NCBI GenBank assembly: GCA_902560725.1
Contig: CACEMR010000002.1
Span: 287-64,286 of the forward strand
Direction: 5' to 3'
Source of the DNA: an uncultured Alphaproteobacteria bacterium
Lineage (GTDB): Bacteria > Pseudomonadota > Alphaproteobacteria > HIMB59 > GCA-002718135
DNA length: 64,000 nt
In this document: positions 1 to 64,000 of the stretch, in pieces
Layout of the letters: each line of letters begins with the position of its first letter
Position numbering within the stretch: the stretch's first letter is position 1
Notes under the pieces: generated by a model
Databases searched by the model: none
The model's input: the letters and a program-made list of their open reading frames with translations, nothing else
Told to the model about the DNA's origin: nothing
Position numbers and translations under genes: made by a program

Positions 1-2
1 TG

Positions 3-2171
3 GGGTTGTCTTTAGATTGGAAAAGAGAAATAGCAACATGTCATCCAGATTACTACAAACATGAACAAAAGTTTTTTATAGATTTATTCAATGCGGGTTT
101 AGCTTATAAAAAAGAGGCTGAAGTTAATTGGGATCCAGTTGATAAAACTGTATTAGCAAACGAACAGGTTATTGATGGAAAGGGTTGGAGATCTGGTGCT
201 GTTGTTGAAAAAAAGAAGTTATCTCAGTGGTTTTTAAAGACCTCTAAATATTCTGAAGAACTTCTTAATGATCTTGAAAAACTAGATAAGTGGCCAAATA
301 AAGTTAAAATAATGCAATCTAATTGGATAGGTCGTTCTGTAGGTGCTGAAATCGACTTCCAAGTATCTAATAGTGTTGATAAAATAAAAATTTTTACAAC
401 AAGGCCTGATACAATATATGGTGCTACTTTTTTAGCTTTATCAACTGACCACAAGATATCAAAGGGATTATCTAAAAAACACCCTACTATTAAAAAGTTT
501 ATAGAGGAGTGCAAAGTTATAAACCCTGATAAGGTCAAAAAAGGTTATAATACAGGCCTTACTGTTGATCACCCTTTTATCAAAGAAAAGAAAATTCCAG
601 TTTTTATCGCTAACTTTGTTCTAATGGAATATGGTTTGGGAGCAATTTTTGGATGTCCGGCTCACGATCAACGAGATTTAGATTTTGCCAATGAATACAA
701 TTTAGAGGTTGTAAGTGTTGTTAAGCCGGTTAGTTTAAAAGAGGAAGAATTTATAGTCGAAAAAATCGCTTTTACTGAAAATGGAAAAGTTATCAATTCA
801 GACTTTTTAAATGGACTAACAACTGAAAAAGCAAAAAATAAAATTATTGATGTTTTAGAAGAAAAAAAAATTGGGTGCAAAAAAATAAACTACAAACTTA
901 GAGATTGGGGAATTTCACGACAGAGATTTTGGGGGTGCCCAATACCAATAATCTACAGAGAAGACGGTGAGTTAAAACCAGTTGATATAGATAGTTTGCC
1001 AGTAAAGTTACCAGAGGTTGATAATTTTAATGAGTCAGAAAGTACTTTAAAAAATATTAGTGAATGGAAAGAAACAAAGTGTCAAGAAACAGGGATGAAA
1101 GCAATAAGAGAAACAGATACTTTTGATACTTTTTTTGAGTCTTCCTGGTATTATTTTAGGTATTGTAATGCTAGATCTGAAAAACCTTTTGAAAAAGAAG
1201 ATATTGATTATTGGCTGCCTGTTGATCAATACATTGGGGGTATAGAACATGCTATCTTACACTTACTTTATTCAAGATTTTTTACAAAAGCTTTAAGGGA
1301 TTTAGGTTATTTTAAACTAAACGAACCATTTGACGGTTTGTTTACTCAGGGGATGGTTACCCATCAAACATATAGAAACAAAAACAATGAATGGTTAGAA
1401 CCTGGAGAGATTAAAAAGGTTGGTAATAGTTTTTTTGATAAAGAAAATATTGAGGTAAAAATCGGTAAAATTGAAAAAATGAGTAAATCAAAAAAAAACG
1501 TTATTGACCCTAGTGAAATTATAAATCTTTATGGCGCAGATACTGCAAGGTGGTTTATGTTATCAGATAGCCCCCCTGATAGAGATTTGCAGTGGACTGA
1601 AACCGGTATTGCATCATCATATAAGTTTATTAATAAGATTTGGGACTTGTTAAGTAAGTATAAAAACTATTCTTTAAAAACCAAAACCGATGAAAATGTT
1701 TTAGACAGTTTCAGATTATTGACAAATGAAGTATCTCAAAATATTGAAGATTTTCAATTTAACAAATCAATTGCTAAAATATACGAGTATGTGAACTTGT
1801 TGAGTGATAGTTTGATAAAAAACATTTTAAATAAAGATGATTTTAACTGGTCTTTAAAAAGACTTGCAATATTATTACAACCATTCATACCACATATTAG
1901 TGAAGAAATATGGTTAAATTTAAGAAATGATGATCTTTGTATTAATCAAACATGGCCTGTGGAGAAAGTGTTTCAAAAAAATACAAAAATTAATATTGCT
2001 GTTCAAATTAATGGTAAAACAAGAGCTGTTATTGAGGTTAAAAGCGATACAAAAAAAGATGAGATAATTGAAATGACGAAAAAAGACATAAAGATAAAAA
2101 AATATTTAGAAAGTAAAGAAATTATTAAAGAAATTTACGTTCCAAATAAAATAATCAACTTTGTTTTATAG
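3..2171 (+). CDS. leuS: Leucyl-tRNA synthetase (5' end outside window)
   Basis: KMSKS motif, editing-domain TTRPDT and [35 protein letters not shown]; frame is open at the window start. Confidence 0.98.
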
Positions 2172-2176
2172 TATAA

Positions 2177-2671
2177 ATGAAAAACCTTTTATTTTTTTTT
2201 ATTTTTTTTATTGTTTCTTGTGGTGGTGTTAATTTTGTTTACAAAGACAATATCAATTTAAACAACCCAATATACAACAAAACACTGGTTAGCTTTTCTG
2301 GAAAAACTTTTCCAGAGTTTTATAGATATGCTTCATTGTATTTTGGTAACACTAAGGAAAATGTTTATGGTCTAAATATAAATATAGAAGAAAAAAAAAT
2401 TAAAAGGTCTGTTCAAACCAATCAAGCAATTTCCAAAGTAGATTATGAGCTTAGATTTGATTATGAGTTATTTAGTGAAACAGAAAGATGTATTATTTAT
2501 AAAAAAAATATTTTATCAAGATTCTCTTTTGAACCAAAGTCTTCTGGTTATAATTTTGGATCTGATCAATCTCTTGAAAAGTTGTACGAACTTGCAACAA
2601 AGGAAAATTTTAAAAGATTTGTTGATTTTTATGCAAACGACAGAAACACAAGTTGTTCAAATGAAGGGTGA
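2177..2671 (+). CDS. lptE: LPS-assembly lipoprotein LptE-like
   Basis: Lipobox IVSC after a hydrophobic signal; conserved leuS-lptE-holA position; sequence divergent. Confidence 0.65.
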   Translation: MKNLLFFFIFFIVSCGGVNFVYKDNINLNNPIYNKTLVSFSGKTFPEFYRYASLYFGNTKENVYGLNINIEEKKIKRSVQTNQAISKVDYELRFDYELFSETERCIIYKKNILSRFSFEPKSSGYNFGSDQSLEKLYELATKENFKRFVDFYANDRNTSCSNEG

Positions 2672-3599
2672 AGCAATAAGTTTTGTTTTAAATAAAAATT
2701 TTCAACTAAATAAGAGTTTTTATTTTATTTCTGGAAATGAAAACACCCTTATGCAAAAAATAAAAGATTTGATTGTTGAAAAATCCAGAGACACTTCACC
2801 TATAGAGGTAAATCATTTAAAAACCTTGAGCGAAACAAATAATGATGTGGGTCTTTTTAGTAAAAATAAATTATATATAATATCTGATGCAAGGGGGATA
2901 AGTGAAAATGAACTAAACAAGATAGACAAAAGCGAAGATATTTTTATATTTTTTCTAGAGAACTCGCCTAAGATTAAAACAATTAAAAATATTTTTTTAA
3001 AAAGGTCAGACAGCTTGGTTTTTGATTGTTATGAGCTTTCAAAAGAACTTAAAACAAAAATTGTAAAAAATTATTTAACAGATATTGGAAGAAAATTGAA
3101 CCAGGACTTGTTTTGGTTACTTGTTGAAAAACTCGATAATAGATATGGTTTTTTAGAAAAGGAACTAGATAAGTTTAAAGAGTTAAATAATGACGATTTA
3201 AACGAGAAAGAAATAAAATCAGTAATTTCTAAGAACAGTTTTGATGTTGAGAGGGTTTTTTTTCAGGTGTTAAATAAAAATGAAGCAATTATAAATAAAT
3301 TCAATGAAAAAATTAAAAATAATGCTGAGGTTAATCAGCTTTATTATGTAATAAAACAATTCTCTTACTTGATAATAAGTAATAACAGCCAAGACGAATT
3401 TGAAAAAAATATTCCAAAGTATTTATTTCGTGAAAAAGGTTTTTTAATCGATTTATTCAAAAAATTTAACAAAAGTAAAAAAAAGTCTTTGTTAAACTTG
3501 CTTTTAAAAACTGAGGGGGAGATTAGAAAGACAAGTGACCTTTCTTTGGTATTGGTTCTTCGTTTTCTTTTAAATTTTAAAAAATTGACTACTTTTTAA
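2661..3599 (+). CDS. holA: DNA polymerase III delta subunit (divergent)
   Basis: Position after leuS-lptE; YFISGNE and EKELDK motifs; ATG 2661 preferred over 2445, which would overlap lptE by more than 200 nt. Confidence 0.7.
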   Translation: MKGEAISFVLNKNFQLNKSFYFISGNENTLMQKIKDLIVEKSRDTSPIEVNHLKTLSETNNDVGLFSKNKLYIISDARGISENELNKIDKSEDIFIFFLENSPKIKTIKNIFLKRSDSLVFDCYELSKELKTKIVKNYLTDIGRKLNQDLFWLLVEKLDNRYGFLEKELDKFKELNNDDLNEKEIKSVISKNSFDVERVFFQVLNKNEAIINKFNEKIKNNAEVNQLYYVIKQFSYLIISNNSQDEFEKNIPKYLFREKGFLIDLFKKFNKSKKKSLLNLLLKTEGEIRKTSDLSLVLVLRFLLNFKKLTTF

Positions 3600-4422
3600 G
3601 CCTTTTCATAATATCATCAAGTTGGTTAAGATCACTATAATATAAAGTTAAAGAACCTGAGGATCCACTTTCGTTAAATTGAATAGATGTTTTTAATCCT
3701 ATTTTGCTTGAGAGTTCTTTTTCAAGATCTAAAATATTTGGGTCTTTAGAGTTGTTTGTTTTTTTGGTTTTTTTAAATTTAGAGGTAATTTTTTCGACAT
3801 CTCTTACGCTTAAGTTTTTATTTACAATTTCTTTTGCTTTTTCAAGAGCGTTTGGAACACCTATCAGAGCCCTTGCGTGACCCATTGAAAGTTCCCCGCT
3901 TATTACCATTTGTTGTATTTTGCTATCTAGCTCTAAAAGCCTGAGAAGGTTTGATACATGACTTGGGCTTTTGCCAATAATTTTTGCTAATTGATCATTA
4001 GAAATGTTTTTAATTTGAATCAAGCCTTTATAGGCATTAGCCTCTTCAATTACGTTTAGGTCTTCTCTTTGAATGTTTTCAATTAAAGCGGACTCTAAAA
4101 CATCGGAGTTTTCTAATTCTTTAACAACACAATCTACTTCATGCAAGCCTGCTAACTGTGAAGCTCTCCACCGTCTTTCCCCTGCTATTATTTGATATTG
4201 ATTATCTTCCTCCAACCTAACTACAATTGGTTGAATTAATCCTTGGTTTTTTATTGATGTTGCAAGTTCATTTAGATCTGCTTCTTTAAAGTTTTTTCTT
4301 GGTTGTGTGGGGTTTGGTTTTATTTGAGAAATGTTTATTTTCTGGACTCCATAATTATCTTTGTTATTTGATGGCGATAACAAGGCCCCCAATCCCATAC
4401 CAAGTTTGTTTTCTCTGTTCAT
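3589..4422 (-). CDS. parB: Chromosome partitioning protein ParB
   Basis: LGMGLGALL, PNPTQPRKNF, IIAGERRWRA, IENIQREDL, HTH and GHARAL. Confidence 0.97.
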   Translation of the reverse strand: MNRENKLGMGLGALLSPSNNKDNYGVQKINISQIKPNPTQPRKNFKEADLNELATSIKNQGLIQPIVVRLEEDNQYQIIAGERRWRASQLAGLHEVDCVVKELENSDVLESALIENIQREDLNVIEEANAYKGLIQIKNISNDQLAKIIGKSPSHVSNLLRLLELDSKIQQMVISGELSMGHARALIGVPNALEKAKEIVNKNLSVRDVEKITSKFKKTKKTNNSKDPNILDLEKELSSKIGLKTSIQFNESGSSGSLTLYYSDLNQLDDIMKRLKK

Positions 4423-5189
4423 GATTTTACATTTTGGTTCAAAATTACTTCTTTTGCAAGCTCAATATAAGCTAAAGAGCCTGCACAATGTGTATCATAT
4501 ATAAGTGCTGGCTTTCCATGGCTTGGTGCTTCTGATATTTTTATATTTCTTGGTATTGTTGTTTTGTAAACTTTTTTTTCAAAGTGTTGTCTTACATCTT
4601 TTTCAACTAATGAGCTTAGAGAGTTTCTTTTATCTACCATTGTTAATAATATTCCTTCTATTTCCAACTTTTTATTATAACTTTGTTGAATTAGTTCAAT
4701 TGTTTTCATTAGTGCAGACAACCCCTCTAAGGCAAAAAATTCTGATTGAAGTGGGATAAGGGCTGAGTCTGATGCTACTAGTGAGTTGATTGTTAATAGC
4801 CCAAGCGCCGGTGGGCAATCTATAAAAACATAATCAAAATTATCTATTTCTTTAAAAATATTGGTGAAAGTATATTCTCTTTTATCAAAACTTGTTAATT
4901 CTACCTCTGCAGCGGCTAAATCGGTGTTGGCCCCTATTATGCTTAGTCCTGGGATTATTGTTTCTTTGATACCTTCCTTTAAAAGTTTTTTTTCATGTAT
5001 CATTTCATAAATCGAGGGGTCTCTTGATTTATAAGGAATACCCAATCCCGTGCTTGCATTACCTTGGGGGTCTGCATCAATGATTAAAACATTTTTTTTT
5101 ACTGCTGCTAGTGATGTTGCAAGATTTATGGTTGTTGTTGTTTTTCCAACTCCTCCTTTTTGATTAGTAACAGATATTATTTTAATCAT
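4419..5189 (-). CDS. parA: Chromosome partitioning ATPase ParA/Soj
   Basis: NQKGGVGKTTT deviant Walker A, DADPQGNAS, IDCPPALG, EAPSHGKP. Confidence 0.97.
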   Translation of the reverse strand: MIKIISVTNQKGGVGKTTTTINLATSLAAVKKNVLIIDADPQGNASTGLGIPYKSRDPSIYEMIHEKKLLKEGIKETIIPGLSIIGANTDLAAAEVELTSFDKREYTFTNIFKEIDNFDYVFIDCPPALGLLTINSLVASDSALIPLQSEFFALEGLSALMKTIELIQQSYNKKLEIEGILLTMVDKRNSLSSLVEKDVRQHFEKKVYKTTIPRNIKISEAPSHGKPALIYDTHCAGSLAYIELAKEVILNQNVKS

Positions 5190-5791
5190 AGTTTGCTGAA
5201 TTTTTTAATATTTAAAACATATCCCCCGCCAACACTTTTGCTTTCATAAAGCTTGTGTTGAAACTTAAAATATTTCTTTGCGTCATTAATTTCATCTTTA
5301 ACACTTCTTCCTTTAAGAAAAAGAAGTGATGTGTTTTTTTTTGTAAAAATAAGTGAATAATGTAAGATTTTTTTAAGTGGGGCAAAAGCTCTGCAAATAA
5401 CAAAGTCAAATTTCTTGTTTTTAATATTTTCTACCCTGGAGCAAATAGCTTTAACTGAGATTTTGCTTTCTTTTGAAAATTCCTTAATAAAGTTAATTTT
5501 TTTTAACTTTGAGTCGGCCAATAGAAGGTTTGTGTAACCATAAACAGTTAATACCAAGCCAGGAAGCCCGGCGCCTGTTCCTAAATCAATAATTGAAGAT
5601 TTTTTATCAGGAATAAATTTGGATAGTTGTAGTGAGTCATTTATGTGTCTGTCCCAAGGGTTTTTCAATGTTGATGATCCAACAAGGTTAAGATGTTGGT
5701 TCGTTTTTTTTAAACTTTCAAGATACAATTCAATTAAGCTAATTTGTTTTTTTGATAGGTTGTATTGTTTTATTAGAGTTTCTTTTTTCAA
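5186..5791 (-). CDS. rsmG: 16S rRNA m7G527 methyltransferase (GidB)
   Basis: RHINDSLQ, DLGTGAGLPG, CRAFA, LKG; lies between mnmG and parA; TTG start. Confidence 0.93.
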   Translation of the reverse strand: MKKETLIKQYNLSKKQISLIELYLESLKKTNQHLNLVGSSTLKNPWDRHINDSLQLSKFIPDKKSSIIDLGTGAGLPGLVLTVYGYTNLLLADSKLKKINFIKEFSKESKISVKAICSRVENIKNKKFDFVICRAFAPLKKILHYSLIFTKKNTSLLFLKGRSVKDEINDAKKYFKFQHKLYESKSVGGGYVLNIKKFSKL

Positions 5792-5793
5792 TA

Positions 5794-7668
5794 CTATGCT
5801 GCTTTTTTGTTTTTATTTTTTTTAATATATCTTAATATTGCTATAATTGCTGCTGGGGTAACTCCCGAAACTCTTGATGCCGCCCCTAAAGTAGGGGGTG
5901 TTATTTTAGACAGCTTCTCAATTATTTCATTTGATAGGCTTCCAACATAATTATAATTAATATTTTTAGGGATTTTTAAACCCTCCTCTTTTTTGAAATC
6001 CGAAATGTCTGCTCTTTGCCTATCAAGGTATCCTAAGTACTTTGCTTCTATTTCTATCTGTTCTATTGCGTCTTTGTTAAGTTTTTTAAGCTCTGGGAGT
6101 ATTTTTTTTAATTTGGCTGTTGTTATGTTTGTAAACGAAAGAAGCTCTATGATGTTTCTCTTTTTGCCATCTTTATTTATTTTGATACCCTTTTTTAACA
6201 ACTTGTTGGGGGTTATTTGAAAACTTCTTGCAAGTTTAAAACCATCTTTAATCATCTTTAATTTTTTATCAAAAAAATTTTTCCTTTCATCCCCTACACA
6301 ACCTATCTCAATACCAAGCGGTGTCAGTCTCTGGTCTGCATTGTCTGAGCGAAGCAAAAGTCTGTATTCTGATCTTGATGTGAACATTCTATAAGGTTCA
6401 TTTGTTCCTTTAGTAACTAGGTCGTCAATTAGCACACCGATATAACCATCCGACCTTGAAATAATAAATTTTTTATTACTTTTTGTAGTAATAGAGGCGT
6501 TTATTCCAGCAATTACCCCTTGTGCTGCAGCCTCTTCATAGCCAGTGGTTCCGTTTATCTGTCCTGCAAAAAAAAGATTTTTTATTTTTTTTGTTTCAAG
6601 AGTGTGTGTAAGCTCTTGTGGGTTTATAAAATCATATTCAATAGCGTAAGCTGGTTGTGTAATAACAACATTTTCTAAACCTTTAATCGTTTTAACAAAG
6701 CTCTCTTGTATTTCGGTTGGAAGCGATGAAGAAATGCCATTTGGATATATTAAGTCGCTTTCTAAGCCCTCGGGCTCAAGAAAAATTTGGTGAGATTTTC
6801 TGTTTTTAAACTTATTAACCTTGTCTTCTATTGATGGGCAATATCTAGCACCCATTGATTGAATCTCTCCGGAATACATTGGTGATAGTTTTAGATTTTT
6901 AGATATAATTTTGTGTGTTTTTTCATTTGTGTGGGTGATAAAACAGGATATTTGTGGGATGTGGATATCTCTGTTAATAAAAGAAAAGGGTATTTTGTTT
7001 TTATCCGCTGTTTGTTCTGATAAGTTGTTGAAATTTATAGATTTTTTTAACAATCTAGGGGGTGTTCCTGTCTTTAATCTGCCTATTGAAAACTTTAGTT
7101 CATTTAACTTGTCGGCAAGCCTAATTGATGGTTTGTCTCCAACTCTGCCTGCATCTTGTTTTTTAGAGCCTATCCTTATTAACCCTTTTAAAAACGTTCC
7201 TGTAGTTAACACAACTGAATCAGCTCCTATAGTTTGATTATTCTCTAATATAACACCGCTTACTGTTTTTTGAGAAATTAACAAATCTTCAACAGAGCCC
7301 TCAATAACAAAGAGGTTTTTTTGTTCTTTAACAAGTTTTTTAACAGCTTTTTTGTATAATTCTCTATCATTTTGAGCCCTTGGACCACGAACTGCTGCTC
7401 CTCGGCTTGAGTTAAGCATTCTAAATTGAATACAAGACAGATCTGTTGCTTTTGCCATTATTCCATCAAGAGCATCTATTTCTTTAACCAGATGCCCTTT
7501 TCCTAGACCGCCTATTGCAGGGTTGCATGACATTTCTCCAATTTTATCAACTTTGTGGGTAACTAAAGCCGTTTTACTTCCTGTTCTTGCTGAAGCACAA
7601 GCAGCTTCAACACCAGCATGACCGCCCCCTATAACAACAACATCATATTTTAAATCAAAATTTTTCAC
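5794..7668 (-). CDS. mnmG: tRNA uridine 5-carboxymethylaminomethyl modification enzyme (GidA)
   Basis: [13 protein letters not shown] motif, [34 protein letters not shown]; GTG start. Confidence 0.98.
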
Positions 7669-7676
7669 GTGAAATT
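7661..7676. promoter_or_regulatory. parS centromere-like site 1
   Basis: TTTTTCACGTGAAATT with perfect 12-bp core TTTCACGTGAAA of the parS consensus TGTTTCACGTGAAACA; overlaps the mnmG GTG start, matching the gidA-upstream parS location known in Caulobacter. Confidence 0.8.
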
Positions 7677-8964
7677 ACTTTCCTATACAAAAATCAGAAA
7701 ATATTATATCTAAAATTTCCTCAATATCAAACTTTTGATTAATTCCTCTAATTGAGGTTAGAGAGTTTCTTATGTTTTCTGCTGATATATCAATTTCTTT
7801 AAAATTGGTTTTTTTTAAACTAATTAGTGCTTTTTTTAAACTATTAACATGTCTTTCACGTGAAAAGATCGTGTCTTCAATAACATTGTTTTCAAGTTTT
7901 TTAGATATCTTGTTTAAAAGGTTTTTTACTCCATAGCCAGATTTGCTTGAAATGTTGTGAATTCCTTTAATTTTAATCTTGTTTATATCAAATTTAGATT
8001 TTACAAATATTTTATTTTTAATGCTTTTATAGCTGTTTTTTTCCTTATTTTTTAAAAAAATAATGTTTAGGTCTGATTTTTTTGCGCTTTTTAGCGATTT
8101 CTCTATTCCTATTTTCTCTATAAGGTTTCTATATTTTCTTATTCCAGCTGTATCAATAAATGTATATTTGTTACCATTTATATCTAGTATTGAAGTTACC
8201 AAGTCTGTTGTTGTACCTGGAATGTTGGTGACTATAGATATTTCTTTGTTGTTTATATAGTTTATAAATGAAGATTTACCTGTGTTTGGTTTACCTATTA
8301 GTGTTATAGTATATCCACTAAAAATTTCTTTTGATAAAAGAGATTGTTCAATAGTTTTTTCTAACAAATTAACAATGTTCTTTTTTTGTTCTTTTATCTT
8401 TTTATATAAGTCCTTTGGAAGCTCCTCGTCTACAAAGTCTATTATGGCCTCAACATCAGCTAGAAGTTTCATAGTTTTTGTAGATATATTTTCAACAAAC
8501 TCTTCAAGACCTCCTGTAAAGTTTTTAATTGCAATTCTTCTTTGGTTTTCGGTTTCTGCGTTTACTATGTCGTTTATTGACTCTGCCTCTAAAACCGTAA
8601 GCTTGTCGTTAAGCAACGCCCTTTTGGTAAACTCTCCAGGTTCGGCTGTTCTAAAGTTGTTTGCTATAAGTGTTTCGTTAATTTTGTTAATAATAGCAAC
8701 ACTTCCATGACATGATATTTCAACCATCTCTTCACCTGTGTAGCTTTTTGGTTTTTTAAATACTGTTATGATAACCTGATCAATTATTTCTTTGTTTTTG
8801 TTTAGAATATAACAAACCGTGGGTGTTTTTTCTTTAATGGTTTTTTTGTTTATAATTTTTGTTATTGATTTAATAGACGTGCTGCCTGAAAGTCTAAAAA
8901 GAGCTATTGCTGACTTTGATTTTTTAGTTGCTAAGGCAAATATCTTATCTGAGTTTTTTCGCAT
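7675..8964 (-). CDS. mnmE: tRNA modification GTPase MnmE (TrmE)
   Basis: PKSYTGE, CHGS, AEPGEFTKRA, GKPNTGKSS, DTAGIR, C-terminal FCIGK. Confidence 0.95.
   Translation of the reverse strand: MRKNSDKIFALATKKSKSAIALFRLSGSTSIKSITKIINKKTIKEKTPTVCYILNKNKEIIDQVIITVFKKPKSYTGEEMVEISCHGSVAIINKINETLIANNFRTAEPGEFTKRALLNDKLTVLEAESINDIVNAETENQRRIAIKNFTGGLEEFVENISTKTMKLLADVEAIIDFVDEELPKDLYKKIKEQKKNIVNLLEKTIEQSLLSKEIFSGYTITLIGKPNTGKSSFINYINNKEISIVTNIPGTTTDLVTSILDINGNKYTFIDTAGIRKYRNLIEKIGIEKSLKSAKKSDLNIIFLKNKEKNSYKSIKNKIFVKSKFDINKIKIKGIHNISSKSGYGVKNLLNKISKKLENNVIEDTIFSRERHVNSLKKALISLKKTNFKEIDISAENIRNSLTSIRGINQKFDIEEILDIIFSDFCIGK
7852..7867. promoter_or_regulatory. parS centromere-like site 2 (inside mnmE)
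   Basis: TCTTTCACGTGAAAAG, same 12-bp palindromic core, about 190 bp from site 1. Confidence 0.7.
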
Positions 8965-9021
8965 TACAGTTGCGCAAATAAACTCTAAGTAATTACAAGT
9001 CTATATTTTTAAATTGCTAAA

Positions 9022-10281
9022 TTATTTAGTGCCCATGCTTTGGAAAAAATCGTTGTTAGTTTTGCTATTTTTCATTTTATCTAACAAAAATTCCATTGCT
9101 TCTGTGGTGCCCATTGGTGACAGGATTTTTCTTAAAATATAAATTTTCCCTAATTCGTCTTTGTCTAAAAGTAGTTCTTCTTTCCTTGTGCCAGATTTTC
9201 CAATATCGAAAGCTGGGTAGGTTCTTTTTTGACTGAGCTTTCTATCTAAAACCATTTCACTATTACCGGTTCCTTTGAACTCTTCAAAAATAACTTCATC
9301 CATTCTGCTTCCAGTGTCTATCAAAGCTGTTGCTATAATGGTTAAAGATCCTCCCTTTTCTACATTTCTAGCTGCACCAAAAAACCTTTTTGGTCTTTGA
9401 AGAGCGTTAGCATCAACGCCCCCTGTAAGCACTTTTCCACTTGAAGGAACAACTGTATTATATGCTCTTCCAAGCCTTGTTATAGAGTCTAAAAGAATAA
9501 CAACATCGTGTTTATATTCAACTAACCTTTTTGCTTTTTCAATAACCATCTCTGCTACTTGAACATGGCGTGAAGCTGGTTCATCAAATGTTGAGCTTAT
9601 TACCTCTCCTTTAACTAAAGATCTTTGCATATCCGTTACTTCTTCTGGTCTTTCATCAATTAGAAGAACTATTAGTTTTGTATCTGGGCTATTAGCAGTT
9701 ATGGCATTTGCTATTTTCTGCATTATGATAGTTTTTCCAGTAAAGGGCTGTGCAACTATTAATTGCCTCTGTCCCTTTCCAAGAGGAGCAATAATATCTA
9801 TTATTCTTTCTGTAAGATCTGGCATAGGTTTTTCTTGCTCTAGTTTAAATCTAGAATCAGGATAAAGCGGGGTTAAGTCTTCAAAATTAACTCTGTTTTT
9901 AACTTGATCCACGTTCTCACCATTAATTTCATTAATTTTAATAATTGCAAAATACCTCTCTCCTTGTTTTGGAGATCTAATCTCTCCTTCAACACTATCG
10001 CCTGTCCTTAGGCTAAATTTTTTAATTTGAGATGGTGATACGTAAATATCATCCGGTCCAGGTAAATAGTTTGATTCTGACGAACGTAAAAAACCAAAGC
10101 CATCTTGCATGATTTCTATCACACCAATTCCAGTTATCGCCGTCCCTTCCTCAGCAATTGTTTTTAAAATTGAAAACATCAGATCTTGTTTTCTCAAAGA
10201 AGACGGATTTTCTATACCAAGTTTATCAGCCTGCTTTAAAAGCTCTTCTGGATTTTTACTTTTTAATTCTTGTAAATTCAT
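9022..10281 (-). CDS. rho: Transcription termination factor Rho
   Basis: [56 protein letters not shown]. Confidence 0.98.
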
Positions 10282-10694
10282 ATTGTGGGGGTTGAAATTA
10301 GAAATGAATTTTCTTAATACAAAAAATAAATATTAATGTCAAAATAAATTATATTTATTTATTTATATAAATTGTTGTATTATTTGGGGCTGTAAATTGC
10401 ATTAATATAATAACTTCAATATTTTTTCCAAAACATACCAACATCTTAACAGGTTGTTAGTTTATAATGTTAATAAATTTATAAGACTCAATTATGATTA
10501 TTTTACAGCAATTTAAAATTTGATAAAAACATTAATATGATGTTAAAGAATTTGAATATAATTAATAATAACATCCTATGGATATTTATAGTCTAGTTTA
10601 TTAAGTTGTTAGTAATCGATTTATTAAAAAGAACCAACTATTCCTTAATTCAAATCATTCTTAATTGTGTTAATAAATAAAACAATTATTAACA
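10282..10694. other. Putative chromosomal replication origin (oriC)
   Basis: Very AT-rich ~410 bp gap between divergent rho-mnmE-mnmG-parAB and maf-aroE-coaE-dnaQ, the typical alphaproteobacterial origin context; three TTATTAACA DnaA-box-like 9-mers (10468-10476, 10668-10676, 10686-10694); parS sites about 2.5 kb away; strand composition flips here. Confidence 0.75.
10532..10546. promoter_or_regulatory. CtrA-box-like site in the putative oriC
   Basis: TTAA-TATGATG-TTAA fits TTAA-N7-TTAA; a second near match TTAA-N7-TTAG at 10446-10460; could arise by chance in AT-rich DNA. Confidence 0.4.
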
Positions 10695-11290
10695 TGATTA
10701 CACACAGAACCTATATTTTAGCAAGCTCAAGCTCATCAAGATATAACATACTAAAGAGCGCAGGCTTAAAGTTTAAGAAAACAAAACCACTTTGCAACGA
10801 AGAAGAAATTAAAAACAAAATTTCCAAAAAAAACAAACCAAGTTTTGTTGCAAAAAAACTATCATTTGAAAAAGCAAAAAGCGTAAGTGAAACAAAAAAA
10901 TATAACAATGATTATGTAATTGGTTGCGATACATTAATATACCTAAACAAAACAATTTTTAACAAAGCAAAATCAATAAAGGAAGCGCGAACAAAAATCA
11001 AAAAACTGTCTGGAAAAAAACACAAAATTATTTCAGGCGTTACCATTTGTAGAAAAGGAAAAAAGGTTTGGCAATGCTCATCAACTACCGATGTAGTAAT
11101 CAGAAAAATAAATGAGCATCAAATTAACAAGTATTTAAAACAAACAGGACCACAAGTACTAAACTCAGTTGGGTGTTATCAAATAGAGTCTTTGGGTCCA
11201 ATTATTATTGAGGATATAAAAGGGGATTTTTTTAACGTTATGGGTCTTCCATTGTTTAAGTTATTAAAATATGTATCTAAAAACAAATGA
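10694..11290 (+). CDS. maf: Maf family nucleoside triphosphate pyrophosphatase
   Basis: ILASSSSSRYNIL, VIGCDT, LSGKKH, VGCYQIE, NVMGLPL; ATG at 10694 chosen. Confidence 0.9.
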   Translation: MITHRTYILASSSSSRYNILKSAGLKFKKTKPLCNEEEIKNKISKKNKPSFVAKKLSFEKAKSVSETKKYNNDYVIGCDTLIYLNKTIFNKAKSIKEARTKIKKLSGKKHKIISGVTICRKGKKVWQCSSTTDVVIRKINEHQINKYLKQTGPQVLNSVGCYQIESLGPIIIEDIKGDFFNVMGLPLFKLLKYVSKNK

Positions 11291-12072
11291 AAAAGTTTTA
11301 CGTAATTGGTTCTAACTCATCCAAGAGTCTTTCTCCAACAATTTTTAACTATTGGTTCAGCAAATACAAAATAAAAGCCTCATACAAACACCTTCAACTT
11401 AATAACAAAAATTTTGATATAAAAATTAAAGAAATATTACAAGACAAAAACCTTGTTGGTCTAAACATTACAATACCTTTTAAACAAAAAATAATGAAGC
11501 ATATTGATAGCTTAAACAAACACTCAAGAGAAATAAATGCAGTAAACTGTTTGACGGTAAGGTCAAAAATTATAGGGACTAATACTGATTGGGTGGGCTA
11601 TTTTAAAACCCTCCCAAAAAACAAAAACCTTAAGAAGAAAAAAATACTTATTATGGGTTATGGCGGTGCAGCTCTTGCTATACACTACGTCTTAAGAAAA
11701 AAAGGGTTTAAAAACATAACAATCGTTAATAGAACCAAAAAAAAACTTAAATTTGAAAATGAAACGAAATATACAAAAAGCATATCTGACCTAGGAAAAC
11801 ACCTTAACACCGCGCAAATAATAATAAACACCACCCCAAAAAACCTAATTAGTAGCAAAAACAAAAAGCTAGTAAACCCTAAAGCTTTGTTAAGTGACAT
11901 AGTTTACAAACCAAAAGAAACCAATTTTTTAAAAATGTTCCCCAAAAACAAAAAAATCTATGGAATATCAATGCTTTTAGAACAAGCTATTCCATGTTTT
12001 AAAATATGGTTTGGTTTTAACCCGTCTGTTGATCAAAAACTAATTAAGGTTCTAAATAACAAAATCAAATGA
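11287..12072 (+). CDS. aroE: Shikimate dehydrogenase
   Basis: SLSPTIFN, NITIPFK, NTDWVGY, GYGGAA, DIVYKP, GISMLLEQA. Confidence 0.93.
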   Translation: MKKFYVIGSNSSKSLSPTIFNYWFSKYKIKASYKHLQLNNKNFDIKIKEILQDKNLVGLNITIPFKQKIMKHIDSLNKHSREINAVNCLTVRSKIIGTNTDWVGYFKTLPKNKNLKKKKILIMGYGGAALAIHYVLRKKGFKNITIVNRTKKKLKFENETKYTKSISDLGKHLNTAQIIINTTPKNLISSKNKKLVNPKALLSDIVYKPKETNFLKMFPKNKKIYGISMLLEQAIPCFKIWFGFNPSVDQKLIKVLNNKIK

Positions 12073-12665
12073 CAATAATTGTAGCAATAACAGGGGGTAT
12101 TGGGTCTGGTAAATCAACATTTTCAAAAGAAATAAAAAAAAGAAGGCTCAAACTGTTAGATTCAGATAAGGAGGTAAGCTTAATATACAAGAACCCAAAT
12201 AAAGATTTTTTAAACTATTTAAAAAAAATAGGTTTAGGCAAAAGCATCAAAAATAAAACAATTAACAAAAAATATATTAGTGACATAATATTTTCAAACA
12301 AACAAATTAAACAAAAATTAGAAAAACACATATTTAAAATTGTAAGAAAAAAAAGATTTGATTTTATAAAAAAGGAAAAAAAAAGAAAAACAAATACAAT
12401 TTTTCTTGATATCCCCCTTTTGTTTGAAAATAAATTAGAAAAACAATTTGATATTATTGTTTCAATTATATCAAAAAAAGAAACAAGGCTTAAAAGAATT
12501 AAGAATAAAAAAAAACTATCAAGAAAAAAATTCAATAATATAATAAACACACAAACATCTGATATAGTCAGAAAAAAAAATTCTGATATATTGATTTACA
12601 ATAACAATACTATGAAAGAGTACTTAATTAAAATTAACAAGGTTTTAGATAAATTGATTTTATGA
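12069..12665 (+). CDS. coaE: Dephospho-CoA kinase
   Basis: ITGGIGSGKST, DSD, DIPLLFE; aroE-coaE-dnaQ synteny. Confidence 0.92.
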   Translation: MTIIVAITGGIGSGKSTFSKEIKKRRLKLLDSDKEVSLIYKNPNKDFLNYLKKIGLGKSIKNKTINKKYISDIIFSNKQIKQKLEKHIFKIVRKKRFDFIKKEKKRKTNTIFLDIPLLFENKLEKQFDIIVSIISKKETRLKRIKNKKKLSRKKFNNIINTQTSDIVRKKNSDILIYNNNTMKEYLIKINKVLDKLIL

Positions 12666-13339
12666 GAGAGGTTGTAATTGATACAGAAACAACTGGTTTA
12701 AGTTTCAAATCTGGTGACAGGATTATAGAGGTTGGATGTGTAGAGTTAAAAAATTATATTCCAACAGGTAAAAGTCTTCAATTTTATTGTAGACCTGATA
12801 AAAACATTTCAGACGGAGCAAAGAACATAGTTGGTTTGTCCGACGAGTTTCTTAAAAAACAAAAAAGCTTTGAAGAAAATCATAAACAAATGTTGGATTT
12901 TATAGGAGATGCCACTCTTATAATTCATAATGCTGAGTTTGATTTAGGGTTTATAAATAACGAGCTTTTACTAATAGGCAAGTCGCCACTTGATAATAAA
13001 ATTATAGACACCGTTCCATTGGCAAGAAAGGTTTTAAATACCAGGATTGCAAACCTAGATTATTTATGTAGGCGGTTTAATATTGATTTGTCTGATAGAG
13101 AATTCCACGGCGCGCTTTTAGACTCACAGCTTTTGGCAGCTGTTTATTTAGAACTAAGAGGGGGTAAGCAATTCTTTATGGAGTTGGGAGAGGGGCCAAA
13201 TGCGGATAAAAACAATGCTACAAACAACATAAATATAGAAAAAACCAAAGAAATTAAACTTTCCAAACAAGATATTTCAGCACACAAAGACATGTTAAAA
13301 AAGATAAAAAACCCAATTTGGAATAAATTTAACTATTAA
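12662..13339 (+). CDS. dnaQ: DNA polymerase III epsilon subunit
   Basis: DEDDh motifs: DTETTG, HNAEFD, HGALLDS. Confidence 0.95.
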   Translation: MREVVIDTETTGLSFKSGDRIIEVGCVELKNYIPTGKSLQFYCRPDKNISDGAKNIVGLSDEFLKKQKSFEENHKQMLDFIGDATLIIHNAEFDLGFINNELLLIGKSPLDNKIIDTVPLARKVLNTRIANLDYLCRRFNIDLSDREFHGALLDSQLLAAVYLELRGGKQFFMELGEGPNADKNNATNNINIEKTKEIKLSKQDISAHKDMLKKIKNPIWNKFNY

Positions 13340-13369
13340 TATTAAAAAAAGTAATTATATAATTTATCA

Positions 13370-13957
13370 ATGGTATACGGTGATCTTCAATTCTTTGATA
13401 TTATAATTTTTGCAGCCATAGCTGCCTTCATCATTTATCGCTTAAGAAGCGTCTTAGGGAAAAGAACAGGTTTTCAAAAAAAAACAACCGATCACAAACC
13501 ACTATACGAAGAACAAGATAAAAAAGAAGAAATTGCGAAAATACCATCTCTTCTTGATAATGAATTAAAATTAGAAAATGTTTATAAGAAAATAAATAAT
13601 TTTGATCATAAACAGTTCTTAGACGGAGCTAAAAAGGCTTTTGAAATTATAATAACTTCTTTTAATAACGGGGACAAAAAAACACTTAAAGATCTTGTTT
13701 CAAAAAATGTGTACCTTGCATTTGAAAAAGCTATTGATAACAAAACAAACAACCCATCATCTCAGTTTTATTCATTAATAATAGACAGTGTTGAAGATGC
13801 AAAGGTTGAAAACAATATAATTTCAATATCAATTAATTTTGTTAGCGAACAAATGATAAATGATGATGAGGGCAAAATAATAAAAAACAAAGACACTTGG
13901 ACTTTTGAAAAACCTACAAATTCTTCAAGCCCAAAATGGGTTTTAACACAAACTTAA
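13370..13957 (+). CDS. Tim44/TimA family membrane-anchored protein
   Basis: N-terminal TM followed by RLRSVLGKRTG, FLDGAKKAFE, DTWTFEK, PKWVL. Confidence 0.88.
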   Translation: MVYGDLQFFDIIIFAAIAAFIIYRLRSVLGKRTGFQKKTTDHKPLYEEQDKKEEIAKIPSLLDNELKLENVYKKINNFDHKQFLDGAKKAFEIIITSFNNGDKKTLKDLVSKNVYLAFEKAIDNKTNNPSSQFYSLIIDSVEDAKVENNIISISINFVSEQMINDDEGKIIKNKDTWTFEKPTNSSSPKWVLTQT

Positions 13958-13960
13958 TAA

Positions 13961-14389
13961 TTGAATTTTAGAAACCTAAAATCACGCATTAAAAAAAATG
14001 AAGGTTATTCCAACAAACCTTATAAAGATCAACTAGGTTTTTATACTATTGGTTACGGGCACTTAATTAAAAAAAAAGAGGACAGATACTTTCATAAAAC
14101 CTTCTCTAAAGAGTATTTTGAAAATATTTTTGAATTAGATTTTAAAAAATCAGTAGAAGATTATTATAAAAGATTTAATAAGAAAAAACACAAACAAAAC
14201 GAAAAAGAATTACTAATTGAAATGATATACCAACTAGGTATTAAAAATGTCGTTAAGTTTAAAAGACTTCATTTAAATTTAGAAAAAAAACAAAAATATA
14301 TGGTTTGTTTAGAAATGATCGATAGTCTATGGTATAAACAAACACCCAAGCGCGTTGAAAATCTAATAAAAAACTTCATTAAAACATAA
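13961..14389 (+). CDS. Phage-type (T4-like, GH24) lysozyme
   Basis: NEGYSNKPYKDQLGFYTIGYGH gives the E-x8-D-x5-T triad; C-terminal EMIDSLWYKQTPKR resembles T4 lysozyme SRWYNQTPNR; TTG start; no signal peptide. Confidence 0.85.
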   Translation: MNFRNLKSRIKKNEGYSNKPYKDQLGFYTIGYGHLIKKKEDRYFHKTFSKEYFENIFELDFKKSVEDYYKRFNKKKHKQNEKELLIEMIYQLGIKNVVKFKRLHLNLEKKQKYMVCLEMIDSLWYKQTPKRVENLIKNFIKT

Positions 14390-14937
14390 TGGAAGACGAT
14401 ATTTTTATAAAAAAAATGAAAGGCGTAAAGCTTTTAAAAAACAAAAATAATTATATTAAATCAACTAATATAAAAAAAAACAAGAAAATTTTAAAAACCC
14501 CAACAAAGACGAATCAAAAAGATGAAACAATAGAAACAAAAAAAACAAAACAATCAATATACAAAATCACCTTTGGAGAAATTAACAAAGACCTAAAAAA
14601 AGGTAAGATTAAAATAGATAAAAAATTAGATCTACACGGCTACAACTTGTTAGACGCAGAGTTAAAATTTAAAACAGAGGTAATTAGTGCATATAATAAA
14701 TACAAAAGATGCTTACTTGTTATTACAGGTAAAGGAGTTCACATTAATAATGAAAACGACGAAGACAAGGATTTAAAAAAAAAACCAAAACTTTTTTATG
14801 GTAAAATAAAAAACTCTATAACTTCTTGGGTAAATGAAGATGAAATTAAAAACTATATATTAACATACCAAAACGCAGGAATAGAATACGGAGGTGATGG
14901 AGCTATATTTATTTACTTAAGAAGAAAAAAAAATTAA
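14389..14937 (+). CDS. Smr/MutS2-domain protein
   Basis: LDLHG, LVITGKG, GGDGAIFIYLR. Confidence 0.92.
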   Translation: MEDDIFIKKMKGVKLLKNKNNYIKSTNIKKNKKILKTPTKTNQKDETIETKKTKQSIYKITFGEINKDLKKGKIKIDKKLDLHGYNLLDAELKFKTEVISAYNKYKRCLLVITGKGVHINNENDEDKDLKKKPKLFYGKIKNSITSWVNEDEIKNYILTYQNAGIEYGGDGAIFIYLRRKKN

Positions 14938-15605
14938 TTTTGTTTTAATTTAAAAACCCTATTCTTAAAGTAGATATTAATATTTTTGGGTAAAAACCCG
15001 CTGCTTTCCAATACAAATTCAATTTTTTTCAAATCATTTCTCTTATGGTCCGCCCAAATATTTTTGTAATTATGTATTTCTATAGTTATGTTTTCTTTAT
15101 TATCTATACCAACCTTTTTCATAGTGTATATCCTTCTTCCATCTATTGTTTTAACTTGATCATCACCATTTAAAATATTTAAGAAGGAAGTTATCGGATC
15201 AGAATATTGGAATATTCCATCTAAATTTAATCTAGGTAACTCTTTTTCTTCTGGTTTTTGATAGAGTTTTTTAAGATAACCATCAAATGACATTTCAACT
15301 ATTTTTATTTTTTTTTTAGTTCTCCAATATTGTTTGTACTCTTGAGCTTTATATTCACCATTTTCAACAATGCCTTGAGAGATGTAATTACCCTCAAAAC
15401 TATATAGTGGCGAAAACACGCCTGCATTTTTTAGAAAAATTTCTGTTTTATATTTTTTATTATTTATTTCCAACGACCAACTAAATTTACCAATTTTAAT
15501 GCCAGACGAACTTACAACATATTCGGTATTAAAGTTCTTAGCACCAGCAGAACTATATGATAAAAATATAATTGTTAAAAAAATATTAATTAAAAACAAC
15601 TTCAT
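14934..15605 (-). CDS. Secreted protein, DUF3108-like
   Basis: Signal peptide MKLFLINIF...SSA, YVVSSSGIKIG, DPITSFL, IDGRRIY; ATG at 15605 preferred. Confidence 0.55.
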   Translation of the reverse strand: MKLFLINIFLTIIFLSYSSAGAKNFNTEYVVSSSGIKIGKFSWSLEINNKKYKTEIFLKNAGVFSPLYSFEGNYISQGIVENGEYKAQEYKQYWRTKKKIKIVEMSFDGYLKKLYQKPEEKELPRLNLDGIFQYSDPITSFLNILNGDDQVKTIDGRRIYTMKKVGIDNKENITIEIHNYKNIWADHKRNDLKKIEFVLESSGFLPKNINIYFKNRVFKLKQN

Positions 15606-16983
15606 AAACAAATATTTCGTTATCAGTAAAGTTGTGTGTCGGAGACTCAACCCCCCTTGTTGTAAAGCTATTATCTAAATAATTTATATCACTTAAGTGT
15701 CCAATAAGAATAAAATTTCTATTTATTTCTTTTTTAAGCGGAGATGAAATCATAAAATGATTTGTTATTTTTGAGCCCTTTTTATAAGGCATATGAATAA
15801 TTATTTCTTTATTTCTTAATTCGTATTTCATACTAGAAAACAATAAGCGGTCAGAAACAACATAATCGACTATGTTTTTCTTTAAACCTTGAGAATAAAC
15901 AATGTTTGAAAATTCATTTAAACCAATAATTCTTTTAAACAACGGTGCATGATAATTAGTGCCAATTAAAAAGAAAAAAACCACACAAAAACAAAAATTA
16001 AACAATAAGTTTATTCTTTTAAAAATAACATTATCATTCTCAATACTAATATACAAAAATAAAAAAAAGGATACTAAAGCAGGAGCGGCCCAATTAGCAT
16101 TAGCCCTAACAAAAACAGCCTCAATAAAAACAATCAAAAAAATTGGTAAAGAAAAAATCAATAAAAATTTTTGATTTTCACTAAATGTTAATTTTTTATA
16201 ATTAAAAACACTAGCTAAAAACAAAACAGGCCCAAGCATTAGTATTTGTATAACTAAAAACTCAAATCCTCTAAAAATGTCAATTTTCATATTAACAAGG
16301 TTAGCATTGTCAGAAGTGTGCTGAAGCGTTACCCACCCGTTGTTGAAATTCCATATAATATTTGGAAGAAGAATTAAAAAACAACAAAAAAAACTTAACG
16401 AAAAACCTAAATAGTTTTTTAAGAAAAAATTCCTAAAATTTTTATCTAGTAAAATATAACAAAAAAAAGACACCAAAAAATAAACTGCAGCATACTTAGA
16501 TAAAAACGAACAGCCCAGAAAAATACCTAAAAAAAAGAAACTTTTTAAGCTAGTATTTTTTTTAACTTTTATTAATTCATTTAAAGAAAGTGTCCAAAAA
16601 AGTATTAAAAAAATATCAGTGCTTAAAATAAATGAAGAGAAAGAAACTGCTGGTATAAACAAAAATAATAATGCGCAGGAAAAAGCTGTATTTTTTTTTA
16701 AATTAAGATTCCTACATAATTCATAAACAGCCCATGCAGTTAGGAAATAAATAATTGATGGTAATAATTTTAAAGAAAAAAAATTTTCTCCAAAGATAAA
16801 ACTATATGCCGCAATAAACCAAGATAACAAAGGGGGTTTTGAAAAATAACCAAAATCTAAATTCTTTGACCAAAGCCAATATTGAGCCTCATCACCAAAT
16901 AAATTAAAATTAGTAAACCATATTGCAGTAATTTTTATTAAAAATAAAATGAATACAGTTAATGTTAATAATCTTCTACTCAT
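15586..16983 (-). CDS. ArnT/Rgt-like polytopic glycosyltransferase (GT-C, PMT family)
   Basis: DEAQYWLWS, GYFSKPPL, LSKY, PNIIWN, ANANWAAP; many TM helices; ATG at 16983 couples to the upstream stop. Confidence 0.85.
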   Translation of the reverse strand: MSRRLLTLTVFILFLIKITAIWFTNFNLFGDEAQYWLWSKNLDFGYFSKPPLLSWFIAAYSFIFGENFFSLKLLPSIIYFLTAWAVYELCRNLNLKKNTAFSCALLFLFIPAVSFSSFILSTDIFLILFWTLSLNELIKVKKNTSLKSFFFLGIFLGCSFLSKYAAVYFLVSFFCYILLDKNFRNFFLKNYLGFSLSFFCCFLILLPNIIWNFNNGWVTLQHTSDNANLVNMKIDIFRGFEFLVIQILMLGPVLFLASVFNYKKLTFSENQKFLLIFSLPIFLIVFIEAVFVRANANWAAPALVSFFLFLYISIENDNVIFKRINLLFNFCFCVVFFFLIGTNYHAPLFKRIIGLNEFSNIVYSQGLKKNIVDYVVSDRLLFSSMKYELRNKEIIIHMPYKKGSKITNHFMISSPLKKEINRNFILIGHLSDINYLDNSFTTRGVESPTHNFTDNEIFVYEVVFN

Positions 16984-18337
16984 AATATTTTTGATAAAGC
17001 TTAAAAATAACAAAATTTAAAACAATTATAAAAAATCCTGCAAATAAAATATCACTTAAGAAGTGCCCACCAGCTATAATGCGAATAAATCCTAATATAA
17101 AACCAAAAACAATACCCAAATAAACAAAATAAATATTTTTAGTTATAAAATATAAAATTATTATTGAGAAACCAACTGAAGCATCACCCGACACAAAAGA
17201 ACAATTACTATCACAATTATTACTTAACTCATACCAAGGAGTAAAGGTTTCTTTTCCACCAAATTCAAATATATCACCAGGCCTAGATCTGCCCCACATG
17301 TTTTTCAAAATCATATTTACAAATATTACAATTGTTAATATTTGAGTTGACCAAATCAAAATTATCTCTTTTATTGAAAACTTATAACCAAAAAAGATCT
17401 TTTCTATTTTAAAATAAAGGCCAACTATTGGTAATATTAAAATATAGATTAATATAAGTGGCAAAAAACCCTCACGAAAAATTTTTGATACAATATAGTG
17501 ACTTTGTAAAAGAAACTCACAATCAAAAAACACAGAGTTCAAACACTCAGGGTTTCTATAAAAAAACAATTCAGAAACATAAAGGTCAAGCGCTGGACCC
17601 GCAGTTAAAAACAAACAACAACAAAAAAGAAAAATTATATAATAATAAACTATAGAGTGTTTTATAAAAACAAATTCATCTATAGAATATTTTTTAAAAT
17701 TCTTATCTACAACAGTGTTTAGAACCTTAAACACTATTAATGCTAACAACGCACCTGCAAGGATATCTGTAAAAAAATGTGCACCAACTATAACCCTGCT
17801 AAAAGCAACTATAGATGCTAGAAAATAAAAAAAATATTTAAGCTTAGGAAGGGCTGTACACAAAACAAAACAAACCATAAAAATAGTTGATGAATGTCCA
17901 GATGGAAATGAGTGAAAATTTGAGTCAAAAGTAAAAAAATTAAAACTAAAACTATCTTCAAAATTTGTGTAATTTGGTCTTGGTCTTCCAACAAGGTGTT
18001 TAATTATTTGCGTAACAATACCTATAGTTAATAAATATATAATAAATGAAATAAAAAAATTGATTAATTTTTTGTTATTTTTAATAAATACAATCTTAAA
18101 CTTTTTGTTAATATAAAGAAAAATAATACCAACAAATGAAACTATAAAATACAATGAAGAGCTTCCAAGTTCAGTAACCTTAGTAAAAAATTCTTTTAAA
18201 TAAAAATAATTTAAAGATTCACCTAAATCATTAAAATAATTGTAAAAACCAAAATCTACTCGAAAAGATAAAAACACATTTAAAACAACTATAATCAATA
18301 TAGCCAGCTCAATTTTTATGTTTTTAAAAACACTCAT
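16976..18337 (-). CDS. Tandem two-domain PAP2 phosphatase (lipid A phosphatase-like)
   Basis: Domain 1: KHLVGRPRP, SFPSGH, SRVIVGAHFFTD. Domain 2: KNMWGRSRP, SFVSGD, RIIAGGHFLSD. Confidence 0.85.
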   Translation of the reverse strand: MSVFKNIKIELAILIIVVLNVFLSFRVDFGFYNYFNDLGESLNYFYLKEFFTKVTELGSSSLYFIVSFVGIIFLYINKKFKIVFIKNNKKLINFFISFIIYLLTIGIVTQIIKHLVGRPRPNYTNFEDSFSFNFFTFDSNFHSFPSGHSSTIFMVCFVLCTALPKLKYFFYFLASIVAFSRVIVGAHFFTDILAGALLALIVFKVLNTVVDKNFKKYSIDEFVFIKHSIVYYYIIFLFCCCLFLTAGPALDLYVSELFFYRNPECLNSVFFDCEFLLQSHYIVSKIFREGFLPLILIYILILPIVGLYFKIEKIFFGYKFSIKEIILIWSTQILTIVIFVNMILKNMWGRSRPGDIFEFGGKETFTPWYELSNNCDSNCSFVSGDASVGFSIIILYFITKNIYFVYLGIVFGFILGFIRIIAGGHFLSDILFAGFFIIVLNFVIFKLYQKYYE

Positions 18338-18363
18338 TTTTTTAATTAAGAATTAAATGAGTT

Positions 18364-19677
18364 TTATAGTATAAACTTTGATAAGTCCTGACTTTTAATA
18401 AGCTCACCAAGACTATTCTCAACATATTCCTTGTTAATAACAATTTTTGTTGGTCCAATATCTGATGCAGTAAAGCTGACTTCCTCAAGAAGTTTTTCCA
18501 TAACAGTATGAAGTCTTCTAGCCCCAATGTTTTCTACGTTTTGATTAATTTCAGTGCTTAATGTAGCAATAGTATCAATACCACTTTCTTCAAACTCTAA
18601 ATCAACCTTTTCAGTTCCTAATAAGCCTACATATTGTTTTATTAAACTGTTCTCAGTTTCAGTAAGAATTAGTTTAAAATCTTTTTTACTTAAACTATCT
18701 AATTCTACTCTAATAGGTAGTCTTCCTTGAAGTTCCGGAAGCATATCAGACGGTTTTGATAAATGAAAAGCACCTGATGCGATAAAAAGAATGTAATCAG
18801 TTTTTACAACACCGTGTTTAGTTGTCACAGCGGTTCCTTCTATAAGAGGTAGAAGGTCCCTTTGAACTCCTTCTCGGGAAACATCAGCCCCGCTTCGATC
18901 GCTTCTTGATGTGATTTTGTCTATTTCATCAATAAAAACAATACCATTTTGTTCAACATTATCTAAAGCTCTTGAGTTTATCTTATCTTGGTCTAATAGT
19001 TTTTCAGTTTCTTCGTTTAAAAGATAAGCATGTGAATCTTTAACAGTCATCTTTTTCATTTTTTTTTGACCACCAAAACCTTTTCCAAAAACATCACCTA
19101 AATTAATCATTCCCATTTGAGAACCAGGCATTCCAGGAATATCCATAGTGGGTAGGTTAAGGTTAGCCATAGCTGATACAGGTATCTCAACTTCTTTCTC
19201 ACTTAATTCACCAGCGCGCAATTTTGTTCTAAAACTATCCCTTGTTGCTGGAGTTGAGCTTTTTGAAACCAAAACATCTAGTATTCTCTCTTCAGCATTT
19301 TTTTCAGCTCTTGCTTTTACTTCTTTTCCCATTTCTAATTTCGTTTTGGTAATACTAATTTCAACTAAGTCTCTAATAATTTGCTCAACATCTCTTCCAA
19401 CATATCCAACCTCTGTAAATTTTGTAGCTTCTACTTTTATGAAAGGCGCATTTGCAAGCTTTGCAAGCCTCCTTGAAATTTCTGTTTTACCACAACCAGT
19501 AGGACCAACCATTAAAATATTTTTTGGAACAATTTCTTCTTTTAACGATTCATCTAGTTGTTTTCTTCTCCAGCGGTTTCTTAAAGCAACAGCAACAGCA
19601 CGTTTAGCTTTGTTTTGACCTATAATAAATTTATCTAACTCTGAAACAATTTCTCTTGGGCTAAAACTCGATTCCAT
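18364..19677 (-). CDS. hslU: ATP-dependent protease ATPase subunit HslU
   Basis: [42 protein letters not shown]. Confidence 0.98.
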
Positions 19678-19679
19678 TT

Positions 19680-20237
19680 TTATAATTCTATTGTTTCAGA
19701 AATGATATTATGATTTGTATAAATACAAATATCTGCAGCAATATTAAGTGATTCTTCAGCGATTTGTTTTGCATCCATTTTAGTATTTTTCATTAAAGCT
19801 TTAGCAGCGCTGTTAGCATATGGTCCACCAGACCCAATAGCTAAAATTCCATCGTCTGATTCAATCACATCCCCAGTTCCTGATAGTAACAAACTCACAT
19901 CTTTATCAGCAACAATCATCATTGCTTCTAATCTTCTTAAATATCTGTCTGTTCTCCAATCTTTAGCAAGTTCCACACAAGCTCTTTTTAATTGGTTTTT
20001 ATATTGATCTAGCTTTCCCTCTAATCTTTCAAATAAAGCAAAAGCATCGGCCGTAGAACCAGCAAAACCTGATATAACTTTTTCATCAACTCCCAGTCTT
20101 CTTATTTTTTTAACATTAGATTTCATAACTGTATTACCCAAACTAGCTTGCCCATCACCAGCAATTACAACCAAATTATCCTTTCTAATGCCAATAATAG
20201 TGGTAGATTTTATTTTGTTTTTGTCCATATTTGTCAT
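19680..20237 (-). CDS. hslV: ATP-dependent protease peptidase subunit HslV
   Basis: STTIIG N-terminal Thr, [20 protein letters not shown]; start may be 20228. Confidence 0.97.
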
Positions 20238-20245
20238 GTGTAATT

Positions 20246-20274
20246 AAAATGGCTATTTAATTATTTTAATCAAG
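20246..20274 (-). promoter_or_regulatory. RpoH (sigma32)-type promoter for hslVU
   Basis: Minus strand CTTG-N17-GCCATTTT, same spacing as upstream of dnaK and hsp20. Confidence 0.6.
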
Positions 20275-20318
20275 TGATTTACCTAGAATTTATTTAAATT
20301 CGCTGATAATAGGCAAAA

Positions 20319-20906
20319 ATGCGAAAAGGAAAAATAGAAAGAAACACAAAAGAGACAAAAATTTCATGTTCATTAAACCTAGATGGATCTGGAAAAGCAG
20401 ATATTTCAACAGGAATTGGTTTTTTTGACCACATGCTTGAGCTATTTGTTCATCATAGTTTAATAGATATGGAACTAAAAACTGAGGGTGACACCAATGT
20501 TGATTTGCACCACAGCGTTGAAGATACGGCCTATGCTATCGCACTAGCAACAATTAAAGCCCTTGGAGAAAAAAAAGGTATTAAGCGATATGGGTTTTTT
20601 TATATCCCAATGGACGAATGCCTTTCTCGATGTGTAATTGACTTTAGTGGCAGACCAGAGCTTGTCTGGAAAGTTAACTTAGGCCTGGAGAAAATTGGTG
20701 AGATGGATACCGAATTGTTTTTAGAGTTTTTTAAAGCTTTTACAAATGAAGCTAAATGTAACCTTCATATTGAAAACATATACGGTCAAAATAATCACCA
20801 TATAATCGAGTCTTGTTTTAAAGCCTTTGCTAAAAGTTATAGAATTGCTATTGAAATAGATCAAAAAAGAAACAATCAAATACCATCTTCCAAAGGCACT
20901 TTGTAG
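20319..20906 (+). CDS. hisB: Imidazoleglycerol-phosphate dehydratase
   Basis: RNTKET, GFFDHML, DLHHSVED, PMDE, NNHHIIE, PSSKG. Confidence 0.97.
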   Translation: MRKGKIERNTKETKISCSLNLDGSGKADISTGIGFFDHMLELFVHHSLIDMELKTEGDTNVDLHHSVEDTAYAIALATIKALGEKKGIKRYGFFYIPMDECLSRCVIDFSGRPELVWKVNLGLEKIGEMDTELFLEFFKAFTNEAKCNLHIENIYGQNNHHIIESCFKAFAKSYRIAIEIDQKRNNQIPSSKGTL

Positions 20907-20911
20907 ATTTA

Positions 20912-21535
20912 ATGAAACATATTACCATAATTGATTATGGGTCAGGGAATGTTTTATCCGCTCAAAAATCTTTTATTAAAGTTCTTAATGAAAACAACAT
21001 TGAAGCAAAGGTTTTAATATCCAAAAAATTAAACGATATTAAAAATTCTACACACATTGTTTTGCCCGGACAAGGAGCTTTCGCAACCTGCATGAATGGA
21101 ATTAAAAATACACCAGGCTTAATTGAAGAGCTTTATGATTTTGCAATTATTAAAAAAAAACCTTTTTTAGGAATTTGTGTTGGTATGCAAATGTTGGCCA
21201 CTGATAGTGAGGAAAATGGAATACATGAAGGTTTAAATTGGATAGAGGGTCATATTAAGGCTTTGCCATCAAATAATTTAAAATTACCCCATATGGGTTG
21301 GAATAATGTAAAACCAACAAAAAAAAATAATTTAATTGAAAATTCTGAAGATTTTTATTTTGTACATTCATACTATTTTAAATGCAAGAATGAGCAAAAT
21401 ATATTGGCAGAAACACAGTATGGAATAAATTTTTCTTCAATTGTGGTTAAAGAAAATATATATGGCGTTCAATTTCATCCTGAGAAAAGTTCCTCCCAAG
21501 GGTTGAGATTGATTAAAAATTTTGTGAGCAAATAA
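20912..21535 (+). CDS. hisH: Imidazole glycerol phosphate synthase glutaminase subunit
   Basis: IDYGSGN, LPGQGAF, GICVGMQ, PHMGWN, QFHPEKS. Confidence 0.96.
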   Translation: MKHITIIDYGSGNVLSAQKSFIKVLNENNIEAKVLISKKLNDIKNSTHIVLPGQGAFATCMNGIKNTPGLIEELYDFAIIKKKPFLGICVGMQMLATDSEENGIHEGLNWIEGHIKALPSNNLKLPHMGWNNVKPTKKNNLIENSEDFYFVHSYYFKCKNEQNILAETQYGINFSSIVVKENIYGVQFHPEKSSSQGLRLIKNFVSK

Positions 21536-21536
21536 A

Positions 21537-22073
21537 ATGTCTATACAATTAAATGAAAAAATAAATATTTCAGTTGATAGTCTAAAAAATCTATCAGAGG
21601 TAGATCTTGCTGATTTATGCAATATTACTGAACAAGCAATTAATGCTGGCGGAGGTTTTGGTTGGTTAAGAGTCCCAACTAGGGAAGTTTTAAATGAATA
21701 TTGGAGAAAAATAACTGAAGACAAATTATCTTATTTAATAGTCGGTAGATTAAAAGGTGTTATAGCAGGCACACTTCAATTATCATACGAAGCCCCAAAC
21801 ATTGAGTCAAGAAAAAATATTGCACAAATCAAAAGGCATTTCGTTGCGCCTTGGGCTAGAGGTTATGGATTAGCAAAATCAATGATAGATTTTTCAGAAC
21901 AAAAAGCAAAAGAGGATAATATAAAGTCAATTCAATTAGCCGTTAGGGAAACACAAGACGCTGCTGTACAATTATTTTCAAGTAAAAATTATAAAATATG
22001 GGGAGAAAACCCTTACTATGCTTTTATTAATGGAAGTTTTGTAAAAGGGATATATTTTTTTAAAAACCTATAG
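21537..22073 (+). CDS. GNAT family N-acetyltransferase
   Basis: FVAPWARGYGLA acetyl-CoA motif, GGGFGW; inserted between hisH and hisA. Confidence 0.85.
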   Translation: MSIQLNEKINISVDSLKNLSEVDLADLCNITEQAINAGGGFGWLRVPTREVLNEYWRKITEDKLSYLIVGRLKGVIAGTLQLSYEAPNIESRKNIAQIKRHFVAPWARGYGLAKSMIDFSEQKAKEDNIKSIQLAVRETQDAAVQLFSSKNYKIWGENPYYAFINGSFVKGIYFFKNL

Positions 22074-22822
22074 TGCAAATTATACCAGCTATTGATCTTA
22101 AAGATAATAAATGTGTCAGACTTACTGAAGGAAAAGATGATACAAGTATTGTGTTTAATGAAAACCCAGAACAACAAGCAATTTTTTTTGAACAATCTGG
22201 ATGTAGAAAATTACACATAGTTGATTTAGATGCTGCATTTGGAAGGCCAGAGCTAAATATAAAATCAATAAAAAAAATTAGAAAATCCATTTCCATCCCT
22301 ATTCAACTAGGAGGCGGAATAAGAAGTGAGCTTGATGCCAAAAGGTATTTTGATTTAGGCATAGATAATTTAATCATTGGCTCATTATCTGTAAACCAAC
22401 CTGAAAAAGTTAAATTTTTAGTAAATACCTACAGAGATAGAATTTATATATCTTTAGATATTAAAAACGACAATGTGATGGTTAAAGGTTGGAAAGAAAA
22501 ATCTAAATTAAAAACAGAAGATATAATTAATATTTATAATAAATTAGCAATAAAAGGATACGTTATAACAGACATAGAAAACGATGGAATGTTAAGAGGT
22601 TTAAATACTGATTTTATTAAAGATGTGGTTAATAAAGTTAACAAAGAGGCAAATATGAAAAAATCAGTAATTATCGCAGGCGGATTAACAAACTACAATG
22701 ATTTAGAAAATTTAAAACAATTAAAATTAAGTAATCTTGAAGGCATTATATCAGGTAAATCTTTTTATGTCGGGAATATTGATTTAAACAAGGCACAAAT
22801 GATATTAAACTCAGATGGTTAA
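22073..22822 (+). CDS. hisA: ProFAR isomerase
   Basis: IIPAIDL, CVRL, HIVDLD, QLGGGIR, TDIENDG. Confidence 0.95.
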
Positions 22823-23570
22823 AGTAAGAATAATTCCTTGTTTAGATGTAAAAAATGGCAGGGTTGTAAAAGGTATAAATTTTGTTGATTTAATTGATGC
22901 CGGAGACCCTGTCGAGCAAGCAAAGCACTATTCAGAAAATGGAGCAGATGAAATTTGTTTTTTAGATATTAGTGCATCAATAGAAAACAGAGATACAATT
23001 ATCAATGTTGTAAAAAAAACAGCAAATGAAGTTTTTATTCCACTTACTGTTGGAGGTGGAATTTCATCCATTAATAATATTCATTCATTATTGAAAGCTG
23101 GAGCTGACAAGGTTTCAATTAATTCTGCTGCAATAAAAAACCCAAACATCATTAAGGAGTCTTCAGAGTATTTTGGCAATCAATGTATAGTTGTTGCTGT
23201 AGATGCAAAAAAAGTTAAGAACGATTGGTATGTATTTTCACATGGTGGAACAAAAAACACAGGTTTATTTGCTTTAGATTGGATTGAAAAAGTTCAAAAA
23301 CTTGGAGCTGGTGAAATTTTACTAACATCTATGGATAAAGATGGAACAAAATCAGGTTTTGATACAAATCTTCTAAGAAAAGTTTCAGAATTTCTCAATA
23401 TACCTTTAATAGCAAGTGGAGGTGTGGGAACACTGGAGCACTTCTATGAGGGTGTCAAAATAGGTAAGGCAAATGCACTATTGGCAGCATCAGTCTTTCA
23501 TTTTAATGAAATCAGCATTAAAGAGGTTAAGGAATATTTATTTAAAAAAAATATTGAAATAAGATTATAA
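22815..23570 (+). CDS. hisF: Imidazole glycerol phosphate synthase cyclase subunit
   Basis: [36 protein letters not shown]. Confidence 0.97.
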
Positions 23571-23571
23571 A

Positions 23572-23844
23572 ATGCAAATAGAAGAACTATACCGCCTCAT
23601 AGAGACCAGAGTTAAAAATAAAACAAAAAACTCATATACGAATAAGCTATTAAAATTAGGATCAAAAAAAATTGCGCAAAAATTTGGTGAAGAAGCAAAC
23701 GAGCTTATTATAGATTATTTAAATGGATCAAAAAAAAGAACAATAGAAGAAGCAGCAGATGTTATTTACCATTTTTTGGTTTTATTAAAGTCAAAAAAAA
23801 TTACACTTAATGAAATAAACAAAGAATTATCAAAGAGAAAATAA
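23572..23844 (+). CDS. hisE: Phosphoribosyl-ATP pyrophosphatase
   Basis: SYTNKLL, KFGEEA, EAADVIYH. Confidence 0.93.
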   Translation: MQIEELYRLIETRVKNKTKNSYTNKLLKLGSKKIAQKFGEEANELIIDYLNGSKKRTIEEAADVIYHFLVLLKSKKITLNEINKELSKRK

Positions 23845-23845
23845 A

Positions 23846-24196
23846 ATGTATGACGACAATAATATTTTTGCTAAAATTTTAAGAAATGAAATTCCATGTA
23901 AAAAATTTTATGAGGATGAATTTTCTTTATTTATTTATGATATAGCCCCTCAGGCTAAAATTCATATTCTAGGAATTCCCAAGATTAAGTGCATTGATTT
24001 AACTGACTTTGTTACCAAGGCTGATGATAATTTAATATCATCTTTTTTCAAAAGTCTTAATTTAGTAATTGAGAAACTTAATATAAAAGCGGATGGATAT
24101 AGGGTTATATCGAACTCAGGAAATGATGGCGGACAAGAAGTTCCACATTTTCATATACATATTCTTGCTGGAGAAAAAATTGGATCATTAAGATAG
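23846..24196 (+). CDS. HIT family nucleotide-binding protein
   Basis: NIFAKIL, DIAPQA, GQEVPHFHIHILAG histidine triad. Confidence 0.93.
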   Translation: MYDDNNIFAKILRNEIPCKKFYEDEFSLFIYDIAPQAKIHILGIPKIKCIDLTDFVTKADDNLISSFFKSLNLVIEKLNIKADGYRVISNSGNDGGQEVPHFHIHILAGEKIGSLR

Positions 24197-24199
24197 TTA

Positions 24200-24799
24200 T
24201 TATTTTACAATAACATAATTAACTATTTCTTTTACACCTTTAATTGTTTTTAGAGCATCTATTAAGTTTTCAAGCTGATCAGGTTTTGAAGTTATTCCAG
24301 CTACGTAGATTTTGCCATTTATTGTTTCAAAATTATAACCAATACCCCTCAATCCGATAGTTTTTGCTGCAACTCCCCTAGCTTGTGTGTTGATCCATAG
24401 ATCATTTGCATAATCCTTTATTGAACTCCTGTTTCCAATTTCAATTTCATTAATAACTTCTCGTATGCCTTCAACTTCCCATACCAATCTAACCGCATCA
24501 ATTCTTACCTCTTGAGTATCCACCAAACCAGTTAATAAAACCCTGCCCTCTAATACCGTAGTGTCTATATCTACAAATAAATTATTTCCAGCGTTTAAAA
24601 ATTTTGCTGCTATATTAACTTTAATTGTCGCATCATCTACTACAGTTCCAAATGAGCGGTCACCTTCAGCTACAACCATTGCTGTACCTCCCCCGCTTGC
24701 CAGCATACTAGTAGGGGAGCAACTGTAAATAAAGCAAAACAATAAAAATATATTAAATGTAAGAAAAATATTTAAGAATTTTTTAAATTTAAAACCCAT
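24200..24799 (-). CDS. Dual BON-domain lipoprotein (DolP/YraP-like)
   Basis: Lipobox YSC, DRSFGTVVDD, GRVLLTG, two BON repeats; downstream of rsmI. Confidence 0.85.
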   Translation of the reverse strand: MGFKFKKFLNIFLTFNIFLLFCFIYSCSPTSMLASGGGTAMVVAEGDRSFGTVVDDATIKVNIAAKFLNAGNNLFVDIDTTVLEGRVLLTGLVDTQEVRIDAVRLVWEVEGIREVINEIEIGNRSSIKDYANDLWINTQARGVAAKTIGLRGIGYNFETINGKIYVAGITSKPDQLENLIDALKTIKGVKEIVNYVIVK

Positions 24800-25617
24800 T
24801 TATACACTTTATTTTTAGTAATTCCTGTTAATTTATGCACTATTTCTACGACGTCGGTCAAAGAAAATTTTGAGAGCAATTTATAAATTTCCTCATCTAA
24901 GTAATTTAAGTCATTAGACAGTGTTTCTTTTAAGCTATTTCCTTCAACAACAACAACAAACTCACCTTTAAAATTATCCTTATTCTCAAAAAGTTTTTCT
25001 TTTATTTTAGCAGCTAACCCTCTAAACGTTTTCTCATTTATCTTTGTTAACTCCTTTGATAAGCTTATTAATCTATCATTAATTTCTGTTTCTAATAATT
25101 CTAAACAACGTTCTAATTTGTGATTTGACACAAAAAAAACTGAAGTTTTGTCATTGTTTTTGATTTTTTTTATAAAATTTAAAGTTTCTTTTTTTGATTT
25201 TGGAAAAAAACCAGCAAAAAAAAATTCATTAACTGGAATACCTGACAATTGAAGTGCTGAAATTATTGATGTCGGGCCTGGCACAGTAGTAATTTTTATA
25301 TTATTTTTAATACAATGTTTGATAAATTTAAAACCAGGGTCTGATATAAGTGGAGATCCAGCGTCAGATATCAAAACAATTTTTTTATTAAATAAGTCTT
25401 TGGATAATCTATCTATAATTATTTGTTCATTGTGATCATGAATTGAAATTAATTTCTTTTTAATGCCTAATTTATTTAGTAGTTTAAGAGAATGTTTTGG
25501 ATTTTCACAAATTATTATATCTCCACTCTCAATGGTCTCAATGGCTCTCTTAGAAATGTCATTTAAATTTCCAATAGGAGTGGCGACTATGTTTATTTCA
25601 AAAGAACTTTGTTTCAT
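24772..25617 (-). CDS. rsmI: 16S rRNA C1402 2'-O-methyltransferase
   Basis: VATPIGNLNDIS, SDAGSPLISDPG, VPGPT, KELTK, KGEFVVV. Confidence 0.95.
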   Translation of the reverse strand: MKQSSFEINIVATPIGNLNDISKRAIETIESGDIIICENPKHSLKLLNKLGIKKKLISIHDHNEQIIIDRLSKDLFNKKIVLISDAGSPLISDPGFKFIKHCIKNNIKITTVPGPTSIISALQLSGIPVNEFFFAGFFPKSKKETLNFIKKIKNNDKTSVFFVSNHKLERCLELLETEINDRLISLSKELTKINEKTFRGLAAKIKEKLFENKDNFKGEFVVVVEGNSLKETLSNDLNYLDEEIYKLLSKFSLTDVVEIVHKLTGITKNKVYKWVLNLKNS

Positions 25618-26884
25618 CGTTGGTATATTTATATTTATTTTTTCTTGTACTCCAGTAAACTTATCAAAACAATCTCAACAATCAACAAATGATCAAACTC
25701 AATCAGAAGAAAAAGTAACAAGTATAAAAAAAGAGCAAAAAAATGAAACAAATAAGCAAATTTTTAAAACTACCCAAAAAAATATTGAAAAATTCAAAAT
25801 AAAAAAAAATATAACACTTTTATTTTCTACTCAAAATAGAGAGAACTTTACTAAACAATTTATTAATATTTTAGAACTAGGCATTTACAACAAAAATTTA
25901 GAAAATGTTGTATTTGAAATTGAGTTTTTTGAAAATAATAAGGATTTAGAAAATATAATAATAGAAAAGAGTCAAAAAGGTAAAATTTTTATTGGCCCTA
26001 TTCAAACACAGTATACAAAATCGGCAAAGAAATTTTGTGATAATGAAATAATTTTTTTTTCATTTTCATCTGACACAAGTTTAGCAAGTGACTGCATTTA
26101 TCTTATAAATTTTTTTCCTAAAAATGAATTAGAGCAATTATTTTTATCTTTAGACAAAGATTCAAAAGTTGCATTCTTATATCCAGAAAATGACTATGGG
26201 TATAAAATTAATTATTTAATAGACGATGTAATAAATAACAGTGATTCAATTTTAGTTAATAGAGCATCATATAAAAATGATTTATCAAATGTAAGAGATG
26301 CAATTAAAGAATTAGGCAAATATGAACTTAGAAAATACGAGCTAGAAAGACAAAAAATAATTCTTTCTTCAAAGAGTGATGAACAATCAAAAAACAAATT
26401 AAAAAAATTAAAAAAATTTAAAACAACCAGTGATTATGAATTTACACATATTTTATTAGCTGATTATGGATTAAACCTACTTCAGGTTGCCCCTCTTTTG
26501 CCTTACTATGATATTGATCCTAATGTGGTACAGTTTCTTAGTACTGGAGTAATAGATGACGACAATTTCTTTATAGAACCTTCTTTGCAAGGTGCTATTT
26601 TTCCTGGTGTTGAAAAAACTAAAAGACAAAATTTAATTAATCAATATAGACAAATATATGATGAAAAATTACTAAGAATTTCAACCCTTCCTTACGATTT
26701 GGTTGGCTTATTAAACTATGTTTTTTCAAGAAATTTAAGTTATCAAAGAATGATAGAGCTTCTTAATAACTCGCAAATTAAATTTGAAGGAGTAGATGGA
26801 GAATTTTATTTTAAAAATAATTTAATTGAGAGAGATCTGGATATGCTTCGAATATCAAATGGTATAGCAAAAAAAATTAATTAA
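25589..26884 (+). CDS. LpoA/LppC-like penicillin-binding protein activator lipoprotein
   Basis: AGGAG at 25576-25580 then ATG 25589; lipobox IFSC; IFIGP, FSFS, YG and FEGVDGEFYF motifs; divergent from rsmI as is usual for this family. Confidence 0.7.
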   Translation: MFISKELCFIVGIFIFIFSCTPVNLSKQSQQSTNDQTQSEEKVTSIKKEQKNETNKQIFKTTQKNIEKFKIKKNITLLFSTQNRENFTKQFINILELGIYNKNLENVVFEIEFFENNKDLENIIIEKSQKGKIFIGPIQTQYTKSAKKFCDNEIIFFSFSSDTSLASDCIYLINFFPKNELEQLFLSLDKDSKVAFLYPENDYGYKINYLIDDVINNSDSILVNRASYKNDLSNVRDAIKELGKYELRKYELERQKIILSSKSDEQSKNKLKKLKKFKTTSDYEFTHILLADYGLNLLQVAPLLPYYDIDPNVVQFLSTGVIDDDNFFIEPSLQGAIFPGVEKTKRQNLINQYRQIYDEKLLRISTLPYDLVGLLNYVFSRNLSYQRMIELLNNSQIKFEGVDGEFYFKNNLIERDLDMLRISNGIAKKIN

Positions 26885-27458
26885 ATAAAAAATTTATTAA
26901 CTTATTTATTGCAATACCTCTATGACTATGAAAATTTTTTTCCCTCTCAGTCATTTCACCAAAGGTTTTTAGAGATCCATTAGGTAAAAAAATAGGATCA
27001 TAACCAAACCCATTTTTTCCCTTAATTTTTTCTGAAATTATCCCTTCTATCTTGCCCTCAAACAATACATGATAATTTTTTTCAAAAGTATAACAAATTG
27101 ATGTTTTAAAATATGCTTTAATTTTTCCACTTTCTTTTGTTTTTTTTATTATATAATTAAAACACTCGGTGCTATTTTTAAAACTATCGATAAATCTTTT
27201 AGACATAATATTTGGTTTCCACCCTAGCGCTTCTATAGAAATACCAGAATCATCTGCAAAACACGGTATATGAGTTTTCTCATATCCAAACAGAGATTTA
27301 ATTTTTGCATTGTTAGCAAATGAATTTCCCACCTCTTTTGGTTCATAAGTAATTTTAAAATCTTCTGGAAAAAAAATATTTATTCTAAAATTTTTAAAAA
27401 GGGTTTTTATTTCTTCTTGTTTGCCAGCATTGTTTGAAAAAAAAAAAATTTTATTCAA
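26877..27458 (-). CDS. rdgB: Non-canonical purine NTP pyrophosphatase (HAM1)
   Basis: SNNAGK, ADDSG, GFGYDPIF, KNFHSHRG; downstream of rph. Confidence 0.92.
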   Translation of the reverse strand: MNKIFFFSNNAGKQEEIKTLFKNFRINIFFPEDFKITYEPKEVGNSFANNAKIKSLFGYEKTHIPCFADDSGISIEALGWKPNIMSKRFIDSFKNSTECFNYIIKKTKESGKIKAYFKTSICYTFEKNYHVLFEGKIEGIISEKIKGKNGFGYDPIFLPNGSLKTFGEMTEREKNFHSHRGIAINKLINFLFN

Positions 27459-27459
27459 T

Positions 27460-28170
27460 TTAATCTAATGCCTTTTTTTGAATTTCAATTATTTCTTTAA
27501 TTCCTTTTTTTGCTAATTCAAATATTTCACTAAATTCATTATTGCTAAAAAAATACTCTTCACCTGTTACTTGTATCTCTGATATTTCTCCTGTGTCACA
27601 AATAACAAAGTTTGCGTCAACTTGTGCTTTAGAGTCTTCTTCATAGTTTAAATCCAACATTGCTTTTTGGTCTATAATTCCAGCTGAGACAGCTCCGATA
27701 TAATTTTTTATTATTGGTTTTTGAATGTTGTAATTATTTTTAAGTTTTTCTATTGCTATGTACAATGAAACAAAACCACCACTTATAGCAGCTGTTCTAG
27801 TTCCTCCATCAGCTTGTATTACATCACAGTCAATTTTAATTTGTCTTTCACCCAAATTTGATAAATCTACTATTGATCTCAAACTTCTTCCAATTAAGCG
27901 CTGAATTTCTTGAGTTCTACCCGACTGTTTACCTTTCGCGGCTTCCCTATCCATTCTAGTGTTAGTTGATCTAGGCAACATTCCATATTCTGCAGTTACC
28001 CAGCCTTTACCCGTATTTTTTAACCATCGTGGAACTTTATCATCTATTGTTGCTAGACATAAAACATGCGTATTACCAAATTTAACAAGGCATGATCCAT
28101 CAGCATGAATATTAACATTTTTTTCAAACGAAATTTCCCTCATTTGATTGAACGACCTATCTTTTCTCAT
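27460..28170 (-). CDS. rph: Ribonuclease PH
   Basis: GWVTAEYGMLPRST, EIQRLIGRSLR, QADGGTRTAAI. Confidence 0.97.
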   Translation of the reverse strand: MRKDRSFNQMREISFEKNVNIHADGSCLVKFGNTHVLCLATIDDKVPRWLKNTGKGWVTAEYGMLPRSTNTRMDREAAKGKQSGRTQEIQRLIGRSLRSIVDLSNLGERQIKIDCDVIQADGGTRTAAISGGFVSLYIAIEKLKNNYNIQKPIIKNYIGAVSAGIIDQKAMLDLNYEEDSKAQVDANFVICDTGEISEIQVTGEEYFFSNNEFSEIFELAKKGIKEIIEIQKKALD

Positions 28171-28219
28171 ATAAATTTAATAATAGTAGATAAAAATATA
28201 TTTTAAACAACTAATTATA

Positions 28220-29266
28220 ATGGCAGAAAACTTATATGCAGAACTAAATGATAGATCTATACTAATTTTTAAAAAATTAGTTGAGTCATATCTTAAAACA
28301 GGGTCACCTGCTGGATCTGAAACATTGGTAAAAACAGGTGGCTTTAACCTATCTTCTGCTTCTATTAGATCAATTTTGTCTAATCTTGAAAAGGAAGGTC
28401 TTCTTTTTGCACCACATAGATCAGCAGGAAGAATGCCAACAGAAAAAGGAATGAGATTTTTTGTCGAGGGTCTTTTAGAATTTGGAAGAATATCAAAGAC
28501 AGAAATGGAAAGTATAAAACAACAATGCTCATCTAAAGGAAAGTCTTATGAAGAGGTTTTAGACTTAGCTTCTAAAGCTATATCAGGTTTGTCAAATTAT
28601 GCGGGTATTGTAATTGCTCCAAAATTTCAAAAAAATATAAAACATTTAGAATTTATAAGACTTAATGATGCTCAACTAATGTTAATTTTGGCTTACGAAA
28701 ATGGCGAGGTTGAAAATAGAATTATTGAAGATAAAGGCAAATACAGTAATTCACTTTTAGTGCAGGCTTCTAATTATCTTACATCTAGATTTGGTAACAA
28801 AAATATCTCACAAATTAAAAAGACAATACAACTAGAAATAAAAAAATCTCAAAATGACCTTGAAACAATTTCTTCTAAATTAATAAAAAAAGGCATTATT
28901 GAAACATCACCCAATGTTAAAAACCCATATATTTTTTTACACGGACAATCAAATTTACTTAAAGATGAAATAATATCAAAAGATTTGGATCAAATCCGAA
29001 ATCTTTTTGACGAAATAGAAAAAAAATCAAGCTTTGTAGATATTTTAGAAACTGCTGGAAAAGCAAAAGGAGTACAAATTTTTATTGGATCTAAAAATTT
29101 TTTGTTTAAACACTCTGGTCTTTCTATGGTAATGGCTCCATATAAAAACAATGATCAAGAAATAATAGGTGCTATAGGAGTGGTCGGTCCAACAAGATTA
29201 AATTATTCAAAGATTGTACCTTTGGTTGATTATACATCTAAAATTATTGGAAAGGTGATTGATTAA
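28220..29266 (+). CDS. hrcA: Heat-inducible transcription repressor HrcA
   Basis: LSSASIR, PHRSAGRMPTEKG, GAIGVVGPTRLNY. Confidence 0.95.
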   Translation: MAENLYAELNDRSILIFKKLVESYLKTGSPAGSETLVKTGGFNLSSASIRSILSNLEKEGLLFAPHRSAGRMPTEKGMRFFVEGLLEFGRISKTEMESIKQQCSSKGKSYEEVLDLASKAISGLSNYAGIVIAPKFQKNIKHLEFIRLNDAQLMLILAYENGEVENRIIEDKGKYSNSLLVQASNYLTSRFGNKNISQIKKTIQLEIKKSQNDLETISSKLIKKGIIETSPNVKNPYIFLHGQSNLLKDEIISKDLDQIRNLFDEIEKKSSFVDILETAGKAKGVQIFIGSKNFLFKHSGLSMVMAPYKNNDQEIIGAIGVVGPTRLNYSKIVPLVDYTSKIIGKVID

Positions 29267-29946
29267 TGGTTGAAAAAAAAGAAGAAGATAAAAAAGAAGA
29301 TATTTTAGAAAACCCCTCTGAAAATATAGAAAATGACAAAGAAAATGAAGAATCAGCTTACAAAAATCAAGAAGATAACCACTCAGATGAAACTAATGAG
29401 AAGGAAAGCGCAGAAGAAAATATTTTAGAAAAGGAAATAGAGACGCTTAAAGAAGAAAAAATAAGATTACTTGCTGAAATGGAAAATCTTAGAAAAAGAT
29501 TCGAACGAGAAAAAGTTGAAACTATAAAGTTTGGAAGTATTAATTTAGCAAGAGATATTTTATCACCTGGAGATAATTTAGAAAGAGCACTAGAGGCCTT
29601 ACCAGATGACGAAAATTATTCAGAAAGTATAAAAAATCTTATCGATGGCTTAAAGATGGTTCTAAAAGAATACAAAAACACCCTTGAAAAACATGGCGTT
29701 AAAAAAATTGAGTCATTAAATAAAAAATTTGACCATAATTTTCATCAGGCAATGATGGAAATAGAAAATAAAGATGTTGAAGAAGGAACAGTAGTGCAAG
29801 AAGTTCAATCAGGTTATACAATGCACGATCGTTTATTAAGGGCTGCGATGGTAGGTGTTGCTAAAAAACCAACTACTAAAACAGAAGAGTCAAAAGAAGA
29901 AAAAGATGAAGATGGTGCTGAAAATGATAATGAGAAAACTTCATAA
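29266..29946 (+). CDS. grpE: Nucleotide exchange factor GrpE
   Basis: AEMENLRKR, DNLERAL, FDHNFHQA, GYTMHDRLLRAAMV. Confidence 0.96.
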   Translation: MVEKKEEDKKEDILENPSENIENDKENEESAYKNQEDNHSDETNEKESAEENILEKEIETLKEEKIRLLAEMENLRKRFEREKVETIKFGSINLARDILSPGDNLERALEALPDDENYSESIKNLIDGLKMVLKEYKNTLEKHGVKKIESLNKKFDHNFHQAMMEIENKDVEEGTVVQEVQSGYTMHDRLLRAAMVGVAKKPTTKTEESKEEKDEDGAENDNEKTS

Positions 29947-30000
29947 AAGGCATAAAAATCAAGTAAATACCTAATTTTTTGAATATAAATCCCATACATC

Positions 30001-30030
30001 CTTGTATTTTAAAACTTTTTTCCCATATCT
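30001..30030 (+). promoter_or_regulatory. RpoH (sigma32)-type promoter for dnaKJ
   Basis: CTTG-N17-CCCATATCT about 50 nt upstream of the dnaK ATG. Confidence 0.75.
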
Positions 30031-30079
30031 AAAGTAGCCAATGTTGATTGGTACAAATTAGTTAAAGAGGATAATAAAT

Positions 30080-32002
30080 ATGGCAAAAGTTATTGGTATT
30101 GATTTAGGTACTACAAACTCCTGCGTTGCAGTAATGGACGGCAAGGAAGCAAAAGTAATAGAAAACTCAGAGGGTGGAAGAACAACTCCATCAATGGTAG
30201 CATTCAGTGATACAAATGAAAAACTTGTTGGTCAGTCAGCTAAAAGACAAGCAGTAACAAATTCTGAAAATACTTTATTTGCCATAAAAAGATTAATTGG
30301 AAGAACATTTGAAGACAAAGACGTTAAATCTGATAGCGGGTTAGTACCTTATAAAATTGTAAAAGGTGATAACGGGGATGCGTGGGTTGAAGCGCGTGGT
30401 GACAAGTATAGTCCAAGTCAAATAAGCGCATTCATTTTACAAAAAATGAAAGAGACAGCAGAGTCCTACCTAGGAGAAACTGTTACACAAGCAGTAATAA
30501 CTGTTCCTGCTTATTTTAATGACGCTCAAAGGCAGGCAACAAAGGATGCTGGTAAAATAGCTGGACTAGAAGTTTTAAGAATTATTAACGAACCTACAGC
30601 AGCAGCCCTAGCATATGGATTAGATAAAAAGAAAACTGGTACAGTGGCTGTTTATGATCTTGGAGGCGGTACATTTGATATTTCTATTTTAGAGATAGGG
30701 GACGGTGTCTTTGAGGTTAAATCTACAAATGGTGACACTCACCTAGGCGGAGAAGATTTTGATCTTAAAATTATTGACTATCTTGCAGATGAATTCAAAA
30801 AAGATAACGGTATTGATCTACGTTCAGATAAACTAGCTTTACAACGTCTTAAAGAAGCTGCAGAGAAAGCAAAGATTGAATTATCAAGCTCAACAGAAAC
30901 AGAAGTTAATTTGCCATTTATAACTGCTGATCAATCTGGTCCAAAACATTTGACAATTAAGTTATCAAGAGCAAAATTAGAAGCCATTGTAGGTGAGCTT
31001 TTAAATCAAAGTTTAAAACCTTGCGAAATGGCACTTAAAGATGCTGGATTACAAGCTGCAGAAATTGATGATGTTATTTTAGTTGGTGGTATGACTAGAA
31101 TGCCTAAGGTAACAGAGATTGTAAAAAACTTTTTTGGCAAAGAGCCCAATAAAGGCGTTAACCCAGATGAAGTTGTTGCATCCGGCGCTGCTATTCAAGC
31201 TGGAGTATTACAAGGCGATGTCAAAGATGTTCTACTACTTGACGTTACTCCATTATCACTTGGTATTGAAACTCTTGGCGGCGTATTCACAAAACTTATT
31301 GATAAAAACACAACCATTCCAACAAAGAAGAGCCAAGTATTTTCTACAGCTGAAGATAATCAAAATGCAGTAACTATTAGAGTTTTTCAAGGTGAAAGAG
31401 AGATGGCAGCTGATAACAAATTACTAGGTCAGTTTGATCTAGTTGGCATACCACCTGCTGCAAGAGGCATGCCCCAAATTGAAGTTACTTTCGATATTGA
31501 TGCAAATGGTATTGTAAACGTATCGGCTAAAGATAAATCAACTGGTAAAGAACAACAAATAAAAATTCAGGCTTCCGGCGGTTTATCAGATGAAGAGATT
31601 GAAAAAATGGTTAAAGATGCAGAAGAAAATGCTGAGTCTGATAAAAAGAAAAGAGAAGCTGTTGATACAAGAAATCATGCTGACAGTTTAATTAATGAGA
31701 CCGAAAAGAACCTGAAAGAGCATGGTGATAAAATTCCTGAAGCTGACAAAAACAAAATCACAACTGATATTGAAGAGCTGAAAAAAGTTAAAGACGGCGA
31801 AGATTTAGAAGCTATCAAATCTAAAACTGAAGCATTAGTTCAATCATCTCTTAAAATGGGGGAAGCTATTTACAAACAAAATCCTCAAGGGGCCGGACCA
31901 CAAGCAGACCCATCTGGAGCAGAACCATCGGCAGATAATACAAAAGATGAAAAAGTTGTAGATGCTGAATTTGAAGAAGTAGACGAAGATAAAAAAGATT
32001 AA
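30080..32002 (+). CDS. dnaK: Chaperone DnaK (Hsp70)
   Basis: [32 protein letters not shown]. Confidence 0.99.
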
Positions 32003-32030
32003 CGCTCCATAATTTTTATAAGGAGGAGAT

Positions 32031-33164
32031 GTGGCTGATAAGGATTTCTATGAGATACTAGGCGTTCAAAAGAATGCTAGTGATGATGAGATTAAAAAAG
32101 CTTATAGAAAAAAAGCCATGAAATATCATCCAGACCGTAACAAGGATGATAAAAAAGCTGAAAGAAAATTTAAGGAAGCTGCAGCAGCTTACGAAGTTCT
32201 AAAAGACTCAGAAAAAAGATCCGCATATGATCAATACGGACATGATGCTTTTAGACAAGGCGGCATGGGTGGAGCTCAAGGCTTTGGAGACTTTGCTGGA
32301 GGTTTTTCAGATATTTTTGAAGAATTTTTTGGTGGAGGTTTTGGTGGACAATCATCAAGAAGAAGAGGCCCACAAAGGGGAAGTGACCTTCGTTACAACA
32401 TGTCAGTCTCCCTACATGAAGCTTTCACTGGAAAGAAACCACAAATAAGGATACCAACATACGTTGGTTGTGATGCGTGCGCATCTACTGGAAGTGCAGA
32501 TAAGTCTGGACCAAGTACTTGTTCTACTTGTGGCGGTGCTGGTAAGGTTCGATCACAACAAGGTTTTTTTTCTATTGAGAGACCATGTCCTACATGTGGT
32601 GGAGAAGGATCAACTATTAAAAATCCATGCCTCAAATGTTCTGGAACAGGAAATATAAAAAAACAAAAAACTATTTCTGTTACTATTCCAGCTGGTGTTG
32701 ACACAGGCACAAGAATTAGAATAGCTGGAGAAGGGGAACCAGGTGAAAGAGGTGCTGGAAATGGAGATCTTTATATTTTTGTTGAAGTACAAAAAGATAA
32801 ATTATTTGAAAGAGAAGAAGAAAATTTATTTTGTGAGATTCCAATTTCTATTACAACCGCAATTTTAGGCGGCGAGATAGATGTGCCAACAATAGAAGGA
32901 AAAAAAGCAAGATTGAATATTCCTTCTGGAACTCAATCTGAAACTCAATTCAGACTTCGAGGTAAAGGAATGAGTATACTTAGACAAAGCAGAAGAGGTG
33001 ATATGTATGTGCAAGCAAATGTTGAAATTCCTGTAAATCTAAATAGCAAACAGAAAGAAATCTTAAGAGAATTTGAGAATGAAGGAGGCACATCAAAAAA
33101 ACACAGTCCAAAATCGCAAGGATTTTTCTCAAAATTAAAAGAAGTCTGGGAAGATTTAACTTAA
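32031..33164 (+). CDS. dnaJ: Chaperone DnaJ
   Basis: HPD J-domain, G/F-rich region, four CxxCxxxG repeats; GTG start after AGGAGG. Confidence 0.98.
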
Positions 33165-33205
33165 TTTCTTTTCAACTTACAATCACCAAAGTATAAGAAG
33201 TTTTT

Positions 33206-34009
33206 ATGACAAAAATTAAAATAGTAGTTGCAGGTTGTCTTGGCCGAATGGGCCAGGAAATATCTAAACAAATTCTAAAAAATAAAAATTTAGAATTTGT
33301 AGGCGGTTTTGAACATAAAAAACATAAAGATTTAAACAAGCAACTAAACAAAGTGTCCGATATAAAGTCTTCAAAATTGGTTACTGCTAATTCAGCTCAA
33401 CTAATTAAAGAAGCAAATGTCATAATTGATTTTACAACACCTGAGTCTACTTTAGATAATCTTAAAATTGCCTCCGCAAACAAAACATCCGTTGTTATTG
33501 GCACAACTGGAATGACTGATGCTCAAAAAAAGAAAGTAAAAAGTTACTCAAAAAAAATACCGATACTCATGTCTTCTAATATGAGTCTTGGAGTTAATTT
33601 ATTATTTAATTTAGTTCAACAAACAGCATCAGCTTTAAAAAACACTGATTATGATATTGAAATTGCTGAAACGCATCATAAACACAAAAAAGATGCTCCT
33701 TCTGGAACAGCACTTTCTCTTGGTGAATATGCTGCTCAAGGAAGAAAAATTACATTAAATAAATCAAAAGTTTTAGACCGCACAAAAAAATCAACTTCGA
33801 GAAAAAAAGGCGACATTGGTTTTTCTGTAACTCGAGGTGGAGAAATTGCAGGTGAACACACTGTTAGTTTTATCGGTACTAACGATAGGGTTGATCTAGT
33901 CCATAAAGCAAATAATAGATCAATTTTTGTAAGCGGAGCTATTGAAGCAGCAATCTTTATTTCAAAAAAAAGAACAGGTTTATTTAATATGAATGATCTT
34001 TTGTTTTAA
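33206..34009 (+). CDS. dapB: 4-hydroxy-tetrahydrodipicolinate reductase
   Basis: GCLGRMG, IDFT, GTTG, ETHHKHKKDAPSGTA. Confidence 0.97.
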   Translation: MTKIKIVVAGCLGRMGQEISKQILKNKNLEFVGGFEHKKHKDLNKQLNKVSDIKSSKLVTANSAQLIKEANVIIDFTTPESTLDNLKIASANKTSVVIGTTGMTDAQKKKVKSYSKKIPILMSSNMSLGVNLLFNLVQQTASALKNTDYDIEIAETHHKHKKDAPSGTALSLGEYAAQGRKITLNKSKVLDRTKKSTSRKKGDIGFSVTRGGEIAGEHTVSFIGTNDRVDLVHKANNRSIFVSGAIEAAIFISKKRTGLFNMNDLLF

Positions 34010-34452
34010 TAAAAGTTTAATTGTCTTTTAATTTTTAAATACAAACCTTCTTTTAAGTCAGCGTGCAAAAAAGATGCAACCTCTGTCTCTCTGTTTGACT
34101 CTCTAATTGATAGTTTGGATGTGTTGTTAAATTTGGTAAAAAATACTTTAGACCAATAAGTGTTAAATTTATATGTATGTAAAAGTTTATCACCTTTAAA
34201 TTTTTTTATAGAAATTTCTTTTTGATCAATATTAATTTTATCTTTAAGATTTTTTTCCTTAAAATATAAACGTATCAAATAAAATATTACTAAATATTCA
34301 ACTCCAAGAAATATAGAAACAGGCCATGCCCCCTGTATTATTAGAAAAATAGAAAATAAAGAACACCAGCTCATTAAAATAATTCCTAAAATAATAAAGA
34401 CTGATTTTGAGCAGCTTTGATAAGGAGTTATATTTTCACTCAATGAATTCAT
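34006..34452 (-). CDS. Membrane protein, DUF2244-like
   Basis: Two N-terminal TMs with GAWPVSIFLGVE; C-terminal EVASFL. Confidence 0.7.
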   Translation of the reverse strand: MNSLSENITPYQSCSKSVFIILGIILMSWCSLFSIFLIIQGAWPVSIFLGVEYLVIFYLIRLYFKEKNLKDKINIDQKEISIKKFKGDKLLHTYKFNTYWSKVFFTKFNNTSKLSIRESNRETEVASFLHADLKEGLYLKIKRQLNFY

Positions 34453-34475
34453 AGAACCAATTTAATACAAAATTT

Positions 34476-34635
34476 ATATTTAAATAAGGGACAAAACCTC
34501 TCACTCTCTTAATAATTTCTAAATAGCAAATTATTAGTAATTTATAATTGCTTTCAAAGCCTAAAAAATGGCTAATTTCCGTTGGTCTCTTGCTAATTAA
34601 GTAAGGAAGATATAGATGCATCCCCGATTAAATAT
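34476..34635. ncRNA. Candidate structured RNA in the DUF2244/pyc intergenic region
   Basis: Nested complementary segments ATATTTAA/TTAAATAT, GGGA/TCCC, CTTAAT/ATTAAG, TAGCAA/TTGCTA, AGCC/GGCT; family not recognised. Confidence 0.3.
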
Positions 34636-34667
34636 TAAGAAAAAACTATAATTAAAATGATTATTAT

Positions 34668-37600
34668 ATGAAAAAGATTAGCAAAATTCTAGCCGCGAAT
34701 AGAAGTGAGATTGCTATTCGAATTTTCAGAGCTGCTGAAGAGTCTGGAATAAGAACAGCTGCTATTTATTCAAAAGAAGATCGCTTTGCCATTCATCGCT
34801 TTAAAACTGATGAAAGTTATTTGGTCGGAGAAGGCAAAGGACCCATACAGGCATATTTAGATATAGACTCAATTATCAAAATTGCAAAAGGTGCTAACGT
34901 TGATGCCATTCACCCTGGTTATGGTTTTTTATCTGAAAGTCCTGAGCTAGCTGCGCAGTGTGAAAAAAATGGAATAACATTTATTGGTCCAAGCAAAGAA
35001 ATATTACAAAGATTTGGAAATAAAACAGAAGCAAAAAAAGTTGCAGAAGAAGCAAAGGTTGACATCGTTCCTTCCGCTCTTGTAACAAAAGAAAATTTAA
35101 ATAGTGTTGAGAAAGAAGTTGAAAAAATAGGTTACCCTGTAATTGTTAAAGCTAGTTGGGGAGGAGGAGGTCGAGGAATGCGTGTTGTAAGATCAAGCAA
35201 AGACTTGTTGGATCAAATTACAACAGCGCAGAGTGAGTCACTAAAAGCTTTTGGAAAAGATGAAGTATTTATAGAAAAATTTCTTGAAGACGCTGCCCAC
35301 ATAGAAGTACAAATTTTAGGAGATAGTCACGGAAATATCATACACCTCTTTGAAAGAGATTGCTCTCTTCAAAGAAGACATCAAAAGATTATTGAAAGAG
35401 CTCCAGCACATTTTCTTGAAAATAAAACCCGAGAAGCAATATGTAATGCGGCTATCAAAATTGCTAAACAGGTAAATTATTTTGGCGCAGGAACAGTTGA
35501 ATTTTTATTTGATAAAAAGTCTGGCAAATTTTATTTCATTGAGGTTAATCCAAGAATTCAAGTTGAACATACGGTAACTGAAGAAGTAACTGGTATTGAT
35601 ATAGTAAAAGCTCAAATTAAAATTGCAGAAGGAGAAAAAATTGGAAGTCATCCTGCTCTTCCAAAACAAGAAGACATACATCTTAACGGATATGCTATTC
35701 AATGTAGAGTTACAACAGAAGATCCACTTAATAATTTTATGCCAGATTATGGGAAGATCATGACTTACCGATCTGCAGCCGGTTTTGGAGTAAGATTAGA
35801 TGCAGCGAATGCATCATCCGGTTCAATTATTACACCATATTATGACTCTTTACTTGTAAAAGTAACCACTTGGGCAAAGCATCAAGATGATTGCATAAAA
35901 AGAATGGATAGAGCGTTAAGAGAATTTAGAATTAGAGGTGTTAAAACAAATTTAGTATTTCTAGAATCTCTTATAAATAACAATGATTTTCTTAAAGGAA
36001 ATTATAATACGAATTTTGTTGATACAAAAAAAGAATTATACACCTATAAACCTCAAAAGGATCGAGCATCAAAAATTGTATCTTATCTGGGTAATATAAT
36101 AGTAAACGGACACAGCGATATTTCTGGAAGGCCTAATAATAGTTCAGCTGTAGAAGTTCAAATTCCTATCTCAAATAACAAAAATGGAAAAAATAATTTT
36201 GTCGAAGATTTAAAAAAACTAGGTTCTGCAAAATTTGCAAAAAAAATAAAAGAAATACCCTACACTTTAATTACAGATACAACGATGCGTGATGCACACC
36301 AATCACTTTTAGCCACAAGGATGCGCACAGATGATATTGTTAACATTGCTGAATATTATAGTAAAAGTCTAAGCAACTTATTTTCATTGGAATGTTGGGG
36401 AGGCGCAACTTTCGATACTTCAATGAGATTTTTAAAAGAAGATCCGTGGGATAGATTAGAAAGGTTAAATAATAGAGCTCCTAATCTTCTTAAACAAATG
36501 CTCTTTAGAGGCTCTAATGCTGTTGGTTATAAAAATTATCCGGACAATGTTGTTAAACATTTTATTAAACAGTCTGCAGAAGCAGGAATTGATGTATTTC
36601 GTGTTTTTGATTCATTAAACTTAATTGATAATATGCGAGTTGCAATTGATGAAGTACGTAATCAAAATAAAATTTGTGAAGGGACTATTTGTTATACAAA
36701 CGATGTGACTGATCCAAATGAAAAAAAATATACATTAAAATATTATATTGACCTTGTTAAAGATTTAGAAAAAGTAGGAGCAAATATTATTGCTATAAAA
36801 GATATGGCGGGATTGGCAAAACCTAATGCTATAAAAAAATTAGTAAACGAAATAAAACAAACAACTGATCTTCCAATTCACTTCCACACACACGATACAT
36901 CTGGCACCTCATCAGCATCTGTTCTTGCTGCAATAGAAGAAAAAGTAGATATTGTTGATCTTGCAATTGACTCTATGAGCGGTTTGACATCCCAGCCTGC
37001 ATTTGGTTCAATCGTATCAATAATGAAACAAAATCATCAAGATCCAAAACTAGATGAAGAGGCTATTAGAACACTATCTTTATATTGGGAGCAGGTTCGA
37101 CAAAATTATCATGCTTTTGAAACAGACTTCAAAGGCGGAAGTTCTGATGTGTATCTTCACCAAATGCCTGGTGGACAGTTCACCAACCTAAAAGAACAAG
37201 CTAGATCTTTAGGAATTACAACTGATAAATGGGGAATGGTTGCAAATAAATATGCAGAAGTAAATCAACTTTTTGGCGATATTGTTAAGGTAACGCCTTC
37301 TTCTAAAATTGTAGGCGATATGGCACTTTATATGATTGCTAATGATTTAAGCAAAGAAGATATATTAGATCCAAAAAAAGAAATTTCTTTTCCCGCTTCT
37401 GTTATTGAGTTTTTTAAAGGTGAAATTGGCATACCACATGGGGGCTTTCCAAAAGAGTTACAAAAAAAGGTTCTTGGAGATGTAAAACCTCTAACAAAAA
37501 GACCAGGAGAAGTTTTAGAATCAGTTGATCTAGATAAAGAAGTTAAAAACTTAGAAAATGAAATAGGAATGAAAGTTGAACAAACGCATCTTGCTTCTTA

Positions 37601-38108
37601 CTTAATGTATCCAAAAGTTTTTAAAGACTATGTAGATCATTTTAAGGAGTTTAGTGACACATCAATTCTTTCTACAGAATTATTTTTTTATGGTCCTCAG
37701 CAAGATAAAGAATACACAATAGAAATTGATAAAGGTAAAAACTTAATTTTAAGATATTTAGCAAAAAGTGAAGTTAACAATAATGGAAAATGCTCTGTCT
37801 TTTTTGAAATCAATGGTCAACCACGTACTATTGATATTGAAAATAGAGAATTTTCAAAAAATATTATACAAAGAGCGAAAGCAGATGATAGTAACAATAA
37901 TCATGTAGGATCCCCATTACCAGGTCAAGTTGCCAAAATATTTGTCAAACCGGGAAATAAGGTAATTAAAGGTGATAAACTTTTAGTTATAGAAGCAATG
38001 AAAATGGAAACTACTATTAATGCAGAAAAAAGTGGAACAGTAAAATCTCTAAATGTTTCTTCTGGTGATAATGTTGAAACAAAAGATTTATTAGTTGAGA
38101 TTAGCTAA
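34668..38108 (+). CDS. pyc: Pyruvate carboxylase
   Basis: Biotin carboxylase domain (ANRSEIA, HPGYGFLSE, GGGGRGMR), carboxyltransferase (RDAHQS, IKDMAG, HTHDT), biotinyl EAMKM. Confidence 0.98.
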   Translation: MKKISKILAANRSEIAIRIFRAAEESGIRTAAIYSKEDRFAIHRFKTDESYLVGEGKGPIQAYLDIDSIIKIAKGANVDAIHPGYGFLSESPELAAQCEKNGITFIGPSKEILQRFGNKTEAKKVAEEAKVDIVPSALVTKENLNSVEKEVEKIGYPVIVKASWGGGGRGMRVVRSSKDLLDQITTAQSESLKAFGKDEVFIEKFLEDAAHIEVQILGDSHGNIIHLFERDCSLQRRHQKIIERAPAHFLENKTREAICNAAIKIAKQVNYFGAGTVEFLFDKKSGKFYFIEVNPRIQVEHTVTEEVTGIDIVKAQIKIAEGEKIGSHPALPKQEDIHLNGYAIQCRVTTEDPLNNFMPDYGKIMTYRSAAGFGVRLDAANASSGSIITPYYDSLLVKVTTWAKHQDDCIKRMDRALREFRIRGVKTNLVFLESLINNNDFLKGNYNTNFVDTKKELYTYKPQKDRASKIVSYLGNIIVNGHSDISGRPNNSSAVEVQIPISNNKNGKNNFVEDLKKLGSAKFAKKIKEIPYTLITDTTMRDAHQSLLATRMRTDDIVNIAEYYSKSLSNLFSLECWGGATFDTSMRFLKEDPWDRLERLNNRAPNLLKQMLFRGSNAVGYKNYPDNVVKHFIKQSAEAGIDVFRVFDSLNLIDNMRVAIDEVRNQNKICEGTICYTNDVTDPNEKKYTLKYYIDLVKDLEKVGANIIAIKDMAGLAKPNAIKKLVNEIKQTTDLPIHFHTHDTSGTSSASVLAAIEEKVDIVDLAIDSMSGLTSQPAFGSIVSIMKQNHQDPKLDEEAIRTLSLYWEQVRQNYHAFETDFKGGSSDVYLHQMPGGQFTNLKEQARSLGITTDKWGMVANKYAEVNQLFGDIVKVTPSSKIVGDMALYMIANDLSKEDILDPKKEISFPASVIEFFKGEIGIPHGGFPKELQKKVLGDVKPLTKRPGEVLESVDLDKEVKNLENEIGMKVEQTHLASYLMYPKVFKDYVDHFKEFSDTSILSTELFFYGPQQDKEYTIEIDKGKNLILRYLAKSEVNNNGKCSVFFEINGQPRTIDIENREFSKNIIQRAKADDSNNNHVGSPLPGQVAKIFVKPGNKVIKGDKLLVIEAMKMETTINAEKSGTVKSLNVSSGDNVETKDLLVEIS

Positions 38109-38586
38109 TTAATTTGTATTCCCTATAACAAGACTCCAAAGATTGCTTGCTATTTAAAAGCTCGCCTATACCATCCCTGAATTCAAAGTGCTCAACTCTT
38201 TTTATATTTGAATTAAGATTAAAAAAAAGAAAAAGTCTACATGAAGAGCTATCATAACGAAGCATCTTTATAGAGCCATCTGATCTTGCTAATTGTGGCT
38301 CCCCCATCTGTTCTTGGATTTCATCAATTTTTTTTCCTATAAAATTTATTTGCGCTAATTTTTGCTGTGTTTTAACAATTGTTTTTTCTTCTTTTTTTTC
38401 TTGAGTTATAATTTTTTTTTCTTCCACTATTGTTTTATCCTCAAAAATTTTTACTTTCTTTTCTTCAAACTGTTTTTCAACCTTTTCTTTTACTACGGAT
38501 CCAACTTTAACAACTTCTTTTGTTACTTCAATTGTTGTACAGTTTGATAAAAATATAATTAATAGTAAATAGGTTAATAACCGCAT
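38101..38586 (-). CDS. Hypothetical lipoprotein
   Basis: Lipobox LSNC, charged linker, C-terminal GEPQLAR...YDSSSCRLFLF domain with two Cys. Confidence 0.7.
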   Translation of the reverse strand: MRLLTYLLLIIFLSNCTTIEVTKEVVKVGSVVKEKVEKQFEEKKVKIFEDKTIVEEKKIITQEKKEEKTIVKTQQKLAQINFIGKKIDEIQEQMGEPQLARSDGSIKMLRYDSSSCRLFLFFNLNSNIKRVEHFEFRDGIGELLNSKQSLESCYREYKLIS

Positions 38587-38621
38587 TGCTCTTTAGAACG
38601 TTTGTATATATGTTATCTTAA

Positions 38622-39242
38622 ATGATTACAGTAATTAAATCTCAATTTGTTCAGCATAAACTAACAATATTAAGAAATAAAAAAACTTCAAATACTGTTT
38701 TTAGACAAACAATGAATGAAACAAGTTATTTAATTGCAGCAGAGGTGTTAAAGCATCTTCCTTATAAAAAAACCAAAGTTGAAACTCCTTTAAAGAGTAC
38801 TAGTGGAACGATCCTTGCTAAACAAATCATACTAGTTCCAATATTAAGAGCCGGCTTAGGACTGCTTGAGGGTTTTGCTAAATTTCTTCCTGATGCTGAA
38901 AAGGGTCACATTGGTTTATATCGAGATGAGCAAACATACGAGCCCGTAGAGTATTTATTTAAATTACCAAAGATAAGAAACAAAAAAATTCTGATTTTAG
39001 ACCCCATGCTTGCAACTGGAAATTCATCAATTGCTGCAATTGATCTTATTAGAAACAAGGGCGCTAATATAAAAGATATTTCCCTAATATCTCTTTTAGC
39101 TGCTCCAGAGGGGCTAAAAAACATCCAAAAGAAACAAAAAGGAATCCATATTTTTACCTGCAGTATTGACAAAAAATTGAATAAAAATAAGTTTATTGTC
39201 CCTGGCCTTGGTGATGCAGGTGATAGGTATATGGGAACTTGA
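38622..39242 (+). CDS. upp: Uracil phosphoribosyltransferase
   Basis: HKLTILR, PILRAG, LDPMLATGNS, IVPGLGDAGDR. Confidence 0.97.
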   Translation: MITVIKSQFVQHKLTILRNKKTSNTVFRQTMNETSYLIAAEVLKHLPYKKTKVETPLKSTSGTILAKQIILVPILRAGLGLLEGFAKFLPDAEKGHIGLYRDEQTYEPVEYLFKLPKIRNKKILILDPMLATGNSSIAAIDLIRNKGANIKDISLISLLAAPEGLKNIQKKQKGIHIFTCSIDKKLNKNKFIVPGLGDAGDRYMGT

Positions 39243-39359
39243 TTTTATCCATAAAAAAAACAATTATTTTACAACTATCTCTTTTTTAATAATTTTATTT
39301 TGCAATAAAAATGTTATCAATAAGATATCTATAATTCATATTTAAGGGGGATTTTTGGT

Positions 39360-40337
39360 ATGAAAAAAATTTTTAGTATTTTTGCAGTTTCTTTCGCTCT
39401 CGTCTTCTCTTCAAGTGCGTTTGCAAACACAATAGGGGTTGTTTATGACTCTGGTGGAAAATTCGATAAATCTTTTAACGAATTAGCATTCAATACAGCT
39501 GAGAGAGTTGTAAATGAACTTGGTTGGAGCATGATTGAATTTGAATCAGCTAATGACAATCAAATTGAACAAGGTATGCGTAAAATTGCTGATAGAGGGG
39601 CAACAATGATTGTTGGAATGGGATTTGCACAAGCAGATGCTGTTGCAGCAGTTTCTGCTGACTACCCTGATATTAAATTTGTTGCAGTTGATGTTTGTTG
39701 GTTAGACGATCCAAACAACAATATTTATCAAGCTTGTTATAAAGAACATGAAGGATCATTCTTAGTTGGGATGATGGCTGCTATGGCGTCTAAAAGTGGA
39801 ACCATTGGATTTGTTGGTGGAATGGACATTCCATTAATTAGAAAATTTCAAGGTGGTTACGAACAAGGTGCTCAATATGTAAATCCAAACATAGAGGTAT
39901 TAGCTAATATGACTGGAACAACTAATGAAGCATGGAACAATCCAACAAAAGGTGCTGAATTAACAAAAGCACAAATTGATGGTGGTGCAGACGTTGTTTA
40001 TCAAGCAGCAGGCGGCACAGGAATTGGTGTTCTTCAAGCTGCAGCAGATGCAGGCATAATGGGTATTGGAGTTGATTCGAACCAAAACTGGATGCATCCA
40101 GGTAATATGTTAACATCAATGTTAAAAAGATTAGATTTAACAATTTTTGAGCAAGCTGAAAAGGTGGGCAAAGGTTCTTTTGAATCAGGAATAAATATTT
40201 TAGGCCTTGCAGAAGGTATGGTAGGTTATGCAACTGAAGATGGCATGGTTTCATCTGAAATGGCTGCTGCTGCTGATGCTGCTGCTGCAGAAATAGCTAG
40301 TGGTTCACTAGTTGTTGCTGACTGGTCGCAAGAATAA
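39360..40337 (+). CDS. BMP family nucleoside ABC transporter substrate-binding protein
   Basis: Signal peptide, GGKFDKSFN, EHEGSFLVG, GADVVYQAAG, IGVDSNQ, TSMLK. Confidence 0.92.
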   Translation: MKKIFSIFAVSFALVFSSSAFANTIGVVYDSGGKFDKSFNELAFNTAERVVNELGWSMIEFESANDNQIEQGMRKIADRGATMIVGMGFAQADAVAAVSADYPDIKFVAVDVCWLDDPNNNIYQACYKEHEGSFLVGMMAAMASKSGTIGFVGGMDIPLIRKFQGGYEQGAQYVNPNIEVLANMTGTTNEAWNNPTKGAELTKAQIDGGADVVYQAAGGTGIGVLQAAADAGIMGIGVDSNQNWMHPGNMLTSMLKRLDLTIFEQAEKVGKGSFESGINILGLAEGMVGYATEDGMVSSEMAAAADAAAAEIASGSLVVADWSQE

Positions 40338-40357
40338 TTAAAACTAATTAAATATCT

Positions 40358-40397
40358 GGTGAGACCTAAGACTTATTAATAATCTTATGGTCTCACC
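40358..40397 (+). promoter_or_regulatory. Intercistronic stem-loop covering the ABC ATPase start codon
   Basis: GGTGAGACC-TAAGA (40358-40371) pairs with TCTTA-t-GGTCTCACC (40383-40397); ATG 40387 lies in the 3' arm. Confidence 0.7.
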
Positions 40398-41910
40398 TAT
40401 CTTAGAATTAACAGACATTAACAAATCTTTTGGCCATGTTCAGGCTAACAAAAATATTAATCTTAAAATAAAAAAAGGAACAATTCACGGTATAATCGGA
40501 GAAAACGGAGCAGGTAAATCTACTTTAATGAGCATCGTTTTTGGTCTTTACCAGGCAAACTCAGGTTCAATCAAAATTAATGGTAAAGAAATAAATTTAA
40601 GATCCCCAAGGGATTCAATAATTAATGGAATTGGAATGGTTCACCAACATTTTATGTTGGTAGAAAATTTTACCGTACTTGAAAACATTATATTGGGTTT
40701 TGAAGGTGAAACAGTTTTTGGAGAAAAATTGCAAAAGGCAAAGGAAGATTTACAGAAATTATGTAACACATATAATTTTAATATAGATCTTGATGCAACC
40801 ATTTCTGATTTATCTGTAGGCTTTCGACAAAGAGTTGAAATATTAAAGTCTTTATATAGAGGAGCAGAAATTCTAATTCTGGATGAACCAACTGGAGTTC
40901 TTACACCCCAAGAAGTTGACGAATTGTTTAAAATTCTTCGCTCACTAAAGGAAGAAGGTAAAACTATAGTCCTAATTACACATAAATTGATTGAGATAAT
41001 GGATTTAACAAGTGAAGTATCAGTCATGCGCCAGGGAGAAATGGTAGGGCACACAAAAACTGAAGATACTAATAAAGAAAAATTAGCTGAAATGATGGTT
41101 GGCAGAAGTGTTTTACTTAGGGTCGATAAAAAAGAAATAAAAAAAGGTGAAATTATTTTTAAAGTTAATAATCTTTCAGTTAAAGATGATTTAGATGTAA
41201 CTCGTGTTAAAGATATAAATTTAGAAATATGCTCTGGAGAAATTTTAGGTATCGCTGGCGTAACTGGAAATGGGCAAACCGAATTATTAGAAGCTCTTTC
41301 AGGAATTAGGAGAGTTGAGTCTGGAAATATTGAGTTATTTGGTGAAAAAATATCTGATCATAATAATTTTTTAAATCCAAGCTTGCTTAAAGAAAAGGGT
41401 CTAGCACACGTTCCAGAAGATAGGCAAAGAATGGGTTTAATTAGTGATTTTAAAGCTTATGAAAATTTAATCTTTGGCTATCATGATCAGGAACCTTTTT
41501 CAAAATCATCTATTTTAAATAACAAAGAAATAACAGAATATTCCAAAAAGGTTATGCAAGAATATGATGTAAGGCCTAATTCTCCTAATTTAATAACATC
41601 TAATTTTTCTGGAGGTAATCAGCAGAAAATTATTTTAAGTAGAGAGCTTAATGAAAACCCAAAAGTTCTTTTGGTAGGTCAACCAACACGAGGTGTAGAT
41701 ATTGGTGCAATTGAATTTATTCATCAAAGACTTATTGATATGAGAGATAGAGGTGCTGCAATATTATTAGCATCAGTCGAGTTAGATGAAATTTTATCTT
41801 TATCTGATAGAATTATTGTAATGTTTGATGGAAAAATTGTTGGGGAAAAAGATAATAAAAATGTTACTGATCGTGAATTGGGATTACTAATGGCTGGTGT
41901 CGCAGAATGA
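40387..41910 (+). CDS. Nucleoside ABC transporter ATP-binding protein (two ABC domains)
   Basis: GENGAGKST, LDEPT, FSGGNQQK, QPTRGVD. Confidence 0.94.
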   Translation: MVSPILELTDINKSFGHVQANKNINLKIKKGTIHGIIGENGAGKSTLMSIVFGLYQANSGSIKINGKEINLRSPRDSIINGIGMVHQHFMLVENFTVLENIILGFEGETVFGEKLQKAKEDLQKLCNTYNFNIDLDATISDLSVGFRQRVEILKSLYRGAEILILDEPTGVLTPQEVDELFKILRSLKEEGKTIVLITHKLIEIMDLTSEVSVMRQGEMVGHTKTEDTNKEKLAEMMVGRSVLLRVDKKEIKKGEIIFKVNNLSVKDDLDVTRVKDINLEICSGEILGIAGVTGNGQTELLEALSGIRRVESGNIELFGEKISDHNNFLNPSLLKEKGLAHVPEDRQRMGLISDFKAYENLIFGYHDQEPFSKSSILNNKEITEYSKKVMQEYDVRPNSPNLITSNFSGGNQQKIILSRELNENPKVLLVGQPTRGVDIGAIEFIHQRLIDMRDRGAAILLASVELDEILSLSDRIIVMFDGKIVGEKDNKNVTDRELGLLMAGVAE

Positions 41911-43028
41911 GTAACACAGTAGTTGATAAATCGAAAGTTCCATGGTGGGTGTCTAACGTAATTGTTCCCTTGGTAAACTTAACATTAGCATTATTAGTAT
42001 CTGGTGTTTTTGTTTTTATTGCTGGTGAAAACCCAATAGAAGCAGTTAAATTAATTATCTATGGTTCATTTGGTTATATCCAAGGTTTTGCATATACACT
42101 TTATTATACAACAAATTTTATTTTTACTGGACTAGCATTTGCGGTTGCGTTTCATTGTAGACTTTTTAATATAGGAGGAGAAGGCCAAGCTTATATAGGT
42201 GGTCTAGGTGTTTTTTTAGTAGCAATAAATTTAAGTTTTCTTCCTGTACCAATTGTTTGGCTCTTGGCAATTTTTGGTGCTTTCTTATTTGGAGCAGCGT
42301 GGGCATACATACCTGCCTATCTTCAATCAAAAAGAGGTAGTCATGTTGTTATCACAACAATAATGTTTAATTTTATTGCTTCATCATTAATGATTTTTTT
42401 ACTTGTTGACGTAATAAGAGACACCAATCAGATGGCACCGCACACTGTTAAGCTACCTGAAGCTATTTGGTTACCAAGTTTTGAAGCATTTTCTGGAATT
42501 CTTGGTATAAAGATAAGATATTCACCTCTTAACCTTACTTTTTTATTAGCTATAGCATCCTTATTCTTTGTTTGGTTTTTAGTATGGAAAACTAAATGGG
42601 GTTATGAGATGCGAGCTGTTGGTCATAATACTCAGGCAGCAATTTACGCAGGTATATCTCCTCATAAAAATATTATTATTGCAATGTGTATCTCTGGAGG
42701 TTTAGCAGGACTGCTTGGTGTTAATGAAATTCTTGGAGTAAGTCATAAAATTCAAGCGGGCTTCCCAGCAGGATATGGTTTTACAGGAATTGCAGTTGCT
42801 TTAATGGGCAGAAACCATCCAATTGGTATTTTGCCAGCAGCATTTTTATTTGGTATTTTATATCAAGGAGGTTCAGAAGTAACATTTGAAATGCCAAATA
42901 TTACTAGATACATGTTTGTTGCTGTTCAAGGTTTAATAATATTATTTAGTGGCGCTCTAGAGAATTTATTTAGACCGCAAATAGAAAGTTTTTTTGTAAA
43001 AAGACTTAATAGAGAGGTAAGTGCATAA
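41907..43028 (+). CDS. Nucleoside ABC transporter permease 1
   Basis: LFNIGGEGQ, VITTIMFN, GYEMRAVG, GFTGIAVALMG. Confidence 0.93.
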   Translation: MSNTVVDKSKVPWWVSNVIVPLVNLTLALLVSGVFVFIAGENPIEAVKLIIYGSFGYIQGFAYTLYYTTNFIFTGLAFAVAFHCRLFNIGGEGQAYIGGLGVFLVAINLSFLPVPIVWLLAIFGAFLFGAAWAYIPAYLQSKRGSHVVITTIMFNFIASSLMIFLLVDVIRDTNQMAPHTVKLPEAIWLPSFEAFSGILGIKIRYSPLNLTFLLAIASLFFVWFLVWKTKWGYEMRAVGHNTQAAIYAGISPHKNIIIAMCISGGLAGLLGVNEILGVSHKIQAGFPAGYGFTGIAVALMGRNHPIGILPAAFLFGILYQGGSEVTFEMPNITRYMFVAVQGLIILFSGALENLFRPQIESFFVKRLNREVSA

Positions 43029-43999
43029 TGGAATTTTTATCCGATATTGCTTCTTTAATCAATTCTACACTAAGAATATCTACACCATTAGTCTTTGCAG
43101 CAATGGCTGGTATTTTTGCTGAAAGATCTGGAGTAATTGATTTTAGTTTGGAAGGTAAAATGCTTATGGCTGCTTTTGTAGCAGCTGTTGGTTCTTATTA
43201 TTTGGGTAATCCATGGTTGGGATTATTGTTAGCAATCTTAGCATGCGTATGCCTATCTATGTTGCATGGTTTTGCATCTGTAACTCATAAAGGTGATCAG
43301 GTTGTATCATGTGTAGCTATAAATATTTTAATAATTGGTTTGACCACTGCTTTGGCTGCGGCGTGGTTTGGACAAGCAGGGCTAACACCTACACTTAATG
43401 AAGATCAGCGTTTTCTCGAAATTCATCTTCCTTTTGCAGATGCTTTAAGGGATATACCAATTATTGGAACTATTTATAGCGATATATTAAGCGGTCATTA
43501 TGTATTTGTTTATTTGGCTTACTTATCAGTTCCTCTTGTTTTTTGGATTGTATTTAAAACTAGTTTTGGCTTACGATTAAGAGCTGTTGGTGAAAATCCA
43601 AGTGCCGTAGATACTGCGGGAATAAATGTTTTTTCTATGAGATATAAAGCTTTGGCAGTCAACGGAGTACTAATTGCATTTGCTGGAGCACACTTATCAA
43701 CAGCTGTTAATGCAAATTTTTTTAGAGAGATGTCTGCTGGAAGAGGTTATCTAGCTTTGGCCGCTATGATATTTGGGAAGTGGCATCCTAAAACAGCATT
43801 AATTGCTTGTTTACTTTTTGGATTTACAGATGCTCTTCAAATTAGGTTACAAGGAGTTGAACTTCCTGCAATTGGAGAAATACCTGTACAATTAATTCAA
43901 GCAATTCCCTATATACTAACTGTTGTCTTATTGGCTGGCTTTGTAGGTAAGGCAATTGCCCCTAATGCAATTGGACAACCATATATTAAAGAAAGATAA
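43028..43999 (+). CDS. Nucleoside ABC transporter permease 2
   Basis: ERSGVID, LEGKML, GLRLRAVGENP, GRGYLALAAMIFGKW. Confidence 0.93.
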   Translation: MEFLSDIASLINSTLRISTPLVFAAMAGIFAERSGVIDFSLEGKMLMAAFVAAVGSYYLGNPWLGLLLAILACVCLSMLHGFASVTHKGDQVVSCVAINILIIGLTTALAAAWFGQAGLTPTLNEDQRFLEIHLPFADALRDIPIIGTIYSDILSGHYVFVYLAYLSVPLVFWIVFKTSFGLRLRAVGENPSAVDTAGINVFSMRYKALAVNGVLIAFAGAHLSTAVNANFFREMSAGRGYLALAAMIFGKWHPKTALIACLLFGFTDALQIRLQGVELPAIGEIPVQLIQAIPYILTVVLLAGFVGKAIAPNAIGQPYIKER

Positions 44000-44067
44000 T
44001 TATTATTTTTTTTTAATAATTTTAAAACTTTTCAACTATATATAATTAATTAGAAATAGGAGTAACA

Positions 44068-44361
44068 ATGTTAGTTAAATTAACACAAGATTTAAAAAAT
44101 GGTTTTGGGCCTTGGAAAGAAATGCTTCTTGCAAATGGTCATAAACTTCAAGAACATGGAATGACTTGTATATTTGCAGCAACAGAAAAGGACAATGATA
44201 ATAAATTAACAGTTATTATTGACTTCGCTACACCAGAGGGCATGATGGGTTTCAAAAATGATGAAGAATTAACACAAAGAAGAATTGAGGCTGGTGCTAT
44301 GGTGGAAACTACAGTAATGACACCAATGACTGCTGAAGCAGTTACTAATTTTTCAGGTTAA
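44068..44361 (+). CDS. Small hypothetical protein (possibly DUF3764-like)
   Basis: 97 aa with AGGAG RBS; family assignment is tentative. Confidence 0.6.
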   Translation: MLVKLTQDLKNGFGPWKEMLLANGHKLQEHGMTCIFAATEKDNDNKLTVIIDFATPEGMMGFKNDEELTQRRIEAGAMVETTVMTPMTAEAVTNFSG

Positions 44362-44378
44362 TTAAGAAAGGAAAAAAT

Positions 44379-44699
44379 ATGAGTTTAATGGAAAGATATC
44401 AAAAAGCTATGAAAGATAAAAACGAAGCAGAGATGAATGATATATTGCATGATGATTTTAAGTTTACAATGCATTCATCTGGAAATGTTTTATCAAAATC
44501 TGATGTAGTTAGTTGGGCTATGACTGACGACATTAATTCAGACAAAGACAGAACTATATATGAGAACGATGAAATAGCTGTTCATCACTCCTTCGTTACT
44601 TTTAACGATGGCAATACTCAAGCAGTAATGTCTGTTTTCAAAATAGAAGCTGGTAAAATTGTTTCTTTAGAAACTGGTGCCACTAATATGCCAAAATAA
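44379..44699 (+). CDS. NTF2/SnoaL-like protein
   Basis: LHDDF, RTIYENDEIAVHHS, C-terminal GKIVSLETGAT. Confidence 0.7.
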   Translation: MSLMERYQKAMKDKNEAEMNDILHDDFKFTMHSSGNVLSKSDVVSWAMTDDINSDKDRTIYENDEIAVHHSFVTFNDGNTQAVMSVFKIEAGKIVSLETGATNMPK

Positions 44700-44701
44700 A
44701 A

Positions 44702-45145
44702 ATGAGATTTTTACTATTTGTCTTTTTATTTTTGATAGCTGCAACTCAACTTTTTGCAAAAACTGTTGAAGTTGAGATGTGGACTAACTTTAATGGTGAA
44801 AAAAAAAACCAACGATATGAACCATTAATTGTATCGATTGATGAGGGGGATACTGTAATTTGGAAATCTGTTGAAAAAAGTCATAATGTAGAATTTATGA
44901 CTGGTGGCGTCCCAGAAGGCGTTGGAGAATTTAAATCTAAAATTAGTCAAGATGCCGAATATACATTTACTATTCCAGGAATATATGCATATATTTGTTC
45001 ACCCCATAAGACAGGGAAAATGTTAGGTTTTGTAATTGTTGGTAACGATAAAAGTAATTTAGATGATATTAAAGCTTTGAAATATAGAGGCATGTCCAAA
45101 AAATTTGCAAAGCAGCTTATTGAAGATATTGAGAATAATTATTAG
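44702..45145 (+). CDS. Pseudoazurin/plastocyanin-like blue copper protein
   Basis: Signal peptide, GDTVIW, HNVEF, PGIYAYICSPHKTGKMLG (type 1 Cu ligands H, C, H, M). Confidence 0.88.
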   Translation: MRFLLFVFLFLIAATQLFAKTVEVEMWTNFNGEKKNQRYEPLIVSIDEGDTVIWKSVEKSHNVEFMTGGVPEGVGEFKSKISQDAEYTFTIPGIYAYICSPHKTGKMLGFVIVGNDKSNLDDIKALKYRGMSKKFAKQLIEDIENNY

Positions 45146-45148
45146 AGT

Positions 45149-45169
45149 AGAGCGGGCTAAACCCGCTCT
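45149..45169. terminator. Hairpin terminator between convergent cupredoxin gene and katG
   Basis: AGAGCGGG-CTAAA-CCCGCTCT, perfect 8-bp GC-rich stem. Confidence 0.75.
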
Positions 45170-45180
45170 TAAAATTTAAT

Positions 45181-47328
<2,148 letters not shown>

Positions 47329-47375
47329 TTATTTATAATTAATATATAAAGAAATTAAATTAAAGCAAAGTGAAA

Positions 47376-47783
47376 TTATAACTCAATTTTAAATTTTTCT
47401 GGTTTCCACGTCGCAGGTGCAAGCTCAAAATCTTCAAAATCAAAAGCTGGCGCCACAGTGCATCCAATTAAACTAAAAGAACCTGAAGATTTCATCGCAA
47501 ACCATGTGTTAGATTTAACAGTATAAATATAGTTATTATTAGACCCTAAAGAAAAAACCTCATATCCAATTCCGTCATTTGATGTAAAAACATCTAGAGG
47601 ATCCCCTAAATAAAAATGTAAAATTTCATTTTTTGATAATCTATGCCAATGTGATTTTTCATTATTTTTTAATAAATAATATATTTGACTAACATTTTTA
47701 TCTTTAAAGATTTCCACATAATGACCACCCTCTGGGTGATTAATCATTTTTAATTTTTTAATTAAAGTATCTGCGTCTTGCAC
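47376..47783 (-). CDS. Cupin_5 (DUF985) family protein
   Basis: HPEGGHY, IYYLL, SHWHRL, GCTVAPAFDFEDFEL. Confidence 0.9.
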   Translation of the reverse strand: MQDADTLIKKLKMINHPEGGHYVEIFKDKNVSQIYYLLKNNEKSHWHRLSKNEILHFYLGDPLDVFTSNDGIGYEVFSLGSNNNYIYTVKSNTWFAMKSSGSFSLIGCTVAPAFDFEDFELAPATWKPEKFKIEL

Positions 47784-48374
47784 TTAAAGTAAATGACCAA
47801 GTTTGGTAATTTTTGTAGAAATATATTTTTCATTATACTTATTTGTATCAGTTGAAAGAGGAATTCGCTGATTAACTTCTACTCCCATATCTTTTAAAGC
47901 TTTAATTTTTTTTGGATTATTTGTCATTAAATCTAATTTTTTTATTGCTAGGAACTTTATCATTCCAGAAACGGTTTCATAAGTTCGTTCATCTTCTTTA
48001 AAACCAAGTTGATGATTTGCTTCAACAGTATCCAGTCCTTTGTCTTGTAAGCTATAAGCCTTAATTTTATTTGATAGACCAATTCCTCTTCCTTCTTGTT
48101 GAAGATAAAACACAACACCTCTTCCAATATTTGCAATTTGCTGAAGAGATTCGGTTAATTGATATCTACAATCACAGCGCATACTAAAAAAAGACTCACC
48201 AGTTATACATTGGGAATGTATTCTCGATAAAACTGGTTCGTTTGTTAATAAATCGCCCATACATATAGCTAAATGATCCTTTGATTCTTTTTGATCTGTA
48301 AATGCATGAACAGTAAATTCACCGATGTCAGTTGGAAGTTTACTTGTTTCAATAAATTTTAACTCATTATTCAT
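47784..48374 (-). CDS. ribA: GTP cyclohydrolase II (stand-alone)
   Basis: RIHSQCITG, RCDC Zn ligands, QEGRGIGL, KAY, DTVEAN, DER, TNNPKK, KLGHLL. Confidence 0.95.
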   Translation of the reverse strand: MNNELKFIETSKLPTDIGEFTVHAFTDQKESKDHLAICMGDLLTNEPVLSRIHSQCITGESFFSMRCDCRYQLTESLQQIANIGRGVVFYLQQEGRGIGLSNKIKAYSLQDKGLDTVEANHQLGFKEDERTYETVSGMIKFLAIKKLDLMTNNPKKIKALKDMGVEVNQRIPLSTDTNKYNEKYISTKITKLGHLL

Positions 48375-48414
48375 TAAAGTAGACCTTTATTCTTTTATTA
48401 TTTTTTGTAAATAA

Positions 48415-48888
48415 TTATAATTTTGTTGGATTTGGCGTATCTCCATAAACTTTATCTGGATCAAAAACCTTTTCTTTTTCTTCAAATTTTAGAATGATTT
48501 TAGAATTATTATTATCCAATGGAATACTTCTATAAAAGCAAGATCTATAACCAACATGGCAGCTAGCACCACCTTGTACATCAACTCTTAGCCAAACACA
48601 GTCTTGATCATCATCAATTCTTATTTCTTTTATTTTTTGAATAAGGCCACTAGTTTTACCTTTATGCCAGAGTGATTTTCTACTTCGAGAAAAGTAAACA
48701 GCCTCTCCTAAACTAATTGTTTTTTTAAAAGCTTCTTCATTCATATATCCTTGCATTAATACTTCACCTGAAGAAAAGTCAGTTGTTACGACAGGAATAA
48801 GACCATTTGCATCAAACTTTGGTGCGAGCTCATCTGACTCTTCAACTTGTTCAATTGACTTCCTTTTTTCAAATTCTATATTACTCAT
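48415..48888 (-). CDS. hisI: Phosphoribosyl-AMP cyclohydrolase
   Basis: [43 protein letters not shown]. Confidence 0.96.
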
Positions 48889-49882
48889 TTTTCAGTTTTT
48901 CGGCTATTTCTAATGCAAAGTAAGTAAGTATACCATTTGCACCTGCTCTTTTAAAAGATAAAAGAGACTCCTTAATTACTTTTTCGTTTAACCAACCTTT
49001 ATTAATTGACTCTTTGATCATAGAGTACTCCCCAGACACTTGATAAGCAAAAGTTGGAACTTTAAACTCTGATTTTATTTTAGAAATTATATCCAGATAA
49101 GGCATACCGGGTTTTACCATAACCATGTCAGCTCCCTCATTAATATCAAAAGCTACTTCTCTCAGTGCTTCATCACTATTTGAAGGATCCATTTGATAAG
49201 TTAATTTACCATCTTTACCCAAATTTGAACCTGAGCCTATAGCATCTCTAAATGGTCCATAAAAACCAGAAGCGTATTTAGCAGCATATGACAAAATAAG
49301 TGTATCTTGAAAATTATTATTATCTAAGCATTTTCTAATTCTTCCTACGCGTCCATCCATCATATCAGAAGGTGCAATTACATCACAACCAGCATTTACT
49401 TGAACTAAAGCCTGCTTTTCTAATATTTCTAGAGTCTTATCATTATCAATTTTATTATCTATTAATAACCCATCGTGTCCATGATCAGTAAATGGATCAA
49501 GAGCAACATCACAAATAATTCCAATTTCAGAAAATTCTTTTTTTATACTTTTGATAGATCTGCAAACTAAATTATTTTCATCAATTGCTAAGCTTCCTTG
49601 TGCATTTTTTAACCCAGTATCTATTTGTGGAAATATAGCGATCGCAGGAATTGATAGTCTAACCGCATCTTCAACTCTATGTAAAAGTTTATCAATAGAA
49701 TATCTATTAACACCTGGCATTGATTGAATAGGATCTTCAACATTATCACCCTCACACACAAACAAAGGTAGTATTAAATCACTAGAACCAAGATTATTTT
49801 CAGCAACTAGCCTACGTGAAAACTCTCTCATTCTATTACGTCTAAGTCTTGTGCTTGGAAACTTGCCTTGAATGTTAGTCAT
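48881..49882 (-). CDS. hemB: Porphobilinogen synthase
   Basis: [20 protein letters not shown] (Asp-rich, Zn-independent type), [20 protein letters not shown]. Confidence 0.97.
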
Positions 49883-49885
49883 AAT

Positions 49886-51811
49886 TTATTCTATAGGTGA
49901 TTTTGTTTCTTTGGATAAGGTAGTAACAATTTCATCTAATTTAAAGGTTTTTGTTTCTGATGATCCAATTCTTCTAACTGAAGTTGTTTTTTCTTGAGAC
50001 TCTTTTTTTCCAACAGCGATTATTATAGGGACCTTGCTATTGCTATGTTCTCGAATTTTATAGCCTATTTTTTCATTTCTTAAATCTACATCAGCCCTAA
50101 TACCATTTTTGATCAATTCATTTTTAACGTTAATGGCATAATCATCAGTATCAGAAGTAATTGTCGCCACCATTACTTGTAATGGTGAAAGCCAAAGAGG
50201 CAGATGACCAGCGTAATGTTCAATAAGTATCCCTGTGAATCTTTCTAGAGAACCAAAGAGTGCTCTATGAAGCATAACTGGTGTTTTTTTATTCCCATCT
50301 TCTCCAACATAAGTTGCGCCTAGTCTCCCTGGTAAGTTTAAATCTACTTGTAATGTTCCACATTGCCAATCTCTTCCAATTGCATCCCTTAAAACAAACT
50401 CTAATTTTGGACCGTAAAACGCTCCTTCCCCTGGGTTAAGCGTGTACTCGAGACCTGTTGCTTCCATGGCCTGCATTAATGCAGCCTCAGCCTTATCCCA
50501 AACAGCATCATCCCCTACTCGTTTTTCTGGTCTGTCAGAAAACTTAATTCTGACATTATCAAAACCAAAATCTTTATAAATACTTAGTATCAAGTCACAT
50601 ACAGTTTTACTCTCTTGAGTTATTTGATCTTCTGTGCAAAATATATGCGCATCATCTTGTGTGAATGCTCTTACTCGCATTAATCCGTGAAGGGCTCCTG
50701 AAGGTTCATAACGATGTACTTTTCCAAATTCAGATAATAAAAATGGAAGGTCTCTATAACTTTTTAGACCTTGTTTAAAAATTTCTACAGCACCAGGGCA
50801 GTTCATTGGTTTGATTGCATAAATTTTGTCATCCTTTGCTTCAGTCCTAAACATCATGTCACTAAACTTATCCCAGTGACCAGAGGTTTCCCATAGAGAC
50901 TTATCCATCATGTCTGGTGTATTAGTTTCTACATAACCTGCCTTATCTTGTCTGTTTCGCATATAATTTATTAAAGATTGGAACAACGTCCAACCTTTAG
51001 GGTGCCAAAAAACAGCTCCTGGAGCCTCCTCTTGAAAATGAAATAGATCCATTTCTTTTCCAAGTTTACGGTGATCTCTTTTTTCTGCTTCTTCAATTTG
51101 TAATAGATGTTGTTCAAGATCTTTCTCAGTCGCCCATGCCGTACCATAAATTCTTGTAAGCATTGCATTAGACGAGTCTCCTCTCCAATATGCACCAGCA
51201 ACTTTCATTAATTTAAATGCCTTACCAATCTGCTTCGTTGAAACCATATGTGGACCTCGGCATAAGTCCAACCAACCACCTTGTTTGTAAATACTAATTT
51301 CCTCATTATCAGATAAATCATTTATTAATTCAACCTTGTAGTTTTCACCCTTATCTTTAAAATATTTTATCGCTTCATCTTTAGACCATACTTCCCTGAC
51401 AAAACTTTCATTACGCTGAATAATTTCATGCATTTTTTTTTCAATTTTTGGAAGATCAGATAAAGTAAATGGTTCGTTTCTTGCAAAATCGTAATAGAAA
51501 CCATTTTCTATAGCTGGGCCAATCGTAACTTGTGTACCAGGAAACAATTCTTGAACTGCTTCAGCCATCACATGCGCACAATCATGTCGAATTAGTTCAA
51601 GAGCTTCTTCACTATCTTTTTTTAAAATTGCAACTGATACGTCAGTATTAATAGGTAAGCTAATGTCCTTTATTTCATCGTTTATTTTTACAGCAACTGA
51701 CTCTTTAGCAAGTGATTTAGAAATCTGTGAAGCTAGGTCTAATCCACTAATTCCCTTATCTACTTCTTTTTTGTTTCCATCAGGAAATGTAATTGTAATT
51801 TTTTCACTCAT
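49886..51811 (-). CDS. thrS: Threonyl-tRNA synthetase
   Basis: [42 protein letters not shown]. Confidence 0.98.
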
Positions 51812-53190
51812 CTAGATTTTCGCCAAATTGTTCCCTTATCAGTATCCTCTATTTCTATACCTTTTTCTCTCAATGTATCTCTTATAGTATCTGCCAAACT
51901 AAAATTTTTACTGCGTCTAGCTTCATTACGCTCATTTATCAACCTTTCAATTTCTTCACTATTATCACCACTATTTTGATTATATCCAAGCCAATTTTCT
52001 GGCTCATTTTCTAATATCCCTAAAATTTTTCCAGTTGATAAAAGATTTTTTTTAATATCAACCCTTTTACTATCAGAAGCTGATGAGACACTATTAGCTT
52101 CTTCATTAAGTTTAGCAATTACTTTTGGAGTATTTAAGTCGTCTAAAAAGGTCTCCATTATAGAATTAGAAGGCAAATCAGGATCTATATTTATGTCAGA
52201 TAATTCCAAAAGAACTCTATATAAACGATCAAGCATTTTACTATTCTGTTCAATGATTTCTTCCGTCCAGTTTAGTGGTTGTTTATAATGTGCAGATAGT
52301 AATGTTAAACGTAAAACTTCACCTTTATATTTTTTATTAAGTTCATGAACTAATCGAATGTTGCCAATGGATTTTGACATTTTTTCACCCTCAACATTAA
52401 CAAAACCATTGTGAAACCAGTAAGCAGCAAAATCTTTAGGATCTTTATTTCTTGATATAGAACAAGTTTGTGCAATTTCATTTTCATGATGAGGAAATAC
52501 TAAATCAATACCTCCACTGTGAATATCAAATGGCAAACCTAGTGATTTTTCTGACATCACAGAACACTCTAGATGCCAACCCGGTCTACCAAACCCCCAA
52601 GGTGATTTCCAACCAGGAAGTGGCGATGGTGATGGTTTCCATAATACAAAATCAGCCGGATCTTTTTTAAAAGGAGCAACTTCAACCCGGCTCCCAGCTA
52701 TTTGTTCGTCTCTATTTCTTTTAGATAAAACTCCATATTGTTCAAAACTTGGCACATGAAACAATACATGACCATCTTTTTCATAGGCTTTATTTTCATT
52801 AATTAATTTTTGGATTAACTCAATCATTTCTTTTATATGATCAGTTGCCCTTGGTTGAATATCTGGAAGATTGACTCCTAAGGCTCCCATGTCGTTATTA
52901 TAAATCTCAGTATATTTGGAAGTAATGACATTAATGTCTTCGCCTGTTTCTTTCGAAGCTTCTATAATTTTATCATCAATATCAGTTATGTTTGAAACAT
53001 AAGTAACTTTTTTAAATTGTGTTTTTAAAACACGAACTAATAAATCATTAACAACTGCCATTCGAGCATTGCCAATATGAGCAAAATTATAAACAGTTGG
53101 ACCACATGCATAAATTCTTACATGTGAAGGATCAACAGGTTTAAAAATTTCTTTTTTTCCACTTAATGTGTTTTGTATTTGTAATGCCAT
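51808..53190 (-). CDS. cysS: Cysteinyl-tRNA synthetase
   Basis: [32 protein letters not shown]. Confidence 0.98.
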
Positions 53191-53206
53191 TTATCTAATA
53201 TTTTAT

Positions 53207-53629
53207 TTAATAATTTAGTTCTATTATCACGGGTTCGCCATGAACTAAATCTATTGCAGCTTTTTTAAACGAAGGAGGGCCTTTTGGTTCATAATTATTA
53301 CTAAAAGCAAAGCCCTCTTTTGGTCTCCAGAATAAGCCAGTTTTAAGTTTTCCATCTGAGTCTTCATCATGGTAGGCAACAATTGCTATTTTTCCCTCAT
53401 GAATTTTACTTAAAGGAACTACAACTTCGCCTTTTTGAGCCCTTTTTCTTACACTTTCTATTGCCAAATCTTCATTTAAAAAACTATCCTTAGAGTCATA
53501 TATTTTAACATCTATAAAACCATCTCCATGCTCAACATTTGGGAAAATTATAGTCCCGTGAGCGTAAAGGCAAGATGACCATGTGACGGATAAGCAAAAA
53601 AAGATTATTTTAGTAAAAATGCTTTTCAT
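53207..53629 (-). CDS. DUF2141 family secreted protein
   Basis: Signal peptide, AYHDEDSDGKL, PKEGFAFSNN, GPPSF. Confidence 0.85.
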   Translation of the reverse strand: MKSIFTKIIFFCLSVTWSSCLYAHGTIIFPNVEHGDGFIDVKIYDSKDSFLNEDLAIESVRKRAQKGEVVVPLSKIHEGKIAIVAYHDEDSDGKLKTGLFWRPKEGFAFSNNYEPKGPPSFKKAAIDLVHGEPVIIELNY

Positions 53630-53657
53630 ATAAGTATCATAATTATAATAGAATCAA

Positions 53658-54863
53658 GTGCTGAACAACAACGAATATTTAAATAGATTATATCAATCTG
53701 ATAAACCTCTCATTATTTACAAAAATGATAAAGGTTTTGACGTATATACGGATTTTTCTAAAAAATTTTTAATTAATAAAAAAAATATAAAAAACTTTCT
53801 TAACTCGCAAACTAAGAAAAAACAGTCAAATTCAAAAAATTTAAATTGCTATATAGGTTTCTTTGGATACAAACTGTTATGTGAAAATATAGGTATAAAA
53901 TTACCTAAACAAAAAACTAATAATTTTTACACTGGTCTTTTTTATCAACCATTAACTAAAATTAGTATTAGAAAAAAAATTTCAATACAAAGTATAAAAC
54001 CAAATTTCAGAAATATAAAAATAAACAAAAAAAATTATGAATTATTAGATAAGAAATTTAACCTTAATTTAACGTTACAACAGTATTCTAAATTATTTAA
54101 AAATTTTTCTAAAAATATAAAACAAGGAAAAACCTATCAAATAAAAATTGCTCAAAATTATTCAAAAAAAGGGACAATAAACGCTATAGATCTATTTTGG
54201 AAATTAATGAGAATGAATGAGTCACCAGAAAGTTTTTTAATAAGAGATAAAAATTTTAATATAATTAGTTGTTCACCTGAAACACTTATCTTGAAAAAAA
54301 ATAATTTAATAAAAACTAAACCTATTGCGGGTACTCTTCGGAAAACAAAAAATACAAATCAAAAAAAAGCCCTAACTTTTTTTAGAAAAAATGAAAAAGA
54401 AACAAAAGAACATAATATGATTGTTGATATGGAAAGAAATGATCTTGCTAAAATATGTAAAACTGGTTCAGTAAAAATAGAAAAATTAAAAAAAGTAGAA
54501 GAATATAGAGATCTATTTCATTATGTTACAACCATTAAGGGTCTATTAAAAAATAAAATAACTAATCATGAAATAATTTCTTCATTGATGCCTGGAGGTT
54601 CTGTTATTGGTTGTCCTAAAATTAGTACAATTCAACTTTTAAATAAAAAAGAAAAATATGATCGCAATATTTATACTGGAAGTTTTGGCATAATACATGC
54701 CAATGGTGATATGCGTTTTAATATCATGATACGAACACTCCTTAACTTTAAAAATAAAATTGATTTATCTGTAGCCAGTGGAGTTATTTTAGGTAGTACC
54801 GCAAAAAAAGAATACAATGAAAATTATATAAAAGCCAAATCTCTTTTGGAGCTATTTAACTAA
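53658..54863 (+). CDS. pabB: Aminodeoxychorismate synthase component I
   Basis: Chorismate-binding domain SPE, KPIAGT, EHNMIVDMERNDL, PGGSVIGCPK, YTG; heads a pab/fol cluster. Confidence 0.85.
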   Translation: MLNNNEYLNRLYQSDKPLIIYKNDKGFDVYTDFSKKFLINKKNIKNFLNSQTKKKQSNSKNLNCYIGFFGYKLLCENIGIKLPKQKTNNFYTGLFYQPLTKISIRKKISIQSIKPNFRNIKINKKNYELLDKKFNLNLTLQQYSKLFKNFSKNIKQGKTYQIKIAQNYSKKGTINAIDLFWKLMRMNESPESFLIRDKNFNIISCSPETLILKKNNLIKTKPIAGTLRKTKNTNQKKALTFFRKNEKETKEHNMIVDMERNDLAKICKTGSVKIEKLKKVEEYRDLFHYVTTIKGLLKNKITNHEIISSLMPGGSVIGCPKISTIQLLNKKEKYDRNIYTGSFGIIHANGDMRFNIMIRTLLNFKNKIDLSVASGVILGSTAKKEYNENYIKAKSLLELFN

Positions 54864-55420
54864 TGATTTATCTCATCGATCACGAAGATTCATTTACATA
54901 TAATCTTGCGCATTTATTAGATGATATTGAGCCAACTTTTGTATCCAATTACTATGAAATTAATAAGGAAAAATTAGAAAAATCTTCAACTATTGTTCTC
55001 TCTCCAGGTCCTGGAGAGCCTAAGAACTATCCTCAAACAACAAAGATTTATAAACAATATAAAGCCAAGAAAAAAATACTTGGTATATGTTTAGGTTTCC
55101 AACAAATAGTTTTTTCAGAGGGAGCAAAAATAGTTCAACAAAAGAATATACTACATGGATATCAAAGTCTTATTAAAATAGTAAATAACAAATCAATTTT
55201 TAAAAAAAATTCAGAATTTCTGGGTGGAAGATATCACTCATTAAAAATGGCAGAACCGTTTCTTTCCAAATCTATGTCTATTACCATGCGCTGTAAAAAA
55301 ACAAATGTAGCAATGGCTGTTGAAGATGATATTAACAAAGTCTATGGATTTCAATTTCACCCAGACTCTTTTTTAACCCCAAATGGAAAATACCTTATTA
55401 AAAAAGTCATTTCGCGTTAA
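54863..55420 (+). CDS. pabA: Aminodeoxychorismate synthase glutaminase component II
   Basis: IDHEDSFTYNL, LSPGPG, GICLGFQ, RYHSL, QFHPD. Confidence 0.85.
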   Translation: MIYLIDHEDSFTYNLAHLLDDIEPTFVSNYYEINKEKLEKSSTIVLSPGPGEPKNYPQTTKIYKQYKAKKKILGICLGFQQIVFSEGAKIVQQKNILHGYQSLIKIVNNKSIFKKNSEFLGGRYHSLKMAEPFLSKSMSITMRCKKTNVAMAVEDDINKVYGFQFHPDSFLTPNGKYLIKKVISR

Positions 55421-56138
55421 AGATTTAAGGACAATTACTTTTAATTCTCTTTGGGGATACAAAGGTATATTTACAACTATAAGATTAATAGGAAATAAAC
55501 CAAATTTAATTTTAGTTGAAGAACACTTAAAAAAACTTAACAAAGATATACGATATTTTGGTATAAACTTTAAAATATCAAAACAATTTCTAATTAAATT
55601 TATTAAAAATAATTCTAAAATTAAAAGTTATGACCATCTATTACGTGTAGCAATTACAAAAAAAATTTTATCTTTATCTTTACGTAAAAGAATTAAAGAA
55701 GATAAATTTTTTACAGCCCAAATTTATCGTTATCAAAGAGTCTTGCCTGCTTTTAAAAACTTACAATATAAAAAAATAATTTCTTTACAAAAAAGTATTA
55801 ATTTAAAAAAAGAAGAAATTATTTTTTATAAAAGAAATAGAATTCTTGAAGGATCAACAACAAATATAATCTGTATTCGAAATAATAAACTATTTATTCC
55901 CAAGAATTCATATTACTTTGGAGTTACAATTTCCTATTTGCTAAAAAAATTACCTTATAAAATTCAAAAAACAGATATTATTATTTCTAATCTAAGTAAA
56001 TTTGATGAAATACTTTTAGTTGGTTCAGGTAAAGGTGTCGTTAGTATTTCTTCCATTAAAAAATTAAATTGGTATAGGTCTTCTATGAAGATCTATAATT
56101 ATTTATCTCGAAAATACTCTAAACTTTTAATAAAATGA
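55383..56138 (+). CDS. pabC: Class IV aminotransferase-fold protein, probable aminodeoxychorismate lyase
   Basis: GIFTTIR, HLKKL, FKNLQY (PLP Lys), LEGSTTN, GVT, DEILLVGS; located between pabA and folP. Confidence 0.75.
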   Translation: MENTLLKKSFRVKDLRTITFNSLWGYKGIFTTIRLIGNKPNLILVEEHLKKLNKDIRYFGINFKISKQFLIKFIKNNSKIKSYDHLLRVAITKKILSLSLRKRIKEDKFFTAQIYRYQRVLPAFKNLQYKKIISLQKSINLKKEEIIFYKRNRILEGSTTNIICIRNNKLFIPKNSYYFGVTISYLLKKLPYKIQKTDIIISNLSKFDEILLVGSGKGVVSISSIKKLNWYRSSMKIYNYLSRKYSKLLIK

Positions 56139-56953
56139 AATTAGGAAAGTATAATTTCAAACTTAATAGTCCTGTAGTGATGGGAATATGCAACGTGACA
56201 CCTGACTCCTTTAGTGATGGTGGTCAAAGCTTTAAGAAAAAAGATGCTTTAAATAACATTAATACAATGTTTAAAAATGGAGCCCAAATAATAGATATTG
56301 GTGCTGAAAGTGCTAGACCAGGATCTGATCCATTAAGCTATAAAGAAGAAATTAAAAGATTAGATCCAATATTAAAAAAATTACCAAAAAATAAATTTGC
56401 GATCTCCGTCGACTCATACAAAATTGAAACTCAAGAATATGCGCTAAATAATGGTGCACATATAATCAATGATATATTTGGAGGCTCGCAAGACCTATTT
56501 TATTTAACAAAAAAATTCAAAACAGGATTAATTTTAATGCATACACCAGCGCCGCCTAAGACAATGCAAACAATGGTAGATTCTTATAGTAATGTTGTTT
56601 CTGACATAAAAATAATTTTTAAAAAAACAATTAAGAAATTAGAGAAAGCTAAAATACCAGCTTCAAAAGTATGGTTTGATCCAGGAATTGGTTTTGGTAA
56701 AAACCTCGAACAAAATATTGAAATTATGCAGAAAATAAATCAGTTTAAGTTTAAGAGTTATGGACTTTTGTTGGGTTCTTCAAGAAAAAGCTGGATTGAT
56801 AAAATTGATAAAAGCGATGCAAATGAGAGAATAGGCGGTTCTATAACTTCAGCATTATATTGTTATCAAAAAGGAGTTGATATATTTAGAGTGCATGACG
56901 TAAAGGAAACTTACCAGTCCTTAAAAGTATTTGAGAAATTATGTTTAAAGTAG
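56135..56953 (+). CDS. folP: Dihydropteroate synthase
   Basis: NVTPDSFSDGG, DIGAESARPG, DPGIGFGK, SRKS, RVHDV. Confidence 0.96.
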   Translation: MKLGKYNFKLNSPVVMGICNVTPDSFSDGGQSFKKKDALNNINTMFKNGAQIIDIGAESARPGSDPLSYKEEIKRLDPILKKLPKNKFAISVDSYKIETQEYALNNGAHIINDIFGGSQDLFYLTKKFKTGLILMHTPAPPKTMQTMVDSYSNVVSDIKIIFKKTIKKLEKAKIPASKVWFDPGIGFGKNLEQNIEIMQKINQFKFKSYGLLLGSSRKSWIDKIDKSDANERIGGSITSALYCYQKGVDIFRVHDVKETYQSLKVFEKLCLK

Positions 56954-57285
56954 AAATTAAAAATTTATCTATAAATGCTAACATAGGAATTACCGCTAAA
57001 GAGAGAGCAAAAAAACAAGTTTTAAAAGTTACATTATCATTTTATTATTCTTTGAAGCACTCTATTAATTTAAATGATATTGAAAATGTTAAAGATTATT
57101 CTTCTATAACCAAATATTTAAAGGAATTAGTACAAAATTCTAATTCACATACTTTAGAGCATTTAATAATAAACGTATCAAAAGCTCTAGAAAAAAAATT
57201 TAAAATTAAAGATGTAAAAGTCAGTATAAATAAAACAGCTGTAGCAAAAAGATATGGAGCTGAGTCAGTAAGTGTATCAAACTGA
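56941..57285 (+). CDS. folB: Dihydroneopterin aldolase
   Basis: IGITAKER..KQ, DY, TLE, terminal VSV; located between folP and folK. Confidence 0.85.
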   Translation: MFKVEIKNLSINANIGITAKERAKKQVLKVTLSFYYSLKHSINLNDIENVKDYSSITKYLKELVQNSNSHTLEHLIINVSKALEKKFKIKDVKVSINKTAVAKRYGAESVSVSN

Positions 57286-57772
57286 TAGTGTTATTGCTTT
57301 AGGCTCAAACTTAGGTAATTCTATTTATAATCTAGGCTGTGCTATAAAAGAATTAAGAAAATTTGGTTATATATCAAAAATAGCTGATGTTTATATTTCC
57401 GAACCATATGGGTATAAATATCAAGATAATTTTTATAACACAGCTGTTCTTTTAAAAACTAACAAACAACCATTAGAGTTAATTAATATAATTTCTCAAA
57501 TAGAAAAAAAGTTAAAAAAAAATAAAAGAATAATTAATGGTCCACGAAATATTGATATTGATATAATTTTTTATGGAAAAAATAAATATTTTTTCAGTAA
57601 TTTGATTATTCCTCACCCAAGAGCAAAAGACAGAGATTTTGTTTTATTACCAATATTAGATATTAATCCATTTATTCAACATCCCACTGAAAAAAAATCT
57701 ATTAAAACTCTATCAGCAAAATTACAAAAAAAATATATTATTAAAAAATTATCCTACAGAAATTTGATTTAA
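57272..57772 (+). CDS. folK: 6-hydroxymethyl-7,8-dihydropterin pyrophosphokinase
   Basis: IALGSNLG, FYNTAV, GPRNIDIDII, IPHPR, RDFVLLP. Confidence 0.94.
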   Translation: MYQTDSVIALGSNLGNSIYNLGCAIKELRKFGYISKIADVYISEPYGYKYQDNFYNTAVLLKTNKQPLELINIISQIEKKLKKNKRIINGPRNIDIDIIFYGKNKYFFSNLIIPHPRAKDRDFVLLPILDINPFIQHPTEKKSIKTLSAKLQKKYIIKKLSYRNLI

Positions 57773-58399
57773 GAAATTTTTTAATTTTGTTTTTGATATA
57801 AAGTTTTTATTATTTTTTAAGCTTCTAGAAATATCTAATCCATAAGGTCTTATTTGTTTGATAATAGTTGAAACGTTTGTCCTATTTATTCCGCCACCAA
57901 TATAAATAGGAATATTTTTATCTTTAATAAATTGAATTTGTTTTAAGCTTTTGTTAAGTGAATATTTCTTTATGCTTTTTTTCTTGTATACATTCATATC
58001 AAAATAAATCACATCAATAATACTTTTAATTGATTCAATATATTTTTTATTAAAATTTTCAGGATTAATTGAAATACCTATTCTTAATCTTTTAAATATT
58101 TTTTTAATTTTAATAAGAGCATCTTTTGAAAAGTGGAAAGAACAGGAAATCGTTTTTGGTTTTGTAAAATCAATTTGCTTTATTATTTCATCTAAAGAGT
58201 AAAATTTTGTCAAAAGAACTGACTCAATATTATAATAATTACATTCCTTAATTAATTTTTTAATATTTGTATCATTTGTTGTATTAGGTCCATTAAGATT
58301 ATTGCTAGCAAATCCAAGACTTTTAACTTTATTTTCATAGGCCCTTAAAACAGATGCTTTGTTTGTTATTCCGCAAATTTTCAAATTGATTTTACTCAT
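57749..58399 (-). CDS. Divergent phosphoribosylanthranilate isomerase (TrpF)-like protein
   Basis: LKICGIT (catalytic Cys), LGF, YFD, IGGGINRTNV, PYGLDIS; no trp genes nearby; overlaps the 3' end of folK. Confidence 0.75.
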   Translation of the reverse strand: MSKINLKICGITNKASVLRAYENKVKSLGFASNNLNGPNTTNDTNIKKLIKECNYYNIESVLLTKFYSLDEIIKQIDFTKPKTISCSFHFSKDALIKIKKIFKRLRIGISINPENFNKKYIESIKSIIDVIYFDMNVYKKKSIKKYSLNKSLKQIQFIKDKNIPIYIGGGINRTNVSTIIKQIRPYGLDISRSLKNNKNFISKTKLKNFLNQISVG

Positions 58400-58450
58400 A
58401 GTATTAATTAGATTAAATAATATTAATCTAAATAAAAGTAAATATTCATT

Positions 58451-58852
58451 ATGATATCTGAAAATTTTGATAATTTATTTAAAGCAGCTTCTTCAGTGAG
58501 AGAACAAGCTCATGTTCCATATTCTAATTTTAAAGTAGGTGCGGCTTTTCTTACAGAAGATAATACAATTATTACTGGTTGTAATGTTGAAAACGCTGCT
58601 TATCCTCAATCTCAATGTGCAGAAGCAACCGCAATTGGAAATATGATTTCTAATGGAAATAAAAAAATATTGGAAATAGTTGTCATTGGGTCAGGAGATT
58701 TACTATGTTCCCCTTGTGGTGGATGTAGACAAAGAATAAGAGAGTTTGCATCATTAGATACGAAAATTCATATGTGTAATGAAAATGGTCATATGAAAAC
58801 ATCAACACTTGAAGAGTTATTGCCAGACTCTTTTGGTCCTGAAAATCTATAA
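58451..58852 (+). CDS. cdd: Cytidine deaminase (homotetrameric type)
   Basis: PYSNFKVGAA, GCNVENAAY, CAE, PCGGCRQ. Confidence 0.95.
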   Translation: MISENFDNLFKAASSVREQAHVPYSNFKVGAAFLTEDNTIITGCNVENAAYPQSQCAEATAIGNMISNGNKKILEIVVIGSGDLLCSPCGGCRQRIREFASLDTKIHMCNENGHMKTSTLEELLPDSFGPENL

Positions 58853-59682
58853 TGCTCTCTTCATCAAAAAAATTTTTAGAGTTAACAAATGATAATTCGC
58901 CTGATGTAGCTGTCATACTTGGAAGCGGTTTAACAAATTTCTTTAATGAACAAGATATTATTAAATCAATTTCATACGAAGAACTTGAAGATTTTCCTCA
59001 ACCAACTGTTAAAGGACATGCAGGTAAATTAGTTTTAGGGAAAATTGATAATTTGAAAGTAGTTTGCATGTATGGAAGATCACATATTTATGAAGGTCAT
59101 AATCCGCAAAGTCTTGCTGCACCTATTCGAGTTTTAAAAGATATTGGCAGTAAGCTTCTTATTGTTACTAATGCTGCTGGAAGTCTTGATGAAAAAATGC
59201 CTGCTGGAAGTCTAATGGCAATTAAGGATCACATAAATTGGAGTGGCTTCAACCCCCTTATTGGAGATAATGCTGAAGAATATGGCCCTCGTTTTCATGA
59301 TATGAGTGATGGCTATCATAAATTTTACCGTGATCAATTAATTGATGTGGCCAAAAAAAATAATCAAAAAATATATGAAGGTATTTATTGCATGTATTCA
59401 GGGCCAAACTTTGAAACACCAGCTGAAATTAATGCTTTAAAAGTTATTGGAGGTAATGCTGTTGGAATGTCAACTGTGCCAGAAGTTTTAGTAGCAAATC
59501 ATTGCAGCCTTCCTGTTATTGGTATTAGTGTCATCACTAATTTAGCTGCTGGGATGAATAAAACAAAATTAAGTCATCAAGAAACTTTAGAAAATGCAAG
59601 CTTAGCAGAGAACAATGTACTAAATTTAATTAAACAGTTTATACGCGAAGTTCAATTAGATGATACCTCAAGAAATAATTAG
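58852..59682 (+). CDS. punA: Purine nucleoside phosphorylase (trimeric, PunA/XapA type)
   Basis: ILGSGL, GHAG, GRSHIYEG, TNAAG, GPNFETPAE, VGMSTVPE, ITNLAAG. Confidence 0.92.
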   Translation: MLSSSKKFLELTNDNSPDVAVILGSGLTNFFNEQDIIKSISYEELEDFPQPTVKGHAGKLVLGKIDNLKVVCMYGRSHIYEGHNPQSLAAPIRVLKDIGSKLLIVTNAAGSLDEKMPAGSLMAIKDHINWSGFNPLIGDNAEEYGPRFHDMSDGYHKFYRDQLIDVAKKNNQKIYEGIYCMYSGPNFETPAEINALKVIGGNAVGMSTVPEVLVANHCSLPVIGISVITNLAAGMNKTKLSHQETLENASLAENNVLNLIKQFIREVQLDDTSRNN

Positions 59683-60973
59683 AAAAAAAAGAGATAGCGA
59701 AGTTCTTTCAAAAGAAGAAATTATTGAATTTGTAAAAGGTTTAACCAATGGATCTTTTTCAGACGCTCAGATTGCTGCGATGAGTATGGCAATATTTTCT
59801 AACGGCATGATACCTGAAGAGACTGTTCACTTAACTGAAGCAATGACAAAATCTGGGGATACAATAAATTGGTCAGACATTGTAGATAGTGAATTTGTGT
59901 GTGATAAACATTCAACAGGTGGCGTTGGTGATAAAACCAGTATTGTATTGGCACCAATATTAGCAGCATGTGGATTACATGTGCCGATGATTTCTGGAAG
60001 AGGTCTAGGTCATACCGGTGGAACACTTGACAAATTTGATTCAATACCAGGATACAATACCCAACCTGATATAGATACTTTTAAAAAAGTAGTAAAAGAA
60101 GTTGGATGTGCAATTATTGGTCAAACGTCAAATCTAGCGCCAGCTGATAAAAAACTATATTCAATAAGAGATGTAGTGGGAACAGTTGAGTCTTTACCTT
60201 TAATTACCTCTTCTATTTTATCAAAAAAAATCGCCTCTGGTCTTAAATCTTTAGTTCTAGATGTAAAAGTTGGTAACGGTTCCTTTAATAGTAACATTGA
60301 TATATCAAGAGCACTCTCTAATTCTTTAGTAAGTGTAGCAAAGGGAGCAGGGCTTAAATGTGAAGCTATAATAACTGATATGAATCAAGTATTAGGTAAA
60401 AGCGCCGGTCATACTTTAGAAATGTTAGAATGTATAAATTATATAAAAAATGAATCAAAAGACTCTCGACTTGAAAATATTACAAATGAATTAATCTCTT
60501 CACTTCTTATGATGATCTATAAAATTTCAAAAGAAGAAGCTCACAAAAAAATTCATGAAGTAATAACAAATGGTTTCGCCGCCGAAAAATTTGAAATGAT
60601 GGTTGCAGCTCTCGGAGGACCAAAAAATATTCTCTCATCTTATGAAAAAGATTTAAGCAACAATTCATCTCCAAAAGATATATTTGGACAAAACTCAGGT
60701 TGGGTTAAAAAAATTCATACAAGAGAATTAGGACTGACTTTGATAGAACTTGGTGGCGGAAGAAAACAAGTTACTGATAAAATTAATTATGGGGTAGGTT
60801 ATGATAATGTCTGTTCTGTTGGCGATAAAATTGATTCATCAAGACCTTTACTAACTCTTTACTCTAACAATATGGAAGATAATAAAAAATTAGAGGATCG
60901 AATTAAAGATTGTTTTGTCATATCAGATAAAGAAATAACAAAATTACCTGAAATATATGAACACATTAATTAA
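59660..60973 (+). CDS. deoA: Thymidine phosphorylase
   Basis: MIPQEIIRKKRD, DKHSTGGVGDK, SGRGLGHTGGTLDK, SILSKK, LGGGR. Confidence 0.96.
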   Translation: MIPQEIIRKKRDSEVLSKEEIIEFVKGLTNGSFSDAQIAAMSMAIFSNGMIPEETVHLTEAMTKSGDTINWSDIVDSEFVCDKHSTGGVGDKTSIVLAPILAACGLHVPMISGRGLGHTGGTLDKFDSIPGYNTQPDIDTFKKVVKEVGCAIIGQTSNLAPADKKLYSIRDVVGTVESLPLITSSILSKKIASGLKSLVLDVKVGNGSFNSNIDISRALSNSLVSVAKGAGLKCEAIITDMNQVLGKSAGHTLEMLECINYIKNESKDSRLENITNELISSLLMMIYKISKEEAHKKIHEVITNGFAAEKFEMMVAALGGPKNILSSYEKDLSNNSSPKDIFGQNSGWVKKIHTRELGLTLIELGGGRKQVTDKINYGVGYDNVCSVGDKIDSSRPLLTLYSNNMEDNKKLEDRIKDCFVISDKEITKLPEIYEHIN

Positions 60974-61629
60974 TGAGTACTCAAACTGAAATTAATAAAA
61001 ACTTAGTTCAATACCTCCAAAAAGTTGGATACCGAGATGATAAAATAATTAACGATTTGGCTCATGAAACATCAAAATTAGGCAGTGTTTCACAAATGCA
61101 AATTGCAAAAGAACAAGGGCAGTTTCTTGAAATTATTACAAAAATATCTAACGCAAATTCTTGTTTAGAAATTGGTAGATTTACAGGAATGAGTACACTT
61201 TTTATAGCAAGGGGTCTTTCTGAAAAAGGTAAAATTATCACAATTGATAATTCTGATGAGTTTCTATCTTTAGCAAAAAAATATTGGGATCTCGATAATG
61301 TAAGTGCAAAAATAGAGTCAATTATTGGTGACGGTGTTGAAGTAATGCAGAGCATGATAGACCGCCAACATTCTTTTGATTTAATTTTTATTGATGCTGA
61401 TAAAAACAATTACCCTAATTACTATGAACTATCTCTTAATTTAATACCATCAAATGGAATTATCATTATTGATAATATGCTTTGGCATGGTGATGTCGCT
61501 AATGAAAATAAAAATGATTCTCAAACAAATACCATACGTGATTTAAATTTGAAAATTCAAAAAGATAATAGGGTTGAGTTCTCTCTTTTGCCCCTTTCAG
61601 ATGGTTTATCTTTTATAAGAAAAAAATAA
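60973..61629 (+). CDS. Class I SAM-dependent O-methyltransferase (caffeoyl-CoA OMT-like)
   Basis: MQI..EQGQFL, LEIGRFTGMS, FIDADK, IDNMLWHG, DGL. Confidence 0.9.
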   Translation: MSTQTEINKNLVQYLQKVGYRDDKIINDLAHETSKLGSVSQMQIAKEQGQFLEIITKISNANSCLEIGRFTGMSTLFIARGLSEKGKIITIDNSDEFLSLAKKYWDLDNVSAKIESIIGDGVEVMQSMIDRQHSFDLIFIDADKNNYPNYYELSLNLIPSNGIIIIDNMLWHGDVANENKNDSQTNTIRDLNLKIQKDNRVEFSLLPLSDGLSFIRKK

Positions 61630-61636
61630 TTAAAGA

Positions 61637-61666
61637 CTTGAATTAACAATAATCATCACCACATTT
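61637..61666 (+). promoter_or_regulatory. RpoH (sigma32)-type promoter for hsp20
   Basis: CTTG-N17-ACCACATTT, same spacing as the dnaK and hslV promoters. Confidence 0.6.
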
Positions 61667-61669
61667 AAG

Positions 61670-61729
61670 TTATCGGTATGCCATTGTGGGTGCTGATAAA
61701 CAAACTTGCTTATTAAAGGAGTTATTATG
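61670..61729 (+). ncRNA. ROSE-like RNA thermometer in the hsp20 5' UTR
   Basis: 5' hairpin TTATCGGTA/TGCTGATAA; 3' hairpin AACTTGCT (61703-61710) pairs with the SD AGGAGTT (61717-61723) with the bulged G of the U(U/C)GCU motif. Confidence 0.75.
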
Positions 61730-62164
61730 ACTAGAAACCTATCCGTTTGGAATTCTCTAAGACCCTTTTCTGTTGGATTTGACTCGATTTTCGATGAATT
61801 TGATAGAATGTTAGAGTCCACTGAACGATACAATACAAACTACCCACCTTACAATATTCATAGAGTTGATGAAAATAACTACAAAATTGAAGTAGCTCTT
61901 GCTGGATATAGTAAAGAGGATATTGAGATTGAATTAAAAGAAAGTAACTTAACCGTTCGAAATAAACCAAAAGAAAAAGTGGTTAATGAAAATGGTAATG
62001 GTGTTATTCATAAAGGTATCTCAACTCGACAGTTTGAAAGATCATTCACAATTTCAGAAGACATCAAAGTGAAAGATGCGGAACTGCAAAATGGACTATT
62101 AACAATAGATTTGGAGAGAATCATTCCAGAAGAAAAAAAAGCTAGACTAATATCAATTAAATAG
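61727..62164 (+). CDS. Small heat shock protein (Hsp20/IbpA family)
   Basis: SVGFD, NYPPYNI, IEVALAG, HKGISTRQFERSF, NGLLTIDL, IPEEKK; ATG 61727 follows AGGAG. Confidence 0.95.
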   Translation: MTRNLSVWNSLRPFSVGFDSIFDEFDRMLESTERYNTNYPPYNIHRVDENNYKIEVALAGYSKEDIEIELKESNLTVRNKPKEKVVNENGNGVIHKGISTRQFERSFTISEDIKVKDAELQNGLLTIDLERIIPEEKKARLISIK

Positions 62165-62173
62165 TCGTGGATA

Positions 62174-62191
62174 GGGGCCCAAAGTGGCCCC
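62174..62191 (+). terminator. Putative terminator hairpin after hsp20
   Basis: GGGGCC-CAAAGT-GGCCCC; U-tract is weak. Confidence 0.55.
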
Positions 62192-62239
62192 AAACTTTAC
62201 AAATATTGAAAAATCTAAATTTAATTTTTATAAGTCATT

Positions 62240-62914
62240 ATGAAAATTATTATTTTTCTTTTAGTATTTTATCCCTTAACAATCTTTGCCCATCAACCTA
62301 AATTAATAAATTATTCACCATCTTTCGATAATCCACATGAGGTAGTTTACCCAGAAATTTCAAAAGCATATTATTCTAAGTTAGAAGGAGAGCCGCATTA
62401 TTATAAAATAAATAGTGATAGTGATTTTTTATTTTATACAGGTATCTTAAGTCCAAAAGTAAATGATAATTACAAATGGTTATCCCTTGAAGTTTTAGAT
62501 GAAAATAAAAAAGTCATTTATAAAGCAGAGGGTAAAGACTTTGAGTGGAATGCTTGGTATGAACCTTATGCTAGAGATTGGTATTGGAAAGGCCCTGAAA
62601 TAGGAACTGAAAGAAATGAAGAATTTAAAACAAGTTTTACAATTGATGCTGGCACCTATTATATAAAAGTATTTAACGACGATAACACAGGACATTATTC
62701 ACTCGCAGTTGGTGAAGCAGAATTTTTTGGATCCAATCTATGGGAACAAATATTAACTTGGACGCCTATCATTCTTTATATTGGCCCATTCATGGATATT
62801 ATACATTGGCAAAAATTTGATATTCGCGCCTACATTCCTCATATTGCTCTTTTAGTTTTAATAACAATTATTTATTTCTTAATAAAAAAAATATTTTTTA
62901 GAAGAAGGGTATAG
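62240..62914 (+). CDS. Hypothetical exported protein with C-terminal membrane anchor
   Basis: Signal peptide ending IFA then HQP, aromatic-rich soluble domain, C-terminal TM followed by KK/RRR. Confidence 0.75.
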   Translation: MKIIIFLLVFYPLTIFAHQPKLINYSPSFDNPHEVVYPEISKAYYSKLEGEPHYYKINSDSDFLFYTGILSPKVNDNYKWLSLEVLDENKKVIYKAEGKDFEWNAWYEPYARDWYWKGPEIGTERNEEFKTSFTIDAGTYYIKVFNDDNTGHYSLAVGEAEFFGSNLWEQILTWTPIILYIGPFMDIIHWQKFDIRAYIPHIALLVLITIIYFLIKKIFFRRRV

Positions 62915-62922
62915 GGTTAAAA

Positions 62923-63510
62923 ATGATGCTAAGATATTTCTTATTCATAAGCATACTTTTAATTATTAAACCTCTTTACGCTCATACCTTTACTGGAATG
63001 AATGGTTTTTATGATGGTCTTTCACATCCTGTTTTAGGATTAGATCATTTTTTAGCAATGGTTTGTGTTGGAGTGGTTAGTTCACAAATTGGCGGTAGAG
63101 CCATTTGGACAGTTCCCTCTTTATTTGTCCTATTTATGATTGTAGGGGGAGCAGCAGGCTTATTTATAGAGATACTTGCCATTACACTCTCTGATATGAT
63201 TGAATGGGGCATAATTTTTTCAGTAATTTTTTTAGGTCTATCCGTTGCAATAGAAAAAAAATTACCAACAAATATTATAATGATAGCTGTTGCATTTTTT
63301 GGCTCTTTCCATGGACTAGCTCATGGCATTGAAATGCCTTGGGCTGCAAACCCATTATTATTTGCTTTGGGGTTTTCATCAGGTACAGCAGCTCTCCACC
63401 TTTTTGGTGTAGGCATAGGCTTAGCACTAATTAAAAATAATTTTTTGAATATAATATTGAGAGCACTCGGCCTTGGATGTGCAATATTTGGATTCTATTT
63501 AATAATATAA
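62923..63510 (+). CDS. HupE/UreJ family Ni/Co transporter
   Basis: Signal peptide then AH, GLSHPVLGLDHFLAM, FHGLAHGIE, LHLFG. Confidence 0.92.
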   Translation: MMLRYFLFISILLIIKPLYAHTFTGMNGFYDGLSHPVLGLDHFLAMVCVGVVSSQIGGRAIWTVPSLFVLFMIVGGAAGLFIEILAITLSDMIEWGIIFSVIFLGLSVAIEKKLPTNIIMIAVAFFGSFHGLAHGIEMPWAANPLLFALGFSSGTAALHLFGVGIGLALIKNNFLNIILRALGLGCAIFGFYLII

Positions 63511-63520
63511 ATTTCTTTTA

Positions 63521-63537
63521 ATTAGAATAGTTCTAAA
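63521..63537. promoter_or_regulatory. Irr/ICE-like iron control element 1
   Basis: ATTAGAA-TAG-TTCTAAA versus ICE consensus TTTAGAA-N3-TTCTAAA (1 mismatch). Confidence 0.55.
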
Positions 63538-63626
63538 TTAAGTTTATTCTTAATGTTTTATATAATTTTTTTTTTATATAATTTAAATTTTTTTTATAAT
63601 GTAAATAAAAGTTTACTTCCGTTCCA

Positions 63627-63683
63627 TGGTGGTTAATATGTTTATCATTATACTCACATTTAATCTTAAATTATTAACCACCA
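63627..63683. ncRNA. Candidate small RNA hairpin
   Basis: Perfect 12-bp inverted repeat TGGTGGTTAATA/TATTAACCACCA around a 33-nt loop. Confidence 0.4.
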
Positions 63684-63701
63684 AATCTATAATTTTTTTA
63701 A

Positions 63702-63718
63702 ATTAGAATAACTCTAAA
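63702..63718. promoter_or_regulatory. Irr/ICE-like iron control element 2
   Basis: ATTAGAA-TAA-CTCTAAA (2 mismatches to ICE), upstream of TATAAT at 63745-63750. Confidence 0.45.
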
Positions 63719-63788
63719 TATCCTTATTAATTAGCTTAAATGCTTATAATAAATTTAGAAATTTAATCAGCTCTAAACAAGTATAATA

Positions 63789-63892
63789 AGTTTTTAGATC
63801 CTTAGTAATAGGACGTGGAGATAAGTGTTGAATTATATGGTAAATGCGTATCTTGACTTAAAGGTTTTCATTTATCTCCACATCTAAAAACT
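63789..63892 (+). ncRNA. Candidate cis-regulatory three-way-junction RNA
   Basis: P1 AGTTTTTAGAT/ATCTAAAAACT (11 bp), P2 CTTA-GTAA-TAGG (GNRA loop), P3 GTGGAGATAAGTG/CATTTATCTCCAC (13 bp, one G-U). Confidence 0.55.
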
Positions 63893-63920
63893 AAGAAATT
63901 TTTAAAATTAAGGAATAAAA

Positions 63921-64000
63921 ATGAAAAAAATAATACTAATTGCTTTTTCATTAGTTTTTTCTTTTTCTGTAACAAAAGCTAATGCAGAAGTTTACGGTCC
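63921..64000 (+). CDS. Secreted protein, 5' fragment (runs off window)
   Basis: AAGGA RBS then MKKIILIAFSLVFSFSVTKANA-EVYG, a Sec signal peptide with an A-x-A site. Confidence 0.75.
   Translation, partial: MKKIILIAFSLVFSFSVTKANAEVYG

Follow-up and report, generated by a model that had tools for sequence, protein, structure and literature searches.

The closest described counterpart to the locus analysed here is chlamydial. The report of Adams et al. 2014 (mBio, PMC4161248) describes the TrpF of Chlamydia trachomatis (TrpF-CtL2), acting together with RibA, as a bypass of FolE and FolQ in which the RibA product is carried to H2NMP, and the pair complemented an E. coli ΔfolE strain. In Chlamydia a single, fairly ordinary TrpF covers both functions and can still rescue trpF mutants, and some species encode it within the trp operon (PMC4161248).

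We analysed a window of 64,000 nucleotides from an uncultured marine alphaproteobacterium of the order HIMB59 (contig CACEMR010000002.1), in which a divergent paralog of trpF lies against a cluster of folate genes. Both systems have folB, folK, folP and a GTP cyclohydrolase II but neither folE nor folE2, and in both the Amadori part of what FolE does has one candidate only, a TrpF-fold enzyme with catalytic Cys and Asp. Unlike the chlamydial TrpF, the HIMB59 paralog is separate, very divergent and placed against folate genes, with a canonical trpF serving tryptophan. The hosts differ as well, one being a free-living marine bacterium with pabABC and the other an intracellular pathogen using CT610.

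To our knowledge, the RibA-based pterin shortcut has so far been shown in Chlamydia only. The sequence-only reading knew of no folate-linked TrpF paralog from a free-living marine alphaproteobacterium, and our literature search agreed with it, returning no such paralog outside Chlamydia from main texts, whose supplements could hold relevant gene tables. The word 'folate' is absent from Getz et al. 2023 (PMC10308909).

The locus and the folate pathway of the genome

The folate genes run along the plus strand at positions 53658-57772 in the order pabB-pabA-pabC-folP-folB-folK. The first three genes are pabB, component I of aminodeoxychorismate synthase (53658-54863; PF00425, 249 bits), for which PabB models ranked top in NCBIfam, under their cut-offs; pabA, its glutamine amidotransferase component (54863-55420; PF00117, 123.5 bits), which fell narrowly short of TIGR00566 (118.5 against 121.05 bits); and a pabC-like gene for a class IV aminotransferase-fold protein (aminodeoxychorismate lyase; 55383-56138; PF01063, 77.8 bits), with NCBIfam pabC models again top and again under cut-off. 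The remaining genes passed family cut-offs: folP for dihydropteroate synthase (56135-56953; TIGR01496, 281.4 bits against 162.6), folB for dihydroneopterin aldolase (56941-57285; PF02152, 70.6 bits; TIGR00526, 63.7 against 45.05) and folK for HPPK (57272-57772; TIGR01498, 120 against 54.1).

The TrpF-like gene occupies 57749-58399 on the minus strand and encodes 216 amino acids, and its translation contains the KICG, YFD, GGGI and GLDIS motifs from which a divergent TrpF fold had been read. Its overlap with folK is real and 24 nt long; the two genes are convergent, however, so that they meet tail to tail, sharing 3′ ends and no transcript. The convergence, which the earlier reading did not mention, places the gene outside the operon. 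As a counterpoint to the function proposed below, the paralog is on the strand opposite the folate genes and is not co-transcribed with them. No regulatory element shared by the paralog and the folate genes was found, and an Rfam search of positions 44000-64000 (E ≤ 1) detected no THF-type riboswitch and returned only a sub-threshold ROSE_3 match at 61672-61732. The paralog does share the composition of the island, as had been stated: G+C is 0.205-0.289 over 53.5-58.5 kb, against about 0.30-0.40 on either side, with the minimum of 0.205 in the TrpF-like gene itself. Its other neighbour, in the family to which the window belongs, is a divergent cdd-punA-deoA group across a 51-nt spacer, and no trp genes were seen in its neighbourhood, again in line with the first description.

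The genome of the window comprises 1.43 Mb in 47 contigs and is 90.3% complete. Profile searches of all of it at E ≤ 1 found neither folE (PF01227) nor folE2 (PF02649), in the cluster or elsewhere, which extends to the whole genome what had been claimed for the cluster; PTPS was likewise not found in the genome. Genes for folC and folA are present besides folB, folK, folP and pabABC. Among related genomes folE and folE2 were each detected in 0 of 41, the set that the folE2 search covered. The folE search also took in the 51 order genomes with a completeness of 85% or more (90% or more for 22 of them) and came back empty, whereas from 301 genomes sampled from the class it recovered the gene in 222, including genomes of 0.9-1.6 Mb.

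A canonical trpF was found at C1:193966-194568 (141 bits), within pyrF-trpF-trpB; a search for such a second copy beside trp genes had been proposed as a check. Two trpF-type genes and no detected GTP cyclohydrolase I are therefore the state of this genome, rather than a cyclohydrolase with the paralog as sole trpF.

GTP cyclohydrolase II is encoded in all 51 order genomes, and three times in the genome of the window, with two of the genes exceeding the RibA subfamily cut-off. Among the three is the short stand-alone ribA at 47784-48374 on the minus strand (196 aa; NF001591, 265 bits against 148; TIGR00505, 238 against 205.85), which had been singled out as the partner of the paralog. It is a genuine stand-alone gene, yet it is an extra copy and its short form is limited to family f1 (23 genomes), one of two families that carry the folate module; since the sister family carries the module without it, short ribA is not an obligatory partner. 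One locus in which ribA appeared to adjoin the cluster (L073) was treated as an assembly artefact, since its contig measures exactly 10,000 bases and pabB is split on it. A Cupin_5 (DUF985) gene abutting ribA was considered as folate-linked and set aside, as it also occurs in two module-less genomes (G058, G060) and in varied contexts.

Fold and active site of the TrpF-like protein

The TrpF-like protein was predicted by AF2 to form a (βα)8 barrel resembling solved TrpFs (pLDDT 96.2, pTM 0.92), as expected for TrpF/PRAI (PF00697, EC 5.3.1.24). All of the first ten Foldseek matches in the PDB were TrpF (TM 0.70-0.77), with identity to solved TrpFs of 14-18%. Profile scores were low: the window protein reached 30.5 bits against the Pfam PRAI cut-off of 22.7, and of the three representatives of its clade, P0123 fell below it at 19.9 bits and P0124 gave no match. 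All 12 NCBIfam trpF models scored far under their cut-offs, the best trpF equivalog at 43.4 against 215 bits.

Like canonical TrpFs (4aaj, 5lhf, 4wui, 1v5x, 1nsj/1lbm), the paralog combines the barrel with a Cys on strand 1, an Asp on strand 6, and GG and D-S phosphate motifs on strands 7 and 8. We take this Cys and Asp to be catalytic from work on the T. maritima TrpF. They correspond to C9 and D134, which all 17 paralogs keep and 49 of the 50 other family members share, D134 aligning with the LLD Asp of 4aaj, and the phosphate-site residues GG169-170 and D189 are retained within the GG and D-S motifs. Unlike canonical TrpFs, the paralog lies outside a trp context and has lost the SPR Arg and the GGTG..H-D/N-W loop, both of which presumably serve in binding anthranilate. 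All 17 paralogs have N39 at the position where 23 of the 50 other members have the Arg; the Gly and Thr of the GGTG loop occur in 0 of 17 paralogs versus 37-46 of 50 others; and H-D/N-W is deleted, leaving a Gly-free β-hairpin at 136-145. Q85 has become S or C, and AGGL has become GGGI. In the active site, the residues for an Amadori rearrangement are kept and features typical of canonical TrpF are lost.

That the paralog is a redundant second phosphoribosylanthranilate isomerase for tryptophan synthesis would be compatible with its passing the Pfam PRAI threshold, its Cys and Asp, and its nearest structures being solved TrpFs. We regard it as highly unlikely, given the canonical gene in pyrF-trpF-trpB of the same genome, the wide margin by which every NCBIfam trpF equivalog cut-off is missed, and the disappearance of the SPR Arg and GGTG loop from every paralog. 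Its presence, moreover, tracks folK and not the trp genes (G025 has a canonical trpF match and no paralog), and streamlined genomes of 1.4 Mb would rarely be expected to retain redundant genes.

Linkage, co-inheritance and selection

Across related genomes, folK was the convergent neighbour of the paralog at 78 of 80 loci, the other two being cut by contig ends, and the overlap was 24 nt in 71 of those 78. The sister family has katG in place of cdd on the far flank, with folK still the convergent neighbour. In the 51-genome set of the order (completeness 85% or more), 40 genomes gave a paralog-type match; folK and folB accompany it in 39, and in the fortieth the match is only a fragment at a contig end. 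The other 11 genomes are without paralog, folK and folB alike. Co-occurrence with folP, folB and folK, proposed as a check on the bypass, is complete wherever the region is assembled. Because the paralog and the folate genes are adjacent, part of this co-inheritance is what any neighbour in a mobile cassette would show, and because related genomes are not independent, the module-less ones may go back to only a few separate losses. The closed genome G025 has an ABC transporter between katG and a binding-protein gene, replacing the seven-gene module. Apparent losses within the genus of the window (G022, G051, G056) were discounted, the essential adjacent cysS also being missing from these assemblies; the contig of G056 ends in thrS. 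A cdd-type gene is present in G060, which lacks the module.

These patterns also bear on whether the protein is a TrpF-fold isomerase with a different substrate, be it another phosphorylated ribosylamine or a sugar phosphate, with the FolE step met by an unrecognised enzyme or by pterin uptake. The pocket is so heavily changed that homology cannot give the substrate, the 51-nt divergent spacer is shared with cdd-punA-deoA in the family of the window, and the tie between the paralog and the RibA product is a proposed one. We nevertheless think another substrate unlikely. The cdd flank is not conserved (katG replaces it in the sister family), leaving folK as the sole constant neighbour; gain and loss of the paralog follow folK and folB rather than cdd, which G060 has without the module; nothing else that could fill the FolE step was seen; and FolB would be left without a source of substrate if salvage supplied hydroxymethylpterin only. 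The roles that another substrate would suggest, a side reaction of pterin or PABA metabolism or the salvage of nucleosides and ribose next to cdd-punA-deoA, are correspondingly improbable.

The paralog is under purifying selection (dN/dS 0.04-0.19), with 52 columns invariant between two families only about 33% identical and intact frames at 78 of 80 loci. In G070 it is in two pieces, separated by an internal TAA. This apparent split, together with the very low G+C (0.205) and weak family scores, is what one would cite for calling the gene a mere passenger of the folate cassette, in decay or without function, a view that we can scarcely credit given the constraint, the invariant columns, the intact frames and the confidently predicted fold.

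Proposed reaction, significance and extent of the clade

Taken together, we consider it probable that the paralog takes the place of GTP cyclohydrolase I, as a strongly remodelled TrpF-fold isomerase whose dedicated task is to rearrange the RibA product to dihydroneopterin phosphate. The points in favour are the hole in the pathway, the canonical trpF elsewhere, the linkage to folK, co-inheritance, the retained chemistry, the TrpF fold, the dN/dS values, the presence of GTP cyclohydrolase II and the precedent in Chlamydia, and together they make the assignment a likely one. The analysis shows which genes are present, how they are linked and inherited together, the fold, which residues are conserved or changed, and that selection is purifying; the substrate, the product and the partnership with RibA we infer. 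The bypass proposed in the sequence-only reading, RibA plus a dedicated folate-pathway TrpF, is thus supported by the folE gap, the canonical trpF, the co-occurrence and the active site, with its reaction an inference and its gene outside the operon.

In the reaction we propose, GTP cyclohydrolase II, supplied by short or long RibA in the family of the window and by long RibA in the sister family, would open GTP to 2,5-diamino-6-ribosylamino-4(3H)-pyrimidinone 5′-phosphate. The Cys of the paralog as general base and the Asp as general acid would then open the ribosylamine and perform the Amadori rearrangement, and the resulting 2′-keto group would close onto the 5-amino group, giving 7,8-dihydroneopterin 3′-phosphate. 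Dephosphorylation followed by FolB, FolK, FolP (with PABA from PabABC), FolC and FolA would complete the pathway. FolE and FolQ would both be bypassed, FolQ not being needed because the proposed product is a monophosphate. The outcome would resemble that of FolE (PF01227) or FolE2 (PF02649), a dihydroneopterin phosphate ester made from GTP at the first committed step of the pterin branch; unlike them, the paralog has an unrelated fold, two enzymes would stand in for one, and the FolE or FolE2 product differs from the proposed monophosphate.

With somewhat less assurance, we lean towards giving the clade the rank of a new family of enzymes, whose committed role would be that of a diaminoribosylaminopyrimidinone-phosphate isomerase or dihydroneopterin-phosphate synthase and which would have rebuilt the pocket of a TrpF barrel independently of the bifunctional chlamydial TrpF. 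In an abundant group of ocean bacteria the pterin branch would then truly begin with this enzyme, paired in one family with an extra short RibA of its own, and the seven-gene module, entering and leaving these streamlined genomes, would on its own toggle them between folate prototrophy and auxotrophy.

Folate is among the vitamins exchanged in the sea, and one survey of 2026 (PMC13408713) predicts extensive folate auxotrophy for HIMB59-type, SAR86 and Pelagibacterales plankton from missing FolK and FolP. In our set, 39 of 51 genomes have folK, folB and the isomerase and none has FolE, so completeness rules that demand FolE would call them incomplete. If our reading is right, gene-content predictions based on FolE would misjudge the folate makers of the surface ocean, and the paralog would be both a simple genetic marker of folate production among bacteria that are very abundant and mostly uncultured and an aid to designing defined media for them. 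The RibA-based pterin route would also gain a second example, this one from a free-living organism, with a TrpF barrel specialised for the pterin reaction instead of moonlighting in it.

The clade is sharply bounded, amounting at 50% identity to three clusters in a collection of 1.84 billion representatives, and its stem measured about 2 substitutions per site in a quick tree that took in no chlamydial TrpF sequences. No fusion to RibA occurred among the longer proteins matched by the clade profile. One match, 426 aa long, carries radical-SAM domains, comes from a single contig of 4 kb and is probably a gene-calling artefact, and other long TrpF matches, considered as fused forms of the clade, are TrpC-TrpF fusions. 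Four marine RNA runs contained only 0.05-0.10 of the sampled words. ESM Atlas matches were confined to clusters named 'phosphoribosylanthranilate isomerase' and added nothing new.

The folate array and its convergent TrpF-like gene

The G+C content of the window is ~30% and falls to 0.205–0.289 over the 53.5–58.5 kb stretch, so the composition is indeed common to the folate cluster and the adjoining TrpF-like gene, as a sequence-only reading had noted. By ORF listing and family scan, this stretch carries, on the + strand, pabB (53658–54863), pabA (54863–55420), a gene for a pabC-like class IV fold protein (55383–56138), folP (56135–56953), folB (56941–57285) and folK (57272–57772), and these genes overlap or nearly abut. 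The TrpF-like gene (57749–58399, − strand; 216 aa), hereafter the paralog, converges on folK; the reported overlap of their 3′ ends is real and measures 24 nt, and 51 nt lie between the paralog's 5′ side and cdd-punA-deoA. We refer to the paralog and the array together as the module. The paralog narrowly passes the Pfam PRAI threshold (30.5 vs 22.7 bits) and falls under all NCBIfam trpF equivalog cut-offs (best 43.4 vs 215), and all of the TrpF-like motifs claimed for it were found in its translation. Elsewhere in the window, the model of the ROSE_3 thermoregulator RNA gave a match below threshold (61672–61732, + strand; 27.6 bits at E 0.043, gathering score 43) immediately upstream of the ORF at 61706–62164; the match is probably due to chance.

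A confident AlphaFold2 model of the paralog (67 sequences; pLDDT 96.2, pTM 0.92) shows a (beta-alpha)8 barrel that carries an additional hairpin at residues 136–145. All ten top-ranked Foldseek matches in the PDB were TrpF (TM 0.70–0.77, 14–18% identity), and profile-to-PDB alignment matched YyD of the paralog to LLD of P. furiosus TrpF and GPN to SPR of Jonesia TrpF. We then compared alignment columns of 17 paralogs with those of the 50 nearest other PRAI-family representatives. Cys9 and Asp134, which we take from work on T. maritima TrpF to be the acid-base pair, are kept (17/17 paralogs, 49/50 others), as are GG169–170 and Asp189 in the paralogs. Position 39, where the arginine of TrpF presumably binds anthranilate (again from the T. 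maritima work), is Asn in 17/17 paralogs, and Gln85 (Gln in 48/50 others) is replaced by Ser or Cys. The GGTG loop (Gly/Thr in 37–46 of 50 others) has become a Gly-free stretch, the H-D/N-W that follows it is deleted, Ala168 is Gly and Glu195 is Lys.

Among 1.84 billion representatives, three full-length 50%-identity clusters scored high (335, 286 and 269 bits), and the next full-length proteins, at ≤83 bits, were ordinary PRAI-family members. A quick IQ-TREE tree, which contains no chlamydial TrpF, united the 17 paralogs (SH-aLRT 100, stem 2.03 substitutions per site) and placed the window genome's own trpF elsewhere. Pairwise dN/dS among paralogs is 0.04–0.19, and that the gene is a functionless passenger strikes us as scarcely credible. 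A search for fused forms of the clade found no RibA fusion. The nearest relatives outside the clade (protein representatives P0159, P0166 and P0168) form a PRAI subgroup with modest Pfam scores (38–77 bits), a G-P-G/R motif where SPR is expected, and the GGTG loop kept.

Tryptophan and folate genes in the rest of the genome

The window's assembly comprises 1.43 Mb in 47 contigs and is 90.3% complete. The second trpF beside trpB that the sequence-only reading had suggested seeking was found at C1:193966–194568 (PRAI match, 141 bits), flanked by trpB (TIGR00263, 637 bits) and, on the other side, pyrF. Since tryptophan synthesis thus has its own ordinary trpF, it is very unlikely that the paralog is a redundant TrpF. 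On the same contig, folC (357 bits) lies ~3 kb beyond trpF-trpB, and folA was also found in the genome. Profile searches of the whole genome, at 90.3% completeness, gave no match to FolE (PF01227) or FolE2/MptA (PF02649), even at E ≤ 1, nor to PTPS/QueD (PF01242). The folate pathway is therefore complete except for the steps from GTP to dihydroneopterin.

This gap extends to relatives. Neither folE nor folE2 was found in a set of 41 relatives that includes 24 members of the window's genus and 16 members of a sister family, a set which, with the window's genome, makes up the scope of the folE2 search; folE was found in 0/51 genomes of the window's order with completeness of 85% or more (90% or more for 22 of them). 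The folE search does detect the gene where present: it was found in 222/301 genomes drawn evenly from the class, including genomes of 0.9–1.6 Mb (the count takes in one unpublished genome, G291).

Linkage and distribution of the module

In 78 of 80 loci from named public records, folK is the paralog's convergent neighbour, followed by folB-folP-pabC-pabA-pabB, and the remaining two are cut by a contig end; the record titles name uncultured Alphaproteobacteria single-cell genomes, Pelagibacteraceae/Pelagibacterales SAGs and MarineAlpha5 bins. The folK overlap is 24 nt in 71/78 loci. The sister-family paralog (~33% identical) lies 4 nt downstream of katG, and its 3′ end overlaps folK within the same pabBAC-folPBK array, so that folK is the one neighbour that stays the same in both families. 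Genome G025, which is closed and lacks the module, has an NMT1-type ABC transporter in the module's place between katG and a binding-protein gene; the seven genes therefore act as a single unit that can be replaced. The transporter genes of G025 (C1, L102:8330–10929) code for a binding protein of the NMT1/THI5-like type, an ABC ATPase and a permease.

With a profile built from eight paralogs (alignment A2), paralog-type matches (≥86 bits) stood clear of cross-matching canonical trpF (≤67 bits). Bearing out the proposed co-occurrence with folate genes, 39/51 order genomes carry folK, the identical 39 carry folB, and all fall within the 40 with a paralog-type match; the extra genome, G051, has the first 62 residues only, at a contig end. 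The other 11/51 lack paralog, folK and folB. Because kin are not independent, evolutionary events are fewer than these counts suggest, and most genomes compared are incomplete single-cell or metagenome assemblies. Paralog-type matches (E ≤ 1e-25) occurred in only two of the 301 class genomes, both of the window's genus, the sister family being represented in that draw by one genome, the module-less G025.

Module loss within the window's genus (G022, G051, G056) was rejected in favour of assembly gaps: the adjacent cysS is missing too, and the G056 contig ends inside thrS. G058 and G060 have cysS in another neighbourhood and no module. In G070 (85% complete; C3:43942–44575), the paralog is read as two pieces that overlap, with a single TAA inside; this is an assembly error or else a frameshift or pseudogene.

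GTP cyclohydrolase II and a candidate route around FolE

GTP cyclohydrolase II was found in 51/51 order genomes (at least 85% complete), and the window's genome has three genes for it. The stand-alone ribA picked out earlier (47784–48374, − strand; 196 aa) was upheld as a short form (NF001591, 265 bits vs 148). The second, a 385-aa long form, has an additional region at its N-terminus and scores 218 bits with the RibA subfamily model; the third encodes a ribB-domain protein adjoining riboflavin synthase, whose cyclohydrolase half matches the same model weakly (45 bits) and may be inactive. These two lie at C5:2317–3474 (L103:1318–2475) and C14:11932–13038 (L104:1933–3039).

The short RibA (~200 aa) is confined to 23 genomes of the window's family, 22 with an assembled module and G056, in which the contig stops short of the module site; G058 and G060 (no module) do not have this form, nor do G022 and G051 (region unassembled). 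It always lies 8–12 kb from the module with housekeeping genes between, a correlation that rests on few independent events. In one family, the short RibA may serve as a dedicated supplier; the scheme below can do without it, since the sister family has the module but lacks this form. In locus L073, ribA lies ~3.4 kb from punA-cdd-paralog, but the contig is exactly 10000 bases with pabB split over both ends, and this looks like a single-cell assembly artefact rather than a real rearrangement. A Cupin_5 (DUF985) gene (47376–47783, − strand) directly adjoins the short ribA on its stop side, with zero intervening nucleotides. The gene is unlinked in the sister genus, where it is present in 15/17 module-bearing vs 0/7 module-less genomes; a functional link is unsupported, as the gene also occurs in G058 and G060, both module-less, and its surroundings vary.

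In passages of Adams et al. (PMC4161248), Chlamydia TrpF complements E. coli delta-folE and, with RibA, converts 2,5-diamino-6-ribosylamino-4(3H)-pyrimidinone 5′-phosphate to dihydroneopterin monophosphate. Ring opening of a ribosylamine and an Amadori rearrangement make up the latter half of what FolE catalyses, and this is TrpF chemistry. By analogy, we consider it fairly likely that the paralog fills the FolE role with RibA: cyclohydrolase II would make the pyrimidinone phosphate, the paralog would turn it into dihydroneopterin monophosphate, and this monophosphate route would make FolQ unnecessary. Such a role fits because FolE (plus FolQ) is the sole pathway hole, cyclohydrolase II is universal in the 51 genomes, the paralog is not needed for tryptophan and is inherited solely alongside folB and folK. 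It fits too because the pocket is rebuilt apart from its catalytic pair and phosphate site, both of which are retained; that the rebuilt pocket serves another isomerase role seems unlikely.

In a portion of De Crecy-Lagard et al. 2007 (PMC1971073), folKP without folE or folE2 is listed only for Wolbachia, Chlamydia and Chlamydophila, and our literature search found no description of a folate-linked TrpF paralog of this kind. The FolE-replacing role proposed here from genes would work like the chlamydial bypass. In Chlamydia, however, a single, fairly ordinary TrpF moonlights, whereas the marine group has a specialised, sharply bounded paralog clade fixed to folate genes, and its hosts are free-living marine bacteria that also carry pabABC.

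Follow-up and report, generated by a model that had tools for sequence, protein, structure and literature searches.

A conserved, predicted leader RNA upstream of iron-uptake genes in one SAR11 genus

Results

We analysed a stretch of 64,000 nucleotides (the window) from an uncultured Alphaproteobacteria bacterium (assembly GCA_902560725.1, contig CACEMR010000002.1). At its far end, on the plus strand, begins a gene for a 454-aa secreted protein (63921..64000; the gene continues past the window, with the full ORF at L004:2208-3572). The protein belongs with DUF4856, as its first codons had hinted to a sequence-only reading of the locus: it matches Pfam PF16148 (E 1.9e-10; 40.7 bits, the cut-off being 22.3), with residues 141-247 only aligned, and 29 of its 30 atlas matches are DUF4856 clusters (best 0.96). 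Searches of NCBIfam and of PDB sequences gave no match. The operon comprises the DUF4856 gene, a fatty-acid-hydroxylase family gene, a solute-binding protein and an ABC permease. The binding protein has a single match (E 1e-20 or better), at 39-42% identity, in each of four Pelagibacter-genus genomes.

The DUF4856 gene is preceded by a predicted 5′ leader RNA (63796..63920, plus strand), which in two alignments runs from a conserved block right up to the ATG at 63921. We compared 28 distinct sequences of the long form, the one present in the window, and 33 of a short form. The first 27 nt, AGATCCTTAGTAATAGGACGTGGAGAT (63796..63822), are identical in 28/28 long forms, and the exact 27-mer recurs in 12/12 matches of a covariance model that needs no exact match. 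Among the long forms, identity is 1.00 in the 5′ block and the core of helix P3 (described below), 0.53 in the spacer between the upstream ICE box and the -10 hexamer, and 0.84 in the first 60 coding nucleotides. The difference between leader and spacer, together with the invariance of the 27-mer, argues for purifying selection on the leader RNA.

The two forms differ in what they contain and in what they precede. The long form stands before the DUF4856 gene and Fe(III) ABC transporter genes. The short form, seen in 33 other genomes, is made up of the 5′ block and a P3 whose loop has 5 nt, lacks hairpin P4 and the entire inner region, and lies directly before the transporter's binding-protein gene. 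The inner region therefore cannot be the shared functional core. The range of both is narrow, being confined to one SAR11 genus: the covariance model recovered the full-length long form in 12 of 151 Pelagibacterales genomes (110-138 bits), with 0/71 genomes of the genus Pelagibacter and 0/10 further genomes of the order giving a match. Nor did a wider family emerge when 185,579 species genomes were scanned twice with degenerate or gapped patterns; the scans returned no copy with a different P3, only two variants of the 5′ block (both single-base), and 14 and 5 chance matches in unrelated taxa.

The sequence-only reading had recognised no TPP, cobalamin, glycine, SAM or yybP pattern here, and a cmscan of 62000-64000 against Rfam 15 agreed, with six matches, all below the gathering threshold (E 0.76-9.8). 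The only one overlapping the leader was MIR845_2, on the minus strand, at 17.6 bits against a gathering threshold of 80. Three other long forms and one short form together gave one sub-threshold match, which by its coordinates falls inside the sfuC-like gene for the binding protein that follows the short-form leader. In the literature searched, no paper described the element. The view of the locus as an unclassified, conserved plus-strand leader RNA before an iron-related operon with an ICE box is supported, as are the lack of an Rfam 15 match and the hint of a DUF4856 protein downstream.

The promoter region has a fixed geometry. An ICE-type (Irr-box-like) palindrome, ATTAGAATAACTCTAAA (ICE box 2, 63702..63718, no strand assigned), matches at 15 of 17 positions the consensus TTTRGAAYNRTTCYAAA given in PMC1698941, and has a mean pairwise identity of 0.95 among the 28 long forms; another ICE box farther upstream (63521-63537) matches the same consensus at 16 of 17. 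ICE box 2 ends 77-78 nt upstream of the conserved RNA block in 61/61 distinct long and short sequences. A -10 hexamer, TATAAT in the window (63782..63787, plus strand), lies exactly 8 nt before the AGAT block in 28/28 long forms (TATAAA 26, TATAAT 1, TATAGA 1); its counterpart is GATAAT in 31/33 short forms, the other 2/33 having poorer hexamers. We found no match to a -35 element upstream of this hexamer. The constant distances of hexamer and ICE box suggest that the block begins at the transcript start, which would lie at about 63794-63797. A different TATAAT, at 63745-63750, had earlier been picked out as following an ICE-like box; the box is real, but this TATAAT occurs in the window's genome only and was rejected as the promoter.

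We noted a second ICE-driven, conserved, RNA-like block (block 2, 63614-63682) just upstream of the leader's promoter region. The spacing between the second ICE box and block 2 is the same as for the leader in 18/19 sequences, and the 5′ segment of block 2 is C/U-rich and resembles an anti-ribosome-site sequence. A search of RNA runs returned 13 runs, in each of which a small share (0.05-0.17) of the words from a 4.5-kb stretch was present.

The minimum-free-energy (MFE) fold of 63780-63925 (plus strand) has -31.6 kcal/mol (z -3.41; 0/200 shuffles as good) and holds, besides a small hairpin (63800-63812), two longer helices, P1 (11 bp) and P3 (13 bp). P3, formed by GUGGAGAUAAGUG (63815..63827) and CAUUUAUCUCCAC (63869..63881) on the plus strand, appears in both the MFE fold and the alignment consensus, and is kept in every relative found. 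Its 8 core pairs are invariant in 28/28 long forms, and positions 9, 12 and 13 show both-sided changes among them (position 9: A-U 17, G-C 9, G.U 2; position 12: U-A 13, U.G 5, C-G 3, unpaired 7). In short forms, 5 of 7 singleton changes in P3 break a pair, which may reflect errors in single-cell assemblies or real tolerance. Between the arms of P3 lie 5 nt in the short form, against about 41 nt in the window's long form, where RNAalifold places an apical hairpin, P4 (63839..63858, plus strand; GGU.AA / UU.ACU), with the conserved loop GCRYAUC. The five pairs of P4 are formed in 97.9% of cells, and all variation is one-sided, to G.U. Beneath P3, the RNAalifold consensus joins CUUAGU (63801..63806) to ACUAAG (63890..63895), both on the plus strand, as helix 1, all 6 columns of which are paired in 28/28 long forms once the most divergent copy, L058, is realigned; its three substitutions are each A to G, yielding U.G.

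This rod-like consensus is 93.4% paired, against 38-44% in slid controls, and leaves AAUAGGAC, GGUAAA and GCRYAUCUUA as conserved unpaired nucleotides. Both-sided changes, however, occur in 3/24 pairs only and their count was often equalled by shuffles (222/500), so that covariation, in leaders that all come from one SAR11 genus, is weak for the fold and modest for P3.

The sequence-only reading had stacked P1 (63789..63799, plus strand, with 63882-63892) on P3 and added a GUAA-capped P2 (63801-63812) to form a three-way junction ending 28 nt upstream of the ATG. The end point is correct, and the pairings are present in the MFE fold of this genome. P1, however, is private to it: 9/9 scorable base pairs form here, whereas the longest equivalent helix in the 27 other long forms has 3-6. 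Most of the 5′ strand of P1, moreover, precedes the start that the -10 hexamer implies. The three-way junction is therefore rejected as a feature of the family; a start from the hexamer at 63782-63787, named in advance as the event that would cut P1 short, is what the sequences indicate, that hexamer being the sole conserved one. P2 is invariant across long forms, and in the short form its GNRA loop is lost and another register is favoured. The alternative local hairpin, UCCU (63799-63802) with AGGA (63810-63813) on the plus strand, overlaps P2 and undergoes a both-sided change, to UUCU/AGAA, in the short form; it is thermodynamically weak and falls outside the MFE fold of transcripts beginning at 63796.

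The minus strand of the region also folds well (z -4.46), and fold energy thus does not decide the strand. The substitutions do point to one: of 24 paired column pairs, 10 include G.U or U.G states and 3 include A.C or C.A, two of these 3 being at the fraying end of P3. Together with the A to G changes opposite U in helix 1 and the direction of the gene itself, this bias argues for a plus-strand RNA, the strand favoured earlier on account of the G-U pairs.

The 5′ strand UCCUUAGU (63799-63806) has two candidate partners. One is the decoy ACUAAG, with which it forms helix 1; the other is the ribosome-binding region AUUAAGGA (63907..63914, plus strand), to which it is complementary. In 10/10 long forms the duplex of the 5′ block with the 3′ flank of P3 has predicted energies of -6.9 to -10.1 kcal/mol, equalled by at most 1% of 1000 shuffles, and that of the 5′ block with the 22 nt preceding the ATG has -7.0 to -11.0 kcal/mol, equalled by at most 1.2%. 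Folds constrained to the anti-ribosome-site pairing lie 0.4-4.4 kcal/mol above the helix 1 fold (11 long forms), and in L058 both pairings are longer. By predicted energies, then, the long forms, and they only, carry mutually exclusive pairings of the kind expected of an expression platform, although these 10 or 11 replicates are not independent, since they share one 5′ block and come from one genus. In the short form the 5′ block pairs with the ribosome-binding site at -2.8 to -4.2 kcal/mol, a value reached by 31-59% of shuffles; lacking any special complementarity there, a switch cannot account for the conservation of the 5′ block and P3 across both forms. The site is mostly open in the model ensemble (mean unpaired probability 0.54-0.90).

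Other kinds of signal were not detected. There are 0 terminator-like sites on either strand of 63480-64000, and A-rich sequence follows P3. Iron-responsive elements have a six-base CAGUGN apical loop and a bulged C five pairs below it; judged by eye, P3 has no bulged C, and the apical loops of the leader are different ones, UGCGUAUC in the window's long form and UUUAU in the short form. A 20-codon frame starting with GTG (63825-63887) was rejected as an upstream ORF, as it lies in an indel-bearing region and, judged by eye, its start is not conserved.

Discussion

The reading we prefer, and hold tentatively, is that the 5′ UTR of this ICE-promoter iron-uptake operon, starting near 63796, is a bistable translational leader. 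The core common to both forms comprises the invariant 5′ block and, after it, the stable hairpin P3. In one state of the long form, UCCUUAGU would sit on the decoy as helix 1, stacked under P3 and P4 in a rod, and the ribosome-binding site would be free; in the other it would cover the site and translation would be blocked. The leader would in this way set the yield of DUF4856 protein per transcript, and perhaps also that of the downstream transporter proteins, and the balance would be shifted by some factor that targets either the P3/P4 domain or the 5′ block. The 5′-terminal hairpins would probably also shield the mRNA.

Shielding could conceivably be the whole function, which we regard as rather unlikely. 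P3 and the structured 5′ end would then protect an abundant mRNA from 5′-end-dependent decay with no switching, and the sequence would be conserved through the youth of the element and promoter-proximal constraints. Such a role fits the stable hairpin less than 20 nt from the presumed 5′ end in both forms, the largely open ribosome-binding site and the use of one module before two different first genes, and it has an analogue in the ompA-type 5′ stem-loops of E. coli, likewise stable hairpins near the 5′ terminus of an abundant mRNA for an envelope protein. Structure alone, however, does not require 27 invariant nucleotides, some of them unpaired, beside a spacer of 0.53 identity, and stabilisation leaves unexplained both the conserved apical loop and the double complementarity of the long-form 5′ strand; invariant unpaired bases and two specific partners of the 5′ strand likewise set the leader apart from the ompA type.

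An improbable reading places the conservation in DNA, with the invariant block at +1 to +27 and the inverted repeat GTGGAGAT/ATCTCCAC as operators for a second regulator, such as the other Fur-family protein (this genome has two Fur-family genes), acting with the ICE box. The block does adjoin the promoter at a fixed spacing, the repeat of the short form, a 9-bp palindrome around a 5-bp spacer, would suit a dimer, the change from UCCU/AGGA to UUCU/AGAA preserves a palindrome in DNA as well, and the minus strand folds equally well. Yet the two forms space the half-sites differently, at 5 and about 41 bp, and these remain complementary, with complementarity that extends, with covariation, past the invariant arms, which argues for an RNA rather than an operator, and the wobble-type changes fit plus-strand RNA only. 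In addition, the dyad symmetry of the block is slight beyond 4 bp, and, judged by eye against the consensus sequences in PMC1698941, it shows little likeness to an ICE or Fur box in the short form and none in the long form.

Quite improbable, too, is a true riboswitch, in which the P3/P4 rod would bind a ligand reporting iron status (Fe2+, heme or another metal) and stabilise or destabilise helix 1, thereby exposing or hiding the ribosome-binding site. It would account for the conserved unpaired nucleotides and suit the iron-uptake context and the lack of a known family, and a closing-helix strand that doubles as the anti-ribosome-site sequence is the usual logic of translational riboswitches. 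The leader shares this arrangement with known platforms, together with exclusive conformers of similar predicted energy, but has no ligand, junction-type aptamer or Rfam family to match theirs; the RNAalifold consensus of the long forms contains no multi-helix junction, and the short form does without the platform altogether. Indeed, the inner region, which like P4 is lacking in the short form although the 5′ block and P3 are retained there, is dispensable for whatever function is shared. The restriction to one genus also speaks against a riboswitch, and the ICE box probably already gives iron control of transcription. NiCo/czcD, yybP-ykoY and the SAR11 candidate motifs (presumably members of Rfam 15) are cis-acting leaders of metal-homeostasis genes as well, and none was among the cmscan matches at E up to 10 in 62000-64000.

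Least likely is a platform for a factor in trans, a cold-shock-domain protein or the block 2 transcript, recognising a largely single-stranded 5′ block in both forms: the block is indeed kept where it is not stably paired (the short form), a cold-shock-domain gene is present and CsrA and Hfq, whose genes were not found in this 90%-complete genome, are rejected as factors, but cold-shock proteins usually have low sequence specificity, block 2 is rejected as partner with duplex energies equal to those of shuffles, and so are genomic antisense partners, the 11- to 13-nt complements being at about the chance level by our own estimate. Such a factor could in any case be the trigger of a bistable leader, and does not exclude one. 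The idea owes something to Smith et al. 2010, whose text on SfuC (PMC2864753) proposes the RNA-binding cold-shock proteins CspE/CspL as enabling its synthesis.

A close parallel is in Ca. Pelagibacter ubique HTCC1062, where a 'putative structural RNA region', likewise non-coding, lies directly upstream of a SAR11 Fe(III) ABC transporter operon, sfuA-C; Smith et al. 2010 took it from the list of intergenic regions in Meyer et al. 2009 (PMC2704228) and, in the passages concerned (PMC2864753), suspected post-transcriptional control, as we do for the present leader. In that list the region is a table row bearing no motif name, with no motif or structure defined there (PMC2704228). Besides being missing from the Pelagibacter genomes searched with the covariance model, our element could not be made out upstream of that gene for the binding protein in the four genomes inspected. 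The promoters differ as well: the sfu operon is predicted to be controlled by Fur and not through an ICE, with one or two ICE sites predicted in P. ubique and none at the iron transporter, according to the parts of PMC1698941 on this species, whereas the present leader has an ICE box. With Bradyrhizobium and other alpha-proteobacterial ICE/Irr promoters the locus shares the 17-bp palindrome (15-16 of 17 here) upstream of iron genes. The description of that system in the same parts of PMC1698941 covers the DNA component only, and a conserved structured leader at +1 is absent from it.

Iron limits bacterial growth across large areas of the ocean, where SAR11 outnumbers every other heterotroph. 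In cultured Pelagibacter, proteome changes under iron limitation were not explained by mRNA levels; SfuC mRNA rose 16-fold and the protein 27-fold, and control of this iron-binding protein through RNA structure was proposed, with no RNA element named in the text concerned (Smith et al. 2010, PMC2864753). In this sister genus the iron transporter is under an ICE-type box, where P. ubique is predicted to use Fur (PMC1698941, in the parts cited). If the leader were only stabilising, it would be an ordinary lineage-specific 5′ UTR. At the other extreme, and as a long shot, the long form would be a genuine sensor, either riboswitch-like or a bistable RNA gated by a chaperone, and would couple the translation of Fe(III)-uptake genes to iron status; with block 2 it would make up an RNA layer of iron regulation in a SAR11 lineage in which Hfq and CsrA were not found. 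The leader offers a defined, conserved and mutable cis element that occurs naturally in two forms, has two alternative pairings and stands at a fixed distance from an ICE promoter, and thus makes the idea of RNA-structure control of iron uptake in SAR11 testable.

Gene context and distribution

The predicted leader (plus strand, 63796-63920) lies in the intergenic space 63511-63920, between a HupE/UreJ gene (62923-63510; PF04955, E 1.5e-46) and the gene for a 454-aa secreted protein, which starts at 63921 and runs beyond the window (L004:2208-3572). The suspicion raised in the sequence-only reading that this is a DUF4856-type protein proved correct: it matches PF16148 at 40.7 bits (cut-off 22.3), and 29 of its 30 atlas matches are DUF4856 clusters (best 0.96). 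No match was found among NCBIfam and PDB sequences. The nearest atlas match besides DUF4856, a cluster of the algal low iron-inducible periplasmic protein (Fea1), at 0.83, is a lead only. Downstream follow genes for a fatty-acid-hydroxylase family protein, a solute-binding protein and an ABC permease. Four genomes from the other large SAR11 genus each contain one match to the solute-binding protein (E 1e-20 or better; 39-42% identity), and we infer that these matches correspond to the sfuC/fbp-type Fe(III)-binding protein described by Smith et al. 2010 (PMC2864753).

A DNA search of 61 related genomes found four full-length homologues of the leader, at 74-80% identity. An exact 21-mer scan with one genome per species gave 18 loci, all in SAR11 single-cell or metagenome genomes, and a gapped pattern scan of metagenome contigs gave 21, of which 11 were true and 10 were G+C-rich chance matches. 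With a covariance model, 151 Pelagibacterales genomes yielded 12 full-length copies (110-138 bits, the window's genome included), all within the window's genus. Together, these searches provided 28 distinct leaders of this long form, which were aligned (alignment A2). A second class of matches also came out of the model search; these are 63-68 nt long, score 27-33 bits and belong to 33 further genomes of the window's genus. In 71 genomes from the other large genus and 10 from other genera in the window's family, the leader was not found; since many of these genomes are incomplete, the absence holds only for the sequence that was searched. Two further pattern scans, run over 185,579 species genomes, gave zero copies with a different P3 (the helix 63815-63827/63869-63881) and just two single-base variants of the conserved 5' block (63796-63822), along with 14 and 5 chance matches in unrelated taxa. 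One 2,993-nt contig binned as an uncultured Dehalococcoidia (CAYOMB010000153.1; L159/L229) carries a true, exact SAR11 short-form leader with its promoter, and is probably mis-binned.

The second class is a short form of the leader, AAGATTCTTAATCATAGAACGTGGAGATATTTATTATCTCCAC followed by an A run, GAAGG and ATG, which immediately precedes the gene for the Fe(III)-binding protein in 33 of the 70 genus genomes sampled (L098:1428-1491; also L086-L103, L109 and others). The order in these genomes is hsp20 gene, its terminator, ICE box, leader, binding-protein gene. Genomes of the window's type have four additional genes between the hsp20 and binding-protein genes (62240-63510 and L004:2208-4631), encoding a 224-aa secreted protein (no Pfam or NCBIfam match), HupE/UreJ, the DUF4856 protein and the fatty-acid-hydroxylase family protein. 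In the short form P3 is kept, with a loop of 5 nt, as are 15 of 19 bases of the 5' block. Thus, the inner region of the long form, of about 41 nt, lies outside the shared core; it is an insertion in, or a deletion from, the P3 loop.

Promoter, conservation and fold

In long forms a -10-like hexamer stands exactly 8 nt upstream of the AGAT block (TATAAA in 26, TATAAT in 1 and TATAGA in 1 of 28); at the same place 31 of 33 short forms have GATAAT. The ICE-like box noticed earlier is confirmed: at 63702-63718 it matches the published consensus TTTRGAAYNRTTCYAAA, as given in PMC1698941, at 15 of 17 positions, and in all 61 distinct sequences an ICE-type box ends 77-78 nt upstream of the block. The TATAAT at 63745-63750 shows no conservation. 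A simple promoter scan detected no -35/-10 pair at the leader, its hits in the region being at chance (4 found, 4.6 expected). This geometry suggests that the transcript starts near 63794-63797. Such a start would cut off most of the proposed helix P1 (63789-63799/63882-63892), an outcome that the sequence-only reading had itself named as speaking against its structure.

Among the 28 long forms, mean pairwise identity is 1.00 in the 5' block (27 nt), 0.95 in the ICE box, 0.84 in the first 60 coding nucleotides, 0.74 both between the P3 cores and from P3 to the ATG, and 0.53 in the spacer from ICE to -10. Several of the 28 came from exact-pattern searches; the exact 27-mer is also present in 12 of 12 covariance-model copies, a search needing no exact match.

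P1 (11 bp), the small hairpin P2 and P3 (13 bp) are, as proposed, all present in the minimum free energy (MFE) structure of 63780-63925 in this genome (-31.6 kcal/mol, z -3.41). The reverse strand also folds (z -4.46), so energy alone cannot pick the strand. The three-way junction does not hold for the family: the RNAalifold consensus is a rod, consisting of helix 1 (63801-63806 with 63890-63895), a variable step of 2-5 bp listed between helix 1 and P3, P3 itself and an apical hairpin P4 (63839-63844 with 63853-63858). P1 is private to this genome, where 9 of 9 scorable pairs form; the remaining 27 long forms have helices of at most 3-6 pairs. Between the two forms, the change from UCCU/AGGA to UUCU/AGAA keeps a weak local hairpin that overlaps P2 (63801-63812) in a different register; the short form has AUCA in place of the GUAA loop.

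On A2, 93.4% of cells are paired, versus 38-44% with slid partners, a control that is biased because the structure was derived from the same sequences. Both-sided changes occur in 3 of 24 pairs, all in P3 (positions 9, 12 and 13). This count was reached in 222 of 500 shuffles, and the cell count and covariation score in 0 of 500; the alignment therefore points to covariation that is present but thin. With the most divergent copy realigned, the six columns of helix 1 pair in 28 of 28 sequences, and each of its three substitutions is A to G opposite U. Overall, wobble states (G.U or U.G) were seen in 10 column pairs, and A.C or C.A in 3, of which two are located where P3 frays at its end. This direction of wobble fits a plus-strand RNA, the strand favoured earlier, but neither an RNA from the minus strand nor a palindrome acting purely as DNA. 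Against this, five of the seven singleton changes in P3 of the short forms break a pair.

Comparison with known systems

The leader belongs to no Rfam family. A search of 62000-64000 against Rfam 15 (E up to 10) gave six matches, all sub-threshold, in agreement with the earlier impression that no known family matches; the only one overlapping the leader was MIR845_2, on the minus strand, at 17.6 bits against a threshold of 80. Three other long forms and one short form gave nothing relevant. We found no description of the leader in the literature. A 'putative structural RNA region' upstream of sfuA-C is mentioned by Smith et al. 2010 (PMC2864753), and the relevant list in Meyer et al. 2009 (PMC2704228) carries the HTCC1062 sfuC-upstream region without a motif. 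The leader is distinct from that region by any test that could be run: the model finds nothing in the 71 genomes of HTCC1062's genus, and no leader-like hairpin is visible upstream of the binding-protein gene in four of its genomes. For P. ubique, Rodionov et al. 2006 (PMC1698941) predict a transporter controlled by Fur rather than through ICE, and only one or two ICE sites in the genome.

A second ICE-type box and conserved block

Another ICE-type box, at 63521-63537, agrees with the consensus at 16 of 17 positions. A second conserved plus-strand block (block 2, 63614-63682) begins 77-78 nt after this box in 18 of 19 distinct sequences, repeating the geometry found at the leader. The 5' segment of block 2, TACTTCCGTTCCATGG, is invariant and C/U-rich; after it comes a hairpin (63628-63637 with 63673-63682) in which one position shows A-U, G-C and G.U states. 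Block 2 has no Rfam match. It was found in 19 of 105 genus genomes; each listed copy shares its contig with a long leader or, where no long leader mapped, sits on its own contig. Where the positions of both are available, it adjoins the leader, and it is missing from one subgroup of long forms. Block 2 could represent a small RNA driven from the ICE box, or an upstream isoform of the leader.

A few more ICE-like palindromes are present elsewhere in the window's genome (contig:position C5:33676, C6:35316, C8:57480 and C10:41769). These could outline the Irr-type regulon of the lineage.

Alternative pairing and possible mechanism

We folded transcripts from 63796 to 15-18 nt beyond the start codon. 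The MFE structure uses helix 1 in the nine long forms folded (its register shifted by one in L069), and the ribosome-binding site stays largely unpaired (mean unpaired probability 0.54-0.90). The same 5' strand, UCCUUAGU, has a complement, AUUAAGGA, at the ribosome-binding site, and forcing this pairing costs just 0.4-4.4 kcal/mol in 11 long forms. Paired with the 22 nt before the ATG, the 5' block reaches -7.0 to -11.0 kcal/mol in 10 of 10 long forms (shuffled mean -2.0 to -3.7; at most 1.2% of 1000 shuffles as good), and paired with the 18 nt after P3 it reaches -6.9 to -10.1 kcal/mol in 10 of 10 (at most 1% as good), figures that come close to a single observation in varied contexts, since the long forms share one 5' block and one ancestry. 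In three short forms the duplex with the 22 nt before the ATG reaches -2.8 to -4.2 kcal/mol, and 31-59% of shuffles are as good. Both long-form pairings are strengthened by exactly those bases (U to C, A to G) at which the two 5' blocks differ.

The long form can be read as a bistable translational leader, in which the decoy (63890-63895) and the ribosome-binding site would compete for the 5' strand. The switch might be triggered by a ligand, which would make it a riboswitch, or by an RNA chaperone; alternatively, simple kinetic folding might suffice without a trigger. CspE/CspL are proposed by Smith et al. 2010 (PMC2864753) to enable SfuC synthesis under iron limitation. A cold-shock-domain gene is present in the window's genome, and neither CsrA nor Hfq was found in it (90% completeness). 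The rival view that the conserved sites are a DNA operator is weakened by the spacing of the P3 arms, 5 nt in the short form and about 41 nt in the long form, and by a wobble pattern compatible with plus-strand RNA only.

The proposed mechanism is plausible but unproven. The leader itself is real and conserved, a plus-strand element belonging to an iron-uptake operon, genus-restricted and unclassified, whose shared core (the 5' block and P3, at the extreme 5' end behind an ICE promoter) would act as a cis element of the iron-uptake mRNA.
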